A stretch of 64,000 nucleotides of DNA from a bacterium. Lineage in GTDB: Bacteria > Zhuqueibacterota > Zhuqueibacteria > Residuimicrobiales > Krinioviventaceae. Within the stretch, counting starts at the first letter, position 1; each line of letters opens with the position of its first letter. Position numbers and translations under genes: made by a program. The stretch lies in the NCBI GenBank assembly GCA_029561455.1, contig JAKQIY010000076.1, positions 5,150 to 69,149 on the forward strand, read 5' to 3'. Below the pieces are notes generated by a model. The model was not told the DNA's origin, ran no database searches, and saw only the letters and a list, made by a program, of their open reading frames with translations. Shown piece by piece: positions 1-64,000 of the stretch.

Positions 1-1202
1 ATATGGTTCAAGGTCAACAGTTGGGTTGTTGTGCTGCCCCAATTAGGGCTGAGGCCACCTGGCACAAACTTGTTAGTGCGGCTAAAGTATCGATCATTAT
101 AATATTCAGAAGAGTTAATACTATAGCGCATTTTGATGCTGGGAGAAACACTCCAGGTCAATTTTGCCAAACCGGTCCAGCGATCACCTTTCTGCATTGG
201 CACCAGGGAACTGTCACCCGGTACACCACTAGGTAAAAACCATTCGCGACCGTATAAAAAGCCCTCTTGTTGATAATAACGTCCGTTAACAAAAAATGAC
301 AATTTATCGCCGGTAAACGGCACCGGGCCGCTTAAACTACCCTCGATATTATAAGTGGGATTAAATTTGGTCAACGGGTCTTCGGCTTTACTGGTAATCG
401 TAGTTTTATTTGTAACTGGGTCTGTAATTGCGGTAACAGACTTTAAAACTTCATATTCGGAATCTGCGCTTAAATAATCTCCCACGTAACCTTTAAGCTC
501 GCCATGATATGCCATACCACCGTCTTTGGTAATAATATTGATAATGCCCGACATCGACTGGCCATACTCGGCATTAAAGGTTCCCGATATAACCTGCAGT
601 TCCTGTACCGCAGTGTTTTCGACAGCCGCAGTCGAATTATTGTTAAAAGCATCCGTAGTTGCTACCCCATCAACCCAGTAAGCCACTTCACTGGAACGAC
701 CGCCACGGATATGAATTCCGGAGGCGTCAACAACGCCGGCAGTGAGGGAAACCAGATAATTGGTACTTTGCGCCGGAAGTAAGGCAATTTCTTCTGAAGA
801 TACTGTGGAAAGGGACCCGGTCATATCCATCTGTACAATTGGCCGTTCGGCGATAATAGTTACTTCTCCACCTTCAAGAACGGTCATGCTTAACTTGATA
901 TTCTGCGTTGTAGTAAGATCGATATTAACTTTTAACCCTTCGATACGCTGATTTGTATATCCAATCATTTTCACAACCAGGTTATAAATTCCCGGCGGTA
1001 AGTTGATGATTTGATAAAAACCATCAATGTCGGATGCGGCGCCCATTTGGGTACCTTCGACAATGATGTTAGCTCCTGGGAGGGGTTCATTGTTTTCCAC
1101 ATCCACAATCCTGCCGGCAATTTTTCCGGTTGTGCCCGCAAAAAGCACACTTGTGCTAAAAATACATAGCAGGATGAACAGGTGTAGCAATCGTCGCTTC
1201 AT
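1..1202 (-). CDS. TonB-dependent receptor, N-terminal part (3' end runs off the window)
   Basis: Not in the ORF track because it has no stop in the window. I translated the minus strand by hand from the ATG at 1202-1200, which has GGAGAG upstream. The product begins MKRRLLHLFILLCIFSTSVLFAGTTGKIAGRIVDVENNEPLPGANIIVEGTQMGAASDIDGFYQIINLPPGIYNLVVKMIGY, a CarboxypepD_reg-like domain. It continues with Plug-like IHIRGGRSSEVAYWVDGV...LQVISGTFNAEYGQSMSGIINIITKDG. The frame was spot-checked open at several points down to nt 3. Confidence 0.85.
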   Translation of the reverse strand, partial: MKRRLLHLFILLCIFSTSVLFAGTTGKIAGRIVDVENNEPLPGANIIVEGTQMGAASDIDGFYQIINLPPGIYNLVVKMIGYTNQRIEGLKVNIDLTTTQNIKLSMTVLEGGEVTIIAERPIVQMDMTGSLSTVSSEEIALLPAQSTNYLVSLTAGVVDASGIHIRGGRSSEVAYWVDGVATTDAFNNNSTAAVENTAVQELQVISGTFNAEYGQSMSGIINIITKDGGMAYHGELKGYVGDYLSADSEYEVLKSVTAITDPVTNKTTITSKAEDPLTKFNPTYNIEGSLSGPVPFTGDKLSFFVNGRYYQQEGFLYGREWFLPSGVPGDSSLVPMQKGDRWTGLAKLTWSVSPSIKMRYSINSSEYYNDRYFSRTNKFVPGGLSPNWGSTTTQLLTLNH

Positions 1203-1337
1203 AACATGCTCTCCAATTTAAAGAATAGTGAATTAAGGTTTATGTATTTATTTATTTTATTTTATCCTCAATTTATTTATTGCCTGGTTTTTCACTTTTA
1301 TATTAATCAACACAGAACTTTTAATTCAACAGACTAG

Positions 1338-2828
1338 TCACTTTTTCACCTTTAACGGTAAATAATCTACTTTGTTATTGTCGGTAAACATTGGCCAGCG
1401 GGGAACAGTGACCGGATAAGGCTGATCTGGTTGGGTTACAAATAATTGGGTTTTGTTTATTTCAAAACGTGAATAAAGTTCGGTATTTACCTGAATTTTG
1501 GGATGGTATTGATGTAAAAGCTCTTCCAGATATTCATTGTACATTGTTGTAAGTTTGCTTTGTCGCGATAAATCGGTGGTATCGGTAAGCGCTTTTCCAA
1601 AGTTATTTAACAACTGGTTGCGTTCAAAAGCGGCTATTAAAGCATCCGACCACATTTTTGTGTCTCGCTGCACATTACTGTCTTTATCCAGACCCAATTT
1701 ATAGGCTTCTTTATTTAAATACGTATCGCGAACCAGTGCAGCTATTCCCCTTCTGAATTCCAGGTAAAACTGCCCACGGTCAAGCGCGGTTTTACGGTAA
1801 ACCAAAGGATGGGACATAAGGGCTTGACGGAAATTACCTACAGTCCATGTGGTTCCATCTACATTGAAAAAAGGCTGCTGCAGTAGTGTTTCATCATCCG
1901 GTAAATCGAAAGCGGAAAGTGTGCTGTCTTCGTTTTGAAACAAGCGGCGTATTATATCCTTATTGCTTAAATCCCGGGCGCTGTTGAGATCATAAAACAG
2001 ATCGGCTAATTTTTTAAACATATCCCGGTCAAAATCAATAGATTTACCCTTCATGACCTCACGGGTATAAGCATCCCAGTTACGCACTGCATGATTCATA
2101 GTGAGCTTTTCCACTATCTTTTGCTGCCACACCTGCTGTTCTTCACCGCCGAAATCGACAATATCTTTCCAGTTGACCACTTTGATCATCATCCAGTGTT
2201 CATCATCCACTTTTAATGGACCGACAATACTGTTCTCATGGAGTGGTTCGGAAAAAAGAGCTTCATGAATATTAATATGATCGGGGTCCCGCCATTTGGC
2301 TGTCCAGGTCGGATGCTCCCGCCCCTCAAGATATTCTGAAAAAATTTGCGGCGCCGATTGCGGGGTAGATTTGATCTGTTGCGCGATAGCTTTAGCAATA
2401 GAATCATTATATATATTAAAGAATTCCAGATCATATTCACGCTTTGATAACCTCATGGCTTTGCTAATTTCAGCGCTATCCAGTTTAACTATATTTAAAG
2501 CTTTTTTGTTAAACAACTGCTCGCGCATGGATTGCTCTTTTCTGCCCAGGATGTAACTCTGAAATCCTTCGTTGCGGGTTAATTCGCTTTGAGCGCCAAA
2601 TTCTGCAACGAGTATTTTTTCCAGAATCATATTATTCAGAAAAACCTTTTCCAAATTCCGGTCAGTTGATGGCAGATTGGGATGAATAGTAAACAGAGCC
2701 CGGTATCTGAACTCATCTTCGGTAACGTAATGACCGTCTACTTTAAAAATTATATCTTGAGGCAGGTCCTTCCTGGCACATGTCAGAAAAACAACCAATA
2801 TTGATAATAAGAGTAAAAATCGTTTCAT
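1338..2828 (-). CDS. Lipoprotein, SurA-N-terminal/degenerate parvulin-like (paralog A)
   Basis: Signal peptide with lipobox (VVFLTC). Begins FKVDGHYVTEDEFRYR, resembling a SurA N-terminal domain. The segment IHEALFSEPLHENSIVGPLKVDDEHWMMIKVV resembles the C-terminal half of a PpiC/parvulin domain. Clear paralog of 6048..7553, sharing HPLVYRK, WTVxxFR and KWxDPD motifs. Confidence 0.5.
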   Translation of the reverse strand: MKRFLLLLSILVVFLTCARKDLPQDIIFKVDGHYVTEDEFRYRALFTIHPNLPSTDRNLEKVFLNNMILEKILVAEFGAQSELTRNEGFQSYILGRKEQSMREQLFNKKALNIVKLDSAEISKAMRLSKREYDLEFFNIYNDSIAKAIAQQIKSTPQSAPQIFSEYLEGREHPTWTAKWRDPDHINIHEALFSEPLHENSIVGPLKVDDEHWMMIKVVNWKDIVDFGGEEQQVWQQKIVEKLTMNHAVRNWDAYTREVMKGKSIDFDRDMFKKLADLFYDLNSARDLSNKDIIRRLFQNEDSTLSAFDLPDDETLLQQPFFNVDGTTWTVGNFRQALMSHPLVYRKTALDRGQFYLEFRRGIAALVRDTYLNKEAYKLGLDKDSNVQRDTKMWSDALIAAFERNQLLNNFGKALTDTTDLSRQSKLTTMYNEYLEELLHQYHPKIQVNTELYSRFEINKTQLFVTQPDQPYPVTVPRWPMFTDNNKVDYLPLKVKK

Positions 2829-2898
2829 AAACTTTAAATTATTATTTCTCGCTGGTTAAAATTAATCGCCATTTAAAAAACACAATATAGATAGCACA

Positions 2899-2912
2899 AT
2901 TAAACATTTAAA
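2899..2912. promoter_or_regulatory. Candidate degenerate LacI-type operator (ATTAAACATTTAAA)
   Basis: Matches the perfect palindrome at 4409..4422 in 12 of 14 positions. Lies about 75-85 nt upstream of the 2828 start codon. Confidence 0.2.
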
Positions 2913-3153
2913 TTCCTCAATTTTTAACCGAAAAGAAACAGTAATTTTTGAGGTACGGGAACTTGACCGAGTGAACAAACATGCCATAAACATTATAAAT
3001 ATTAAGGGTATGCAGCATTAGGCTGCACACACAAGAACTCTGTATAAATGAAATTTTATAATTACATAACATAATAATCCATTTAATATAAAAACTTGAA
3101 AGAAAAAAAAAAGCCATGTTTTACAATAATATAACCATATTGCGCAATTACAC

Positions 3154-4323
3154 TCACCGCGGTTGGTGCAGTTTCCTGAATTCGCGCAGTCCTATTCCTT
3201 TCTCTTTTTTAAAATAACGTGATATATGCTCAACATCGGTAAAGTCAAAAAAAGCTGTGATCTGGGAAACAGGTAAATCCGTTTCGATAAGTAATTTTGA
3301 TATCCATTCCACCCGCACATGCCGTATTTCATCGACAATGGAGCGGTGAATGGTTTTCTGAAATCGTTGTTCCAGAGTTCTTCTGCTGACATGAGTATTT
3401 TTAACCACATCGCCGACCAAAATTTTATTTCGGGCATTATCCCTGATAAAACGTATGGCCGATACCACTTCAGAATCATTCACAGCCAGGATATCCGACG
3501 ATTGCCGTTGTACAACATGAGTCGGTGAAACGAGAATAGGGCGTCCATGCACACTTTTTTTATTGATCATTTGATCGAGTAATTTTGCGGCCTGGTAACC
3601 GGCATATTCCACATTCAGGGCTATACTGGATAACGGGGGATCGCCAATCTCACAAACCATCGGATCGTTATCGACACCGACAACGGCTACTTCTTCAGGT
3701 ACTTTAAAACCGATACGTTTGCACACTTCAAGGACGTGCTGACCCCTGTCATCATTACAGGCCAATATCCCTACCGGCTTGGGAAGCGTTTTGAGCCATT
3801 CGCTGACATGCTGTTGCTCATTCTCCCAATCATACATGTGCACATCCCGGGGCGAATTGTATGTAAAAGTTTTAAAACCGGCTTTGCTGTTGTAACGACA
3901 AAAATTAATTTTCCGCCGGTTTGACCATTCATATTGATCGAACCCGCAAAAGGCAAGATTCTTTATGCCTTTTTCAATAAAATGTTCGCTGGCCATTTTT
4001 GCAATTGCCGGAGAATCTGTCTTGATAACAGGTAAATTTTTGGGGCAGGTAAAATCGTGTTGAACAAGTATAGTGGGAATTTTGAGATCAATCAATTCAT
4101 TGCGTATATTACAATCGCGCATTATAATTCCATCGGGTTTCCAGTTGGTCAAAAGGGGTATGGAAGATTTTAAACCCATCTGTTCTTTATAAAAAGACCA
4201 GGGCCCGTGGAGACGCGAATAGCGGGCGATACCAATAATTAATTGCCGGCCAAACTCCCGGGAAGTCTCGACAAGAAGGATAATCCTCTTTATATTATAA
4301 ATATTCCTTTTAGAACGGGGCAT
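3154..4323 (-). CDS. XylR-type regulator (periplasmic-binding-protein-like sugar-sensor domain + AraC-type HTH)
   Basis: The N-terminal ~270 aa look like a LacI/PBP-like fold (ILLVETSREFGRQLIIGIARY..., GILACNDDRGQHVLE). The C-terminal AraC HTH reads HVSRRTLEQRFQKTIHRSIVDEIRHVRVEWISKLLIETDLPVSQITAFFDFTDVEHISRYFKKEKG. Confidence 0.8.
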   Translation of the reverse strand: MPRSKRNIYNIKRIILLVETSREFGRQLIIGIARYSRLHGPWSFYKEQMGLKSSIPLLTNWKPDGIIMRDCNIRNELIDLKIPTILVQHDFTCPKNLPVIKTDSPAIAKMASEHFIEKGIKNLAFCGFDQYEWSNRRKINFCRYNSKAGFKTFTYNSPRDVHMYDWENEQQHVSEWLKTLPKPVGILACNDDRGQHVLEVCKRIGFKVPEEVAVVGVDNDPMVCEIGDPPLSSIALNVEYAGYQAAKLLDQMINKKSVHGRPILVSPTHVVQRQSSDILAVNDSEVVSAIRFIRDNARNKILVGDVVKNTHVSRRTLEQRFQKTIHRSIVDEIRHVRVEWISKLLIETDLPVSQITAFFDFTDVEHISRYFKKEKGIGLREFRKLHQPR

Positions 4324-4408
4324 GAACTATACCGGATTTATCGGTCTCGATTTTAACAAGTTAAATGGTTACCAAGCGACACAAAACATCATCCTGGATG
4401 AATTGTTT

Positions 4409-4422
4409 TTTAAACGTTTAAA
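4409..4422. promoter_or_regulatory. Candidate LacI/GalR-family operator, perfect 14-bp palindrome TTTAAACGTTTAAA
   Basis: Perfect dyad with a central CG and an AAACGTTT core, as in PurR/CcpA-type operators. Lies 86-99 nt upstream of the XylR-like start (4323) and downstream of the LacI-family gene. Confidence 0.3.
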
Positions 4423-4637
4423 TTTAATCACCTACTATTGACTTTATTGTCTGCAGGTATGTTCCTTTTAATTGTTTATTTATTATGAAAAGTTAGTAAC
4501 AAATCAGGAAACATACCTCATGAAACACAACTTTTAGCCTTTCTTTATTGAGTATCAGGAATTGGGTTATTACTCGAATAGTAATTTTTATACTTTTGCC
4601 CATTTGTTTTATTAAATTGATATTAAACAATAATTCT

Positions 4638-5684
4638 TTATACATGATAAAAATCAACATTTTCTTTAGTAAGAATATCAAAGGGAACCATGATTTTATT
4701 GTTGGCTTTTTGATTTAGAGCTATAAAATTGAATAAAGAGACAATGCTTAAATAACCCTGTAATTCAGAACGTTGACTGATTAAAAAATCTATGATCCCA
4801 TCCTTTAAAAAACTTAAATTTTCTTCGATAAGATCATAACCGATCAGAAAAACTTTATGGTCGGGAGATATGTTTTTAATATGTTCAGCAACCTGATAAA
4901 TGGTTGAAATTGGTACAAAAATTCCCTGCAAATCCCGGCAATTATCCACAATCTGGTTGGTCATATTATAAAATGCCCGCTTGTCGGATATACGATCGGC
5001 AATATAAACCTCTATTTTGTTACCGGAATGTTCCTGCATATAATGCAGAAAACCGCTTACCCGGTCATTAATATGATTATCCTTGGGAATTACATTAAAG
5101 GCGGCAACAGTACCGGATTCTTTTATCAGCATGTTCATTAACTTGGCTGCCAGGATACCACTATTGTAAGACTCTTCGCCGATATAAGATATACATTTGG
5201 AATTGGGTATATAGGAATCCAGAAATACATAAGGCAATTCCGGGGGGATTTTTTTTATCAATTCTTCTGTGACATGTGAGAGTACAGGGGAAATCACAAG
5301 ACCATCCAGTTTGTTAGTTGAAAAAACCATAGTATTAAAGGCTTTTTCAAAAGAGGATTCGGAATATTTATCATAAAACGAAAAAATGGTTTTTACTTTA
5401 TAAACAGTCAATTCCTCCTTAGCTTTATTAATTCCCCGCAATGGAAGTTCCCAATATTTGCCATCCTGTGAGAATTTGGGAATCAGGACCCCGAAATGAT
5501 ATTCCCGTGTTTTGGAAAGTGACAGACTCTGCGCCAATATATTGGGTTTATAGTCAAGCTCCTTAACAATGTTCCGGATTTTAGTTTCAGTTTCCTTGGA
5601 GACACGGCCGCGGTTATGTATAACTCTATCAACCGTCCCGATTGAAACATTGGCTAGCTGGGCAATTTTTTGCAATGTAACCAT
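4638..5684 (-). CDS. LacI-family transcriptional regulator
   Basis: N-terminal HTH MVTLQKIAQLANVSIGTVDRVIHNRGRVSKETETKIRNIVKELDYKPNILAQSLS, followed by a PBP type-1 sugar-binding body. Confidence 0.9.
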   Translation of the reverse strand: MVTLQKIAQLANVSIGTVDRVIHNRGRVSKETETKIRNIVKELDYKPNILAQSLSLSKTREYHFGVLIPKFSQDGKYWELPLRGINKAKEELTVYKVKTIFSFYDKYSESSFEKAFNTMVFSTNKLDGLVISPVLSHVTEELIKKIPPELPYVFLDSYIPNSKCISYIGEESYNSGILAAKLMNMLIKESGTVAAFNVIPKDNHINDRVSGFLHYMQEHSGNKIEVYIADRISDKRAFYNMTNQIVDNCRDLQGIFVPISTIYQVAEHIKNISPDHKVFLIGYDLIEENLSFLKDGIIDFLISQRSELQGYLSIVSLFNFIALNQKANNKIMVPFDILTKENVDFYHV

Positions 5685-6047
5685 AATTTGCTTTGTTATT
5701 CCGCCTTTGGTGACAGAAGATAATTCGAAATATCATATTGGCTATAATAATTCACTTAAACCGGACTGATAAAGCCAAATAGTCTCTCGTTTTTCTTCTC
5801 TCCCGTCCAGCCGACAATACCTGGTTAAACCTGTTTTTATATGTAATTGCCAAACGGATTATATTACAAAAATTTAATTCACTGATCCAACGCCTGCAAA
5901 AAGGGTAGAAACACTAAAATACTACAAACCAATAAATCAAATATATATAAAAGCGTAACCGGACACATTAGAGTAAAATAACTTAAACATTGAAAGACAA
6001 AATGTCAAGTGGAAAAAACATTATTATGGTTTTTCTTTGCTGATATT

Positions 6048-7553
6048 TTACTGCAAAATATTTCCATAACCTAACTCGGGCTTGTTGGTAATAAATGGAA
6101 AAGTGGGTACTGCAATCGGGAATGGCACCTTTTCCTTATATACAAACATATTGACCCTGGTAAGTGGGATTTTTTCCAGTTCCGTTTGATCTAAACGAAC
6201 CGACTTGCTGTATTTTTGTTGTAATCCGGCAATATAATCTTCAAAATATTTATTCATTGCTAATGTTCTGCCGACAGAATCGGTTTTGACTTCAGCACGG
6301 GCTTTATCAAGCAGTTTATTGCGGAAATCCATGGCAACAAAGCTATCCTGCCACATTTCTTCAGTTTTCAACACTTGCGGATCTTTGTCCAATCTTTTTT
6401 TATAGGCTTCTTTGGTTAAATAATGATCGCGCACCATATCAATAACTGCATTACGGAATTGTTTGGCAAATCCGTCCCCGCTCAGGTCCATTTTACGGTA
6501 AACCAGTGGGTGCAGCATTAATTCGCGCCGGAAATCGCGAACCGTCCAAACCTTGCCATCGATTGTAAAGAATGGTTTGTCTAGTAATTCTTCTTTATTA
6601 TCCAGGTTATCAAGGTCTAAATCCTTTTCTTCAACTGTTAAAAAATCTTTGGCAATTTCCTTTTTTTCTTCCGGTTCCTTGGCCCGTAAAATTGTCAGGA
6701 ACATTTCACCAAGCTGGTTAAACGTATCTTTGTTGAATTCAATCGTTTTTCCCTTCATCACCGCAGAGACATAGTTTCCCCACTCGGCTTGGGCTTTGTT
6801 CATATGAAGTTTTTCTTCCACATCTAACCAGCGTTGAACGGATTCTTGTCCAAATTGCGGCACTGTTTTCCAGTCCACTATTTTCATTAACAGCCAGTTG
6901 TCATCCTCGATCTTTATAGGCCCGATTATGGTATCCTGGCTGAGGGGTTTTGAAAATAATGCTTCGTGCAGAGGAATGGGATCGGGATCTTTCCATTTCA
7001 CTTCATGTTCCGGAATTTTTTCACCCGCAGCAAGCTCTGTAAAAAAATCGTGCAGGGACTCGGAGTTGGAGGAAAATTCATCCCGGATCTTTTCGGCCAA
7101 TTCATCCCGGTGGATGGAATAGAACTGCACACGGTATTCACGGGTAGAAAGTAGATAGCGGTTTTTGATCTCGTTTGTATCAGGATCTGTTTTATCAAAA
7201 GCCTGGGTATAAAACAATCGTTCACGCATGGTTTGCTCTTTAATACCCTGAATATGCAAACGAAAAGTTTCCCGTTTTAATATCTCAGTATCTTTTCCGG
7301 CTTCCAACGCAAACATTTTTTCAATAAGCAGGTTATTTAACAGCGTTTTTTTATAATCCAGGTCGTTTTGCGCAGGCAAATCAGGTCGGACGGTCAATTC
7401 GATGCGGGCGCGGAAATCCTGTACCGTTATTGTCCGATCCCCTATTTTGGCGACCATTGGTTCATCGGTCTTTTGTTTTGCACAAGATAAAACCAGCAAT
7501 AAACCTATTATACCCCAAATACATACGCCTGATTTTAAACTGTTAACTCTCAT
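6048..7553 (-). CDS. Lipoprotein, SurA-N-terminal/degenerate parvulin-like (paralog B)
   Basis: Lipobox LLVLSC. Begins VAKIGDRTITVQDFRARIE. The segment LHEALFSKPLSQDTIIGPIKIEDDNWLLMKIV is parvulin-like. It is colinear with 1338..2828 along its full length. AAGAGGA Shine-Dalgarno site upstream. Confidence 0.5.
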   Translation of the reverse strand: MRVNSLKSGVCIWGIIGLLLVLSCAKQKTDEPMVAKIGDRTITVQDFRARIELTVRPDLPAQNDLDYKKTLLNNLLIEKMFALEAGKDTEILKRETFRLHIQGIKEQTMRERLFYTQAFDKTDPDTNEIKNRYLLSTREYRVQFYSIHRDELAEKIRDEFSSNSESLHDFFTELAAGEKIPEHEVKWKDPDPIPLHEALFSKPLSQDTIIGPIKIEDDNWLLMKIVDWKTVPQFGQESVQRWLDVEEKLHMNKAQAEWGNYVSAVMKGKTIEFNKDTFNQLGEMFLTILRAKEPEEKKEIAKDFLTVEEKDLDLDNLDNKEELLDKPFFTIDGKVWTVRDFRRELMLHPLVYRKMDLSGDGFAKQFRNAVIDMVRDHYLTKEAYKKRLDKDPQVLKTEEMWQDSFVAMDFRNKLLDKARAEVKTDSVGRTLAMNKYFEDYIAGLQQKYSKSVRLDQTELEKIPLTRVNMFVYKEKVPFPIAVPTFPFITNKPELGYGNILQ

Positions 7554-7824
7554 TATATTCCTCTTGCTATGTTAAACCTTTTCTTCCATTTCTGTAAAAA
7601 TTAATTAAGACAAAAAAATAAACAGCATGATGTATTTTACTTTTCTTTTCATTGTCCTATAATTTTACAAATAATCAATCCCGTTAACCGATTAAGACAA
7701 TTAATAGTAACTTGGTTGAAAACAAATTAGTTTTTTAAATATACTATAAATTTATTACAAGTAAAAGTACAAGATGTAAAAAAATGTGATGCGAACTAGA
7801 GGCAGGTGACGATATTTTACCGGA

Positions 7825-7840
7825 CTGAACAATTGTTCAG
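7825..7840. promoter_or_regulatory. Perfect 16-bp palindrome CTGAACAATTGTTCAG in a divergent intergenic region
   Basis: Read directly from the sequence. Lies about 155 nt upstream of the 7994 (+) start and about 270 nt upstream of the 7553 (-) start. Confidence 0.25.
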
Positions 7841-7993
7841 ATATGTGGTTAATTTGAATATTTATGGAATTTTATAACAAATCTTCTTTTAAGCAAAGTT
7901 CCTATGAAAACCCAGATTTGATTTGTTTGTTAAACGGATTTTTTGTATTATGAAAAAAGTATGGCAGTAAATTAAAAATTCCGGGAGGTATAT

Positions 7994-8797
7994 ATGAAAC
8001 TGCAAAGAGGCATGTTATTTATATCTATACTGATTTTTACATTATCATGCACAAAAATTGAACCGGGGTTTGAATTTCAAAAAGCTGGCAGTTCAAAAAA
8101 AAGCACATCACTACAAAATGCCGAGATTGAAAAAATGCGCCGGGAAGTTGCAAGCCGGCTCGATTCTCTGCGCATCAGGGAAAAGATGCTTTTGCAAAAG
8201 GAAACCTCCCTCGATTCCCTGCAATACACGTTGAAACTGCGGGAAATAATGCTCAAAGAAAAAGAGGATACAGTCAAAATAATGCGGTTGATTTCCTTTT
8301 TCATTTTATTTATCGGCATTGTTTTAACTGCTGTTGGCACATATTTATTGCTTCAGATCAGAAAAAAAACACTACCCGGCAGCGCTCCGACTCACAAAGA
8401 ACTCTTTCCCATTCAGCTAAATAAAACGGCGGCAGAAAACGGTAAAGAGCCGGTAACGATTTTAGCACCGGTAAGAGCAGAACCGGAAAAAACTGTGCAA
8501 ATGAATATGAAACCGGGTAACGCTAAAGCGCGTTCCTCAAAAAAGCAGACTGTTGATAGCAAAGAACAAACTGGTGAGATATTAAAACCACAACCAAACA
8601 AAGCCGGCCGTCAACAAAACGCGGTTAAACCAGTTACAACAAAAACATCTCCGGGGGCTAAAAAAGCGGCTGCACCTAAAAAACAAACCCGCAAACCTGC
8701 CGTTGCTGCTAATAAAATTAAAAAAACCGGGATAAAGCGATCCCCGGCAGGTAATAAAAAGCAGCAACAAACCACCAATGAAAAAGAGCAGTCATGA
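7994..8797 (+). CDS. Hypothetical membrane/lipoprotein with coiled coil, one internal TM helix and a Lys/Pro/Ala-rich basic tail
   Basis: GGGAGG Shine-Dalgarno site 5 nt upstream. Lipobox ILIFTLSC. Heptad-like segment EIEKMRREVASRLDSLRIREKMLLQKETSLDSLQYTLKLREIMLKEKED. TM helix LISFFILFIGIVLTAVGTYLLL. Tail reads KKAAAPKKQTRKPAVAANKIKKTGIKR. Confidence 0.6.
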   Translation: MKLQRGMLFISILIFTLSCTKIEPGFEFQKAGSSKKSTSLQNAEIEKMRREVASRLDSLRIREKMLLQKETSLDSLQYTLKLREIMLKEKEDTVKIMRLISFFILFIGIVLTAVGTYLLLQIRKKTLPGSAPTHKELFPIQLNKTAAENGKEPVTILAPVRAEPEKTVQMNMKPGNAKARSSKKQTVDSKEQTGEILKPQPNKAGRQQNAVKPVTTKTSPGAKKAAAPKKQTRKPAVAANKIKKTGIKRSPAGNKKQQQTTNEKEQS

Positions 8798-8902
8798 TTT
8801 TTTAATAAATAGATATTGTAGAACGCAAAGGAGGCTTTATAATATACACCAGGTGAAGATATGTAACCTTAATTAATACAGAATGCAAAGTCGAAACAAA
8901 AA

Positions 8903-8932
8903 AGAGCCGGCATCCTTACAGATACCGGCTCT
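8903..8932. terminator. Bidirectional rho-independent terminator between convergent genes
   Basis: AGAGCCGGCATC-cttaca-GATACCGGCTCT forms a 12-bp stem with one mismatch. It is flanked by an A-run on the left and TTATTTTA on the right. Confidence 0.7.
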
Positions 8933-8954
8933 TTATTTTAAGGGGAGGTATTAT

Positions 8955-11900
8955 TTACTTTAATAATACCATTTTTTTAACACTTGTAAAATCTCCGGCG
9001 ACAAACCGGTAGTAATACACACCTGAAACCACGCGTAAACCACTGGCATTTGCGCCATCCCAGATTACGGTATGATAACCGGCTTCCATCTTATTATCGA
9101 CCAACTGGCGGACCAGTTGTCCCATAATATTGTATACTTCGAGTTTGACATCCGCATTCTTGGGCAGTTCAAAACGAATTGTGGTGACCGGATTAAACGG
9201 GTTCGGATAATTTTGCGACAGATCAAATTTGGACGGAATTGGCGCTTGTGCCGAAATCGGCCCATGATGAGTACGAACACCGCTAATATTGACATCCTCC
9301 AACCGGTAATAATAGGTATGCCCGGCTTTCAGATCAAGATCGGTTATTGTATATTTTCCATCAGCAGCCGGCGGGATCAGCTTTTCATTCATTTTCACAT
9401 AGGTGCCGTATTCAGTCAAACAGCGTAATAAATTGAACCCGACATTACCGACTTCATTTGAGGTCTGCCATTCAATAACAATACCTTTATAGGGAACAAC
9501 ATTTGCGACAAAGCTATTCAGTTCCACAGAGGTGGGGTCAACAAGCCAGCTCCTTTCAGTATAGGTAACCAAATCACTTATCTTTACCGTCACGGTGTAG
9601 GGTTCATTCTGTGAATAGGAAGCCGGTTGCAGCGTAAAGGTATGACCATCCGAAACCTGGGTAGCACCCACAAACCACTGTACTGTAAGCGCATCACCAT
9701 CCTGGTCGTTGGTTACAACGCCAAACTGAATGGGTTGATTATCGGCGGCGTTGATCTTGATATGATAGGTTTGCGGCCAATAATTAGTAATTTCCGGCGT
9801 TCTGTTATAGTTTCGGATAACAACTTCAACAGAATCTTTTACCTTACCTGCCGGGTCATGATTGTCGGTAGCAATAAATAACGGGTAAAATGTTTTACTT
9901 AAATCCGGACTATTAACCACATTAAGACCGGGCGTCCAGCGGAACGAATAATTTTGATCACTGTCAGCCTCAAAAGTAGCGCCGGCCGGCAGGTTACGTG
10001 CTGTATAATATATACGTTCGCCGTCGGCATCCGTAGCCCGGATCGGAATATTAATGCTGGCGGTTTCAAAAACCTCAATTTTATTGGACAGGCTGGAGAA
10101 TTCCGGGTAATGCTGATCGTCGCCGGTGGCTTCAAAACTGATTGGTCCACCAATCAGGTAAGAACTGGTTACCTGTAATTTATTGACTACGGCATAAGGA
10201 CGCGGTCCTAATACCCAGTAAGCTTTCGCTAAACCCTTTTCATCGGATTGCACCGATTGCGGGCCGTTAATATAACCGTCACCCTGGGTTACAGTAAAGG
10301 TAACAACACCACCCGGCGCCGGGTTGCCATGACGATCCGAAACTTTGACAAACAGCGGATCAAATAACTGTTTGGACATTTCCATACGCTGCTTATCACC
10401 AGAGTATTTATCCATACGGTAAGGAGAATCGGCTAATCCGGTAACAGAAATTTCATAAGAACTGGGGTTCAGGTTCAGAGCCGAGGCTCTGATCTTGTTA
10501 AGACCACTGACAATACCTAACGTATAGAAAACATATACCTGTCCCTGCTGGTCTGTGGCTTTGGTTAGAACTTTGACACCGCCTTCCAGAGTACCTGCAC
10601 CGTTAACACTTTCATCATTAATTACCGTAAAGGTAACATTGACGCCGGAAACCGGGTTATCATATTCATCGGTGGTCTTTACAATAAACGGCTGACCCAG
10701 CGCTTGTCCGACAACTCCGCTGGCAGGGCCACTGACATAGGAAAGGAACCTGGCGGTTGTGGCGCCCAATGTCCAGGCGTAAAAAGTTGTCGAGCCTTTT
10801 TCAGGATAGTTTTTAAGCGTAGCATTATAAAGATTGATACCGACTTTGGTGCCAACCTGGGCATTAGCACGGGCAATACCATACCAATCGGTAACATGTG
10901 GATTGCTGCTGGTTATTGCTCCATTATTGGCGCCCAAGGCTTTAAATTCAACATCCTGGTTCCACACCGGCCAACCACGTTCATCTTCAACAATAACAAC
11001 CAACGCCTGTGGCAGAGCCTGGCCGGGGCCGGCGCTCAGGCTGTCGCCACTAACGATACGGGGCTTTTGTAAATCAATCGGCTGATTACCTTCAACGCTG
11101 AATTTTACTGAAGTAGCTGTCAAACCTTGACCATTAACTTCAATCAGGTTAATACCGGCTATAGTTCCCAAACGGTAATAACGGGAAGCGACACCATTGG
11201 CATCGGAATTGATCGTACTATTATCTACTATCCGTCCACCGGTTTGGTCCTCAGTCACGTTAAAATTGACCGGGAAGTTGGGAATAGGATTATCAAAATT
11301 ATCGACAACAATAACCTGTAACGGATTTTGCAAAACCGTACCGATATTACGTTCCTGACCATCGCCGCTATTGGTATGTTTAACCACGCGCTGGGCTTCG
11401 GCAGCCTGGAAAGTAACCTGGGCTTTGTTTACCAAATCAACTTCATTATTAATATCCCGTGCGGATATTTGCTTAACACCTGAATTGCGTGAAGAAATAT
11501 AACCGCTTACCTGGCCATTCTGATTGGTTGAGGTGGTCGGTTGGGTGATATTATTACCGGTTCCGGTAGCGCTGATTGTAACACCTTTCTTTTGCACAGG
11601 GTTACCAAACCGGTCGCGCAGGGTTACCGTAATCGTAGCTTTGATAGTACCATCTGAAACTTTTATAGAAGCAGGGGCAACCGCAATTGTCGATTTGTTT
11701 GCATTGGTAGAATCGGACTGAGCAATGGCGTTGAAAGTCATTGGTGAACCGGCCAATTCGGTTGCGGCAAACGCGGTAACCTGTACCTGGTAATTTCCCA
11801 CCAGGTAACCGGCGCGCCATTGTATTCTGGCAATGCCGTCGGCGCCTGTATTAACTGTGGTATCTATTGCAGTACCTGTTCCCAGAGCGCCCAGTTCTTC

Positions 11901-14900
11901 ACCTTCCAGTGTATCTTTGGGCATAATTCTAAAGGTAATCGGCTGTCCGGTTACATTGTTATTGTTTACATCTTTGGCCGCTACCTGCAAGGCGCGTCCC
12001 CAGAACTGACCGACTATCCCTTCATCCTGATTATCGCCATCAATTTTAACAATACTTGTAGCATTTGAAGATAAACCGGAAACCTGGAACAAGCCTGGAG
12101 AACCGGCCAAAGGTGTGCCGTTATTATCGGCGGAGTATTGTACTTTATTGATTTTTACACCTGCATTCAGGCCAAGGTTCAATTGCACAAAAGCAATACC
12201 GTTAGAATCGGTTTCCTTTACTTTAAGAGTATCGACTACGCCATCCAGAGTTCCGCCATTGGCAGCTTTACGGCTGGTTACTCTAAAGGTTACCTTGTGC
12301 CGGGCTATAGGTGTGCCAAAGCGATCTGTTACTTTAACACGCAGGTATTCCGGCAGAGTGCTGCCGATTACCGAACTTAATACCTTGGTGGTATCATCCG
12401 TAATCTTGATAAGTTTACTGGCAGCGCCGGCCTGGGCTGAGACAATAAAGCCATCATAGGGAGAATTGATCAAATGTACACCGCCGCGTTTGGAAATTAC
12501 GGTCAGTTTATTATTCATGGAACCGGGAGTAGGTCCAAGCCCCCAATGGATCTGGGCATAACCATCGGCATCAGTAGTAATGGTTTTGGATAACACACCT
12601 ACTTCATCAATATAACCCTGATTGCCATTCAATTCTTCAATTTCAAACAATACATTTTGCCCCGAAACCGGGTTACCGTATTGGTCGACGATCTTGACCT
12701 TGATAGGCGTAGCCAGAAACTCGCCAACAACACCATAAGTATCAAAAGTAGAATCAGGCACTACCCGGTAAGCAACATCGGAAACACCGGTTGCTTTAAA
12801 GGTAACTTTGGGGTTTACAGAAACGCTTGAAGTCGCATCGACTTCATTGTTTTCATAACCCATGGCAGAACCCAGGGTCCACTCGACTTCGGCAGTGCCG
12901 TCGTTGGCGGTTTGAATTGTAGCCTGAGTATTGCCGTTAACCAGACCGCCGCCTTTTTTAACTGTGAATGTTACCGGGTAACCGGGAACCGGGTTTTGAT
13001 AACGGTCAACAATCATAACTTGCAGTTTATTTGCAAGTGGTTTGCCAACTGTACCGGTAACGGTTTCATTGGAGACACGGATCATTTCATTAGCAGCATC
13101 CACACCGGCATAGGCTGTAAAGTATAATGGACTATTCGTAAGGGCAATGCCGCCTGTGGTTGAAGCCCTGGCGGTCATCTGCACTTGTCCCGGAATGCTC
13201 GGCATGATCCAGATAATATTCGCTATGCCGTTTACATTTGTCGTGGCTTGTTTGCTTAAATCCGGGGTTCCGGTTTGTCCCTGTAGTGTACCACCATTAT
13301 TAACAATATCAAAAGTAACGGTATGACCGGAAATTGCATTACCATACAAGTCAGTGATTTTAACTTCTATTGCTTTAGCCAGGCTGTTGCCAACAATTCC
13401 GCTCTGATTATCAGAAGCTGCATTGTTTTTAACAAGTATTGCGGCAGCAGCCGGAGTTCCGGTCGCTTTGAAAGTGATTGGCGAATTACGCAAAGTTTGC
13501 GAAGGATAATCGACCCTGAATGCAGAAGCCTGAACCACATGCACGCTATCACCGGCCACTGAACCTAATGTAAGTGTAGCTGAAGCTCGACCATCTGCGC
13601 CTGTACTTACAGTTGTTTCGGTGCTGCCAAAGAAAGACCCGCCGCCGCTTTTAACAGTAAACTTGACGGGATGACCCACAATAGGATCATTGCCGAACGG
13701 ACCGTTAACCTGTACTGTAAAGGCTTGGTTCAATGTTGTATTTACTACTGCACTCTGGTATTGCCAGGCAGTGCCAACTTTGACGCCATTGCCGGATACA
13801 TAAACAAGTTCGCTGGCAATAGCTTCTGTTGCGGTAGAATAGAAAATAACCGCAGGTATTGCCGCATAATTACTTAATTTCACCTGTACCTGGTGAACCT
13901 GGCCTACCTGGTTGCCGATAGTCAGAGAATCTGTGGCAAAACCCAGGCTGTTGGTTTTGGATACCCGCACTGTTGTTCCAGCCTGGCCCAAATAAGCTCC
14001 GGAACCCTGAATAATACGGAATTCCACGTCTTTATTCGGAACTGCATTGCCTACCTGATCCATAACTTTAACAATGAATGGTTCCTGCAAAGTGAGGCCA
14101 AGCGGCCCGGTTTGGTTATTGCCGGAGACAATAGTTAATGTGTTCGGTGCACCAATTTGGCCGGTGGCTTCAAATAGTATCGGCGTACCGGTTAAACCGG
14201 AAGCGCGCGCTTCCACTTTATTAGCGCCAGGCACATTACCCAATACCCATTCCACCCGCGCATAACCGTTAGCATCGGAAGGAATTGAAATTTCCGTCAG
14301 GTGTTCGTCACCAAGCTGGGAACTGAGATTTCCGTCGCCCTGGGTTACAACAAAATTGACCGGGAAACCTTCAAAAGCTGTATTGTCGGCGGTTTTAACT
14401 TGCACCGTTAAAAACTCTGTTAATGCCACACCAGCATCACCTGTAATTGTTCCGGTTGGAGAAACCTTGACAATTTGTGTAGGCGGATCGCCGGGCTTTA
14501 CATAAAAACTTACCGGTGAACCGGTCAAGCCGGTCGCAGAAGCCTGGATAGTATATACAGTATTCTGCGCCGACAGGGTTAGAAAAGTTTCAGCCGCTCC
14601 ACTGGCATTGGTGGTTGATTGGGCTACGGACAAAGTTCCTGTACCCGCTGTAATAGCCCAGTTAACGACTAGGCCGGGCACAAGATTGCCATACTGATCT
14701 TTTACCAACGCCCGCAGTGGGGTGGTCATCTGTTTAATCGGTTCACCCAACAGGGTATCGGGCTGCGCCGGATCGCGTTGTATGCTGACAGCAGCGCCGG
14801 GAGTCGGATCGAGTGTGAAAATAACCGGCGAACCGGTTAACGGATCAATGCCATTTTCCTGGAAAGCAGTAGCATGGATAACTACATTATTATTAGCGTC

Positions 14901-17210
14901 AGTTTTAAAAGTGACAAAAGTATAAGCTATACCGGAAGCATCGGTAACATTAGGCAGAATTGGGCCGGTACCGCCGGTTCCTGAAGGTGTATAAGAGGGC
15001 TTTTTAACTGTATCGGCAAATAAGGTTTTATCAAACTTGACGCCGGCTTCACGGGTATAAACATAAACCTTGTGGAAACCTTTGGTCATGGTAACATTCG
15101 CGATCTTTTCCCATTTCCAGGTAGTCCATTCCGAGGTCCATTTTTTTGCAACTGCGGTTTGTTGGTCAAACTGATAAAACATACTGTTGCTGAGGCCGCC
15201 GTTGGGTGGACAAATAACCCGCAGCCAGAAATCAAAATTACCGGCTTCGGGGAAATAGACTGTAATTTCCGAACCGCCATAACTGCCGATAGGGGCATCG
15301 GCGGGTGGCGCCGTAGTTCCCCACGGAGTGATCACATAAAGACCGTTGGAAGCGGTAGCATCGCTTTGGGAGACCGCCGGTGAAATAACCGCGCCGTCTT
15401 CAACCTCTTCCCAAATCAAACCGCCGTAATCATAATTATTTATGCTCAGATCGGCCTGGCCGCTGATTAAATCGAAATTGACTACTGTACCTGAGGCCGG
15501 AACGCCAAGCGCGTCGGTTACCTGAACGGCAATGGAATCGGGCAGAGTGGTGTTAATGGGGCCGGATTGGTTATCGCCAAAATACTTGTTGAGCACTTCG
15601 GCAGCAGAGCCGTCGGAATAGATGATAAAATCTTCAATATTATTGTTAAACGACCCATGTTGGAAGACGCCGGCATACCAGTCTGCCGGTTCGGATTCAT
15701 TGATCGTCAATGAACCGTCGAGGAGATCGTTAATATAGACATCAACTGTGGTCGCGGCAGCGCCCTCTTCAGACGTGATCATAACTTTGATCACATCGCC
15801 GGGGACAGGATTGCTTTGGTTCGGGCTGGTATCGCGGGAAATTCGTCCGCCGGGACCAACCTGACCATTAGCCATATCCCATAATTCCAGGCTGGCATTT
15901 CTGCGCAAAATAAAATAGCCATTGGCGCTGGTACCAGGTGAATCAAGCAACAAGGCAATGCCGACTGCCAGGGCGCCTGAAGCATCGCAATAGACATCGT
16001 CCAGGCGAACAGCTATACCGGCAGGACTAACGGCGCGATTACCTTTATATACTGCCAGGTTATTATCCCAATCCGTAGATGTACCGTCTATGATACCAAA
16101 AGAACCTTCCCTGATCTCATGCCGGACAGTTACCGCCCAGCTTGTGCCAATAGTAGTACGTTCAAAATTATCGGTTACGGTTATTACACCGGGTAACGGC
16201 CCTTCACCTTCATCTGTTGTTGCATGTGGTGAATTGGAAAGCGCAGATATATTGGTTCCATCGGAAGACTTTAAGGCAAAATAATATGTCGTATTCGCCG
16301 TTAAACCGGTTACATTAAAAGTTTCGGCGCTGCCTGAAATTTGCGGAACCGGTTCGCCGTTCACCAAAGTTGCGGCGGTAAACTCGGTATCGTTGGTAAT
16401 TGCGCTGGTAGAATACCGAATATCATAAGATGAAGCAGTACCAACAGTACCATCGTTACCAGGAGCTGTCCAGTCCAGTGTTATCGCTGTGGAACTAAGG
16501 GCGGTCGCAGTCATATCGTTAACGGCGCTGGGAGCGGTTACATCTGCCGCCGCCTTGGCAACGGTAAAGCTCTCCACATCATTAAGAATACTGGAAGTGC
16601 CGACCAGCACAATACCACCATACCAGTTGGTAAAAGTATAAACGGCGGCATTATCTGTCAATGTGCCAACTACGACATCGTTGACAAAAACCTGAAATGT
16701 ATGCGCAGTATTATTGTATTTTACTTTAAAAATTGATCCCGGAGCGGGTGCGGTTGGATTGGTGACGACAACCTCTTTAAACGTGCGGGTGCCGTCTAAC
16801 GCGCCATCGAGCAGGTACCATAACCTGATCTTGTTCGGCAGGCGGTACTGAACTAGGTAGCCATCAGCAGTAGAATAAGTAGTTGCATTAACGATGGCTA
16901 TACCACCTTGTTGCACACCATCGGCATTGCAGCCGTCACTGTCGGCAGCCCAGGTAATAGAGAACTCGTCCGGGTTGGCGACTGCTGCTGAGGCATTATA
17001 GACGCCTAATACCCATGCCGGATCGGTATCGCTGAAATTATGAAAATTACTGTTGCTTACAATACCCAGATTTGCATGAGTCGACCAGTTGCCACCAAGG
17101 GTTGACCGCTCAAAGGTATCGGTACTGGATTGCGCAAATCCTGATACACTCATAGCGAATATCAGGAAAAAAACGCTGCACAGAGTTACAAAAATGTTCC
17201 TCTTTTTCAT
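8955..17210 (-). CDS. Giant secreted Ig-repeat surface protein/adhesin with T9SS C-terminal sorting domain (2751 aa)
   Basis: GGAGG Shine-Dalgarno site. Signal peptide ending SGFAQ. Two ConA/LamG-like modules begin DTFERSTLGGNW and DNFERTTIGTSW. Fn3 domain reads LDWTAPGNDGTVGTASSYDIRYS...TTYYFALKSSD. About 15 Big_1-like repeats follow. A cadherin-like module reads IRATDADGERIYYTARNLPAGATFE...FRWTP. A PKD-like module and a T9SS C-terminal domain close the protein. Confidence 0.9.
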   Translation of the reverse strand: MKKRNIFVTLCSVFFLIFAMSVSGFAQSSTDTFERSTLGGNWSTHANLGIVSNSNFHNFSDTDPAWVLGVYNASAAVANPDEFSITWAADSDGCNADGVQQGGIAIVNATTYSTADGYLVQYRLPNKIRLWYLLDGALDGTRTFKEVVVTNPTAPAPGSIFKVKYNNTAHTFQVFVNDVVVGTLTDNAAVYTFTNWYGGIVLVGTSSILNDVESFTVAKAAADVTAPSAVNDMTATALSSTAITLDWTAPGNDGTVGTASSYDIRYSTSAITNDTEFTAATLVNGEPVPQISGSAETFNVTGLTANTTYYFALKSSDGTNISALSNSPHATTDEGEGPLPGVITVTDNFERTTIGTSWAVTVRHEIREGSFGIIDGTSTDWDNNLAVYKGNRAVSPAGIAVRLDDVYCDASGALAVGIALLLDSPGTSANGYFILRRNASLELWDMANGQVGPGGRISRDTSPNQSNPVPGDVIKVMITSEEGAAATTVDVYINDLLDGSLTINESEPADWYAGVFQHGSFNNNIEDFIIYSDGSAAEVLNKYFGDNQSGPINTTLPDSIAVQVTDALGVPASGTVVNFDLISGQADLSINNYDYGGLIWEEVEDGAVISPAVSQSDATASNGLYVITPWGTTAPPADAPIGSYGGSEITVYFPEAGNFDFWLRVICPPNGGLSNSMFYQFDQQTAVAKKWTSEWTTWKWEKIANVTMTKGFHKVYVYTREAGVKFDKTLFADTVKKPSYTPSGTGGTGPILPNVTDASGIAYTFVTFKTDANNNVVIHATAFQENGIDPLTGSPVIFTLDPTPGAAVSIQRDPAQPDTLLGEPIKQMTTPLRALVKDQYGNLVPGLVVNWAITAGTGTLSVAQSTTNASGAAETFLTLSAQNTVYTIQASATGLTGSPVSFYVKPGDPPTQIVKVSPTGTITGDAGVALTEFLTVQVKTADNTAFEGFPVNFVVTQGDGNLSSQLGDEHLTEISIPSDANGYARVEWVLGNVPGANKVEARASGLTGTPILFEATGQIGAPNTLTIVSGNNQTGPLGLTLQEPFIVKVMDQVGNAVPNKDVEFRIIQGSGAYLGQAGTTVRVSKTNSLGFATDSLTIGNQVGQVHQVQVKLSNYAAIPAVIFYSTATEAIASELVYVSGNGVKVGTAWQYQSAVVNTTLNQAFTVQVNGPFGNDPIVGHPVKFTVKSGGGSFFGSTETTVSTGADGRASATLTLGSVAGDSVHVVQASAFRVDYPSQTLRNSPITFKATGTPAAAAILVKNNAASDNQSGIVGNSLAKAIEVKITDLYGNAISGHTVTFDIVNNGGTLQGQTGTPDLSKQATTNVNGIANIIWIMPSIPGQVQMTARASTTGGIALTNSPLYFTAYAGVDAANEMIRVSNETVTGTVGKPLANKLQVMIVDRYQNPVPGYPVTFTVKKGGGLVNGNTQATIQTANDGTAEVEWTLGSAMGYENNEVDATSSVSVNPKVTFKATGVSDVAYRVVPDSTFDTYGVVGEFLATPIKVKIVDQYGNPVSGQNVLFEIEELNGNQGYIDEVGVLSKTITTDADGYAQIHWGLGPTPGSMNNKLTVISKRGGVHLINSPYDGFIVSAQAGAASKLIKITDDTTKVLSSVIGSTLPEYLRVKVTDRFGTPIARHKVTFRVTSRKAANGGTLDGVVDTLKVKETDSNGIAFVQLNLGLNAGVKINKVQYSADNNGTPLAGSPGLFQVSGLSSNATSIVKIDGDNQDEGIVGQFWGRALQVAAKDVNNNNVTGQPITFRIMPKDTLEGEELGALGTGTAIDTTVNTGADGIARIQWRAGYLVGNYQVQVTAFAATELAGSPMTFNAIAQSDSTNANKSTIAVAPASIKVSDGTIKATITVTLRDRFGNPVQKKGVTISATGTGNNITQPTTSTNQNGQVSGYISSRNSGVKQISARDINNEVDLVNKAQVTFQAAEAQRVVKHTNSGDGQERNIGTVLQNPLQVIVVDNFDNPIPNFPVNFNVTEDQTGGRIVDNSTINSDANGVASRYYRLGTIAGINLIEVNGQGLTATSVKFSVEGNQPIDLQKPRIVSGDSLSAGPGQALPQALVVIVEDERGWPVWNQDVEFKALGANNGAITSSNPHVTDWYGIARANAQVGTKVGINLYNATLKNYPEKGSTTFYAWTLGATTARFLSYVSGPASGVVGQALGQPFIVKTTDEYDNPVSGVNVTFTVINDESVNGAGTLEGGVKVLTKATDQQGQVYVFYTLGIVSGLNKIRASALNLNPSSYEISVTGLADSPYRMDKYSGDKQRMEMSKQLFDPLFVKVSDRHGNPAPGGVVTFTVTQGDGYINGPQSVQSDEKGLAKAYWVLGPRPYAVVNKLQVTSSYLIGGPISFEATGDDQHYPEFSSLSNKIEVFETASINIPIRATDADGERIYYTARNLPAGATFEADSDQNYSFRWTPGLNVVNSPDLSKTFYPLFIATDNHDPAGKVKDSVEVVIRNYNRTPEITNYWPQTYHIKINAADNQPIQFGVVTNDQDGDALTVQWFVGATQVSDGHTFTLQPASYSQNEPYTVTVKISDLVTYTERSWLVDPTSVELNSFVANVVPYKGIVIEWQTSNEVGNVGFNLLRCLTEYGTYVKMNEKLIPPAADGKYTITDLDLKAGHTYYYRLEDVNISGVRTHHGPISAQAPIPSKFDLSQNYPNPFNPVTTIRFELPKNADVKLEVYNIMGQLVRQLVDNKMEAGYHTVIWDGANASGLRVVSGVYYYRFVAGDFTSVKKMVLLK
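8958..9230 (-). other. T9SS (Por) type-A C-terminal sorting domain of the giant protein
   Basis: KFDLSQNYPNPFNPVTTIRFELPKNADVKLEVYNIMGQLVRQLVD...GYHTVIWDGANASGLRVVSGVYYYRFVAGDFTSVKKMVLLK, the canonical pattern of this domain. Confidence 0.85.
10125..15593 (-). repeat. Tandem array of about 15 divergent Big_1 (invasin/intimin-type) Ig-like repeats, protein level
   Basis: A recurring unit of roughly 100-110 aa fits the pattern G..L..P..VkV.D..GNPV.G..V.F.V..G.G.l......TD..G.A.v.w.LG...G. Examples are IKVKIVDQYGNPVSGQNVLFEI, LQVMIVDRYQNPVPGYPVTFTV and LFVKVSDRHGNPAPGGVVTFTV. The count was made by eye. Confidence 0.75.
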
Positions 17211-17475
17211 GGTTTTAAAACCTCCAGATCAATTTATATTGATTTTTTTGTTTCAAAACAAAACACTTGTACGATAAATAATCAATCTGATACATATTTG
17301 CAATCGATGTCTTGTTCATAAGTCTTTTATTTTCAATATCTTTTATAAAATTATGCTATAAAAATGCAAACTCAATGCCAATAACTTGTGCTTCAACCGG
17401 AAGAACAGTTTTTTCAAAGGAGTTACCTGTATTTAGTAAATAGTCAACTTGTTGTTTTTACGCCGGTCGACAATT

Positions 17476-18723
17476 TTAATGCAAACGTCCCAAATGAATG
17501 GTCTCTTCATACAAGTCCATTATGCGGGCATAATGTTCATCAGGCGAAAATAACAATTCCGCTTTGCGGCGGCCATGTTTTCCCATACTGATCGTAGTCA
17601 ACGGTTGTTCGCTTAATAGTTTTACTTTTTTTACAAAATCATCGGTATCCCCGGCTGTAAACACATACCCATCCACCCTCTCTTCAATCAACTCCGGAAT
17701 TCCACCAATCCGCGCGCCCAGGATCGCATTACCTAGCGAAAGCGATTCGTATATTGCCAGCGGCGAATTATCATGACATAATGAAGGCATGACCGTAAAA
17801 GCAGCATGCGAAATAATATTGCGTAATTCATCACCGGATTTATAGCCAAGCATCTCAACGTTGTCAAGTTTATAGAGGCTGATCCGGTTACGAATTTCTT
17901 CATCCAACGGACCGGTGCCGATGAGAACTAATTTAATGCTCTTTATATACCGCATTGCATCCACCAGAAACAAAACCCCTTTTTCAACCGACATTCGGCC
18001 TGCATAGACAAAATAATCGGATTTTCCATAATGGGGTTCAAAAGACTGCACATCCAGTGTATAGGGCAGGGTTCTGATGGGTTTGTTTTCATATCCATAC
18101 TCCGCCATTTTCTTTGCCAAAAAGGCGCTGGGAGCATGAAACACGTCCACCTGGTTTTTATATGATTTTAAAAGCTGATGATAAGTCGCCTCCATAGCTA
18201 CCAACATACTGGCGCCATAGCTGTTGCGAAAACATTTTTTTACAGCGGCTTTCCAGAAATACCGGCCACGGCATGCCTCACACACCTTGTTATTACCATC
18301 CAGAAAAACAATGTTGGGACATACCAGTTTGAAATCATGGCAAGTTAAAATGACCGGGATATTATAATCATGAAGGGTTTTTAAAATAGCCGGGGAAATA
18401 TGATGATATACACTGTGCACATGAGCAATATCCGGCCGGGTTTCTTCAATTAGCATGGCCAGCTTACGCTGCGCTTCGCGGTTGTAAATTACCCGCGCCG
18501 CCCTTTTCATGGTCGTCAGGGGATTTTTACTCTCCCGCAATTGTTCGGGATTAAAATAAGAGACAAAATAATCGGAATATGGCGAAGGGAAATTTTTAGG
18601 GTGTTGCATGGAAAAGGGTATAACATGATCGCCTTTTTTATTCAAGAGCTCGCTTAAATTAAAGACATAACGTTCGGCGCCGCCTTCGATATAGTAAAAT
18701 TTGTGAATCATTAACACGTTCAT
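17476..18723 (-). CDS. GT4-family glycosyltransferase
   Basis: Starts MNVLMIHKFYYIEGGAERY. Cys cluster LVCPN...CEAC. C-terminal motif PSLCHDNSPLAIYESLSLGNAILGARIGGIPELI. The track ORF starts at a TTG at 18741; the ATG at 18723 is the more likely start. Confidence 0.85.
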   Translation of the reverse strand: MNVLMIHKFYYIEGGAERYVFNLSELLNKKGDHVIPFSMQHPKNFPSPYSDYFVSYFNPEQLRESKNPLTTMKRAARVIYNREAQRKLAMLIEETRPDIAHVHSVYHHISPAILKTLHDYNIPVILTCHDFKLVCPNIVFLDGNNKVCEACRGRYFWKAAVKKCFRNSYGASMLVAMEATYHQLLKSYKNQVDVFHAPSAFLAKKMAEYGYENKPIRTLPYTLDVQSFEPHYGKSDYFVYAGRMSVEKGVLFLVDAMRYIKSIKLVLIGTGPLDEEIRNRISLYKLDNVEMLGYKSGDELRNIISHAAFTVMPSLCHDNSPLAIYESLSLGNAILGARIGGIPELIEERVDGYVFTAGDTDDFVKKVKLLSEQPLTTISMGKHGRRKAELLFSPDEHYARIMDLYEETIHLGRLH

Positions 18724-18784
18724 TAACGCTGCACTCTCCAAATTAAGTTATCAGTAAAGGTCAATATATACTAAAGGTTTCTGG

Positions 18785-19909
18785 TTAGCTGTTTTTCATA
18801 ACCCACTTTTCATAAATATCTTCAAAACGTTTGACCTGCAATTCAAGAGAGAATTCATTTTCAACGCGCCGGCGGCCATTTTCACCCAATTCCCGGGCGC
18901 GGGCCGGGTTGGTCAGCAGGGCAAGCAATGCTTCAGCCAGCAGCGCGGGATTTTCCACCGGAACCAGGATGCCGGTCTGTTCCGGATTCACCGCTTCTTT
19001 GGTGCCGTCGACCGGGGTAGCTACTACCGGTAAGCCGCACGCCATAGCTTCAAGAACCACATTCGGCAAGCCCTCGAATAATGACGGCAGGGTAAAAATG
19101 TCAAAAGTATTGAGCAGATCGGGAATATCATCACGGTAGCCAAGGAAATGCACCATATTTGCCAGGCCCATTTCATTGACCTGCTTTTCCAGAATGTCCC
19201 GATCCGGGCCGCCGCCTACCAGCACGAACCTGGTTTGTGGCGCTTTTTCCTGAATGATCCGGGCGGCCTGGAACAAAAAAGTATGCCCCTTTTGCGGCTG
19301 CAACCGCGCTACCATACCGATGACCGGGGCTTCGGCGGGAATTCCAAGCTGGGCTTTTAATTGTATATTCCTGTCCGTCCTGAATCGTTGCAGATCAACG
19401 CCATAAGGAATAACGGTTATTTGCCGCTCGGCTACGCCCCGTTCCTCGTGTAGCCATTTTGCCGTCGCCTGCGAAACGGATATCACCTGGTCGGCCAGTT
19501 TAATAGCTGCCCGGTAGGGATACAACCGTCGAGGTAACAGCCATAAGGGCGAAGATATTGTTTCCCACGAAAATACGGCTTTAGCGCCCGCCCATTTACC
19601 CACCAGGGCAGCCATAAAATCGGCATAAAACAGGGTCGACATGATTACATCGATCTTTTCCCGGCGGATCAATTCTCTTAACCGCCATATCAGGGAAATG
19701 TCAAACTGGTTGCGGCGTTTCAGGGTAACGTAACGCAACCCAAGCCGTTCCAACTGCTCCGGGAAATAATCACCCATGCCAAAATTACATACCAGGGTAT
19801 TGAACCGGCTTGAATCCATCCGGTGAACCAGTTCCCATAATTTTTTTTCCGCTCCCGCCCAGCCCAGACCTTCTGTCAATTGTAAAACATTAATTTTGCG
19901 ATTTTTCAT
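18785..19909 (-). CDS. GT4-family glycosyltransferase
   Basis: INVLQLTEGLGWAGAEK; PSLFEGLPNVVLEAMACGLPVVATPVDGTKEAV. Confidence 0.9.
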   Translation of the reverse strand: MKNRKINVLQLTEGLGWAGAEKKLWELVHRMDSSRFNTLVCNFGMGDYFPEQLERLGLRYVTLKRRNQFDISLIWRLRELIRREKIDVIMSTLFYADFMAALVGKWAGAKAVFSWETISSPLWLLPRRLYPYRAAIKLADQVISVSQATAKWLHEERGVAERQITVIPYGVDLQRFRTDRNIQLKAQLGIPAEAPVIGMVARLQPQKGHTFLFQAARIIQEKAPQTRFVLVGGGPDRDILEKQVNEMGLANMVHFLGYRDDIPDLLNTFDIFTLPSLFEGLPNVVLEAMACGLPVVATPVDGTKEAVNPEQTGILVPVENPALLAEALLALLTNPARARELGENGRRRVENEFSLELQVKRFEDIYEKWVMKNS

Positions 19910-19924
19910 TACGACCTGTCGTTA

Positions 19925-21562
19925 TCAGTCATCCGTAGAGTTTTTTAAAGTATACTCGCTATCATTCTGTGCTGCGTAAAGGATTAACTTGCACCCTTTG
20001 AAATTCCATTCATTAAGCCTGTTTCTTTGGCTATCGAGTAATTCTTGCAGTTCCAGCATGTCTTGTGAAGGCCACTGGTGACCAAAAGCCACCCACAATC
20101 TGCCCGGTACTGCGGCAATGCGGGCAAAAAGAGGTTCATTAAATTCGGGATGCAGGTTGTGTTCTTCACCCCAAATAATATGTAGCCGCTCAGCATTGGA
20201 CCGGATTGGATAATCGTCCTGGTAACCGGGTTGATGCCCGGTAAAATAAAAATAAAAAGGCAAAATTGCGCCCCAATGTAAATAAACAGTATCCTGATCC
20301 TGAGCATTATCTTTGAGCGCAGACATCATTAGATCAACCCGGCGCCCGCCGGAGTATTTGCCTTTACCCACCTTATCAAAATTAATATAAATGCTGGTCA
20401 GAAGCAACGCTGCAGTGATGCCGAGCGTGATATACGATACAAGACGATTTTTTTTGACGATAAAATCATAACCAAGTTTGCCGCCCAAAACGGTCATGAT
20501 CATCCAGGCCGGCAATAAAAACAGCGATAACCGTCCTGCTGCAAAAGGATACTTGCCGGCCAGCGAAGCCAGCAGTAAAAACACCAGCGGCAGGATCAGC
20601 AGCAGAATGTTGGTAAAGCGGCGTTTTTTGATCTCGGAGAAAAGCCATACCAGGATCAACAGGTTAGCCACAGCGCCGACGAGCAGCGAATCGAAAAAGA
20701 AATAGGCCGGCAGCAATAATACATGTTTCACGGTATGCGCCAGGTAAAGCAAAACATAGGATAGATCCGTCACTTTTTCCCAATGAAATATCTGCACCAG
20801 CCATTCGCGAATGAAAACCGGATTTTCAACTGCATTGGCAATACTAACCAGGTATAAGCCCAAAAATGACAGGGCAAAGACAAAACCGGAAATGAAAAAT
20901 CGAACCCAAAAGCTGCGGTATTTATTTTTAACAATCCAAACCTGGCGGATCAGCAATGTTATGTAAACGGCGGCAATTACATATATCGAAGCAAAGGCCA
21001 GCCAGATACTCAGCGCCGCGACACCGGTTAAAAGTAGCCAGTTAGTAATACTGTCTTTGTCAATCAGTCGTTTTCCACAATACAATAATAATGCGGCGCA
21101 TAATACATCGGCGGAATAATGCTTTAATGATTTGGCATAAATCAACAGTTTGTCGGAGATCATTCCCATCAGCAAGGCGGCCGCCACAGCCAATCCGGTA
21201 GTCATAAAACGGCGAAACAACCAGATTGCCGCAACAATTGCTGACACGGCAAATAAAGCCGGGAAGAAGCGCAACGCCAGGGCATTAACGCCCAAGACCA
21301 AAACGGCAGCCCGGCAAAGTAAACCAAATAATGGCGGAAACTGGATCGGCCAGTTATCGTAATACTCGCGTACCGCTTTGGCCGGCCAGGGATGGTTTGT
21401 TAAACTCCAGTCGCTGCTGATAAGCGCCCGTGCCGGATGCAGTTCATCGCTGCCGAGCACCAGGCTACCGATCCCATAAAAATGCAGATAAACCAGCGCT
21501 GCACCGGCGGCAATCAATAATATTATTTTTAACGTTCTGTTCATCATTTCTTGTCCATACAT
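19925..21562 (-). CDS. GT-C-fold (ArnT/PMT_2-like) multi-pass membrane glycosyltransferase with C-terminal soluble domain
   Basis: At least 10 hydrophobic helices. An acidic first-loop motif GSDELHPARAL follows TM1. Soluble tail of about 130 aa. The start codon is uncertain (MYGQEMMNR). Confidence 0.5.
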   Translation of the reverse strand: MYGQEMMNRTLKIILLIAAGAALVYLHFYGIGSLVLGSDELHPARALISSDWSLTNHPWPAKAVREYYDNWPIQFPPLFGLLCRAAVLVLGVNALALRFFPALFAVSAIVAAIWLFRRFMTTGLAVAAALLMGMISDKLLIYAKSLKHYSADVLCAALLLYCGKRLIDKDSITNWLLLTGVAALSIWLAFASIYVIAAVYITLLIRQVWIVKNKYRSFWVRFFISGFVFALSFLGLYLVSIANAVENPVFIREWLVQIFHWEKVTDLSYVLLYLAHTVKHVLLLPAYFFFDSLLVGAVANLLILVWLFSEIKKRRFTNILLLILPLVFLLLASLAGKYPFAAGRLSLFLLPAWMIMTVLGGKLGYDFIVKKNRLVSYITLGITAALLLTSIYINFDKVGKGKYSGGRRVDLMMSALKDNAQDQDTVYLHWGAILPFYFYFTGHQPGYQDDYPIRSNAERLHIIWGEEHNLHPEFNEPLFARIAAVPGRLWVAFGHQWPSQDMLELQELLDSQRNRLNEWNFKGCKLILYAAQNDSEYTLKNSTDD

Positions 21563-21617
21563 TTATCAATCGGATTGTCTACATACACAACCGGGATCGT
21601 TCCGAAAAAGCGGCGCC

Positions 21618-22838
21618 TCAGCCCCGCCCATGCTTGTGTAATGCCGCAAGGCACTGTTCTTCCAGTTGCGCCGCTTTATGATTCCAGGTATGGTTCGCCA
21701 TTATCACCTGCCGGGCGCGCTCTCCTATTCTTTTACGGTATGCCGGTTCAGATAATAGACTCCTGACCTTCGCTACAAGGTCACCGGGGCTATTCGGATC
21801 AAAGAAAAGGCCGCTCTCCCCTGCGGTGATAAGTTCGGCTATCTGACCAATCCGGGTTGTAACAATAGCCTTGCCCTGCACCATGTATTCAAATATTTTT
21901 ACCGGCGAATAATAAAACAACCCTGAAGTGGCATAAGGCGCCAGGGCAATATCAAACAGGTTGACATAAAGAGGGGTTTTGCTGTGTTCAATATAGCCGG
22001 TAAAGATCACGCGTTTTTTCCACTCACACCCGCTGCATTGCCTGATAAAATCATCAGTCATTGGGCCGCCACCGCCGACTATCAAAAAATATAAATCGGG
22101 GTCGTCGGTCAATAGACGGTTAACCAGTTCGAACAACAAGCCCGTATTGTGCCAATAATGCAGCGAGCCCATAAAACCACATACAACGGCGCTTTTGTTT
22201 ATGCCAAGCTGTTCCTTTAAAACATGGGGATCAGGTAACTGCTGCACGGGGTCGGCGCCATTGGTAATGACAGTTATTTTATCAGCCGCAATCGGATATA
22301 GATCAAGGTAATAATCTTTAGCAACTTTCGATTGCACAAACACGCTATCGGCCAGCCGGAAACAAAATCTTTCTACAAATAATAACCAGCTTTTCCAGAT
22401 ATTACCGTCTTTATTACTGTAATGCAGCCATTCCCAAGAATTGGCGCCATCGGCTTCAATGAGCAGCGGTAGCCCAAGTATTCTCGCCAATAGCGACGCT
22501 GAATAACGGAAAGCATCGATACGGACAATGACCAGGTCGGCGCGGCAGGATTTTAGAAAACGGTATTCACGGATCAATTCAAAGATATTTTTTACAATTT
22601 CTTTGAGTGTAAAAAATAAACGACGCAAGAGCGGATGTTGTAAAAAATTCCGGTTTTTACCGGAACCGGCAATACCGGTTTTGTTGGGCTTGTCCGCATA
22701 GCGCCAGTAAAAACAGATTTTATAACCCAGTAATTCCAGGTGTGACAGCAGTTGTTCGGCTTTGATGGTAGAACCGATCGACATACCGTACAAATCCTGC
22801 ATATAATTAAAATAAGCGATCTTGACTGTTTTATTCAT
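21618..22838 (-). CDS. GT4-family glycosyltransferase
   Basis: The C-terminal half reads FMGSLHYWHN...APYATSGLFYYSPVKIFEYMVQGKAIVTTRIGQIAELI. Confidence 0.8.
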   Translation of the reverse strand: MNKTVKIAYFNYMQDLYGMSIGSTIKAEQLLSHLELLGYKICFYWRYADKPNKTGIAGSGKNRNFLQHPLLRRLFFTLKEIVKNIFELIREYRFLKSCRADLVIVRIDAFRYSASLLARILGLPLLIEADGANSWEWLHYSNKDGNIWKSWLLFVERFCFRLADSVFVQSKVAKDYYLDLYPIAADKITVITNGADPVQQLPDPHVLKEQLGINKSAVVCGFMGSLHYWHNTGLLFELVNRLLTDDPDLYFLIVGGGGPMTDDFIRQCSGCEWKKRVIFTGYIEHSKTPLYVNLFDIALAPYATSGLFYYSPVKIFEYMVQGKAIVTTRIGQIAELITAGESGLFFDPNSPGDLVAKVRSLLSEPAYRKRIGERARQVIMANHTWNHKAAQLEEQCLAALHKHGRG

Positions 22839-22859
22839 GTTGATTAACCGGCTTTTCTC

Positions 22860-24392
22860 TCACTCCGTTAACCCCGGTTGTTTGTGCAAGCGCCAAATTT
22901 CAAAATGGTCATCGGTATAAACAATTTCTCTTGTTAATTCACCTACCAGACCGCTTATTGTCTGCCAATGCGGGACCTGTTTTTTATCAAATATGAGCAT
23001 ATTCACATGATACTTTTGAATAACCGACAACCGTTCTTCAACCATGGTGCTGTCGCTGAAAAACCGGTTTACGGCATCGCGCCGTTCAAACTGATCATCA
23101 ATGAACGCCAGCGCATTATTGGAAGCGACCACCTTGCCACCCATTGCCGGAATAAACCAGCTTGTATATATATCCGATAGAATAACATCATCCGGGTGAA
23201 TATAACGGGTGAATATCGTATATTGAGACCAGATATTGGGTTGTCCCGGAATAGCGTTACGCAAACCGACCTTGAGAGTATCGCGGAAGGATAAAACAAC
23301 CAGGGCGATTATGACCACACTAATAAATATATAACGGTTGCCTGTGCGTGAAATCTTGGAAAAATTAACCAGTTCTTCCAGTCTGGCGGCCCGCTCTGCA
23401 ATAACTAGATGCAGAACAAGAATGATAAATGACAATGTTCGGCCATAAGCGGTACGGTCGGACACATAACCGTATATGTAAATGACCAGTAAACCTATAC
23501 ATAAAAGAAACAAGGGGTCCAATCGGTTTTTTTTCCAGCGCCAAACAAGCAACGGCGTCCCTAAAATCAGCACCGGCCAGGCCCGTGCAAAAAGATGTAA
23601 ATACATATTTCCTATGCCGTGTTGATAGGCCGCAGTGCCATGAAGAATAAATTTTAAAAAAGGATAATATGGCCATAGCAACGTCATACTACCGCCAATT
23701 AAGCAGACCAGGGCCATAACAATATAATCCCGGCGGCTTTTACCGGGCAGTCCTATAAAAAAAGCGCCGAGTCCCAAACTTAGAAAAATAAAAGTATAGG
23801 GATGAGACAACAAAACTATCGGTATGATCAATAAAATCGCCAGGTACCAGGCAGGCTTTTGCCGGCGAATAGCAACAATAAGCGCAGAAAAAGCCAGTAA
23901 AGTGAGGGCTGTGCAAAATGTTGATGGATAAGGCAGCACATAATTCAAAACCCGCAGATGAAAGAAACTGCTAAAGCTCCAAGGAATACTGCCCCACAAT
24001 AAAAGGATAAAAAGCAAAACATAAAAATCAGTATGAGTTACAGGAATGAAAAGCTTTATATAAAGTCGCAAAGTGAAAAGTAACAAAGTCAGGTTGAGCA
24101 TGCCAAAAATTGCCAGGGCTGTTACAGGGCCCAAATGCAAGAGGCGGGCAAATAAAGCTACGGTCAGTAAATATGGCGAAAAAAATGCATGCGGCACATC
24201 CAGCGCTAAAATCGGATGGCTGGGGGAAACAGGATTTTCGGTCAGTTCCCGGACTATGGCGGCATGTTCCCAGAAATCTCCCACCCACAAGCCGTTCAAT
24301 GTACAGGAACCCATTAATAATAAAGTACATACAGCAAGAATAACATAGCGTTTGTCTAAAACCCAATCAGGAAATGATTTTGTAAATTTCAA
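22860..24392 (-). CDS. Multi-pass membrane protein, probable GT-C-fold glycosyltransferase
   Basis: About 12 hydrophobic helices. First loop VGDFWEHAAIVRELTENP. Soluble C-terminal domain of about 130 aa. TTG start with AAGGAA upstream. Confidence 0.4.
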   Translation of the reverse strand: MKFTKSFPDWVLDKRYVILAVCTLLLMGSCTLNGLWVGDFWEHAAIVRELTENPVSPSHPILALDVPHAFFSPYLLTVALFARLLHLGPVTALAIFGMLNLTLLLFTLRLYIKLFIPVTHTDFYVLLFILLLWGSIPWSFSSFFHLRVLNYVLPYPSTFCTALTLLAFSALIVAIRRQKPAWYLAILLIIPIVLLSHPYTFIFLSLGLGAFFIGLPGKSRRDYIVMALVCLIGGSMTLLWPYYPFLKFILHGTAAYQHGIGNMYLHLFARAWPVLILGTPLLVWRWKKNRLDPLFLLCIGLLVIYIYGYVSDRTAYGRTLSFIILVLHLVIAERAARLEELVNFSKISRTGNRYIFISVVIIALVVLSFRDTLKVGLRNAIPGQPNIWSQYTIFTRYIHPDDVILSDIYTSWFIPAMGGKVVASNNALAFIDDQFERRDAVNRFFSDSTMVEERLSVIQKYHVNMLIFDKKQVPHWQTISGLVGELTREIVYTDDHFEIWRLHKQPGLTE

Positions 24393-24528
24393 TTCTGGTT
24401 CCTTTATATAATCGGATACAAAATCCTGTCGTATAATTTCATCCGTTAAATGGGTATAATATTTAGAGATATAAATGTACTCTTTTTTTTTTCAAGATGC
24501 AAAAAAAAACAAGTTAAAAACAAAAAAA

Positions 24529-24552
24529 CCCCGTAATAATACTATTACGGGG
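24529..24552 (-). terminator. Rho-independent terminator after 24577..26655
   Basis: Perfect 10-bp stem CCCCGTAATA/TATTACGGGG with a 4-nt loop. On the minus strand it is followed by TTTTTTTGTTTTT. Confidence 0.85.
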
Positions 24553-24576
24553 TTTTATAAAGATAAAAGGAAAAGA

Positions 24577-26655
24577 TCAATACACTCTGACGTTGGTAGG
24601 CGCAGCCGGGGGTACAGTATCTGGTGAAAATTCATCGCCGCCCATATAGCGGAAGCGCATAGCATCGGCAATAACATAACCATCGGCGTTATTGGTAATT
24701 TTGATAAATCCCTCTTTACCGGCCGGCAAATTAATAAAACCTAACCTATTCCATTGGCCGATGTTTTCCTGTTGATTATAGGAGCCGCGTATACGAACAT
24801 CGGTTCCAACGCCAATTTCAAAAGGTACATTGGTTGCTTCGGCATAATTGGAAGCCCTGTCGCCATGCCAGCCATGCCATTCGCTGACTTCGTACCAGCC
24901 GGGCAGGCCGATAGTGGGCTTGTAAAGTGCACTATTTTCACCGGAACCGGCCGTGCTGTAATGATAACCCCAACTATCATCATAATAATAATCACCAGCC
25001 TGAAAAGCGCGCGTAGAACCGGTTTGACTCCAGTAAGGATTATTGTCGCGGAAATCGGCAAAACCCGCCGAGACCGCCTTGGTCCATGAGCCGGACAATT
25101 GTACCGGATCGGAGCCTGGCGAAGTAGCATTCATAAAAAAGTTATCGACAATGATATCGGACACAACCGTGGTGGGCTGTTTAAATAACAGAATACCGTC
25201 GCCTCGCTGGTTTTTGGGAGCATAGATAATTCCCGGCATGTCGACCGATGTAAATAGCTCGCCGTTATTCCATACCGGGTCTTGTCCGCCTTTTAACCGG
25301 TAGTAAGGACCACCGGTCAACATATCGGCAGTTAAGGTTTGATTGGCGCCGGTTGCATTGCAAACCACAACGCCGTTATCAAAATATCGCACCAGCAAGC
25401 CATTAGCCAGGGCCGTTGATGGACCAGTGGGGTAGCCCATTTCGGTATCAAATTCATCATACCAGAAGAACAGGTAATAGGTATCGCCGGCAGTACGGCA
25501 ATAATACATGTCATATTGCATAGCCAGGGTTAAACCGAAACGCACTTCACTAAAGCGATTTTTACCGTCATCAAACTTTGCTTCGGGAAAATAATCAAAC
25601 AAGTGTAAAATTGTCGGTTTCTTTCCCTGGTTGAGCCACTTTTTAGCATCAGAAATAACACCGGGCACCGAGGTAAAACGTTGAAAGCCTTCGAACTGGT
25701 GACCGTTCAAATATTGATAATAGGCATCAATTACACCGCCGGCGTTAACAGCATACAAATTAGGCAAATCCGGGGTCAGTTCCGCCATGAGTTGTTCTTC
25801 ACGCTGGACAAATTTCTCAAGCCCATAACGCCATTGCCGGGCGATCCAGTCGCTGGAATGTTCTTCCGTATCGGTTATGCCATTCATATCAAAATCATGC
25901 TTATAAGTACCGATATACAAAATATACGCAAACCAGTCATGGAACATGCCGTCGAACCAACCGGCGGACCAGTTCACTTCGCGCAGGAAATTTTTTTCCG
26001 CAATATAATCCCAGGAATATTTACCGTCAACTGTTACCGCATATTCACTGAAATTCGGATAGATGCCGGGGCCCGATACCCGAATAACACTATAAACTAT
26101 AGCGCCGGAATCGTGATGGGTACTTACCACAAGCCGGTCGACATCATTGGTTTGTACGGTAAGCACATTGGTGGTAAAGTTAACGCTATTTACTTTGATC
26201 AGATCGTCATCGATACGAATATAACAGAGATTGGCGTTACTTTGCCCTGCATAGATATTGGTAGCATTATCAACGGTAATTGTGGCCTGGTTAGCTTCAA
26301 TGGCATTCATAAGACGCCCGCGATAACTGCGATACAGAAAATGGTTGACAGGATCACGGTCATTAACGCTATTGATACCCGATGCCAGCAGAATCTGGTT
26401 CGGATTCAGTCGCCGTAATTCAGGCGCTAACACATCGGCGCCTATATCGGTCATGCCATAGATGATCGCCAGATCGTAATCGGCCAGTAAACGTTCCCGA
26501 ACTCCGTTGGATTTGGACGCAACGGGGCTCGACATATTAAAAATACCCAATCGTGGAAACGGAGGATTTAATCTGTCAAAAGTCTGAGACCATACAATAT
26601 CCGCTATAAGCATTGGTATTAACAACAGTAAAAATAATATTTTTTTCATAACCAA
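24577..26655 (-). CDS. Secreted glycoside-hydrolase-like (TIM-barrel, GHL-type) protein with golvesin-C-terminal-like domain
   Basis: AAGGAG Shine-Dalgarno site. Signal peptide MVMKKILFLLLLIPMLIA. The C-terminal ~110 aa (nt 24646..24975) read GWYEVSEWHGWHGDRASNYAEATNVPFEI...QQENIGQWNRLGFINLPAGKEGFIKITNNADGYVIADAMRF, matching the golvesin-like pattern that ends VADAxRF. The hydrolase assignment for the N-terminal region is weak. Confidence 0.45.
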   Translation of the reverse strand: MVMKKILFLLLLIPMLIADIVWSQTFDRLNPPFPRLGIFNMSSPVASKSNGVRERLLADYDLAIIYGMTDIGADVLAPELRRLNPNQILLASGINSVNDRDPVNHFLYRSYRGRLMNAIEANQATITVDNATNIYAGQSNANLCYIRIDDDLIKVNSVNFTTNVLTVQTNDVDRLVVSTHHDSGAIVYSVIRVSGPGIYPNFSEYAVTVDGKYSWDYIAEKNFLREVNWSAGWFDGMFHDWFAYILYIGTYKHDFDMNGITDTEEHSSDWIARQWRYGLEKFVQREEQLMAELTPDLPNLYAVNAGGVIDAYYQYLNGHQFEGFQRFTSVPGVISDAKKWLNQGKKPTILHLFDYFPEAKFDDGKNRFSEVRFGLTLAMQYDMYYCRTAGDTYYLFFWYDEFDTEMGYPTGPSTALANGLLVRYFDNGVVVCNATGANQTLTADMLTGGPYYRLKGGQDPVWNNGELFTSVDMPGIIYAPKNQRGDGILLFKQPTTVVSDIIVDNFFMNATSPGSDPVQLSGSWTKAVSAGFADFRDNNPYWSQTGSTRAFQAGDYYYDDSWGYHYSTAGSGENSALYKPTIGLPGWYEVSEWHGWHGDRASNYAEATNVPFEIGVGTDVRIRGSYNQQENIGQWNRLGFINLPAGKEGFIKITNNADGYVIADAMRFRYMGGDEFSPDTVPPAAPTNVRVY

Positions 26656-26678
26656 TACTCCTTATTTAATACAATATA

Positions 26679-27455
26679 TTATTTAACAATTTTCCAAAAA
26701 GTATGCAAGCTAGCGGCCGGATGAATTCTGACTAACGGCCCGGCAATCACACGGAAAAATCTGCTTATTATCGCAGCAGCCAGGCGCGGGCAATTCGGAT
26801 GCCATATCCAGGGAAATAAACCGACCACTACTTCCCGGTCATAACCGATCATGCTGAACTCTTTAAACCCGGCAGTGCGGAAAATATTCCTGATCTTCCG
26901 GGGTGTAATATAATGTTCCAGCGCCTCCGGTTTCCAATAATCGAATGGCGCCCAGCTATTCCTGGCGTAACTGCCGGATTCTTCCAGTGTTCTTTTCACT
27001 ATACCGGCAACATTGGCATAAGTCGGTATGGATAAAAACATATATCCACCAGGTCGTAACACCCGGAAAAATTCCCGGGCTGCTTTTACCTGATCCGGAT
27101 AATGTTCAAAGCTGTCTAGGCACAACAAAAAATCTACCGATTGAGCCTGCAATGGATTGCACTGCGCATCAGCCTGGATAAAAGTATGTTGCCGGTCTCC
27201 TAATGCCGGTAAAGTTTCGTGCCTGACCAGATCAAGACCAATGTAAAAATTATCACTTACAAAGTACCTGGCCAGCAAGCCAGTACCGCAGCCGACATCG
27301 GCAACCGTTTTTTTGTCCGTTTTAATACCCAATCGGTTAAAAACTGTTGCCATCAGTTCCCGGTTAAATTTTCCGGTTTGGTCGATGAATGGTGAGGTTA
27401 CCAGGGCTTTTTCTGTCTGGTAGAATTTTTGAATAGTGTTAATTTCTTTTTCCAC
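26679..27455 (-). CDS. Class I SAM-dependent methyltransferase
   Basis: Motif I VADVGCGTGLLARYF. Post-I LDL. LRPGGYMFLS. GTG start with AAGGAG upstream. Confidence 0.85.
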   Translation of the reverse strand: MEKEINTIQKFYQTEKALVTSPFIDQTGKFNRELMATVFNRLGIKTDKKTVADVGCGTGLLARYFVSDNFYIGLDLVRHETLPALGDRQHTFIQADAQCNPLQAQSVDFLLCLDSFEHYPDQVKAAREFFRVLRPGGYMFLSIPTYANVAGIVKRTLEESGSYARNSWAPFDYWKPEALEHYITPRKIRNIFRTAGFKEFSMIGYDREVVVGLFPWIWHPNCPRLAAAIISRFFRVIAGPLVRIHPAASLHTFWKIVK

Positions 27456-27470
27456 TCAACTCCTTACTGC

Positions 27471-28904
27471 TTATCTGATAAATTCAAAAATCCTGCGCGA
27501 CAGCGCCAGGAAATCAACACACTTTAACATTTGTAAACAAAGAACATAAGTCATGCCGCCGCACCCCACTATCAGTACATTATTTACCTGGGCGTATTGC
27601 ATCACCACAATGACAATGCTTAAAATGGTGGTAGCCAGCACGAGCCGTAAAACATAATAGATCAATGCTTTCCATTCCGGAGTGGCCTGAAAAATGTTCC
27701 TGGCCGCCCAAATGGTTATCAGGAGCAGAATACTCCATTCAGTTACTATTGTTGCAATTGCTGCGCCACGGTATGATACTATTGGAATTAAAATGACATT
27801 CAAGGTCAGGTTAAACAGCAATCCAACGATTTGGAAATACAAGATTTTTTTTTGCTTGTTAATTGCTGCGTACAGGGAGACAAAAAAAGAATTTAACATT
27901 TGCGCAAAAGCGGCAAAAACCAGAATACGCAGAGATATGATCGAGCCTTCAAATTTTGAACCCAGAAAAGTCAATACAATCCAGCGAGCCATGAGTAAAA
28001 TAACAGGGATCATGGGGATGGAAAATATAAATAAATACTGGCAGCCCTTGAGGAACAATTCTGTAAGCTTTTTATAATTGTTGAAACAAACCGACAACTG
28101 TGGCAGAAATGCGGCGGAAAGCACCTGCGGGATGAGGGTAGTGAGGTTTAAAAACTTGTAACTACCGGAATACCAGCCCACATCTTTGAAATTGGTCATT
28201 ACCGAAAGCATAAGAATGGCAAGATAATTATAACAAACCGCCAACAAAACGGATAATCCAAAAGGAATAGAAGCATACAGCAATGGAACTGCCCGTTTAA
28301 ATTTAAAGGAATAACGAATGCGGATGAACTTCTTTTCGAGCAGGATAAATGATAATAATAACTTGATTATGCTGGCTATTAAAAACGAAGAAATAAAGAT
28401 ACGGATATCATAGCCCATTACCAAAAAAATAATGCCGATAAAAACAGAAAATAGTTTATCGACAGCAACCCCCAGAGTTTCATATTGAATCTTTTCAAAA
28501 GCGCGAAATACTGAAAAAGCGTTCTGGGCATAAGAACTGATGATCGACGAAAGTGAAAAAATGATAATCGAATGAAAAGCTACTTTTTCTATGCCGCCGA
28601 TTTGTAAATAAACAAGTAAAAGCGCCAGGGTAACAATAACCAGCGCCGATTTGATTCCCAAAAAGCAGGCGAACAACGGTTCGGCAAGGATCTTGCGCCG
28701 GGAACTCTCCCTGGTTAACAAGGTAGACATGCCCAGATCGGTGAATAGCGAAACAAAAAAACCGATAGCGGTAGCCAGCGAGTAAATACCGAAACCTTCT
28801 TCACCAAGGTACCGGGAGGCAAACGGGATTAATGCAAAAGCCAGCAGTGTGTAGATAAATTGCCCCAGCCCGGCAAAACCAATGTTTTTATGTAATTGAG
28901 CCAT
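27471..28904 (-). CDS. wzx: Wzx-type oligosaccharide flippase (MOP superfamily)
   Basis: 477 aa with about 12-14 TM helices. The N-terminus NIGFAGLGQFIYTLLAFALIPFASRYLGEEGFGIYSLA is typical of polysaccharide-biosynthesis (Polysacc_synt) proteins. Confidence 0.8.
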   Translation of the reverse strand: MAQLHKNIGFAGLGQFIYTLLAFALIPFASRYLGEEGFGIYSLATAIGFFVSLFTDLGMSTLLTRESSRRKILAEPLFACFLGIKSALVIVTLALLLVYLQIGGIEKVAFHSIIIFSLSSIISSYAQNAFSVFRAFEKIQYETLGVAVDKLFSVFIGIIFLVMGYDIRIFISSFLIASIIKLLLSFILLEKKFIRIRYSFKFKRAVPLLYASIPFGLSVLLAVCYNYLAILMLSVMTNFKDVGWYSGSYKFLNLTTLIPQVLSAAFLPQLSVCFNNYKKLTELFLKGCQYLFIFSIPMIPVILLMARWIVLTFLGSKFEGSIISLRILVFAAFAQMLNSFFVSLYAAINKQKKILYFQIVGLLFNLTLNVILIPIVSYRGAAIATIVTEWSILLLITIWAARNIFQATPEWKALIYYVLRLVLATTILSIVIVVMQYAQVNNVLIVGCGGMTYVLCLQMLKCVDFLALSRRIFEFIR

Positions 28905-28964
28905 AGATCAGATTATTTTACCTAGAGTCAGGAGTGGATTGTTGACAGGAATGCCATAACAAGG

Positions 28965-29378
28965 TCAGCATTTACGTGATTGTAATTCAATTATGTGCTT
29001 TTCGAGATCGGCGATTTGCTTTTCCAGTTGCATATTGCGTATGGCAATTTGCTGCACCAGCGAGCGTAAATCCTGGGTAAGCCGGGTTAATTTCAGGGTA
29101 AAATAGAGCAGCAGCGATATAATAAACAATAACCCGATCATGGTCAGGGCGGAAGCCGGGTATTGAGCGCCTAAAAAATGGGTAATGGACATTAGAACGG
29201 TATTATTAATAACTACCAATACCATGCCGACCGATACGGTCAACCAAATCAGGCCCAAACTTTCGCTGATCTTTCTGTTTTTAAGCAGATTGAATAAGAA
29301 AACAATAAACACAATACCCAATAGAACAATGATCAACTTGCCCTGTAATGAAATACCGGCGTTTGCCGTCGTTCCCAT
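28965..29378 (-). CDS. DUF2304-like small membrane protein with C-terminal coiled coil
   Basis: LKNRKISESLGLIWL..., three to four TM helices, then TRLTQDLRSLVQQIAIRNMQLEKQIADLEKHIIELQ. This family typically accompanies GT2 genes. Confidence 0.5.
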   Translation of the reverse strand: MGTTANAGISLQGKLIIVLLGIVFIVFLFNLLKNRKISESLGLIWLTVSVGMVLVVINNTVLMSITHFLGAQYPASALTMIGLLFIISLLLYFTLKLTRLTQDLRSLVQQIAIRNMQLEKQIADLEKHIIELQSRKC

Positions 29379-29399
29379 AAGAATATCTCCCGAATATAA

Positions 29400-30800
29400 T
29401 TAATGTTGTAACCGGATATTCGACATTTTTAAAACCTTTTGCTGATCGGATAAAGCTGTATCAACCGGATTTCCGTTGGTTTGCTCACGCGGTACACCAT
29501 TACCATTTACTTTCCGCCCATAGCGGATTTTTCTGGTTATGTCCCCTATTGCCATTTTTTTCGATACCAGATCGTTCATAATCAATAAACCTACAATCAT
29601 ACCCAACAGCCGGTAATGTTGCATTAATACTGCAACTATGCGATAATCAGGTGCAATCATATGATAAACCAATAGCGCTGTGTAACTGGTCAGTGTTGCG
29701 GAGCCGACATTATAAATCAGTTTATCCCTGGATCGCAAAAGCGTAAACCCGCTGACAAGTATAATTATATTGGCGATTACAAATAAAGCAAAAGCAATCA
29801 ATCCCTGTTCAGCGGCAATTAATAAATAAGCATTGTGAACAATTCGTAAACCCTGCGTTTGTTTATCGGCAAAATGCCGGTAGTTATTGAGGCCAACGCC
29901 AAAAGACTTGTTCTCATTAATAATTCGATAGGCATCTTTGGCAAGAGATGCCCGGCTGTGTTTAGCTTCACCTGCCAGTGACTCTGATGCACCGGACATC
30001 CGCGCGCTGATATTGTTGCCATATTTAACCCCCATAAAAATAATAAAAAGGATACTCAGCGTCACAAAAATAATTTTTTGCTGCCGCTTTATTTTTCTGG
30101 TATTTAAATCAAACATTGCAAAAATGGCCATAGCACCGATAAAAGCCAGCCAGGCGCCGCGTGTATAAGTAGCATACAATGCACCCAGGGAAAGACCCGT
30201 GATAATGATCCAGAGTAATTTTGGTTTTAAATTTGTAAAAAATGCAATACGAATAGCTAATGGGACAAGAGTGATCAGGTAAGCTCCAAAAGCATTGGCT
30301 ACTTGCATAGTCCCGGATACTCTGTATCCCGACGCAATTTTAAAATAAGGTATACGGATTGGGCCGACTTGCCATTGCCAAAAACCGATAAAACTCTGAA
30401 AGCCGAGACCGGTCAGCAAGCCGATCACCAAACTGGGCAGGAATTGTCGGTCGTGCAGCCGGGAAGCAATGATCAAAAAGATCAACATGGCGCGGGTTAA
30501 ATGTACAAACTGAAAGCGAAATTCGGCATAATCATAACAGACAAACTCTCCGGTTAGGGCCAAAAGGTAAAAAACCACTAGTAATAATTTAACAAAAAAA
30601 CCCAAAAACCAATATTGTGATTGCCTGCTTTTATCGGCAGTTAAAAACAGCAGCAAATACAAGGGAATATCCACTGGCATAAAAATATCGGAACCCAGAA
30701 TATCGCCATTGCGCAAATGCCCAACGATTACGGAAACACCCTGGTTGATCGATAATAAGAAACCCAGAGAAATATAAAGGACCTGAATAAAAATAGCCAT
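29400..30800 (-). CDS. O-antigen polymerase/ligase-like (Wzy_C domain) membrane protein
   Basis: At least 10 TM helices. TYTRGAWLAFIGAMAIF motif and a large loop (SGASESLAGEAKHSRASLAKDAYRI...NNYRH...HNAYL). Confidence 0.75.
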   Translation of the reverse strand: MAIFIQVLYISLGFLLSINQGVSVIVGHLRNGDILGSDIFMPVDIPLYLLLFLTADKSRQSQYWFLGFFVKLLLVVFYLLALTGEFVCYDYAEFRFQFVHLTRAMLIFLIIASRLHDRQFLPSLVIGLLTGLGFQSFIGFWQWQVGPIRIPYFKIASGYRVSGTMQVANAFGAYLITLVPLAIRIAFFTNLKPKLLWIIITGLSLGALYATYTRGAWLAFIGAMAIFAMFDLNTRKIKRQQKIIFVTLSILFIIFMGVKYGNNISARMSGASESLAGEAKHSRASLAKDAYRIINENKSFGVGLNNYRHFADKQTQGLRIVHNAYLLIAAEQGLIAFALFVIANIIILVSGFTLLRSRDKLIYNVGSATLTSYTALLVYHMIAPDYRIVAVLMQHYRLLGMIVGLLIMNDLVSKKMAIGDITRKIRYGRKVNGNGVPREQTNGNPVDTALSDQQKVLKMSNIRLQH

Positions 30801-31043
30801 AATGATACTATACTGTCATGAGTTGAGACAAATAAATAATGAGCAAAATTAGTACTTCAATAAAAACAATATTTTACAAATTCTTACTAATTTTTATCAA
30901 GTTAACACAAAATATCGGGCAATATCTGTACCATGCCGCATTATTATTAAATTGAACAGATAATAATTTTGTTTTTAGTATTTTTTTATTAGATTGTATA
31001 AAATCCACTAGCGGTAAATAGTAATATCCGGTAGTCACTAATA

Positions 31044-32060
31044 ATGAAAATACAAAAAATTTCAGAAATACAATTTAAACAAATTCTGGCATTTAATAAA
31101 CAGATTTTTCCGCAGCGTAGCGACGCCGCCGCACATTTCCGGTTTCTTTTTGTAGATAATCCTTTGGTTGCAGATAAATCGAAACCTTGTGGTCTGGTTG
31201 CCATCAATGAAAACAATGAAATATTCGGCCAGTTTCTGCTGTCGCCGGCGGAATATAATTATCGGCAGGAGATAAAGCTCTGTTATTTTGGCTGTGATTA
31301 TTATGTTGCCCAAGCATACCGCACCGGCGGCACCGGGGCATTGCTGGCGATGCAGGCGATCAATGGATACAAGCCCTATTTCACAATCGGGCCTTCACCG
31401 GAAGCGCTGCAAATCAGCCTGGCATTAAAAACCCGCTGCATTGGTAATTTGCACAAATATATCCGTTTTAAAAATGTATTAATCCCATTCAAAGCCGTAC
31501 AGCATTTACATAAACCTGTTTCTGTCGCATTTCAACACAAGCCGGTGTTATTTCCCGATAGTGTTCAAAGTAAAGGAGTAGTATTTAAAAAACTGGCCGG
31601 AGCGGATGACTGGCGCGAAGTAAGGCCGTCCGATAATCATCTTGAATTTTCCCGTTCCCGGCAATTTATGGAATGGCGGTTTTTTAGTCAACCGGACAAG
31701 TATAGCGTTTACCAGACCGACCAATTCAACAGTTACCTGGTATGTCGGGTAATGGACTGGCATGGGTTGCGGCTTTTGGCCCTGGTCGATTACCGTACCA
31801 GCCTTACCGATAGCCGGCAATTTACAGCGCTGCTCGATAGTGCATTTAGAATCGCAACCGGCGCCGGATTGGATGGAATGCTGACCATGAGTTCCCTGGC
31901 GTTTTTTGACACCAGGCTGCAAAAGAAAGGATTTATCAAAATCGGCAGACCGCAGGCAATTTTAACCAATGCGGCGCTCGACCTGCCTTTGGAAAAAATG
32001 ACAAAGCGTAATTTACTGATAACCACAATGGCAGATTGTGATATGGATTTAAATATGTAA
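31044..32060 (+). CDS. GNAT-like acyltransferase (putative)
   Basis: VAQAYRTGGTGALLAMQAI fits the R-x-x-G-x-G/A acyl-CoA-binding motif. No competing long ORF overlaps it. It is one of only three plus-strand genes. Confidence 0.45.
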   Translation: MKIQKISEIQFKQILAFNKQIFPQRSDAAAHFRFLFVDNPLVADKSKPCGLVAINENNEIFGQFLLSPAEYNYRQEIKLCYFGCDYYVAQAYRTGGTGALLAMQAINGYKPYFTIGPSPEALQISLALKTRCIGNLHKYIRFKNVLIPFKAVQHLHKPVSVAFQHKPVLFPDSVQSKGVVFKKLAGADDWREVRPSDNHLEFSRSRQFMEWRFFSQPDKYSVYQTDQFNSYLVCRVMDWHGLRLLALVDYRTSLTDSRQFTALLDSAFRIATGAGLDGMLTMSSLAFFDTRLQKKGFIKIGRPQAILTNAALDLPLEKMTKRNLLITTMADCDMDLNM

Positions 32061-32071
32061 CAAGGCAAAAT

Positions 32072-33061
32072 ATGCTGGAAGAAAATAAACTAAAGAGATT
32101 TTTCAGAAATGTGCTGGCAGCGATGCTGGCGCTATTTTTAATTATGCTGGGTTATACACAACGGGCAAAAAAACAGTACCTGCAAAACGGCTGTGTCCTG
32201 TCGATATTTTTTCACAATCCACCGCGTCGTCTCTTTCTGTCCTGCATCAAGTGGTTGAAAAAAAACGGCTTTTATTTTATTTCAACCCAGCAGTTGATCG
32301 ATTTTTTATACCTGCGTACACCTCTGTTGCCGGGCGCAGTTTGGATCACTTTTGATGACGGCTGGAAAAACAACCTGACCCAGGTCATGCCGACCATCAA
32401 ACAATATCAAATTCCGATAACTTTTTTCATTCCCACAGGTGAAATAGAAAACGGCGCCTTTTGGTTCTGCGAAGCCATTAAACATAAAAATTTATTACCT
32501 GAAGAATTGCAAATCAATCCTTTTGAAAAACTGTTACAACTCACCAACCACGAACGGCAGCGAATTATCAACGAATTATACCGCAACGATGATTATACCT
32601 CACCGGAAAACGGCGAGCCGTTTACCCTTGCCGATATAAATGAGCTTGCGGCTCTTCCCTATATCGGTTTTGGTAGCCATACTGTTAATCATGTTGTTAC
32701 AACTAATTGCGCCAGAGAAGAACTGGATTTTGAAATTCAAAAATCACGGCTGGTCCTGGAACAATGGCTGGGAGTGGAGATCACCGCGTTCGCCTATCCA
32801 AACGGAAATTATGACGGCCGTGAAAAAGCGATTTTACAAAAATATGGCTATAAAATAGCGGCAACCATCGAAGAACACCCGGTAACGTATGCAACCGATC
32901 CTTTTCTGGTGCCGAGGAATTGTGTGCTGGATGACGGTTCCTTTGCGGAAAATCTATGTCATTTGCTCGGTGTGTGGACCCCTTTTATTATCAAATTGAA
33001 ACGACTGACCAGTTGGGCGCTTAATCTTCCACAATCTCAACAAGCCCGTACTCCTTACTGA
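32072..33061 (+). CDS. Polysaccharide deacetylase (NodB homology domain), N-terminal TM anchor
   Basis: WITFDDGWKNN (the metal/catalytic DD motif), GSHTVNHV, FAYPNGNYD. Confidence 0.85.
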   Translation: MLEENKLKRFFRNVLAAMLALFLIMLGYTQRAKKQYLQNGCVLSIFFHNPPRRLFLSCIKWLKKNGFYFISTQQLIDFLYLRTPLLPGAVWITFDDGWKNNLTQVMPTIKQYQIPITFFIPTGEIENGAFWFCEAIKHKNLLPEELQINPFEKLLQLTNHERQRIINELYRNDDYTSPENGEPFTLADINELAALPYIGFGSHTVNHVVTTNCAREELDFEIQKSRLVLEQWLGVEITAFAYPNGNYDGREKAILQKYGYKIAATIEEHPVTYATDPFLVPRNCVLDDGSFAENLCHLLGVWTPFIIKLKRLTSWALNLPQSQQARTPY

Positions 33062-33419
33062 ACAACCAGGCAATCGGTTTACCGGCATACGCCACCGCCG
33101 GCACCGGGCGGGCTATACAGTGAAATCCTTTAGACCGGCTATACTTTATAGCATTTTCCAGATCGGGCACACGGTAACACAAATGCAGTAATTTCTGCCC
33201 TTTTGCCAGGCTGACGGCAACCGGACTATCCTCCCCCATCGGCTCTATCAGTTCAACCCGAACGCCATGCATATCGACAAATGCGACATGCACCTTTTGT
33301 ACCGGATCGCTGTGGATTTCGGTTTTATCACCGCTGATCTCGTGAATGGATTTCACCACCAGGCCGATATGTTCAAATACGGCGTCTTTGCCAAGCAAGT
33401 CGAGTTTAATCATGTGCAT
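33021..33419 (-). CDS. VOC-family protein, methylmalonyl-CoA-epimerase-like
   Basis: FEHIGLVVKSI...VHVAFVDMHGVRVELIEPMGEDSPV...LLHLCYRVPDLENAI follows the MCEE/glyoxalase pattern. Confidence 0.7.
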   Translation of the reverse strand: MHMIKLDLLGKDAVFEHIGLVVKSIHEISGDKTEIHSDPVQKVHVAFVDMHGVRVELIEPMGEDSPVAVSLAKGQKLLHLCYRVPDLENAIKYSRSKGFHCIARPVPAVAYAGKPIAWLFSKEYGLVEIVED

Positions 33420-35106
33420 CTCCCGGTAGTAATTTCAAATTGATATGCGCGGGAACTGGATATCCCATGCCAGTATCCCAGCAATATACATTATCTTCCC
33501 GGTAAGTCATGCCGCTGTTTTGCAGGAAACTGAGACAAGGTTTGTTCTTGGCAGTGGGTAAATACCGGGCGCACACCTGCTGCAAACCAAGAGAACGCGC
33601 ATAGTCGATTGCGGTATAAATCATGGTCTCTTCCACTTTACGACCCATTACCCGGCAGCTGAGAATAAAGTCCACAATCTGCCCCTGGTTAGCGGTAACG
33701 GTCATGCTTACAATGCCGGTAAGCCCGGAATCGCCGAATTTGTCGCTCACCCGGCACGTCCATAACCGGTTACCCGGCTGCGCCACCCAGGCCGCCAGTT
33801 CCGGTTCGGTTAATCGCCGGGTGGAGAGGTTCATCTGGTTGGTTTTGTTCAACAACTGGGCGGTGCGAGCCAGATCAACTTCAGTGAGCGGTTGTATCGT
33901 CACCTGCATTTCCAGAGTATGCAGCCAGTCATCGAGGGATTCCATTTTTTCCAGCAGCGTTTTACGTTTTCGCTCGGAAACATACATTTCAGTTCTGCCT
34001 AAATCCTCACTACTGGTGGCAAGGGTATCAAAGCAATTCAAACTTAACAGGGCGCTTTTATACAACATGGGATCGGCCGGCCACTCCGGCACCAGCGCCT
34101 CCGGTAGCGCTTCACGCACCCGCGCCCGCTCTACCGGGTTATCGTCGATGAAAACAACAGACTGCAAACCCAGGTTCAAATCACGCACCAGGTCGACAAT
34201 ATTCTGCGCCTTGTCCTGCCAGTTAATGCGCCAGCCGGCAAAATTATCGGTTTTTAACACCATTTCCGGGTGTTTTTCAATAGCTTCAAGGGCAATACTT
34301 TCCTCATTTTTACTGACCAGGCCCAACACTATACCCCGACGGCTCAATGCCTGCAATGTTTTCTGAAAATCGACATAGGCCTCGCCCACAGGATCGTGCC
34401 CGCCGAGGCGGATTTTTTCCCAACCCAGGTCGCCGACAATGCCACCCCACAGCGTATCGTCAAGGTCAAGCAGGATCAATTTACGGGCTTGTCCGCTTAC
34501 TGCCCGTAACCCGGCTTTAATATCACGCGCCGCCAGGGCAAACACCGGGTTGGCAAAGGCAATCTTGCCCATATAGTCCAGCTTGGAATTGAATGCGGAA
34601 GGGCCTGTCATTTCCAGCCATTTTTGTACAGGCAATACAATAAATTCAGCCCGGTCTTGTAAATTATCTGCCAGGCGCAGATTCATTTGCATTAATAGAT
34701 TGGAAATTCCCACACCGGTTTTTAAATCCATTACCCCCAGTCCGCGATGCCAGGTGGGGTACACCCATTGCATAATAAATACTGTCTTAACCCTGCCGCG
34801 CAGGTTGAGCAGCAGCACTGAAAACTCATCTACCTCGGCAAGAATTTTTTCCACTTGCGGCGGCATATAGTTCAGGGCTTGTTGAAAAGCCGGAAAAATG
34901 CTTTCGGGACGCGCCCAAATAACGGCAAAATCCGGATTTTCGCGCCACAGTGCATCGCCGGCATTCATTAAAGCCGGAACTACCTGGCCGAACGGGGCGG
35001 ATTTTACCTGCGTTTCCGGCAAGTCAGCGTTATTATTCAAGTAACCGGCAAGATTTTGAATATTAAAATCGGCAAGCAATACACCCCTGATCTTGTCCGG
35101 CGACAT
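33406..35106 (-). CDS. FkbH-like HAD-IIIC phosphatase/acyl-loading enzyme
   Basis: HAD motif I ILLDLDDTLWGGIVGD, VSKNEE, VFIDDNPVERARV, and a GNAT-like C-terminal domain. The 566-aa architecture matches FkbH-domain proteins. Confidence 0.8.
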   Translation of the reverse strand: MSPDKIRGVLLADFNIQNLAGYLNNNADLPETQVKSAPFGQVVPALMNAGDALWRENPDFAVIWARPESIFPAFQQALNYMPPQVEKILAEVDEFSVLLLNLRGRVKTVFIMQWVYPTWHRGLGVMDLKTGVGISNLLMQMNLRLADNLQDRAEFIVLPVQKWLEMTGPSAFNSKLDYMGKIAFANPVFALAARDIKAGLRAVSGQARKLILLDLDDTLWGGIVGDLGWEKIRLGGHDPVGEAYVDFQKTLQALSRRGIVLGLVSKNEESIALEAIEKHPEMVLKTDNFAGWRINWQDKAQNIVDLVRDLNLGLQSVVFIDDNPVERARVREALPEALVPEWPADPMLYKSALLSLNCFDTLATSSEDLGRTEMYVSERKRKTLLEKMESLDDWLHTLEMQVTIQPLTEVDLARTAQLLNKTNQMNLSTRRLTEPELAAWVAQPGNRLWTCRVSDKFGDSGLTGIVSMTVTANQGQIVDFILSCRVMGRKVEETMIYTAIDYARSLGLQQVCARYLPTAKNKPCLSFLQNSGMTYREDNVYCWDTGMGYPVPAHINLKLLPGDAHD

Positions 35107-35109
35107 GTA

Positions 35110-35403
35110 TTACTCCTTTACCAGCGCAGTAATGTGGGCAGCCAAAGATTCTACAGTGCGTAACGGGTTATCCTGCGTGAAATCGAGCATCCGATCGGCC
35201 AGAGTGATTTCAACTCCCGCCTGTTCCTGTACCTTTTGTTCAAGGCCGACAATAAAATTGATTACCCCCAGCGAATCCAGCTTGCTTCCCTGCCCAATTA
35301 TAACGGTACTTGGCAATTTTTCCAGCCGTTGTTTATGATCTAATTGTTCATTCAATTCATCAATTACTGCATATATCCATTGTATAGCTTGTTCCCGGTT
35401 CAT
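35110..35403 (-). CDS. Acyl carrier protein
   Basis: 97 aa. KLDSLGVINFIVGLE carries the DSL phosphopantetheinylation motif (Ser44). It abuts the neighbouring genes with gaps of 0 and 3 nt. Confidence 0.8.
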   Translation of the reverse strand: MNREQAIQWIYAVIDELNEQLDHKQRLEKLPSTVIIGQGSKLDSLGVINFIVGLEQKVQEQAGVEITLADRMLDFTQDNPLRTVESLAAHITALVKE

Positions 35404-36411
35404 TTATTTTTTTCCTGTATCGGTTACTATTTTGCTGTTCTCCAGATGGTATAATTTAACAATTCCATAAACGATAAAAATAATGGATAGTTCCGCGATC
35501 ACTTTGACAATTCGCACGGCAATACTAATTACTACCGCAATGCCATCCGGCACGATATACTTTAATCCTAACAATAAAATGCCTTCCAATACTCCCAATC
35601 CCGATGGCGCAAAAACCGCCAGCAAACCGATAATATTGCCAAGTGCAAAAATGCCGGTCAAATAAGGATAATAATGGAACGGTATTTGAATAAATGCTAT
35701 AATAGTATAATAAAAACTCAGGCCCAGCAATCCCCAAATCACTATGCGTAGAATAAAAATGGACAACAGGGTCATAAAATTCAAATTATAATCCAGTTTT
35801 TGGGTTTCGCCCTTGAGTTTCATCAACAGGGAAAGCTGGTAACGGATAAAACGGGGATGCACGGCGAGCAAACAAATAACCATCAGAATCCAGGAAAAAA
35901 CCCGATAATTTTGTAAAAAAGGATAATCGAAAACAATCGTTGAAAACAAATAAATAAACAAGGTGGTTATAGCCGAGATCAGCGTTTCCAGGTAAAAAGC
36001 AAACAGGGCGATCCGCCCGGAGATATTGTGCTGCTTGTGCAGAACCACGCGGCTGGCGACCAGCCCGACCTTTCCGGGGAAAAAACGCCCCAGGTAAGAA
36101 TAAAACCAGATGCGGATATTCGGCCCCAATTTCGCCCGCGAATCCAAACCGGCGATGATCTGATGATAGACAAAAGCATTCAGCAGCATAGCCGCCCAGA
36201 TCAGCAAACCGGGTATTAAAAGTTTCGAGACCTGGAAATGGAACTCTTGTTCCTGTAAATCGGCAATGTTATTTTTAAAATAAGCAAAAATATAATAAAA
36301 AATCAAAGCCAGAAAGGGAATGGTAATCCATTTTGAACCAAAATTGATCTTTTGCAGATTTTTTAAAATTTTATCCAAACGTTCTGCCAAGTTTTCCTCT
36401 CCCCTGCTCAA
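35404..36411 (-). CDS. Flippase-like membrane protein (lysylphosphatidylglycerol-synthase TM-region / UPF0104 family)
   Basis: About 8 TM helices. YLGRFFPGKVG motif. C-terminal FAPSGLGVLEGILLLGL. Overlaps the upstream GT2 by 4 nt. Confidence 0.6.
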   Translation of the reverse strand: MSRGEENLAERLDKILKNLQKINFGSKWITIPFLALIFYYIFAYFKNNIADLQEQEFHFQVSKLLIPGLLIWAAMLLNAFVYHQIIAGLDSRAKLGPNIRIWFYSYLGRFFPGKVGLVASRVVLHKQHNISGRIALFAFYLETLISAITTLFIYLFSTIVFDYPFLQNYRVFSWILMVICLLAVHPRFIRYQLSLLMKLKGETQKLDYNLNFMTLLSIFILRIVIWGLLGLSFYYTIIAFIQIPFHYYPYLTGIFALGNIIGLLAVFAPSGLGVLEGILLLGLKYIVPDGIAVVISIAVRIVKVIAELSIIFIVYGIVKLYHLENSKIVTDTGKK

Positions 36412-37358
36412 CGTAATTCTTTATTAGCTTCCATGTCGAACCACATGGCAAACAGAGTGAATTGCGTGGAACTCATGAACGAAAACAAGGCGGCCATAGC
36501 ATTTATTTTGGGAATATCCAGTCCCAGGAGGAACCAGAAATAGAAAATCCTTAGGAATAACAGGAAGGATAACAATCCAAAAAAGAAGCCGCAGGCATAG
36601 AAAAATACCAGAGGATGAAAATCGCGAATGATATACTTTTCTTTCATGCGTTTCAGGAACATTTTAAATAAAATCCAGCTAATGGTAAAAAGGACTTTGC
36701 GAATTTTTATACCGGATTTTTCACCGATATTATAAACAGGCTGGATCTGCACATCCTTAACCCGGAAATTATTAATATTCAAGCGCACCAGCAGATCGTT
36801 GGGCTGGCCGTAGCCTTTGTACATGGCATCCCAGTCGATAACCCTGAGTGCCTTGGCATTTATGGCCGTGTAACCGGACTGGGAATCGGCAATGTTCCAA
36901 TACCCGGAGGCGATTTTGGTAAGTAACGACAAGACTGAATTGCCGAAATACCTGATCTTGGGGATTTTTTTATACGCTTCGCCGGTGAACAGGCGGTTAC
37001 CTTTGGAATAATCCGCTTTATCCTCAACTACCGGATCAAGGATTGCCGGCAAATCCGCCGGAGCCATTTGCCCGTCACCGGCCATTACTACGGCAACATC
37101 TACATTATTGTCCCGCGCCCATTTATAACCGCTGGCAATGGCTGCGCCTACCCCCTGATTTACCTCATGGCGTAACAATAATACATCCGGGCGGCGCTGC
37201 ATATAGTCCGTTACAACCTGTACGGTTTTATCTTTGCTGCAATCATCAATTATGACAATTTTATCCACAAAATCCGGCATGGTATCAATGACCATGCCGA
37301 TTTGGGTCTCTTCGTTGTATGCCGGTACAATGGCGCAAATGGTTTTGTTTTTATACAT
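36408..37358 (-). CDS. GT2 glycosyltransferase, polyprenyl-phosphate-sugar synthase type (DPM1/GtrB-like) with C-terminal TM helices
   Basis: ICAIVPAYNEETQI, IIDDCSKDKT, VMAGDGQMAPADL, and a C-terminal hydrophobic hairpin. Confidence 0.8.
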   Translation of the reverse strand: MYKNKTICAIVPAYNEETQIGMVIDTMPDFVDKIVIIDDCSKDKTVQVVTDYMQRRPDVLLLRHEVNQGVGAAIASGYKWARDNNVDVAVVMAGDGQMAPADLPAILDPVVEDKADYSKGNRLFTGEAYKKIPKIRYFGNSVLSLLTKIASGYWNIADSQSGYTAINAKALRVIDWDAMYKGYGQPNDLLVRLNINNFRVKDVQIQPVYNIGEKSGIKIRKVLFTISWILFKMFLKRMKEKYIIRDFHPLVFFYACGFFFGLLSFLLFLRIFYFWFLLGLDIPKINAMAALFSFMSSTQFTLFAMWFDMEANKELR

Positions 37359-37361
37359 TTA

Positions 37362-39152
37362 TCATCCTGTTATGTTGTGATTATTCGCATCTTTATTGCC
37401 AAACCGGGCAATAATATAACACAAACCCTGCATCGCCAGCAGGATCAGCAAGCCATCTATGGGTATCCGATACCTGGTTTGACTGAAATATAATGAATAT
37501 CCTCCTGCCAAGGCAATAACCGGGATTAAAAATAATAGCAGCATTTTCATTTTTTTGCGCAAAGCCCAAATTCCAACCGGGAACAACAATAATACCGGTG
37601 TAAAAGACAAGATAGAGACCAGTTGCATGATCCGGCCCGGTTGGGTCTCCTCGGAAATGACCCGCGTTATTTTCGGATTCCAGAAATTAATAAATTCCGG
37701 TATAAAATGCTTGAAAATAAATTCATACGGGTAATGGCTCAGCAGGTAAAGTAAATTGACCTTGTTTTCATCGGTAAAGGTTTTCTTGACCGGTACGCTG
37801 TCAAACGGTTTGCCGTCTCTGTACCACCACAGATCCGGTTCGCCCCAGGGATGCAGCCAAATCATATACCCATTTGCGTCTAATGTGGGTTGATCGAGGA
37901 ACACCAGCAATGCAGCGCGGCGGAGTTGTAAAGGCGATACCGGCTGCGGATAGTGGATTTCGAAATAATTAGCATTCACCGGCATCTTGAACACCAGGGA
38001 ATAATTCCAGTATTTGGTAGCGCCGCCCGACCTGATAGCAGCGCCGTTATACTGCACACTATCGGCGCCCGACACAATTTCCAGGGTATCGAGGGAATTC
38101 CAGGTTTTCAAATTTACAAATTCCCCCTGCATACTCACCCGCTGCCTGGCTACAACCTGATGCACATAATTGCTGTCCGGTCCGGCAAAAACAATCCCGA
38201 AATAACTGTTACTATCCGGTAAGGTTATATTCTCATAGGGATGCAGGGTGAAAAAATAATTATCGTCCAGGTAACAATCAAAAATACTTTGCTTTTGTTC
38301 AACATGATAATATACTGAAAACTTGGTCACCGCTACCGAATCCTGCTCCAGGGCGCGGTTGCGGGCAATGTTCCAGAACGTTTCGCCATATATTTGCCCC
38401 TGCGGCAGACAGGCGCGGGCAAATTTGGCTTTATGAAAGACCAGGTAATTGCGCACCGTCCAGGGAGTAAAGACCAACAGCAAGGTAACTCCCAGCACTA
38501 AACACATGCCAATTCTTTTCCAAATGCCGGCATTGGTCATCAATAATATCCATAAACCAAACAATGGTATGGCAAACATATAAATAGGCTGGGCCAATAC
38601 GCCGAGCCCCAGAAATACACCGGCAAAGACCATCCAGCCCCAGTGTGGATTTTTAAAAAAGCGTAAAAATCCCAATACCGATAACAGGATAAAAAAACTG
38701 AAAAGCTGGGTGATATATAATAAACCCGGCAGGTAGACAAAGAATGGGTAAAATCCGGCATAGACCAAAGTCAGACGCGCAGCCGTCGGTGTGACCAGGC
38801 TTTTGCTCATTTGATATAAAACCAGCAAGGCCAACAGGCTGACCAACACTTCAGCAATCCGCGCCGCCAGCAGAGAATGACCGGCCACAAAATAAACACC
38901 GGCCAGGAACAAGGGGTATAGTGGTTCCAGACAATAATTTTTATACAAGTTGCTGAAATACACACTGGGGCCAAATCCTTCGCCGGCGACAATATGCTGC
39001 GCCGCTTTATCGTAATGCACGGTATCGTAGAAATACCAGCGATCTTCCAGCGTCAGAATATAACCCAGGCGCACTGCCAGCACCAGGACAAAAACAATTA
39101 TCAGAAATTTTCGTTCAGAACAATTTAAAAATCCAGTCAGCAGCTTTTTCAT
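37362..39152 (-). CDS. GT-C-fold (ArnT/PMT_2-like) glycosyltransferase with a ~260-aa extracytoplasmic insert
   Basis: TM1 is followed by LEDRWYFYDTVHYDKAAQHIVAGEGF. Multiple TM helices follow, then a soluble insert (residues ~245-505), then further TM helices ending QTRYRIPIDG. Confidence 0.7.
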   Translation of the reverse strand: MKKLLTGFLNCSERKFLIIVFVLVLAVRLGYILTLEDRWYFYDTVHYDKAAQHIVAGEGFGPSVYFSNLYKNYCLEPLYPLFLAGVYFVAGHSLLAARIAEVLVSLLALLVLYQMSKSLVTPTAARLTLVYAGFYPFFVYLPGLLYITQLFSFFILLSVLGFLRFFKNPHWGWMVFAGVFLGLGVLAQPIYMFAIPLFGLWILLMTNAGIWKRIGMCLVLGVTLLLVFTPWTVRNYLVFHKAKFARACLPQGQIYGETFWNIARNRALEQDSVAVTKFSVYYHVEQKQSIFDCYLDDNYFFTLHPYENITLPDSNSYFGIVFAGPDSNYVHQVVARQRVSMQGEFVNLKTWNSLDTLEIVSGADSVQYNGAAIRSGGATKYWNYSLVFKMPVNANYFEIHYPQPVSPLQLRRAALLVFLDQPTLDANGYMIWLHPWGEPDLWWYRDGKPFDSVPVKKTFTDENKVNLLYLLSHYPYEFIFKHFIPEFINFWNPKITRVISEETQPGRIMQLVSILSFTPVLLLFPVGIWALRKKMKMLLLFLIPVIALAGGYSLYFSQTRYRIPIDGLLILLAMQGLCYIIARFGNKDANNHNITG

Positions 39153-39161
39153 AAATAACGG

Positions 39162-40814
39162 TTACTTTATTTTATAGATCATGATAAATGGTTGAATATT
39201 TTCATCTTCCGGTCGAAAGTCGGCCAACAGGTCGGCATTATTTTCCAGCCAGCGGAATAAATTCTCGCGGTCGGCGGCGATCTCCGGGTAGCGTTTTTTG
39301 GTGTATTTCCAGGAAAAGAAATGCCTGGTAAAACCATCGGCGATATAGTAATAAACACTATCCTGACGCAGGGAGTTCACCAGAGAATCAGCCACATGCG
39401 TCACCTTGTCATTTAAATTGGTTTCAACAATCCGATAATCACCGGGTTTTAAACTGTCCGGATTAAATAACCCCGGCAAGTACGGCGGAAACGATTCGAC
39501 AGCAACTTTTGAACCGGTCGGTAAATTTTGTTCCACCCAATGCAGCGCCAGGGTGCGCGGATCAGGATCGTTCAAGCGGTTCATATAGCGCAGAGAACCA
39601 CCCGAACCGGCAATCACAAAGCCCAAAACAATACCGGCAATGGCGGCTGTTTGCGCCGGTTGTTTTTTAAATAGTTTTTCACAAAACCAGATAATGGCCA
39701 ATGCCGCAGCCGCTGAAAAAAAAGGCATTAACGGCAATATATGGCGCATGGCTTTGTACGACATGTCTTCAAAAAAGAAATAGGTCGGAAGAGTGAACAA
39801 TAAAATCGCAAGATCTTCTTTACGATGTCGGATCACCATCAATACCAGTCCAATAATTATAAACGCCATCAGTACATAACCAAGCGTTGCCGGGATTGAA
39901 TTGGGATAAAAAACACCAAAACCCGGGGACTGATCACCGGTCCAGTACGATAAAAAACCGCCGCCGCTGCCGATTTTACCAACTTTTTCAAAACTCTGTA
40001 CCCGCAAAAAGCCATTAATGGTTGTCCTGAAATTCAGTAAAAATAACGGACAAAAAAGCAGGAATGTCACTATAGCAGTCACTTTGGCAATGAGCAGATT
40101 TTTATTGACCACATGCCTGATGCCGGGACCGGATTTGATAATCATATAAAGATGCACAAAAGCAAACGGCAGGACGATCAGAAAAGCGCTGTATTTTGTC
40201 GCCACGGCGGCAGCTATAAAAAAACCAGCCAGAAAATAATTTTTTTTGCCGGGGCGCTGCATGATACGGATAGTAAAGTAAAAAGCTAAAAGCACACAAA
40301 AGGTAACCGGTACATCCACTGTACTGAAATGGGAATTGCGGACATGAACAAAATTAACGGCTAACAAGAGTGCACCGATCAGGGCGGTTTTATTGTCGTA
40401 CAACTCGCGTAATATCCGATATAACATATAAACAGATATAATTCCCAAACAGGCGACAAAGTACCTGCCGAGCAGCACAAACATAAAGGAATTTTGTTCA
40501 TAAAAAATCCGCGCATACTCCAGGGATTCAAAGCGTCCCGTTAGCAAAGCAACCAGGATGTATCCCGCCATGAGCGCCGTCAGGATGAGGGTATAAAAAA
40601 TCGGGTATACGCCAAAAGCGAAAAAAACCTCTTTATCCATAAAGCGGCTGTCCAGTAACTGACCGGCCTGGGTAACCAGTTTTACCTCATCGGGATGATA
40701 TTTGAACGGTTCGCCAAAATGAATACCATAAAATCGCAGCACCGCTGCCAGGATCAGAATAAAAAACAGCAGCGTTGTTTGATTATTTAATCTATTTAAA
40801 ATTGATCTAATCAT
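39162..40814 (-). CDS. GT-C-fold (GT39/ArnT-like) glycosyltransferase
   Basis: LRFYGIHFGEPFKYHPDEVKLV is a first-loop DE motif. About 11 TM helices and a soluble C-terminal domain. 1-nt start/stop overlap with the upstream GT2. Confidence 0.75.
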   Translation of the reverse strand: MIRSILNRLNNQTTLLFFILILAAVLRFYGIHFGEPFKYHPDEVKLVTQAGQLLDSRFMDKEVFFAFGVYPIFYTLILTALMAGYILVALLTGRFESLEYARIFYEQNSFMFVLLGRYFVACLGIISVYMLYRILRELYDNKTALIGALLLAVNFVHVRNSHFSTVDVPVTFCVLLAFYFTIRIMQRPGKKNYFLAGFFIAAAVATKYSAFLIVLPFAFVHLYMIIKSGPGIRHVVNKNLLIAKVTAIVTFLLFCPLFLLNFRTTINGFLRVQSFEKVGKIGSGGGFLSYWTGDQSPGFGVFYPNSIPATLGYVLMAFIIIGLVLMVIRHRKEDLAILLFTLPTYFFFEDMSYKAMRHILPLMPFFSAAAALAIIWFCEKLFKKQPAQTAAIAGIVLGFVIAGSGGSLRYMNRLNDPDPRTLALHWVEQNLPTGSKVAVESFPPYLPGLFNPDSLKPGDYRIVETNLNDKVTHVADSLVNSLRQDSVYYYIADGFTRHFFSWKYTKKRYPEIAADRENLFRWLENNADLLADFRPEDENIQPFIMIYKIK

Positions 40815-41575
40815 CAGGCGCCTGCCTTGCTTATATTACGCCGTATCTGCGCGACGCGCAGCAATGTGACCATAATTGCCAGAAAACTTTTAAATGGATA
40901 TAAAAGCGAAGCCAACGATGAATGCATAGAGGTGCCAAAGATCCGCTGTTTAACGGTTACTTGTACTTCTTTAATTTCAAAGCCCATCAGCGAGAGCAGC
41001 AATAATACCTGGGTATCCGGGAAATCATGGGGGTATTCGTCTGCCAGCAGGTTAAAAACGTTTTTATGCAATAATTGCAATCCTGTGGTTACATCCGCAA
41101 TTTTTTTACCGCACAATATATGCAGAACAATACTAAAGAGTTTTATGCCGGTCTTGCGGAAAATGTTGGTTTTGTACTCGCCCGGAGTTAAAAACCGCGA
41201 GCCGAGGATCACCTGGTATTTGCCCTGGTTGAACACCTGCAGCATAGCAGCCAGATCTTCAGGGCGATGCTGGCCATCGGCGTCCATGCTGAAAACGGCA
41301 TCATAGCCGCCAGCGCGCGCATATTTAAAACCGGTTTGCAGTGCGGCCCCGTAACCGAGATTGACCGGCAGACCGGCAACCCGCACGTTATAGCTGCGGG
41401 CAACTTGTTCTGTTTTATCGCGTGAGCCATCATCGATCACCAGCACATCAATCACCCAACCCAATTTTTCCAGGCCGGCTTTTTCCGCTTCCAGCTTGAG
41501 TAGTACACCCGGTAAATTCTTTTCTTCGTTAAATGACGGTATCAATATTAATAATCTTTTTACATCGCCGGCCAT
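40814..41575 (-). CDS. GT2 glycosyltransferase, polyprenyl-phosphate-sugar synthase type (short form)
   Basis: LLILIPSFNEEKNLP, VLVIDDGSRDKT, SMDADGQHRPEDL, and a single C-terminal hydrophobic segment. Confidence 0.8.
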   Translation of the reverse strand: MAGDVKRLLILIPSFNEEKNLPGVLLKLEAEKAGLEKLGWVIDVLVIDDGSRDKTEQVARSYNVRVAGLPVNLGYGAALQTGFKYARAGGYDAVFSMDADGQHRPEDLAAMLQVFNQGKYQVILGSRFLTPGEYKTNIFRKTGIKLFSIVLHILCGKKIADVTTGLQLLHKNVFNLLADEYPHDFPDTQVLLLLSLMGFEIKEVQVTVKQRIFGTSMHSSLASLLYPFKSFLAIMVTLLRVAQIRRNISKAGA

Positions 41576-42684
41576 TATACACTCTTTTTTATATGGGTTA
41601 CGCGGTAAAACAGGTTTTCATAGTCATTGGTTACCTTTTGCCAGCTAAACCGTTCATGCACCCACTCCCGTACAGTTTTACGATACTGTTCTACCAGGTG
41701 TGGGGAATCGCATAATATTTGCATCTGCCGGGCAATGTCCTTGACATTATTTTTGAAATAGTACACGCCCGCGTTGCCCAGCACTTCGCGGTGTTCCGGC
41801 ACATCATTGGCCAGCACACAATTGCCAAAACCCATACCTTCAACCAGCGCCGGATGCGTACCGCCGACTTCAGTGGCCTGCACATAAAAATAGGCATTAC
41901 TTTGCAGTTCACGGTACCCCTGCCCAAACACATAACCGGTGAATATGATACGATTATCGGCAATACTCTTTAAATTTTTAATATAATCCTGGTTATAGGG
42001 AGCATCGCCAACCATGACCAGCTTTTTATCCGTGTTAACCCGTGTAAAAGCCTGCACGATCAAATGCGCATTATTTTCCGGTTCCATCCGGCTGACATAC
42101 AAAATATAGTCGCGCGGTTTCAATCCCAATTTTTCCAGTACTTCCAAAGTACCGACCGGTCCATCCGGCGCGCCATAGGGAATAAATGTCGATGTTTTAC
42201 CAAACTTTTTCAGATAATAATTCTGCACTTCATGGGCATCGGAGACAATGGCGGTCGGTAAAAAAGTAGCCAGGAATTCAGAAATCCTGTAAAAGGCCTG
42301 CCCTGCCTGGTTCCACTTTTTCCGTTTCCATTCGAGACCATCGACGTTCAGCACCGTCGGTTTTCCCCATAAACGCGGCAATAGGGTAAAAGCGGCATTG
42401 GCGCTGTTGCAGATAAAGACAACATCATATTTGATAAAAAAACTATACAACGTACATATCAGGGTATGGATAACCGTATCGAGATACTTGTGCCCGATGG
42501 TGGGTAAAATTTTAATACGAACACCTTTATGATACTTTTGTGTGTAATTGATCATATTGGCTCGTCCGTAAACGGTAACCTGATGGCCCCGGTTCACCAA
42601 CCTGGGGGCCAGTTCTTCGGTAAATGTTTCAAATCCACCATAATTTGCCGGAATTCCCCGGATTCCCATAATCGCTATTTTCAT
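41575..42684 (-). CDS. GT4 glycosyltransferase with DUF1972-type N-terminus
   Basis: MKIAIMGIRGIPANYGGFETFTEELAPRLVNRGHQVTVY is a DUF1972 signature. The C-terminal part reads ATEVGGTHPALVEGMGFGNCVLANDVPEHREVLG. Confidence 0.85.
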   Translation of the reverse strand: MKIAIMGIRGIPANYGGFETFTEELAPRLVNRGHQVTVYGRANMINYTQKYHKGVRIKILPTIGHKYLDTVIHTLICTLYSFFIKYDVVFICNSANAAFTLLPRLWGKPTVLNVDGLEWKRKKWNQAGQAFYRISEFLATFLPTAIVSDAHEVQNYYLKKFGKTSTFIPYGAPDGPVGTLEVLEKLGLKPRDYILYVSRMEPENNAHLIVQAFTRVNTDKKLVMVGDAPYNQDYIKNLKSIADNRIIFTGYVFGQGYRELQSNAYFYVQATEVGGTHPALVEGMGFGNCVLANDVPEHREVLGNAGVYYFKNNVKDIARQMQILCDSPHLVEQYRKTVREWVHERFSWQKVTNDYENLFYRVTHIKKSV

Positions 42685-44180
42685 AACTGCGCCGGCGCCT
42701 CGGATATATTCAAATTAACTTCCGATTTTTTGCTTTTAATACTTTTTAACAGGTTAACAAATTCATCGAGTAATGATTTTTTTAAAATTCGTATTGACAG
42801 ATAATATACTAGTATAGATATTAAAACACCAATCAACAGAACCAACAAATTACCGTTTGATAGCCAACCGGCAAAGACCAGTTTAACAGCCAGCCCAGCA
42901 AAAACCATAAGCACAGAAGCATAGGCGCTTATAGACATGGCGTGTAAAAATTCCACCATTGTGGTATCGATCAACCGGTTGGTTATGTGTTGTATAAGCG
43001 GATAGGTAATAACATAGACAATTGAATACGCGGCGGCGGCGCCGTTCAATCCATAACGCACGCCAAAAATAACGCCGGCAATCAGGGGAATTAAAAAGAG
43101 CATGTTCCAGATAAACCCGATCTGCGGCTTGCCGCACGCCATAAAAACCGACCCGCGGATAGAACCGACCGATTTAAGCATTGCCATTGGCGCCAGCAAG
43201 ATCAGGGGCAAAGACATGGGCAACCATTTTTCACCCAAAAACACTAGAATAAATTCATGGGAAAATACACATAAACCCGCCAGCAATGGAAAGGTTATTA
43301 AAGAGATAAAAGTGATCGAACGCAGGTAACTGTTTTTAAAAGACTGCACATTATCCTGCAGTTCGGAAAAAGCCGGGTAAACCACCTTGCCGACTATAGC
43401 GGTCAGCCGCGTAACCGGAATTTTTACCAGGTTCATCGCCAGGCTATAGTAACCCAACATGACCTTACCCAGCATTTTACCTATTATGGTAATATCCGCA
43501 TTGGCGACCAGGTATAAAGCAATATCGTTACCCAAAACATTAGCGCTGAAACTCAGTAATTCCTTGAATTCCCGCCATGAAAAATGCCGGGTTGGCCGCC
43601 ATTGATGATAAAACCATAACAGGATTACTGTAACCAAATCGCGTAGCAGGGCCATCATCACCAGACTCCAAACCCCGCATTTTAGTAAAGCCATGATAAT
43701 TGCCGCAATGCCGCTAACCGTAACACCGGCCATTTCGATAATGGCCAGCTTTTTAAAAGCCATCTCTTTGGTCAATAGCGCTTTTTGAACAATTCCAAAG
43801 GCGCCAATTAAAAAACCGCCGGACAAGACGATGATGACCGGCCTTATCAACTGTTCATTATAGAACCGGGAAACAGGGAAAGCTGCAACAACTCCAAGCA
43901 CAAACAACAACAGTCCAAAAGCAATACTGCCCCAAAAAACCGATACGATTTGGGAATTGGTAATACTTTTCTTTTGAATGATCGCTGTGCCCAACCCCTG
44001 TTCATTGACCATGCCGAGGGCAATAGTAATAATACCGGCCATAGCCACAATACCGAAATCGGCCTCCGACAGCAGTCGCGCCAGGATGAACATAACAATC
44101 AACAGCATGACCTGCATACTGGTTTTTGCCAGGCCGGTCCAAAAAACTCCGCTAACTGTTTTTTGTCGTAGTGAACTCAT
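42681..44180 (-). CDS. wzx: Wzx-type flippase (Polysacc_synt + Polysacc_synt_C)
   Basis: MSSLRQKTVSGVFWTGLAKTSMQVMLLIVMFILARLLSEADFGIVAMA, with about 14 TM helices. Confidence 0.85.
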   Translation of the reverse strand: MSSLRQKTVSGVFWTGLAKTSMQVMLLIVMFILARLLSEADFGIVAMAGIITIALGMVNEQGLGTAIIQKKSITNSQIVSVFWGSIAFGLLLFVLGVVAAFPVSRFYNEQLIRPVIIVLSGGFLIGAFGIVQKALLTKEMAFKKLAIIEMAGVTVSGIAAIIMALLKCGVWSLVMMALLRDLVTVILLWFYHQWRPTRHFSWREFKELLSFSANVLGNDIALYLVANADITIIGKMLGKVMLGYYSLAMNLVKIPVTRLTAIVGKVVYPAFSELQDNVQSFKNSYLRSITFISLITFPLLAGLCVFSHEFILVFLGEKWLPMSLPLILLAPMAMLKSVGSIRGSVFMACGKPQIGFIWNMLFLIPLIAGVIFGVRYGLNGAAAAYSIVYVITYPLIQHITNRLIDTTMVEFLHAMSISAYASVLMVFAGLAVKLVFAGWLSNGNLLVLLIGVLISILVYYLSIRILKKSLLDEFVNLLKSIKSKKSEVNLNISEAPAQL

Positions 44181-44188
44181 GATCCTGA

Positions 44189-46123
44189 TTATTTTCCCCC
44201 ATAAAATGTGAATAAAGATTGGGGTTCCGTCATTTCCTCGCTCAGCATGTAAATTTTTACCGGCGATTTGGGATCATTAACACGGGCAATATCCAGGTAA
44301 TACTTTTCCATTTGCGCTGTAATGAATGGCCAAAAGCGTTCATATTTTTTTTCGGTAAAACCATCAACAATAATGAACTTTGGCTTGTTCGCCAGGAACT
44401 GCTTTTCAAAATCAGGCCAGGCCTGAATTAAAAATTCAGTCGGATGCGAAACCATTAAAAACGGCTCTAAATTATTCTCCAGGACCCAAATTGTGGCGCC
44501 GCTCATCACCTGGTCGTTCGGCTCACTCTTTTGCCGTAGTATAGAATTGACTTCTTTTATTGTACGCGGCGACCACATACTACTGTATTGCGGACCGATA
44601 AAACGTCCGGAAAAAGCGCCGGTGATGGTAAACGCTACAATAACAATAAACACCCGCGCAAAGGAATCCATGCGAATATCCCGCGAACACATTAACCGGA
44701 ATCCAAGCACCCGAACTACAAAATACAAGGCCAATAAAGTCAGCAAAGTAGATAATAATTCGCCAAACTCCAGTTCTTTAAAAGTATAGAATAGTAAACT
44801 GACAACCAACGCCGATACCAGGTTCAGAATGATCAACGCCCGGATTTCCCATTTACGCGAATAAAAATACAAGCTGGTGCTCGCCAGCATAGCGCCAATT
44901 ACAGCATAAAAGCCAACCCCCGGGTAAAATTGCCAAAAGACTTTTTGAAAAATAAAAAATACATACAACCAGCCAAACGAGAAAGCAAGAAACGATAAGA
45001 AACTGACTTTTAATTTTACATAAATCACTTCAAAATAAACAGAAGCAATAAGTATCAATGGCGGTAATAATTCAATAAAATAGGTTGTATAAAAGCCCCG
45101 CACAATACTCTGCAGAATGTAAGGCAATAATACCAGGGAAAACCACAACAATAACAACAGATAACTGTTTTTATGCTTTGCTAAATTATCCTTGATCCTG
45201 TTATCATTATAACTGCCGAAAACCGAGCGAATACCGACTGCTAAAGCGCCAATGACTATAAACAATGAGAAAAAGAATGAATTTTCCCATTGATCCAGGG
45301 TTATACTGACCGGCTGATTGAGGACACGAATACCGGAACTGACAGCAACCTGCAGTTCCTGGGGCAACATACCCAATAAATGTAAAATATTATACAAGAC
45401 AATATAAAAAGGATTAAGCTGTGACATGACGATTTCTTTAAAACTCATTCTGGTCAAAAACAATGCAAATACAGTTACGCAAATACTAAGATAACCAAGA
45501 AAAAACAACAGCAACTGGGTGAGTGTCTGTTTAATATTTACTTCGCGCCTAATCAACAGGTACAAAGTGATAACCAGAGGCAAATAAAGCGATAACTGGC
45601 GCGAATAATATGCCAGCGCAGCAAATATACCGGCCATAAGCATCCAGCCCAAACGATACAGGGAATTATCGACCGATTTAAGTACAAAGAACATACTGGC
45701 GCACGCCAAAAAAATTGCCAGAGGTTCGGTTTTTACAACTGTCGACCATGCCAGGGTGAGCGGCAATACCAAAAAGATGGCCGCAGCAATGAGTCCGGTT
45801 TTGGAACTAAATAAGCGACGGCCAAGCAGGAATAACATAACACCTGTACCTAAAGTAGCGCACAGGGGCATTAACCGTCCAACTTTATAACTGATACCAA
45901 ATAATTTCAAAAAAACGGCGATCATAAACAGGTAGAACGGCTGCCGGGCTTCATAATCAACAATCGGAACAAGCCCCTCCAACATAAAGCGGGCATCCAG
46001 CAGGTGGGCGCCTTCATCCGGGTTGATCCAGCGCACCTGTAAAACCAATAACCGTAGCGCTAATCCGGCGGCAAGGATCAGGGCTAAATATAAATAATTT
46101 CTATCTTTAAATGTATGCTTCAT
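44189..46123 (-). CDS. GT-C-fold (ArnT/PMT_2-like) glycosyltransferase
   Basis: LRLLVLQVRWINPDEGAHLLDARFMLEG is a first-loop DE motif. At least 12 TM helices and a soluble C-terminal domain. Confidence 0.75.
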   Translation of the reverse strand: MKHTFKDRNYLYLALILAAGLALRLLVLQVRWINPDEGAHLLDARFMLEGLVPIVDYEARQPFYLFMIAVFLKLFGISYKVGRLMPLCATLGTGVMLFLLGRRLFSSKTGLIAAAIFLVLPLTLAWSTVVKTEPLAIFLACASMFFVLKSVDNSLYRLGWMLMAGIFAALAYYSRQLSLYLPLVITLYLLIRREVNIKQTLTQLLLFFLGYLSICVTVFALFLTRMSFKEIVMSQLNPFYIVLYNILHLLGMLPQELQVAVSSGIRVLNQPVSITLDQWENSFFFSLFIVIGALAVGIRSVFGSYNDNRIKDNLAKHKNSYLLLLLWFSLVLLPYILQSIVRGFYTTYFIELLPPLILIASVYFEVIYVKLKVSFLSFLAFSFGWLYVFFIFQKVFWQFYPGVGFYAVIGAMLASTSLYFYSRKWEIRALIILNLVSALVVSLLFYTFKELEFGELLSTLLTLLALYFVVRVLGFRLMCSRDIRMDSFARVFIVIVAFTITGAFSGRFIGPQYSSMWSPRTIKEVNSILRQKSEPNDQVMSGATIWVLENNLEPFLMVSHPTEFLIQAWPDFEKQFLANKPKFIIVDGFTEKKYERFWPFITAQMEKYYLDIARVNDPKSPVKIYMLSEEMTEPQSLFTFYGGK

Positions 46124-46952
46124 AACCTGATCTGTGAGAGGACCTCAGTTCAATATTCATGCGGTTAATTAATTCAATGACTTCATGGTGACACAAGGCC
46201 AACAACTCTTTTTCTCTGTCGCGATTATAATGTAAATGCAGGTCATTCCCGGCATCGTAATATCCAGGGTGACACACCAGCAAGTTAATGCCATTTCTCA
46301 TGCGGCACAGGCAGGATTTTACAACATCCAGCTTTTCCGGGTGTTGATATAACTCACGAAACCAGATAAAATCGACACTGTTGTACCGGTTTTTTGGGGC
46401 CGCCGGGATAATGATTTTAGCCAGTATTCTAATCAAAACATTTACAGGCCGGTTTTCAAGATAGTGTATTATTCCCCGCCGGTAACGGATCATGTGAATT
46501 TCAGGTTTGCAAACCTGTTGCAGTATAGCGGCAATCGGCGGCAAACAATGAATGTCATGATGACTATCGATATGTGTTATCGCAATACCGGAATCGACAA
46601 GTTTATGATACTGGGCTTTAAGTTCGGCGCGGCATTCCCGGTAGTTTATTCTGCCGGTAAGCAGGCGGAACAGAAATTGCATTTTACCGTGCAACAGTCC
46701 GTTCCGGTCGACCAATGATTGCACCTTGTTTGTGTTCAAAACCGGGTAACCGCCGGTCAAATTCACATGCCATCCGGCGGAAATTTGCGGATTCCGGTGC
46801 AGGAACCGGCAGGCCGCTGTAAAGCTGCGACCGTTTGCAGCCAGGGATACGCTGGTTACAATGCCTTTTTCTATCGCGTGCATGATGCCGCGATTTATGC
46901 TATCCGTCAGGCCGAAATCATCGGCATTAACTATTAGAGCGGTTTTTTTCAT
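46107..46952 (-). CDS. ChbG/YdjC(HpnK)-family carbohydrate deacetylase
   Basis: ALIVNADDFGLTDSINRGIMHAIEKGIVTSVSLAANG; HIDSHHDIH. Confidence 0.85.
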   Translation of the reverse strand: MKKTALIVNADDFGLTDSINRGIMHAIEKGIVTSVSLAANGRSFTAACRFLHRNPQISAGWHVNLTGGYPVLNTNKVQSLVDRNGLLHGKMQFLFRLLTGRINYRECRAELKAQYHKLVDSGIAITHIDSHHDIHCLPPIAAILQQVCKPEIHMIRYRRGIIHYLENRPVNVLIRILAKIIIPAAPKNRYNSVDFIWFRELYQHPEKLDVVKSCLCRMRNGINLLVCHPGYYDAGNDLHLHYNRDREKELLALCHHEVIELINRMNIELRSSHRSGYEAYI

Positions 46953-46962
46953 AGATTACAAA

Positions 46963-48267
46963 TCACTTTAATTGCAATCGGTTTACAAAAATATCAACCA
47001 GTTCATTGCATTTTTGTTGCTTGTCAAAAATTTGCATAACCCGCTGCCGGGCGGCTGTTCCTGTGGCGGCGCCAAGCTGCGGATTTTCCAGTAAAACTTT
47101 TAATGTTTCCGCCAGTTGCCCGGGGCTGTCCGGTTGCAGCAGGAAACCACTTTTTTCATGTTCAATAATTTCCGGTATACCGGAAATAGCGGTAGAGATC
47201 ACACAAACCTGCATGGCCATGGCTTCGGCCAACACATTAGGAATTCCGTCACGGTCGCCGTTTGCAGCAATGCGGCAGGGCAGGACAAATATTGCCGCAC
47301 GCGCTAACAGTTCCTTTACTTCCGGCGGAGCAACTACACCGGGCAATGTTACTCGTGAATGTAAATTTTGTTCCCGGCATATTTCTTCCAGGTTATGCCG
47401 TTCCGGGCCGTCGCCAATGATCAGGCAATTGAAAGCCACATTCTGTTTTTGCAGCAAAGCGCAGGCTTGCAACAGTGTGTCGAAACCCTTTTTCGGCACC
47501 AACCGGCCAACACTCAATAGAAGCGGCGGTTGATCTTTAATTGCGCCGGGCACAGGACTGAAACTGTCCGCGTCCACACCATGATAATTGAGAATGACCT
47601 TGTGCGCCGGAATATTTTTAAAATGATTGGTTATATACTCTTTATTATAACCGGTGCAGGTCAGCACAAATGCTGCACCGGCCAGCTTCTGCGGCAACAG
47701 CGCCGGTTCCACAAACAAATCCGTAGCATGGGTGGTAAAGCTATAGGGAATGCCGCACAGACGCGCAATCAGCATGGCAAAGCTGGTCGCCGCATCTGCA
47801 AAATGACCGTGCACCAGGTTGTACCGGCCGCGGTCAATTCGCTGCGCCAGCGGCGCCGCCATAATAAAATGTACCAGTAAATTTTGCCGGTCACTTTTGG
47901 AAAATCTTTTTCTCGACTTGTTACGGAAAAAAATGTAAGCAAATGCAGTTCTCGTTAGTCGCAATACATTACCGTACCGGCAGGCAAAGAAAAATGTATC
48001 TAGATAACGAAGCGGGTGGCGGAAAAGCCAATACAAATGGCTGCGCAACAACCCGGATACGCTTAACAAAGAAGTCATATATACGGTACGCTGCGACAAT
48101 TCATGCAGATCAGCCCGGTCAAAAGATTTATCGCTGCGGAACAGGGAATAAATATCCAGATCGATCTTTCTTTTCAACAGATTTTGCAATTCGGAAACAA
48201 TAAAGGTTTCCGAGAGCACCGGAAAATAATTAACAATGAATGCAATTTTTAGAGTTTTAGCGGTCAT
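46963..48267 (-). CDS. GT4-family glycosyltransferase (WcaL-like)
   Basis: MTAKTLKIAFIVNYFPVLSETFIVSE, then VLPCRIAANGDRDGIPNVLAEAMAMQVCVISTAISGIPEII. The track ORF extends to 48324. The ATG at 48267 avoids a long overlap with the upstream gene, leaving an 11-nt overlap. Confidence 0.85.
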   Translation of the reverse strand: MTAKTLKIAFIVNYFPVLSETFIVSELQNLLKRKIDLDIYSLFRSDKSFDRADLHELSQRTVYMTSLLSVSGLLRSHLYWLFRHPLRYLDTFFFACRYGNVLRLTRTAFAYIFFRNKSRKRFSKSDRQNLLVHFIMAAPLAQRIDRGRYNLVHGHFADAATSFAMLIARLCGIPYSFTTHATDLFVEPALLPQKLAGAAFVLTCTGYNKEYITNHFKNIPAHKVILNYHGVDADSFSPVPGAIKDQPPLLLSVGRLVPKKGFDTLLQACALLQKQNVAFNCLIIGDGPERHNLEEICREQNLHSRVTLPGVVAPPEVKELLARAAIFVLPCRIAANGDRDGIPNVLAEAMAMQVCVISTAISGIPEIIEHEKSGFLLQPDSPGQLAETLKVLLENPQLGAATGTAARQRVMQIFDKQQKCNELVDIFVNRLQLK

Positions 48268-49177
48268 GCCTTGTCTCCCGGTTCTTTTCCAGCACGCCGC
48301 AGGCAAAACCATAACCGTGCACAATCAGTCCAGCCAGCGCCAGGGGATATAATAATAAATAGATCAGAAAATTTTTGGGGCATTTACGCAGTAAAATCCA
48401 CCCTATCCGTATGGAACGTAGAATTGGCGCCAGGGGAATAAGATAAGGATGCTCTACCATGAACGAATTGCGCGACTTGAATTCCCGGCCGGTTTTGGCC
48501 GCGCCCTTGCCCAGCTTGAACTGGTTACGGATTACTGCGCGTAATTCCGTGCGGTTATGATGCCAAACCCGCACATCGGACTGCCAGTAAATTGCATCTC
48601 CACCCGCCAGCGCCCGGCGGAAGAACCGGCTGTCGCTGCCGTTCAGATAATGATCGAACGGCCCATATTTAGCAAATATATTCCGTGTAAAAAACACATT
48701 CAACGTACCACAGGGACCAATCTTGACGCCGTTGCGTACATTCCAGGAATCAAAAAATTCCAGCAGATACTCGATAGTACCCCAGATACTGCGGGGTGTG
48801 CCGTTCATGACCGGGCCGACAATGATCTGCTTGCCGGTTCGATAACCGTTGACAATATCGTTCACCCACAATTCTCCCACCCGGCAATCGGTATCGGTAA
48901 ACAAGAACAAATCCGTTTTGGCATTTTCAATTCCGAGATTGCGGCCTTGTCCCGGATGCAGCCGGGTTTCCGAACGCACCAGGTTAACCCAGGGAAAGTC
49001 CCGGCGCACCAGTTCGGCTGAATTATCCGTGCCGCTATCGACAACGATCACTTCAAAAGCATAATCAGTCTTTTGGTTTTGCAGTGATTGCAGTAAATGC
49101 CCAATATACCGGGCACAGTTATAAGAAGGAATAATAACCGAAGCGCATATCTTTTTATTTGAGTAAGAATTGTTCAT
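48257..49177 (-). CDS. GT2-family glycosyltransferase
   Basis: SVIIPSYNCARYIGHLLQSLQNQ, VIVVDSGTDNS, FTDTDCRV (DxD motif), and a C-terminal TM segment. Confidence 0.85.
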   Translation of the reverse strand: MNNSYSNKKICASVIIPSYNCARYIGHLLQSLQNQKTDYAFEVIVVDSGTDNSAELVRRDFPWVNLVRSETRLHPGQGRNLGIENAKTDLFLFTDTDCRVGELWVNDIVNGYRTGKQIIVGPVMNGTPRSIWGTIEYLLEFFDSWNVRNGVKIGPCGTLNVFFTRNIFAKYGPFDHYLNGSDSRFFRRALAGGDAIYWQSDVRVWHHNRTELRAVIRNQFKLGKGAAKTGREFKSRNSFMVEHPYLIPLAPILRSIRIGWILLRKCPKNFLIYLLLYPLALAGLIVHGYGFACGVLEKNRETRHDR

Positions 49178-49187
49178 TATTCAAAAA

Positions 49188-50339
49188 TTACTTTTCTATC
49201 AATCCGGTTATTGCGGCAGCCATGCCGTCCCAACTGTATTTTTTATTCAATTCCATGATTTGCCAGTGCATTTTTCCAACCAGTGCAGTATTTAAAGCGC
49301 CGTTTATTAAAAACTTGTTCACTGCATTAACCAGTGCTTCGGCATCGCCGGGCAGCGTCAGGAAACCGGTTTCACCATCGCTCACAATTTCGGCAAAACA
49401 GCTTAAATTCGAAGCGATGACCGGTTTTTCCATAGCCAGGGCAACTTGCAAAGCGCCGCTGCCGGTAGCCGAAGTATACGGAAAAACCGCAATATCAGCC
49501 GCAGTATACAGTTTTTCCACTTCTTCATTAACGATATATTCATTTTTACGGATCACAACAGAGTGTAAGCCAAATTCGGCAATCTGTTTCTGAATGATAT
49601 CTTCTTCCTCATGCCAGGCTTCGCCGGCGAGTAACAGGCGGATATTCGGATGTTCCGCCGCCAGGGTTTTCATAGCGGTAAGCAGAACGGGAACACCCTT
49701 ATATTTACGGACAAAACCAAAAAACATCAGCACAATATGTTCCGGGGCAAAGCCTAACCTCAGGCGTTCCTGTTCTCTCCGACCGGAATCGGATTTAAAA
49801 AAGTCATAACTGGGGTGCGCCCTGACCAGAACCTTGGCTCCGGGCACCAGGTAAAGCAGCGACTCGCGCACTTCTTTGGAATGGGCAACAAAATAGTCGC
49901 CCATCCGCAGCACCAACCGGGTACAAAATTGGCCGATGCGGCTGGATTCATGTTCAACAACATTATGGCAAATGAAAACAATTTTGGGCGTTTTCATGGT
50001 TTTAATACCGGCGCAGATCACCCAATAAGGCAGCGTCCAGAACGATACCCACCAGGGAATGATCACCACATCCGGGCGGTGTTTATGAATATGTCGGATA
50101 ACCCGAAACCACGATAACGGGTTCATTGAATCGAGCAAATAATCTACCCCCGGTTCAGCCAGCTTTACCTGGCTTAAATCTTTATCGGTTTGGCCGGGAT
50201 ATAGCCACATGGGGTATTGGCGCTTGACTGCGCCGAGTGTAACTGAATGTTCTTTTTTCAGAGCGCGAAATAACAACGTTGTATAATGCGAAATCCCGCC
50301 GCGGTACGGCCAGGTCGGACCTAGCATATAAATTTTCAT
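49188..50339 (-). CDS. GT4-family glycosyltransferase
   Basis: MKIYMLGPTWPYRGGISHYT; FPYTSATGSGALQVALAMEKPVIASNLSCFAEIVSDGETG. Confidence 0.85.
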   Translation of the reverse strand: MKIYMLGPTWPYRGGISHYTTLLFRALKKEHSVTLGAVKRQYPMWLYPGQTDKDLSQVKLAEPGVDYLLDSMNPLSWFRVIRHIHKHRPDVVIIPWWVSFWTLPYWVICAGIKTMKTPKIVFICHNVVEHESSRIGQFCTRLVLRMGDYFVAHSKEVRESLLYLVPGAKVLVRAHPSYDFFKSDSGRREQERLRLGFAPEHIVLMFFGFVRKYKGVPVLLTAMKTLAAEHPNIRLLLAGEAWHEEEDIIQKQIAEFGLHSVVIRKNEYIVNEEVEKLYTAADIAVFPYTSATGSGALQVALAMEKPVIASNLSCFAEIVSDGETGFLTLPGDAEALVNAVNKFLINGALNTALVGKMHWQIMELNKKYSWDGMAAAITGLIEK

Positions 50340-50376
50340 ATACCTCCCCTTTGTTGCAAGTCACACCCTGTCCTGC

Positions 50377-51360
50377 TCACTTGTCCGCCTCTTCCCTTTC
50401 GCCGCTTGTAGTATTACTTTCCATTTTACGAACCCGGTATAATACATTTTCAATCAACTGCCGGTTAGCCCCGATCAAATCCGCCAGCAAGCCGATAATA
50501 AAAATCTGAAAACCAACAATCAGTAAAACCGCCGCCAGTATCAAAGACTGGATATGACCGGCGCCGGAGATAAATAAATAATAAAATAAAAACCGCAGCC
50601 CGATAAGAGTACCAAGTAAAAATATTGTACCGCCGATATAGGTAAACATTTTTAACGGTTCGTACATTGTATAAATACGGACTATTGTACTCATAGAGCG
50701 TTTAATATATTGCCAGTTACCTTTGAAAAGCCGGGATTCACGCAGTTGTTCATTAACCCGCACCGGGACATGGCTGACCACCAAGTTTTTTTTGCCGGCC
50801 TGGATGATCGTTTCCAAAGTATAGGTAAACCTGCTAACGATATTTATTTGCATGGCGGCATCGCGGGAAAAGGCGCGAAAGCCGCTGGGTGCGTCCGGAA
50901 TGTCGGTATCGGAGACTTGGCGCACTACCCAACTGCCGAGACGCTGCAGGCGTTTTTTTAACCAGGAAAAATGTTCAATTTCACCAGTCTGGCGATCGCC
51001 GATAACAATATCGGCTTGTTTGTTCAGAATAGGCCGCACCAGCTTTTCAATATCTGCGCCGTAATATTGATTGTCGGCGTCGGTATTAACAATAATATCG
51101 GCGCCAAGCTGCAAACAGGCATCGATCCCGGCGTTAAAGCCCTTTGCCAGCCCCTTGTTGCGGGTAAAACTGACAATATGCTTAACTCCCAGGTCACGAG
51201 CTACCTGCACAGTGCTATCTCTGCTGCCGTCATCGATGATCAGAATTTCGATCTCATCAATACCGTCAATTTTTTGCGGAAGATCGGCCAAAGTGTGTGG
51301 CAGAACTTTTTCTTCGTTATAACAGGGTATTTGAATGATCAGTTTCATTTTATAAATCAA
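50377..51360 (-). CDS. GT2 polyprenyl-phosphate-sugar synthase type (GtrB-like) with two C-terminal TM helices
   Basis: LIIQIPCYNEEKVLP, ILIIDDGSRDST, NTDADNQYYGADI, and C-terminal IIGLLADLIG. Confidence 0.85.
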   Translation of the reverse strand: MIYKMKLIIQIPCYNEEKVLPHTLADLPQKIDGIDEIEILIIDDGSRDSTVQVARDLGVKHIVSFTRNKGLAKGFNAGIDACLQLGADIIVNTDADNQYYGADIEKLVRPILNKQADIVIGDRQTGEIEHFSWLKKRLQRLGSWVVRQVSDTDIPDAPSGFRAFSRDAAMQINIVSRFTYTLETIIQAGKKNLVVSHVPVRVNEQLRESRLFKGNWQYIKRSMSTIVRIYTMYEPLKMFTYIGGTIFLLGTLIGLRFLFYYLFISGAGHIQSLILAAVLLIVGFQIFIIGLLADLIGANRQLIENVLYRVRKMESNTTSGEREEADK

Positions 51361-51371
51361 TCCTGAAAGTG

Positions 51372-52337
51372 CTATTCAATAATTTCTTCAATATTATACT
51401 CTTCAATTTCATTGGCATGGGTATATATGATCATCTCACCCAACAAACCTATAGATACCAGTTGAATGCCGATAATGAACAACATCGCGCCAAGTAACAG
51501 CATAGGCCGGCCGGCAATGGCGCCGTATCCTAAAATGCGGTAAATGAACAGATACAGGTTGATCACCGCGCCAAGCAAGGTAAATATCACTCCGATAAAG
51601 CCTAAAAAATGCAGTGGCTTTTTAGAGTATTTACTGATAAATATTACATTAAGAAAATCCAGCAGCCGTTTGATATAATTTCTAGGATAAAGAGACTGGG
51701 CAAAACGGCCCGGTAACTGCTCGATGTTTTCTTCAGCGATCTTGTAACCCTGGCGGTAAGCCATTACCGGTATAAAAGCATTCAATTCACCATAAAAAGG
51801 CACATGTTCGAGCAGGGATTTGCGCGTTGCCAGTACCCCGCTGTTTATATCGTGCAATTTTAATTTGGTCATCGAACTGGTCATACAATTGAACACCCTG
51901 GAAACAAGTTGATTTAAACGCGAATCGCGCCGGGGAGAACGTACGCCAAGCACAATATCGTAACCTTCATTTAATTTTTGCACAAAGCGCACCAGATTTT
52001 TAGGACTGACATTGACCCGGCAGGTAAAATAGACGATCAATTCGCCGCCGGCCAGTTTCATCCCGGCATCCAGGGCTGCGGATTCACCAAACATGGTGCG
52101 CAGTTTGACCAGTTTAATATTTTGTGACTGACCGGCCAGTTCCACCATTTTTTTCCAGGTGCCGTCGCTGCTGCCGTCATCGACATAAATAATTTCAAAA
52201 GCGAACGCCGCGCCGGTAAAGATTTCCTGTAACTGCCGGTTCAGTTCCGGCAAGTAATCCTGGTGGTTTTGCGCTGTTACAATTATAGAAACCAGGTTAT
52301 TATCGCTTTTAGATTGTATTGATTTTAATTGTTCCAT
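51372..52337 (-). CDS. GtrB/ArnC-like GT2 paralog lacking the DxD motif (probable pseudo-enzyme)
   Basis: Colinear with 52352..53308: IIYVDDGSSDGT, FGESAALDAG, YGELNAFIP, GLLGEMI. At the DxD position it reads FTCRVNV (nt 52008..52028), where the neighbour has MDGDLQN. The N-terminal motif TAQNHQD replaces P-x-x-NE. Confidence 0.75.
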   Translation of the reverse strand: MEQLKSIQSKSDNNLVSIIVTAQNHQDYLPELNRQLQEIFTGAAFAFEIIYVDDGSSDGTWKKMVELAGQSQNIKLVKLRTMFGESAALDAGMKLAGGELIVYFTCRVNVSPKNLVRFVQKLNEGYDIVLGVRSPRRDSRLNQLVSRVFNCMTSSMTKLKLHDINSGVLATRKSLLEHVPFYGELNAFIPVMAYRQGYKIAEENIEQLPGRFAQSLYPRNYIKRLLDFLNVIFISKYSKKPLHFLGFIGVIFTLLGAVINLYLFIYRILGYGAIAGRPMLLLGAMLFIIGIQLVSIGLLGEMIIYTHANEIEEYNIEEIIE

Positions 52338-52351
52338 ATCCTGTAAACACC

Positions 52352-53308
52352 TTAATAATCAAATTTTTTCCGTGAACCGGTGTTCGCCACCAGTTTGCCA
52401 ACCAATCCATAACACATAAACTGAAAAGCCGTAGCCCATAACAATAAAATCAGGGTGATCTGAATATTCAAGCGGGCGGCATTAAAATGCTGCATTAAAA
52501 AATGATACATAAAATGCACGAATACAATCACACCGGAGCAAAAAAAGAATGAAGCAAACGCTGAAAAAAATCGCAGGGGATTATGCAAATGTTTCATCAG
52601 CAGCCGGATGGTGGTTAAATCCATAATGACGCGAAAAGTGCGGGTGAGATTATATTTGGATTTGCCATACTCGCGGGCATGATGGTTAACCGGCATTTCG
52701 GTAATATTGGCGCCCTGCATGCGCAGCAGCGCCGGAATAAAACGGTGCAGCTCGCCATACAAAGATATACTACGCAGTAAATCGCCGCGAAACGCTTTGA
52801 GCGAGCAACCGGTATCATGCAATTTTACATTCGTGACTGAACAGATAATACGGTTGGCAATTTTTGAAGGCACCTTGCGGACAAATAATTTATCCTTGCG
52901 GTTTTTCCGCCAGCCGCTAACCACATCGTACCCTTCTTCCAGCTTACTTAAAATGCGGGGGATATCGGCCGGATCATTCTGCAAATCGCCGTCCATTGCA
53001 ATAACATTCACTCCCCGGGTTGCCCTGAACCCGGCTGCCATAGCTGCCGATTGCCCGAAATTGGCACGGAACAGGATTGCCTTGAGGGGCTTGTGCTGCT
53101 GCGCCAGGCGGCGCATTACATCGCGGGTGCCGTCGCTACTGCCGTCGTCCACAAAAATCACTTCATAGCTTTTGCCCATCTTTTCCAAAACATCGTACAA
53201 GACATTCCACACCCGTTCTACATTTTCAATTTCATTGAAAAAGGGTACGACCACAGATAAATTGGGTTGTTCAGTTTGAGTTCTGCTTATTTCATTTTTG
53301 TACTTCAT
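52352..53308 (-). CDS. GT2 polyprenyl-phosphate-sugar synthase type (ArnC/GtrB-like)
   Basis: LSVVVPFFNEIENV, VIFVDDGSSDGT, NFGQSAAMAAGF, MDGDLQNDPADI, YGELHRFIPAL, and C-terminal TM helices. Confidence 0.88.
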   Translation of the reverse strand: MKYKNEISRTQTEQPNLSVVVPFFNEIENVERVWNVLYDVLEKMGKSYEVIFVDDGSSDGTRDVMRRLAQQHKPLKAILFRANFGQSAAMAAGFRATRGVNVIAMDGDLQNDPADIPRILSKLEEGYDVVSGWRKNRKDKLFVRKVPSKIANRIICSVTNVKLHDTGCSLKAFRGDLLRSISLYGELHRFIPALLRMQGANITEMPVNHHAREYGKSKYNLTRTFRVIMDLTTIRLLMKHLHNPLRFFSAFASFFFCSGVIVFVHFMYHFLMQHFNAARLNIQITLILLLWATAFQFMCYGLVGKLVANTGSRKKFDY

Positions 53309-53849
53309 TGCCCGAAAACCGTTTTTTAAGCCAGAAAGTGATTATAACCAGGGGCAGAACCAGGTATATTTCCCGCACTACAGCCATGCCGTTATGCGGA
53401 TTAAAAAGACTTTTAATGAAATGAGATGAATCCGCGGCCCGGTGCATATCGGTAAACAGGCGCACCGGAATAATATAATAATGATTGCTAAAAGGCCATA
53501 ACAGCGGCGCGCCAAACGGCGGATTATTATCTATAGTGAATATATCGAATAATAAATGTGATAGACCGGATAAAACAAATATTATCCAATACATACGAAA
53601 CATTTTTAAGTTTTTAAAACTGCACAACCATGCGCCGAGCGATCCGGCCAGCGTCACAAACACTAGGCTATGGGTAAAGCCATGATGATAGCGGTTTGGC
53701 TCGCCAATAATAAATCCGAACAAAAAATCAATATCCGGCAGCACGGAAAATAAAAGTGCGCCGGTCAGGGCAAGCCAGTGCAGTTTTTTACCAGTTCCGG
53801 CAGTGTAAACAAGCAGCCCGCCTAAAGTATGTCCGATTGGTGAAGCCAT
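53292..53849 (-). CDS. Membrane-bound metal-dependent hydrolase (DUF457/YdjM-like)
   Basis: MASPIGHTLGG, LPDIDFLFG, HHGFTHSL, and four to five TM helices. Confidence 0.7.
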   Translation of the reverse strand: MASPIGHTLGGLLVYTAGTGKKLHWLALTGALLFSVLPDIDFLFGFIIGEPNRYHHGFTHSLVFVTLAGSLGAWLCSFKNLKMFRMYWIIFVLSGLSHLLFDIFTIDNNPPFGAPLLWPFSNHYYIIPVRLFTDMHRAADSSHFIKSLFNPHNGMAVVREIYLVLPLVIITFWLKKRFSGNEVQK

Positions 53850-53878
53850 AATTCCTGATCAGTAATATAAGCAAATTT

Positions 53879-55222
53879 TTACATACCACCCGTCATTGCA
53901 TAGAGACGGGTTGTCATTATGATATACACGTTGTAGAGTAATACTACGGAAATAAAAACATTAAAAATCACATCAACACGCAGGGTGCGGCCTGCGATAG
54001 TGGGCTTTTTCTCCGGTAATTGTCGAATGATCAAATTAACCACAAACAGAAACGGTAAAAACAAGGTCAGTATATGCCGAACCGATGGACCCAGGTAATT
54101 CCACCAGGCATTCAGTCCGAAAAAGACGCCAAAGTAGCAAAACAGGAACAGGAATAAAAAGATATGTTCCTTTAAAAGCAGCCAGGTTTTTTTCCGGTTC
54201 ATGAACAGGATGAGTATAAAGTACAGAGTATACAAAAAGATGAACCAGAAATAACCATACGCCTGTTTACTGGCTTTGATAGAAGTGATACCGCCCGTCC
54301 AAACCCGGTTAAAAACCTGGGCCAGGGTATGTTCCTGGAAATATTTTTTCATACTGGGTATTTGTTCCGGGGGCATTTGCGGCCAGCCGGTGCGGTCGCC
54401 ATGGGCGCGGGTGCCGCTTTTAATTTGCTCACGGGAATCGTACCACATATAAAAAGTGGAATTGACGTTATAAAAATACTCGCCGAATATTTTTTTATTA
54501 TTTTTAATATATGGATATACAACAATAATAAAGGTTACAATAACCAGCGCCAGGGTAATAAATGGGAAAAGTAATTGCTTAAGATTGACAGACCGGCTGG
54601 TTTTGGCGCGTAAACCAGCAACAAAAAGCCACACCTGTTTACAGGTAAACCACACAGCCAGCAGCCCCAATGCCGGCATTACCGAAGCCTTGGTTAAAAA
54701 AGTGAGACCGGTAAAAATCCCGGTTAAAATTGCATAATACCAGGTTGGCGCGGTGAACATCTTCAGGATCAGTAAAAAGGTAAGAAATGATAAAAAGAAA
54801 AACAATAATTCACATTGGAAATAAGGCGCTTTAAAAATAAACACTGTAAATGCAGTTATAAAAAAAAGGTTAATGGCGGTGTGCCGCGGGAAAAACCTGA
54901 AGAAAATCCACGCCAATGCGGCCAGTATCAATAAAGCGATTATTATATTGATTCTTTTACCAAGCACAAAATAATCATCCAGCGACATGCCGGTTCTGTA
55001 AAACACGGACATGATAATTGGATACAAGGGGTGCCGGTTGCGGTCTCCGGTAAAGTGATAATGGGTATCGTGTAAATTCTGGGCATAATACATATAGGCG
55101 CCCTGGTCGAATTTATCATAATCGGTATTTACTTCGCGGGAGTGCCGCTCGGCGCCATAATAAAATACTACAATGAACAAGGCTGCCGCCAGTATTACAA
55201 GCGCAATTTTTAAAAATTTCAT
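53879..55222 (-). CDS. GT-C-fold (ArnT/PMT_2-like) glycosyltransferase, short form
   Basis: TM1 is followed by TDYDKFDQGAYMYYAQNLHDTHY, then about 11 further TM helices. Confidence 0.65.
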   Translation of the reverse strand: MKFLKIALVILAAALFIVVFYYGAERHSREVNTDYDKFDQGAYMYYAQNLHDTHYHFTGDRNRHPLYPIIMSVFYRTGMSLDDYFVLGKRINIIIALLILAALAWIFFRFFPRHTAINLFFITAFTVFIFKAPYFQCELLFFFLSFLTFLLILKMFTAPTWYYAILTGIFTGLTFLTKASVMPALGLLAVWFTCKQVWLFVAGLRAKTSRSVNLKQLLFPFITLALVIVTFIIVVYPYIKNNKKIFGEYFYNVNSTFYMWYDSREQIKSGTRAHGDRTGWPQMPPEQIPSMKKYFQEHTLAQVFNRVWTGGITSIKASKQAYGYFWFIFLYTLYFILILFMNRKKTWLLLKEHIFLFLFLFCYFGVFFGLNAWWNYLGPSVRHILTLFLPFLFVVNLIIRQLPEKKPTIAGRTLRVDVIFNVFISVVLLYNVYIIMTTRLYAMTGGM

Positions 55223-55316
55223 TTTATATCACCTCGATCATTTTTATCATCAAAGCAAGGAAATACAATGTTAAATACATCTATCATTTACCGGTATATT
55301 CACCATTCCCGTTTTC

Positions 55317-63189: not shown

Positions 63190-64000
63190 TTAATTAAACA
63201 ACGGCGTTAATATTAAACTGGCCGGCGCAGCCGGCGGCGTTAAATCTGCCGTGCCGATTGGTTTATGCAATACAATATACATACTACCTGTAGTAGCCGA
63301 ATTGGAGCCCAGGTTGACAGTTCCCTGGGTAAAATCCTTGCTGAGCATTTCATATTCCACCCCTGTATCATCTATAATATACTCGCCGCTGGAAGTCCAT
63401 GAAGATAGCCAGGAGGGTTTAGCCGGTATACGGGTATCATAACCGACATATATTGTAGCGTCCTGGTTGATCGTATAAGATAAAAAGGGACTGCTATAAT
63501 TTTTTTTGTCCGAGTTGGCCGTTTTAATCCAGATAAGCCCCCTGTAATCCGGGGGAATATAATACAGAGTATAAGTACGGTCGGTATAGAATACGGAACC
63601 GGGTTTAACTGACCGATCGACTGTATAAGTTAATCCCGAGGTTGCGCTAATATTAGCAATTTGAAAACTACTATAATCAGTTATATCCAAACAGTCATCA
63701 CTGCCGGGCAAATTAACAAAAGATGAAGTATGGGTAGCAGGGACTGTGGTCTCTAAAATCTCCTGGCCGGGTTCGTCGCACCAATTATCAACACTGTTTG
63801 CAAAATTGGATATTGCCTGCAGGTATAATTGCTCAACAGGATCAACCCCCCAAATCGTCGCAATGCCGGCGGCTCCGTTTATTACCTCCGAACGCATAAA
63901 TTCCCAGTTATACGTCGGCTCTACCGTTTTGTCATTCCAAACGGCGGTATTACGATAAACGCCATCCATGCTCCAGTACACAAAAGGAATCCCATCACTT
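63190..64000 (-). CDS. Secreted protein, C-terminal part (5' end outside the window), with a CBM-like beta-sandwich
   Basis: The frame stays open to nt 64000 (SDGIPF precedes the track's GTG). The pattern YTVDRSVKPGSVFYTDRTYTLYYIPPDYRGLIWIKTANSDKK...IYVGYDTRIPAKPSWL recalls carbohydrate-binding modules. The tail is DLTPPAAPASLILTPLFN. Confidence 0.4.
   Translation of the reverse strand, partial: SDGIPFVYWSMDGVYRNTAVWNDKTVEPTYNWEFMRSEVINGAAGIATIWGVDPVEQLYLQAISNFANSVDNWCDEPGQEILETTVPATHTSSFVNLPGSDDCLDITDYSSFQIANISATSGLTYTVDRSVKPGSVFYTDRTYTLYYIPPDYRGLIWIKTANSDKKNYSSPFLSYTINQDATIYVGYDTRIPAKPSWLSSWTSSGEYIIDDTGVEYEMLSKDFTQGTVNLGSNSATTGSMYIVLHKPIGTADLTPPAAPASLILTPLFN

Follow-up and report, generated by a model that had tools for sequence, protein, structure and literature searches.

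The locus described here raises the question of what an FkbH-type loading enzyme, a small carrier protein and a VOC metalloenzyme are doing among glycan biosynthesis genes when no ketosynthase accompanies them. The initial annotation proposed that the trio delivers a glyceryl-type acyl group straight onto a sugar. That interpretation is supported overall, the glyceryl chemistry and the acceptor being the parts of it that we infer. Our own reading, which we hold with rather more confidence than doubt when its mechanistic steps are included, is that the three genes make up an acyl-donor cassette for glycan decoration that is independent of any polyketide synthase (PKS). The window (the whole 64,000-nucleotide stretch of DNA analysed) contains the following features relevant to this proposal.

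35110..35403, minus strand: dedicated carrier protein, ACP/DltC-like, 97 aa (orthologue profile and AF2 fold)
33406..35106, minus strand: FkbH-type loader, long form, 566 aa (TIGR01686, catalytic motifs)
33021..33419, minus strand: VOC metalloenzyme of the single-chain glyoxalase I/MCEE-like type, 132 aa (Glyoxalase_4)
31044..32060, plus strand: tandem-GNAT acyltransferase, 338 aa, convergent with the trio (AF2 fold, cluster relatives)
32072..33061, plus strand: NodB/CE4 deacetylase, 329 aa, with one N-terminal membrane helix (Polysacc_deac_1)
35404..36411, minus strand: polytopic membrane protein, 335 aa, abutting the carrier gene (hydrophobic segments)
36408..37358, minus strand: GT2 resembling polyprenyl-phosphate sugar synthases, 316 aa (Glycos_transf_2)
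37362..40814, minus strand: two GT-C (PMT_2/ArnT-like) glycosyltransferases, 596 and 550 aa (PMT_2, PMT)

The coordinates of the three minus-strand reading frames bear out the tight packing originally described: the upstream membrane-protein gene ends at 35404, leaving a gap of 0 nt to the carrier gene, 3 nt separate the carrier and FkbH genes, and the FkbH and VOC genes overlap by 14 nt. The motifs quoted in that description are also present: the 566-aa protein contains LDLDDTLWGG, VSKNEE and IDDNP, and the 97-aa one LDSLG. Assignment of the 566-aa protein to the FkbH family is likewise upheld, with scores of 286.4 bits against TIGR01686 (FkbH; cut-off 146.65) and 60.4 bits against TIGR01681 (HAD-IIIC; cut-off 35.75). 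Its N-terminal, FkbH_N-like domain (about residues 1-200) is followed by a HAD-IIIC phosphatase domain (about 207-335, with D214/D216, S265, K299 and D321/D322) and a C-terminal transferase domain in which Cys484 lies within an SCRV motif. The DxDxT, SKN, K and DD elements and the SCRV cysteine are invariant on alignment with two reference FkbH proteins, one a canonical methoxymalonyl-type enzyme from a 3-hydroxyacyl-CoA dehydrogenase/ACP/acyl-CoA dehydrogenase/PKS context (L087) and the other a Bacillus protein linked to NRPS/PKS genes (L086). PDB entry 3slr (BF1531) matches residues 36-365 with an E-value of 7e-47, and more than 4,290 homologues are found at E<=1e-10, with 55-60% identity across phyla. 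The GNAT-like character ascribed to the C-terminal domain is seen weakly, as a match to Acetyltransf_3 at E 0.013.

The small protein is a less obvious case. The suggested PF00550 (PP-binding) search returned no match even at E<=10, nor was there any other Pfam match. Despite this miss, profile and fold identify it as a carrier protein. A profile built from 27 orthologues retrieves almost exclusively carrier proteins from the PDB (DltC at E 2e-4), and AF2 (pLDDT 84) predicts a four-helix bundle for which Foldseek retrieves ACPs or DltC nearly throughout, with the weak E-values expected of a small fold. The modifiable serine that an ACP needs is invariant and occupies the canonical position at the start of helix 2; this residue, Ser44 (codon 35272-35274), is the predicted phosphopantetheine site, and the genome encodes one AcpS. 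The carrier gene lies within 5 kb of the FkbH gene in 67 of the 77 loci having enough upstream sequence, and the two genes are directly adjacent in 62 of 80 related loci.

The third member of the trio was described as resembling methylmalonyl-CoA epimerase (MCEE), and the likeness holds for the fold and for a match to the human enzyme but not for membership of the family. The protein scores 56.7 bits against Glyoxalase_4, and its metal-binding tetrad (H17, E56, H79 and E128, an H/E/H/E arrangement) is invariant. As an MCEE equivalog it was rejected, its 53.9 bits against TIGR03081 falling far under the cut-off of 114.95. The best PDB matches are 3hdp and 2qh0 (E 3e-18), followed by human MCEE (E 9e-10); the nearest solved relative is a clostridial protein annotated "glyoxalase I". 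JGI labels for relatives of the family read methylmalonyl- or ethylmalonyl-CoA epimerase. Glyoxalase I and MCEE both act via enediolates adjacent to a thioester. The VOC gene is optional, being present in about 12-14 of the 80 loci, yet each of three homologues picked independently sits beside an FkbH gene and a small carrier-sized gene (3/3). In 24 of the 80 loci the place that VOC takes after FkbH is filled by a fusion of a MaoC dehydratase and an SDR; the fusion never co-occurs with VOC (12 loci), a pattern that fits alternative tailoring of one intermediate. We propose that the VOC protein would be a dedicated tailoring enzyme acting at C2 of a carrier-bound 2-hydroxyacyl thioester.

By sequence, epimerase, eliminase and isomerase roles of such a protein are inseparable, and the same cassette might make another product: as an eliminase or isomerase, the VOC protein would turn glyceryl-ACP, via the enediolate, into pyruvoyl-ACP or a further rearranged C3 acyl group, and the sugar would receive a pyruvoyl- or lactyl-type substituent. 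An enediolate bearing a beta-hydroxyl can eliminate, the closest solved relative was deposited as glyoxalase I, the product of which is a 2-hydroxyacyl thioester, and the mutual exclusivity and shared position of VOC and MaoC-SDR would also fit two routes for removal of the C3 hydroxyl. Against this, no reductase accompanies VOC in the window, so that lactyl would not be reached, and N-pyruvoyl sugars are, to our knowledge, rare. The epimerase labels on relatives and the rank of human MCEE among structural matches, directly behind the glyoxalase I entries, point the same way, and we regard this outcome as unlikely.

Of the three candidate transferases named at the outset (the FkbH C-terminal domain and the products of 31044-32060 and 60505-61641), the data favour the second, a tandem GNAT found repeatedly next to the cassette. 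The 338-aa protein has no Pfam match of its own, but its cluster relatives match GNAT families and the cluster profile gives weak GNAT matches in the PDB. Its AF2 model (pLDDT 80.6, pTM 0.82) resembles, at E 9e-11, the N-myristoyltransferases, double GNATs that act as amine N-acyltransferases. Identity between this protein and most cluster members is only 13-18%. Members of the family are encoded no more than 5 kb from FkbH in 19 of the 80 loci and in six of the 12 VOC loci, and one directly follows VOC in L005, L007, L010 and L092; a candidate acyltransferase of some kind is present in 51 of the 80. The convergent neighbour at 32072-33061 scores 78.9 bits against Polysacc_deac_1 and displays TFDDG, HTVNH and AYPNG motifs, with its membrane helix predicted at residues 9-29. 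A NodB gene is located at most 5 kb from FkbH in 13 of the 80 loci, seven of which also have the GNAT family, and the pairing is found again in L091. The GNAT and NodB genes are together syntenic with the trio in two loci from different phyla (L002 and L003). We regard the tandem GNAT as the best candidate to transfer the acyl group between carrier and amino sugar. The best named matches of the NodB protein are the PNAG deacetylases IcaB and PgaB, which act extracellularly; a catalytic domain on the periplasmic side would put the deacetylated product out of reach of a cytoplasmic GNAT.

An alternative is O-acylation, or transfer to another non-amine acceptor (a sugar hydroxyl, a lipid or a protein), with GNAT and NodB unrelated to the cassette and the transferase being the FkbH C-terminal domain or another protein, such as those encoded at 60505-61641 and 61673-62137. 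In some other loci MBOAT, hexapeptide or LpxD-like transferases accompany the cassette in place of the GNAT family, the nearest profile match of the carrier is DltC, the donor protein for an MBOAT, and the window does contain those two further acyltransferase genes. However, it lacks an MBOAT gene, the two extra acyltransferases are 25 kb away beside a NodB, GT2 and membrane-protein set of their own, and both the conserved synteny across phyla and the recurrence of tandem GNATs directly after VOC argue for the GNAT and NodB genes belonging with the trio. We consider a non-amine acceptor improbable.

The remaining genes of the block offer a plausible route for the sugar. The GT2 scores 79.6 bits against Glycos_transf_2, its best NCBIfam matches (AglJ, 75 bits; PpgS, 67.7 bits) both being far under the equivalog cut-offs, and it has a C-terminal hydrophobic segment at residues 247-283; we propose it as the maker of a lipid-linked HexNAc substrate. 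The GT-C pair (44.6 and 62.7 bits against PMT_2; 47.7 bits against PMT) is proposed to use the decorated lipid-linked sugar. The 335-aa membrane protein, with seven predicted hydrophobic segments, has no Pfam or NCBIfam match; its alignment to LPG_synthase_TM (hhalign probability 8.8%) is confined to a C-terminal PSGLGVxE motif. It may transport or flip the lipid-linked sugar. This gene and both GT-C genes are also syntenic in L002 and L003.

The absence of PKS partners, central to the original proposal, stands. The annotated open reading frames between 17.5 and 64 kb of the window include no ketosynthase, acyltransferase or acyl-CoA/3-hydroxyacyl dehydrogenase, and the whole genome (98.8% complete) shows only a single housekeeping FabF, a single FabH and a single PP-binding match, AcpP, with no ketosynthase or carrier domain outside fatty-acid synthesis. 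Regular linkage to PKS genes was looked for in related loci, and a FabF- or FabH-like match within 10 kb was found in just six of 80 (none in 74). The neighbours there are instead those of glycan biosynthesis (GT2, GT4, WecG, NeuB, UDP-sugar dehydrogenase and epimerase, NodB and MBOAT); in L091, for example, the order ACP-FkbH-VOC, a 377-aa protein, a methyltransferase and NodB adjoins NeuB, PglD, NTP_transferase-CBS and CTP_transf_3. The carrier-FkbH pair is a widespread but patchy cassette of glycan loci, with tailoring and transferase genes that vary. The modification had been called unusual, which is fair as to the literature, where our search found no paper describing the cassette, but not as to genomes, where the arrangement is common. 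That the 566-aa protein is a plain sugar-metabolism HAD phosphatase or acetyltransferase beside a non-functional carrier, or that the pair serves a polyketide, tetronate or non-ribosomal peptide pathway elsewhere, would accord with an NCBI family name of just 'HAD-IIIC family phosphatase', with the failed PP-binding search and with the PKS, NRPS and tetronate roles of the FkbH enzymes characterised so far (PMC9057759, PMC7489565), but is highly improbable given the conserved SCRV cysteine and full FkbH model, the invariant serine and ACP-like fold of the carrier, the adjacency of the two genes in most loci, and a genome and set of loci so poor in ketosynthases.

For the acyl-donor cassette that we prefer, the analysis shows the family memberships, catalytic residues, folds, gene order, conservation of the block and lack of a PKS; from these we infer a substrate, a role for VOC, an acceptor and a sequence of steps, as follows. 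The FkbH-type enzyme would load 1,3-bisphosphoglycerate onto Cys484, its HAD domain would remove the 3-phosphate, and the D-glyceryl group would pass to the Ser44-phosphopantetheine of the adjacent carrier, made holo by the single AcpS. The VOC protein would then act on the carrier-bound thioester through a metal-stabilised enediolate at C2, most likely epimerising it to L-glyceryl-ACP or, alternatively, directing beta-elimination towards pyruvoyl-ACP. NodB would de-N-acetylate a HexNAc, for which the polyprenyl-phosphate-linked product of the GT2 is a plausible choice, and the tandem GNAT would re-acylate the freed amine from the acyl-carrier protein. The last steps would be the flipping of this decorated, lipid-linked sugar and its use by the GT-C pair. 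Such a cassette may explain the origin of "glyceroyl" sugar decorations: N-glyceroyl and di-O-methylglyceroyl nonulosonic acids exist, and the source of the glyceroyl group has been termed elusive (PMC6120980). In Campylobacter jejuni, a deacylate-then-reacylate hypothesis has been proposed (PMC3068675), and the flagellar glycosylation locus contains an fkbH-domain gene, cj1302 (PMC7099621).

Among the closest parallels are the FkbH/OzmB-type systems (FkbH-FkbJ of FK520, OzmB-OzmE of oxazolomycin, ZmaN-ZmaD of zwittermicin and those of the tetronates), which share TIGR01686, the HAD motifs, the SCRV cysteine and a dedicated small carrier next door, and whose conversion of 1,3-bisphosphoglycerate to glyceryl-S-enzyme and then glyceryl-S-ACP (PMC9057759) is predicted here too. 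The window protein is, however, only ~25% identical to canonical FkbH and has an extra ~200-aa N-terminal domain, as in PDB 3slr, so that the substrate of this long-form family could differ. Unlike those systems, the cassette has no FkbI/K-type dehydrogenases, FkbG methyltransferase, ketosynthase or FabH-like tetronate enzyme; its setting is a glycan locus, the genome has neither PKS nor NRPS, and the genes that partner it encode VOC, a tandem GNAT and a NodB deacetylase. FkbH-containing loading modules also make D-lactyl starters, as in the DH-KR-FkbH-ACP arrangement of bryostatin BryA. There, as here, carrier-bound glyceryl would be tailored before transfer, and the MaoC-SDR fusion of related loci mirrors the DH-KR pair; in the window VOC replaces that pair, the proteins are free-standing and the product would go to a glycan rather than a polyketide.

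The Dlt pathway (DltA, DltC, DltB and DltD) likewise uses a small dedicated carrier, the one closest in profile to ours, to bring an acyl group to a surface polymer, and the MBOAT paired with the cassette in certain related loci recalls DltC and DltB. The carrier here would be loaded by FkbH from a glycolytic acyl phosphate and not by an adenylating ligase, and the window has a soluble tandem GNAT instead of an MBOAT or DltD-like gene, which implies cytoplasmic N-acylation. The VOC protein shares fold, size, the H/E/H/E site and predicted enediolate chemistry with methylmalonyl-CoA epimerase (TIGR03081) and the single-chain Ni/Co glyoxalase I of Clostridium acetobutylicum (3hdp, 2qh0), but its genomic ties are to FkbH and a carrier rather than to propionate metabolism or methylglyoxal detoxification, and its presumed substrate is protein-bound. 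Lipid-linked amino sugars are de-N-acetylated before periplasmic transfer in the ArnC/ArnD/ArnT (L-Ara4N) and FlmF2/NaxD/FlmK (GalN, Francisella) systems, which the window block resembles in its polyprenyl-phosphate sugar synthase-like GT2, NodB-family deacylase, membrane protein and GT-C transferases. No window protein reaches an Arn- or Nax-type model cut-off, the NodB protein matching PNAG deacetylases best, and the freed amine would here, unlike in those systems, be acylated anew from a carrier protein.

The three packed reading frames that the initial annotation had described as an FkbH-type loader, an acyl carrier protein (ACP) and a VOC protein were borne out, and all of the motifs that it had quoted were found in the translated products. 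In the order in which they are read, they are as follows.

35110-35403, minus strand: carrier protein, 97 aa
33406-35106, minus strand: FkbH-type protein, 566 aa
33021-33419, minus strand: VOC protein, 132 aa

The gap from the carrier gene to the FkbH gene is 3 nt, the FkbH and VOC genes overlap by 14 nt, and a membrane-protein gene (35404-36411) precedes the carrier reading frame with a gap of 0.

Identification of the 566-aa protein as FkbH-type stood up to both relevant models, TIGR01686 (FkbH) giving 286.4 bits against a cut-off of 146.65, with model positions 2-320 of 323 aligned to residues 207-534, and TIGR01681 (HAD-IIIC) giving 60.4 bits against a cut-off of 35.75. A scan of the whole genome with TIGR01686 returned one match, the same protein. 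Residues D214/D216/T218, S265-K266-N267, K299 and D321-D322 are invariant in an alignment of 22 family members. For comparison, canonical FkbH-type genes were fetched from annotated plasmids in secondary-metabolite contexts. That of Streptomyces viridifaciens (L087) lies in the order 3-hydroxyacyl-CoA dehydrogenase, ACP, acyl-CoA dehydrogenase and HAD-IIIC, which is the classical methoxy/hydroxymalonyl-ACP set, and adjoins a type I polyketide synthase (PKS); that of Bacillus thuringiensis (L086) is flanked by NRPS and PKS genes. The window protein is only 25% identical to these two. The HAD motifs (DLDxT, SKN, K299 and DD) are kept in both, as is the cysteine of the SCRV motif, Cys484 in the C-terminal domain, which is invariant in all aligned sequences and may be the carrier of a (phospho)glyceryl thioester. 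In OzmB, a phosphoglyceryl-S-enzyme intermediate is dephosphorylated and then handed to the ACP (PMC9057759). Compared with the 366-aa OzmB type, the window protein has an extra N-terminal domain of ~200 residues, which gives a weak match to PF21211 (FkbH_N) and is also present in the structural-genomics entry 3slr (Bacteroides fragilis BF1531), to which residues 1-365 align with an E-value of 7e-47. A plain HAD phosphatase was rejected on the grounds of the conserved cysteine domain and the adjoining carrier gene. As a member of the FkbH family by sequence, the loader should act like other FkbH enzymes. It belongs to a large group: more than 4,290 homologues were found at E ≤ 1e-10 among the candidates scored, typically 55-60% identical and spread across KSB1, Chloroflexota, Nitrospirota, Planctomycetota, Acidobacteriota and other phyla.

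The designation of the 97-aa protein as an ACP was not matched by PF00550, nor by any other Pfam or NCBIfam model, even at E ≤ 10. Its orthologues are more informative. An alignment of 27 of these, each encoded directly upstream of an FkbH homologue, has Ser44 of the LDSLG motif invariant and Asp43 nearly so, and the resulting profile, searched against all PDB sequences, finds almost only carrier proteins, with DltC first (E 2e-4) and its phosphopantetheinylated serine aligned with Ser44. In the AlphaFold (AF2) model (pLDDT 84), four helices (residues 3-20, 44-62, 69-72 and 84-96) form a bundle, and Ser44 opens helix 2. The modifiable serine expected of an ACP is therefore present at the canonical position. 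Almost every Foldseek neighbor of the model is an ACP or DltC; TM values are 0.5-0.7 and E-values are weak, as is usual with a fold of this small size. The genome encodes one AcpS-type phosphopantetheinyl transferase. We regard the protein as a carrier protein, divergent but genuine, that would work like an ACP yet fails the Pfam model.

The VOC protein is a clear member of Glyoxalase_4 (PF13669; 56.7 bits against a cut-off of 27), and the His/Glu/His/Glu metal site (H17, E56, H79 and E128) is invariant in 13 sequences. Its initial description as similar to methylmalonyl-CoA epimerase (MCEE) does not extend to equivalence, the score against TIGR03081 being 53.9 bits, below the cut-off of 114.95. 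The best PDB matches are the clostridial entries 3hdp/2qh0 (E 3e-18), deposited as glyoxalase I/lactoylglutathione lyase, followed by human MCEE (E 9e-10). The protein would thus work like MCEE or glyoxalase I but is a member of neither curated family. If the gene for 3hdp also adjoins an FkbH/carrier pair, that protein may in nature act on a 2-hydroxyacyl thioester bound to a carrier and not on a glutathione hemithioacetal. The subfamily is linked to the cassette. A member is present in 12-14 of 80 related FkbH-anchored loci, and in an independent search anchored on the VOC protein itself all three of the homologues picked have as neighbors an FkbH homologue and a small gene of carrier size. 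A true MCEE of propionate metabolism was rejected on the grounds of this strict linkage and the sub-threshold TIGR03081 score.

The initial annotation had also remarked on the lack of a ketosynthase (KS), and regular linkage to PKS genes is indeed absent, both from the genome and from the 80 related loci. The genome (5.85 Mb, 98.8% complete) has one match each for ketoacyl synthase (FabF), FabH and PP-binding (AcpP), and all three belong to a cluster for fatty-acid synthesis that is on another contig. In the related loci, KS-like sequence is rare near the cassette, tblastn of up to 10 kb of flank giving matches in 3/80 with this genome's FabF as query and in 3/80 with its FabH. A role in supplying secondary metabolism was rejected, as the genome has no PKS or NRPS.

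What recurs instead is an association with glycan genes. At least 290 FkbH loci were confirmed when species-representative genomes were scanned; 80 of them were kept and their neighboring genes clustered. Related loci carry the same arrangement in the sense that the carrier-FkbH core recurs beside glycan genes; the VOC gene is confined to the minority already mentioned. In 67 of the 77 loci with enough upstream sequence, the carrier and FkbH genes are no more than 5 kb apart, and in 62 they adjoin each other on the same strand. The next gene downstream of FkbH encodes a MaoC-dehydratase/SDR fusion, a VOC protein, a hexapeptide or LpxD-like acyltransferase or a protein of no known family, and genes for a tandem GNAT, MBOAT or NodB deacetylase are also found nearby. 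A candidate acyltransferase is encoded within 5 kb in 51/80 loci, and other neighbors include GT2, GT4, WecG, NeuB and UDP-sugar dehydrogenase and epimerase. The cassette is, then, a constant core with a variable periphery. It is found in a row of nucleotidyltransferase, VOC, ACP and HAD-IIIC genes on a Clostridium perfringens plasmid, as a set of VOC, MBOAT, ACP and HAD genes accompanied by GT4 and methyltransferase genes on pSymB of Sinorhizobium meliloti (L089), and as HAD-IIIC, ACP, WcbI-family acetyltransferase and SDR genes on a Niveispirillum plasmid. Sulfidibacter corallicola M133 (L050) and Thalassoglobus neptunius KOR42 (L074) are further cultivable carriers. It is very common in genomes, and the window holds one instance rather than a unique system. 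Of 43 genomes in the window's order, 5 have a match above the cut-off of the FkbH model, among them all three genomes of the genus, a patchy spread as expected of a glycan-variation cassette. Several recurrent families beside the cassette, of ~368, 314, 580, 160 and 228 aa (L006, L013, L015, L016, L021, L024, L028, L032, L036 and other loci), match no Pfam or NCBIfam model and may be further transferases or tailoring enzymes; that of ~580 aa is always accompanied by a hexapeptide transferase. In a further variant (L051, L069 and L078), genes for a FabH-like KS III, an SDR, an ACP and a ~160-aa protein occur with FkbH, VOC, MBOAT and AMP-binding genes, an arrangement that presumably resembles the acpP/fabH2/fkbH-domain group cj1299-cj1304 of the flagellar glycosylation locus of Campylobacter jejuni.

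The distribution of the genes downstream of FkbH bears on the function of the VOC protein. Twelve loci have the VOC gene in this position and 24 the MaoC-dehydratase/SDR fusion, and none of the 80 has both, for which our own hypergeometric estimate gives a chance of ~0.01, a figure that treats as independent loci that are related. The MaoC-SDR pair has its counterpart in the DH-KR pair of those FkbH-containing loading modules that produce lactyl starters, and we therefore read the VOC protein and the MaoC-SDR fusion as alternatives acting on glyceryl-ACP; the pattern suggests two tailorings of the same carrier-bound C3 unit. Glyoxalase I and MCEE both act via a metal-stabilized enediolate beside a thioester. 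By analogy, the favored outcome of VOC action on a 2-hydroxyacyl thioester would be epimerization at C2, from D- to L-glyceryl. β-Elimination of the C3 hydroxyl is an alternative that sequence does not separate from it, and one that we consider less likely. Were epimerization to be the case, this would be the first 2-hydroxyacyl-carrier-protein epimerase.

The nearest related loci, from a Cytophagia metagenome-assembled genome (L002) and one of KSB1 (L003), have FkbH proteins of 66-81% identity and share a syntenic block of ~15 kb (window 26679-41575) in the order GT2, two GT-C, GT2, membrane protein, the trio, convergent NodB and GNAT, Wzy, DUF2304 and Wzx. Such synteny suggests that the module has moved between phyla in its entirety. 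In the window (26679-27455, minus strand) and in L002 alike, the last gene of the block encodes a SAM methyltransferase; this gene was not found in L003 when the block was compared. Methyltransferases also accompany the cassette in three further loci (L089, L091 and L093), and a possible role for that of the block, by analogy with di-O-methylglyceroyl pseudaminic acid, is O-methylation of a glyceroyl group. One of these loci, L091 (CP121328.1, 4001-12399, in a complete genome of 3.44 Mb), has ACP, FkbH and VOC genes followed by those for a 377-aa protein (no NCBIfam match), a SAM methyltransferase and a NodB deacetylase. The cassette is directly beside genes for CTP_transf_3 (CMP-sugar synthetase), NTP_transferase-CBS, a PglD-like protein and NeuB, which form a nonulosonic-acid (legionaminic-type) pathway, making an N-(methyl)glyceroyl nonulosonic acid a good candidate product of this locus.

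For transfer of the acyl group, the best candidate in the window is a convergent pair of genes on the plus strand, encoding a tandem GNAT (31044-32060) and a NodB/CE4 deacetylase (32072-33061). The GNAT itself matches no Pfam or NCBIfam model, and members of its cluster match Acetyltransf_1, 7 and 9. Its AlphaFold (AF2) model is a double GNAT (pLDDT 80.6, pTM 0.82), of which the top 50 Foldseek matches are N-myristoyltransferases (E ~1e-10, TM ~0.5). These enzymes N-acylate an amine using an acyl thioester as donor. The family lies within 5 kb of FkbH in 19/80 loci and in half of the 12 VOC loci, and directly follows VOC in L005, L007, L010 and L092; this genomic association makes an acyl-carrier protein the candidate donor and an amino sugar the candidate acceptor. 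A predicted complex between the tandem GNAT and the carrier protein (score 0.15, mark 0.32) counts neither way. The deacetylase matches PF01522 with 78.9 bits and has TFDDG, HTVNH and AYPNG motifs intact, and NodB genes accompany the cassette in 13/80 loci. The association of GNAT and NodB genes, taken with the gene order of L091, supports a predicted logic of deacetylation followed by reacylation. The main objection to the model lies in the topology of the deacetylase, which has one predicted N-terminal membrane helix, and in its closest named matches, the extracellular PNAG deacetylases IcaB and PgaB. A similar deacylation/reacylation scheme has been proposed for di-O-methylglyceroyl pseudaminic acid in C. 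jejuni (PMC3068675).

The remainder of the block suggests where such an exchange might occur. Upstream of the trio, the best matches of a GT2 are AglJ and PpgS, both polyprenyl-phosphate sugar synthases and both below cut-off, and the block also encodes two GT-C enzymes and the seven-segment, 335-aa membrane protein of 35404-36411. The latter has no Pfam or NCBIfam match, no BLASTP match to the true LPG_synthase_TM protein of the window and an hhalign probability of 8.8% against an alignment of true LPG_synthase_TM (PF03706) members, in which only a C-terminal motif is matched. Together, the GT2, the membrane protein and the two GT-C enzymes suggest an acyl swap on a lipid-linked HexNAc that is used later outside the membrane, and this is the weakest part of the model. 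Elsewhere in the window, a second set of genes (55317-63057, minus strand) looks like a parallel module for deacetylation, re-acylation and flipping with a different acyl source.

62134-63057, minus strand: NodB deacetylase
61673-62137, minus strand: hexapeptide acyltransferase
60505-61641, minus strand: Acetyltransf_6/FemAB-like GNAT
59367-60347, minus strand: GT2
58108-59148, minus strand: true LPG_synthase_TM protein (110.8 bits)
56659-58101, minus strand: FAD amine-oxidase-like protein
55317-56621, minus strand: AMP-binding-like protein (weak match)

Taken as a whole, the block from 31044 to 40814 could encode a hitherto undescribed "N-acyl swap" that takes place on a lipid carrier. In this scheme, a polyprenyl-phosphate HexNAc would be de-N-acetylated, and the amine would then take an L-glyceroyl or other VOC-tailored C3 group, supplied straight from glycolysis by way of the FkbH-loaded carrier protein; lastly, the sugar would be flipped and added by the GT-C enzymes to a surface glycan or glycoprotein. 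We infer every chemical step of the cassette pathway, and the joint reading, in which the steps, the role of the VOC protein and the source of glyceroyl or lactyl groups must all be right, is offered tentatively, as a proposal that we think rather unlikely to hold in full.

N-Glyceroyl, methylglyceroyl and lactyl groups on bacterial surface sugars shape antigenicity and recognition by phage and host, examples being Pse5Am7Gra of Tannerella forsythia and di-O-methylglyceroyl-Pse of C. jejuni. The genetic source of N-glyceroyl in T. forsythia has been called elusive (PMC6120980). If the proposal is correct, the long-sought genes behind the glyceroyl and lactyl N-acyl groups of bacterial sugars, nonulosonic acids included, are those of this cassette family, and diversion of 1,3-bisphosphoglycerate to glycan acylation would give the question a testable genetic answer; the cassette is a sound, testable lead on it. 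Three aspects appear to be new, namely the use of an FkbH cassette in glycan biosynthesis without any PKS or NRPS, its VOC-based tailoring and its coupling to a tandem GNAT and a NodB deacetylase. No description of a glycan-linked cassette came up in searches of the open literature, the only link between FkbH and glycans being a passing mention of cj1302, an fkbH-domain gene carried by the C. jejuni glycosylation locus (PMC7099621). The modular design, with its carrier-FkbH core, its tailoring by VOC or dehydratase/reductase and its GNAT, hexapeptide, LpxD-like or MBOAT transferases, would help in predicting glycan substituents from sequence. A glycan role would extend FkbH chemistry beyond secondary metabolism and would give envelope acylation, besides the Dlt pathway, a second route fed by a carrier protein.
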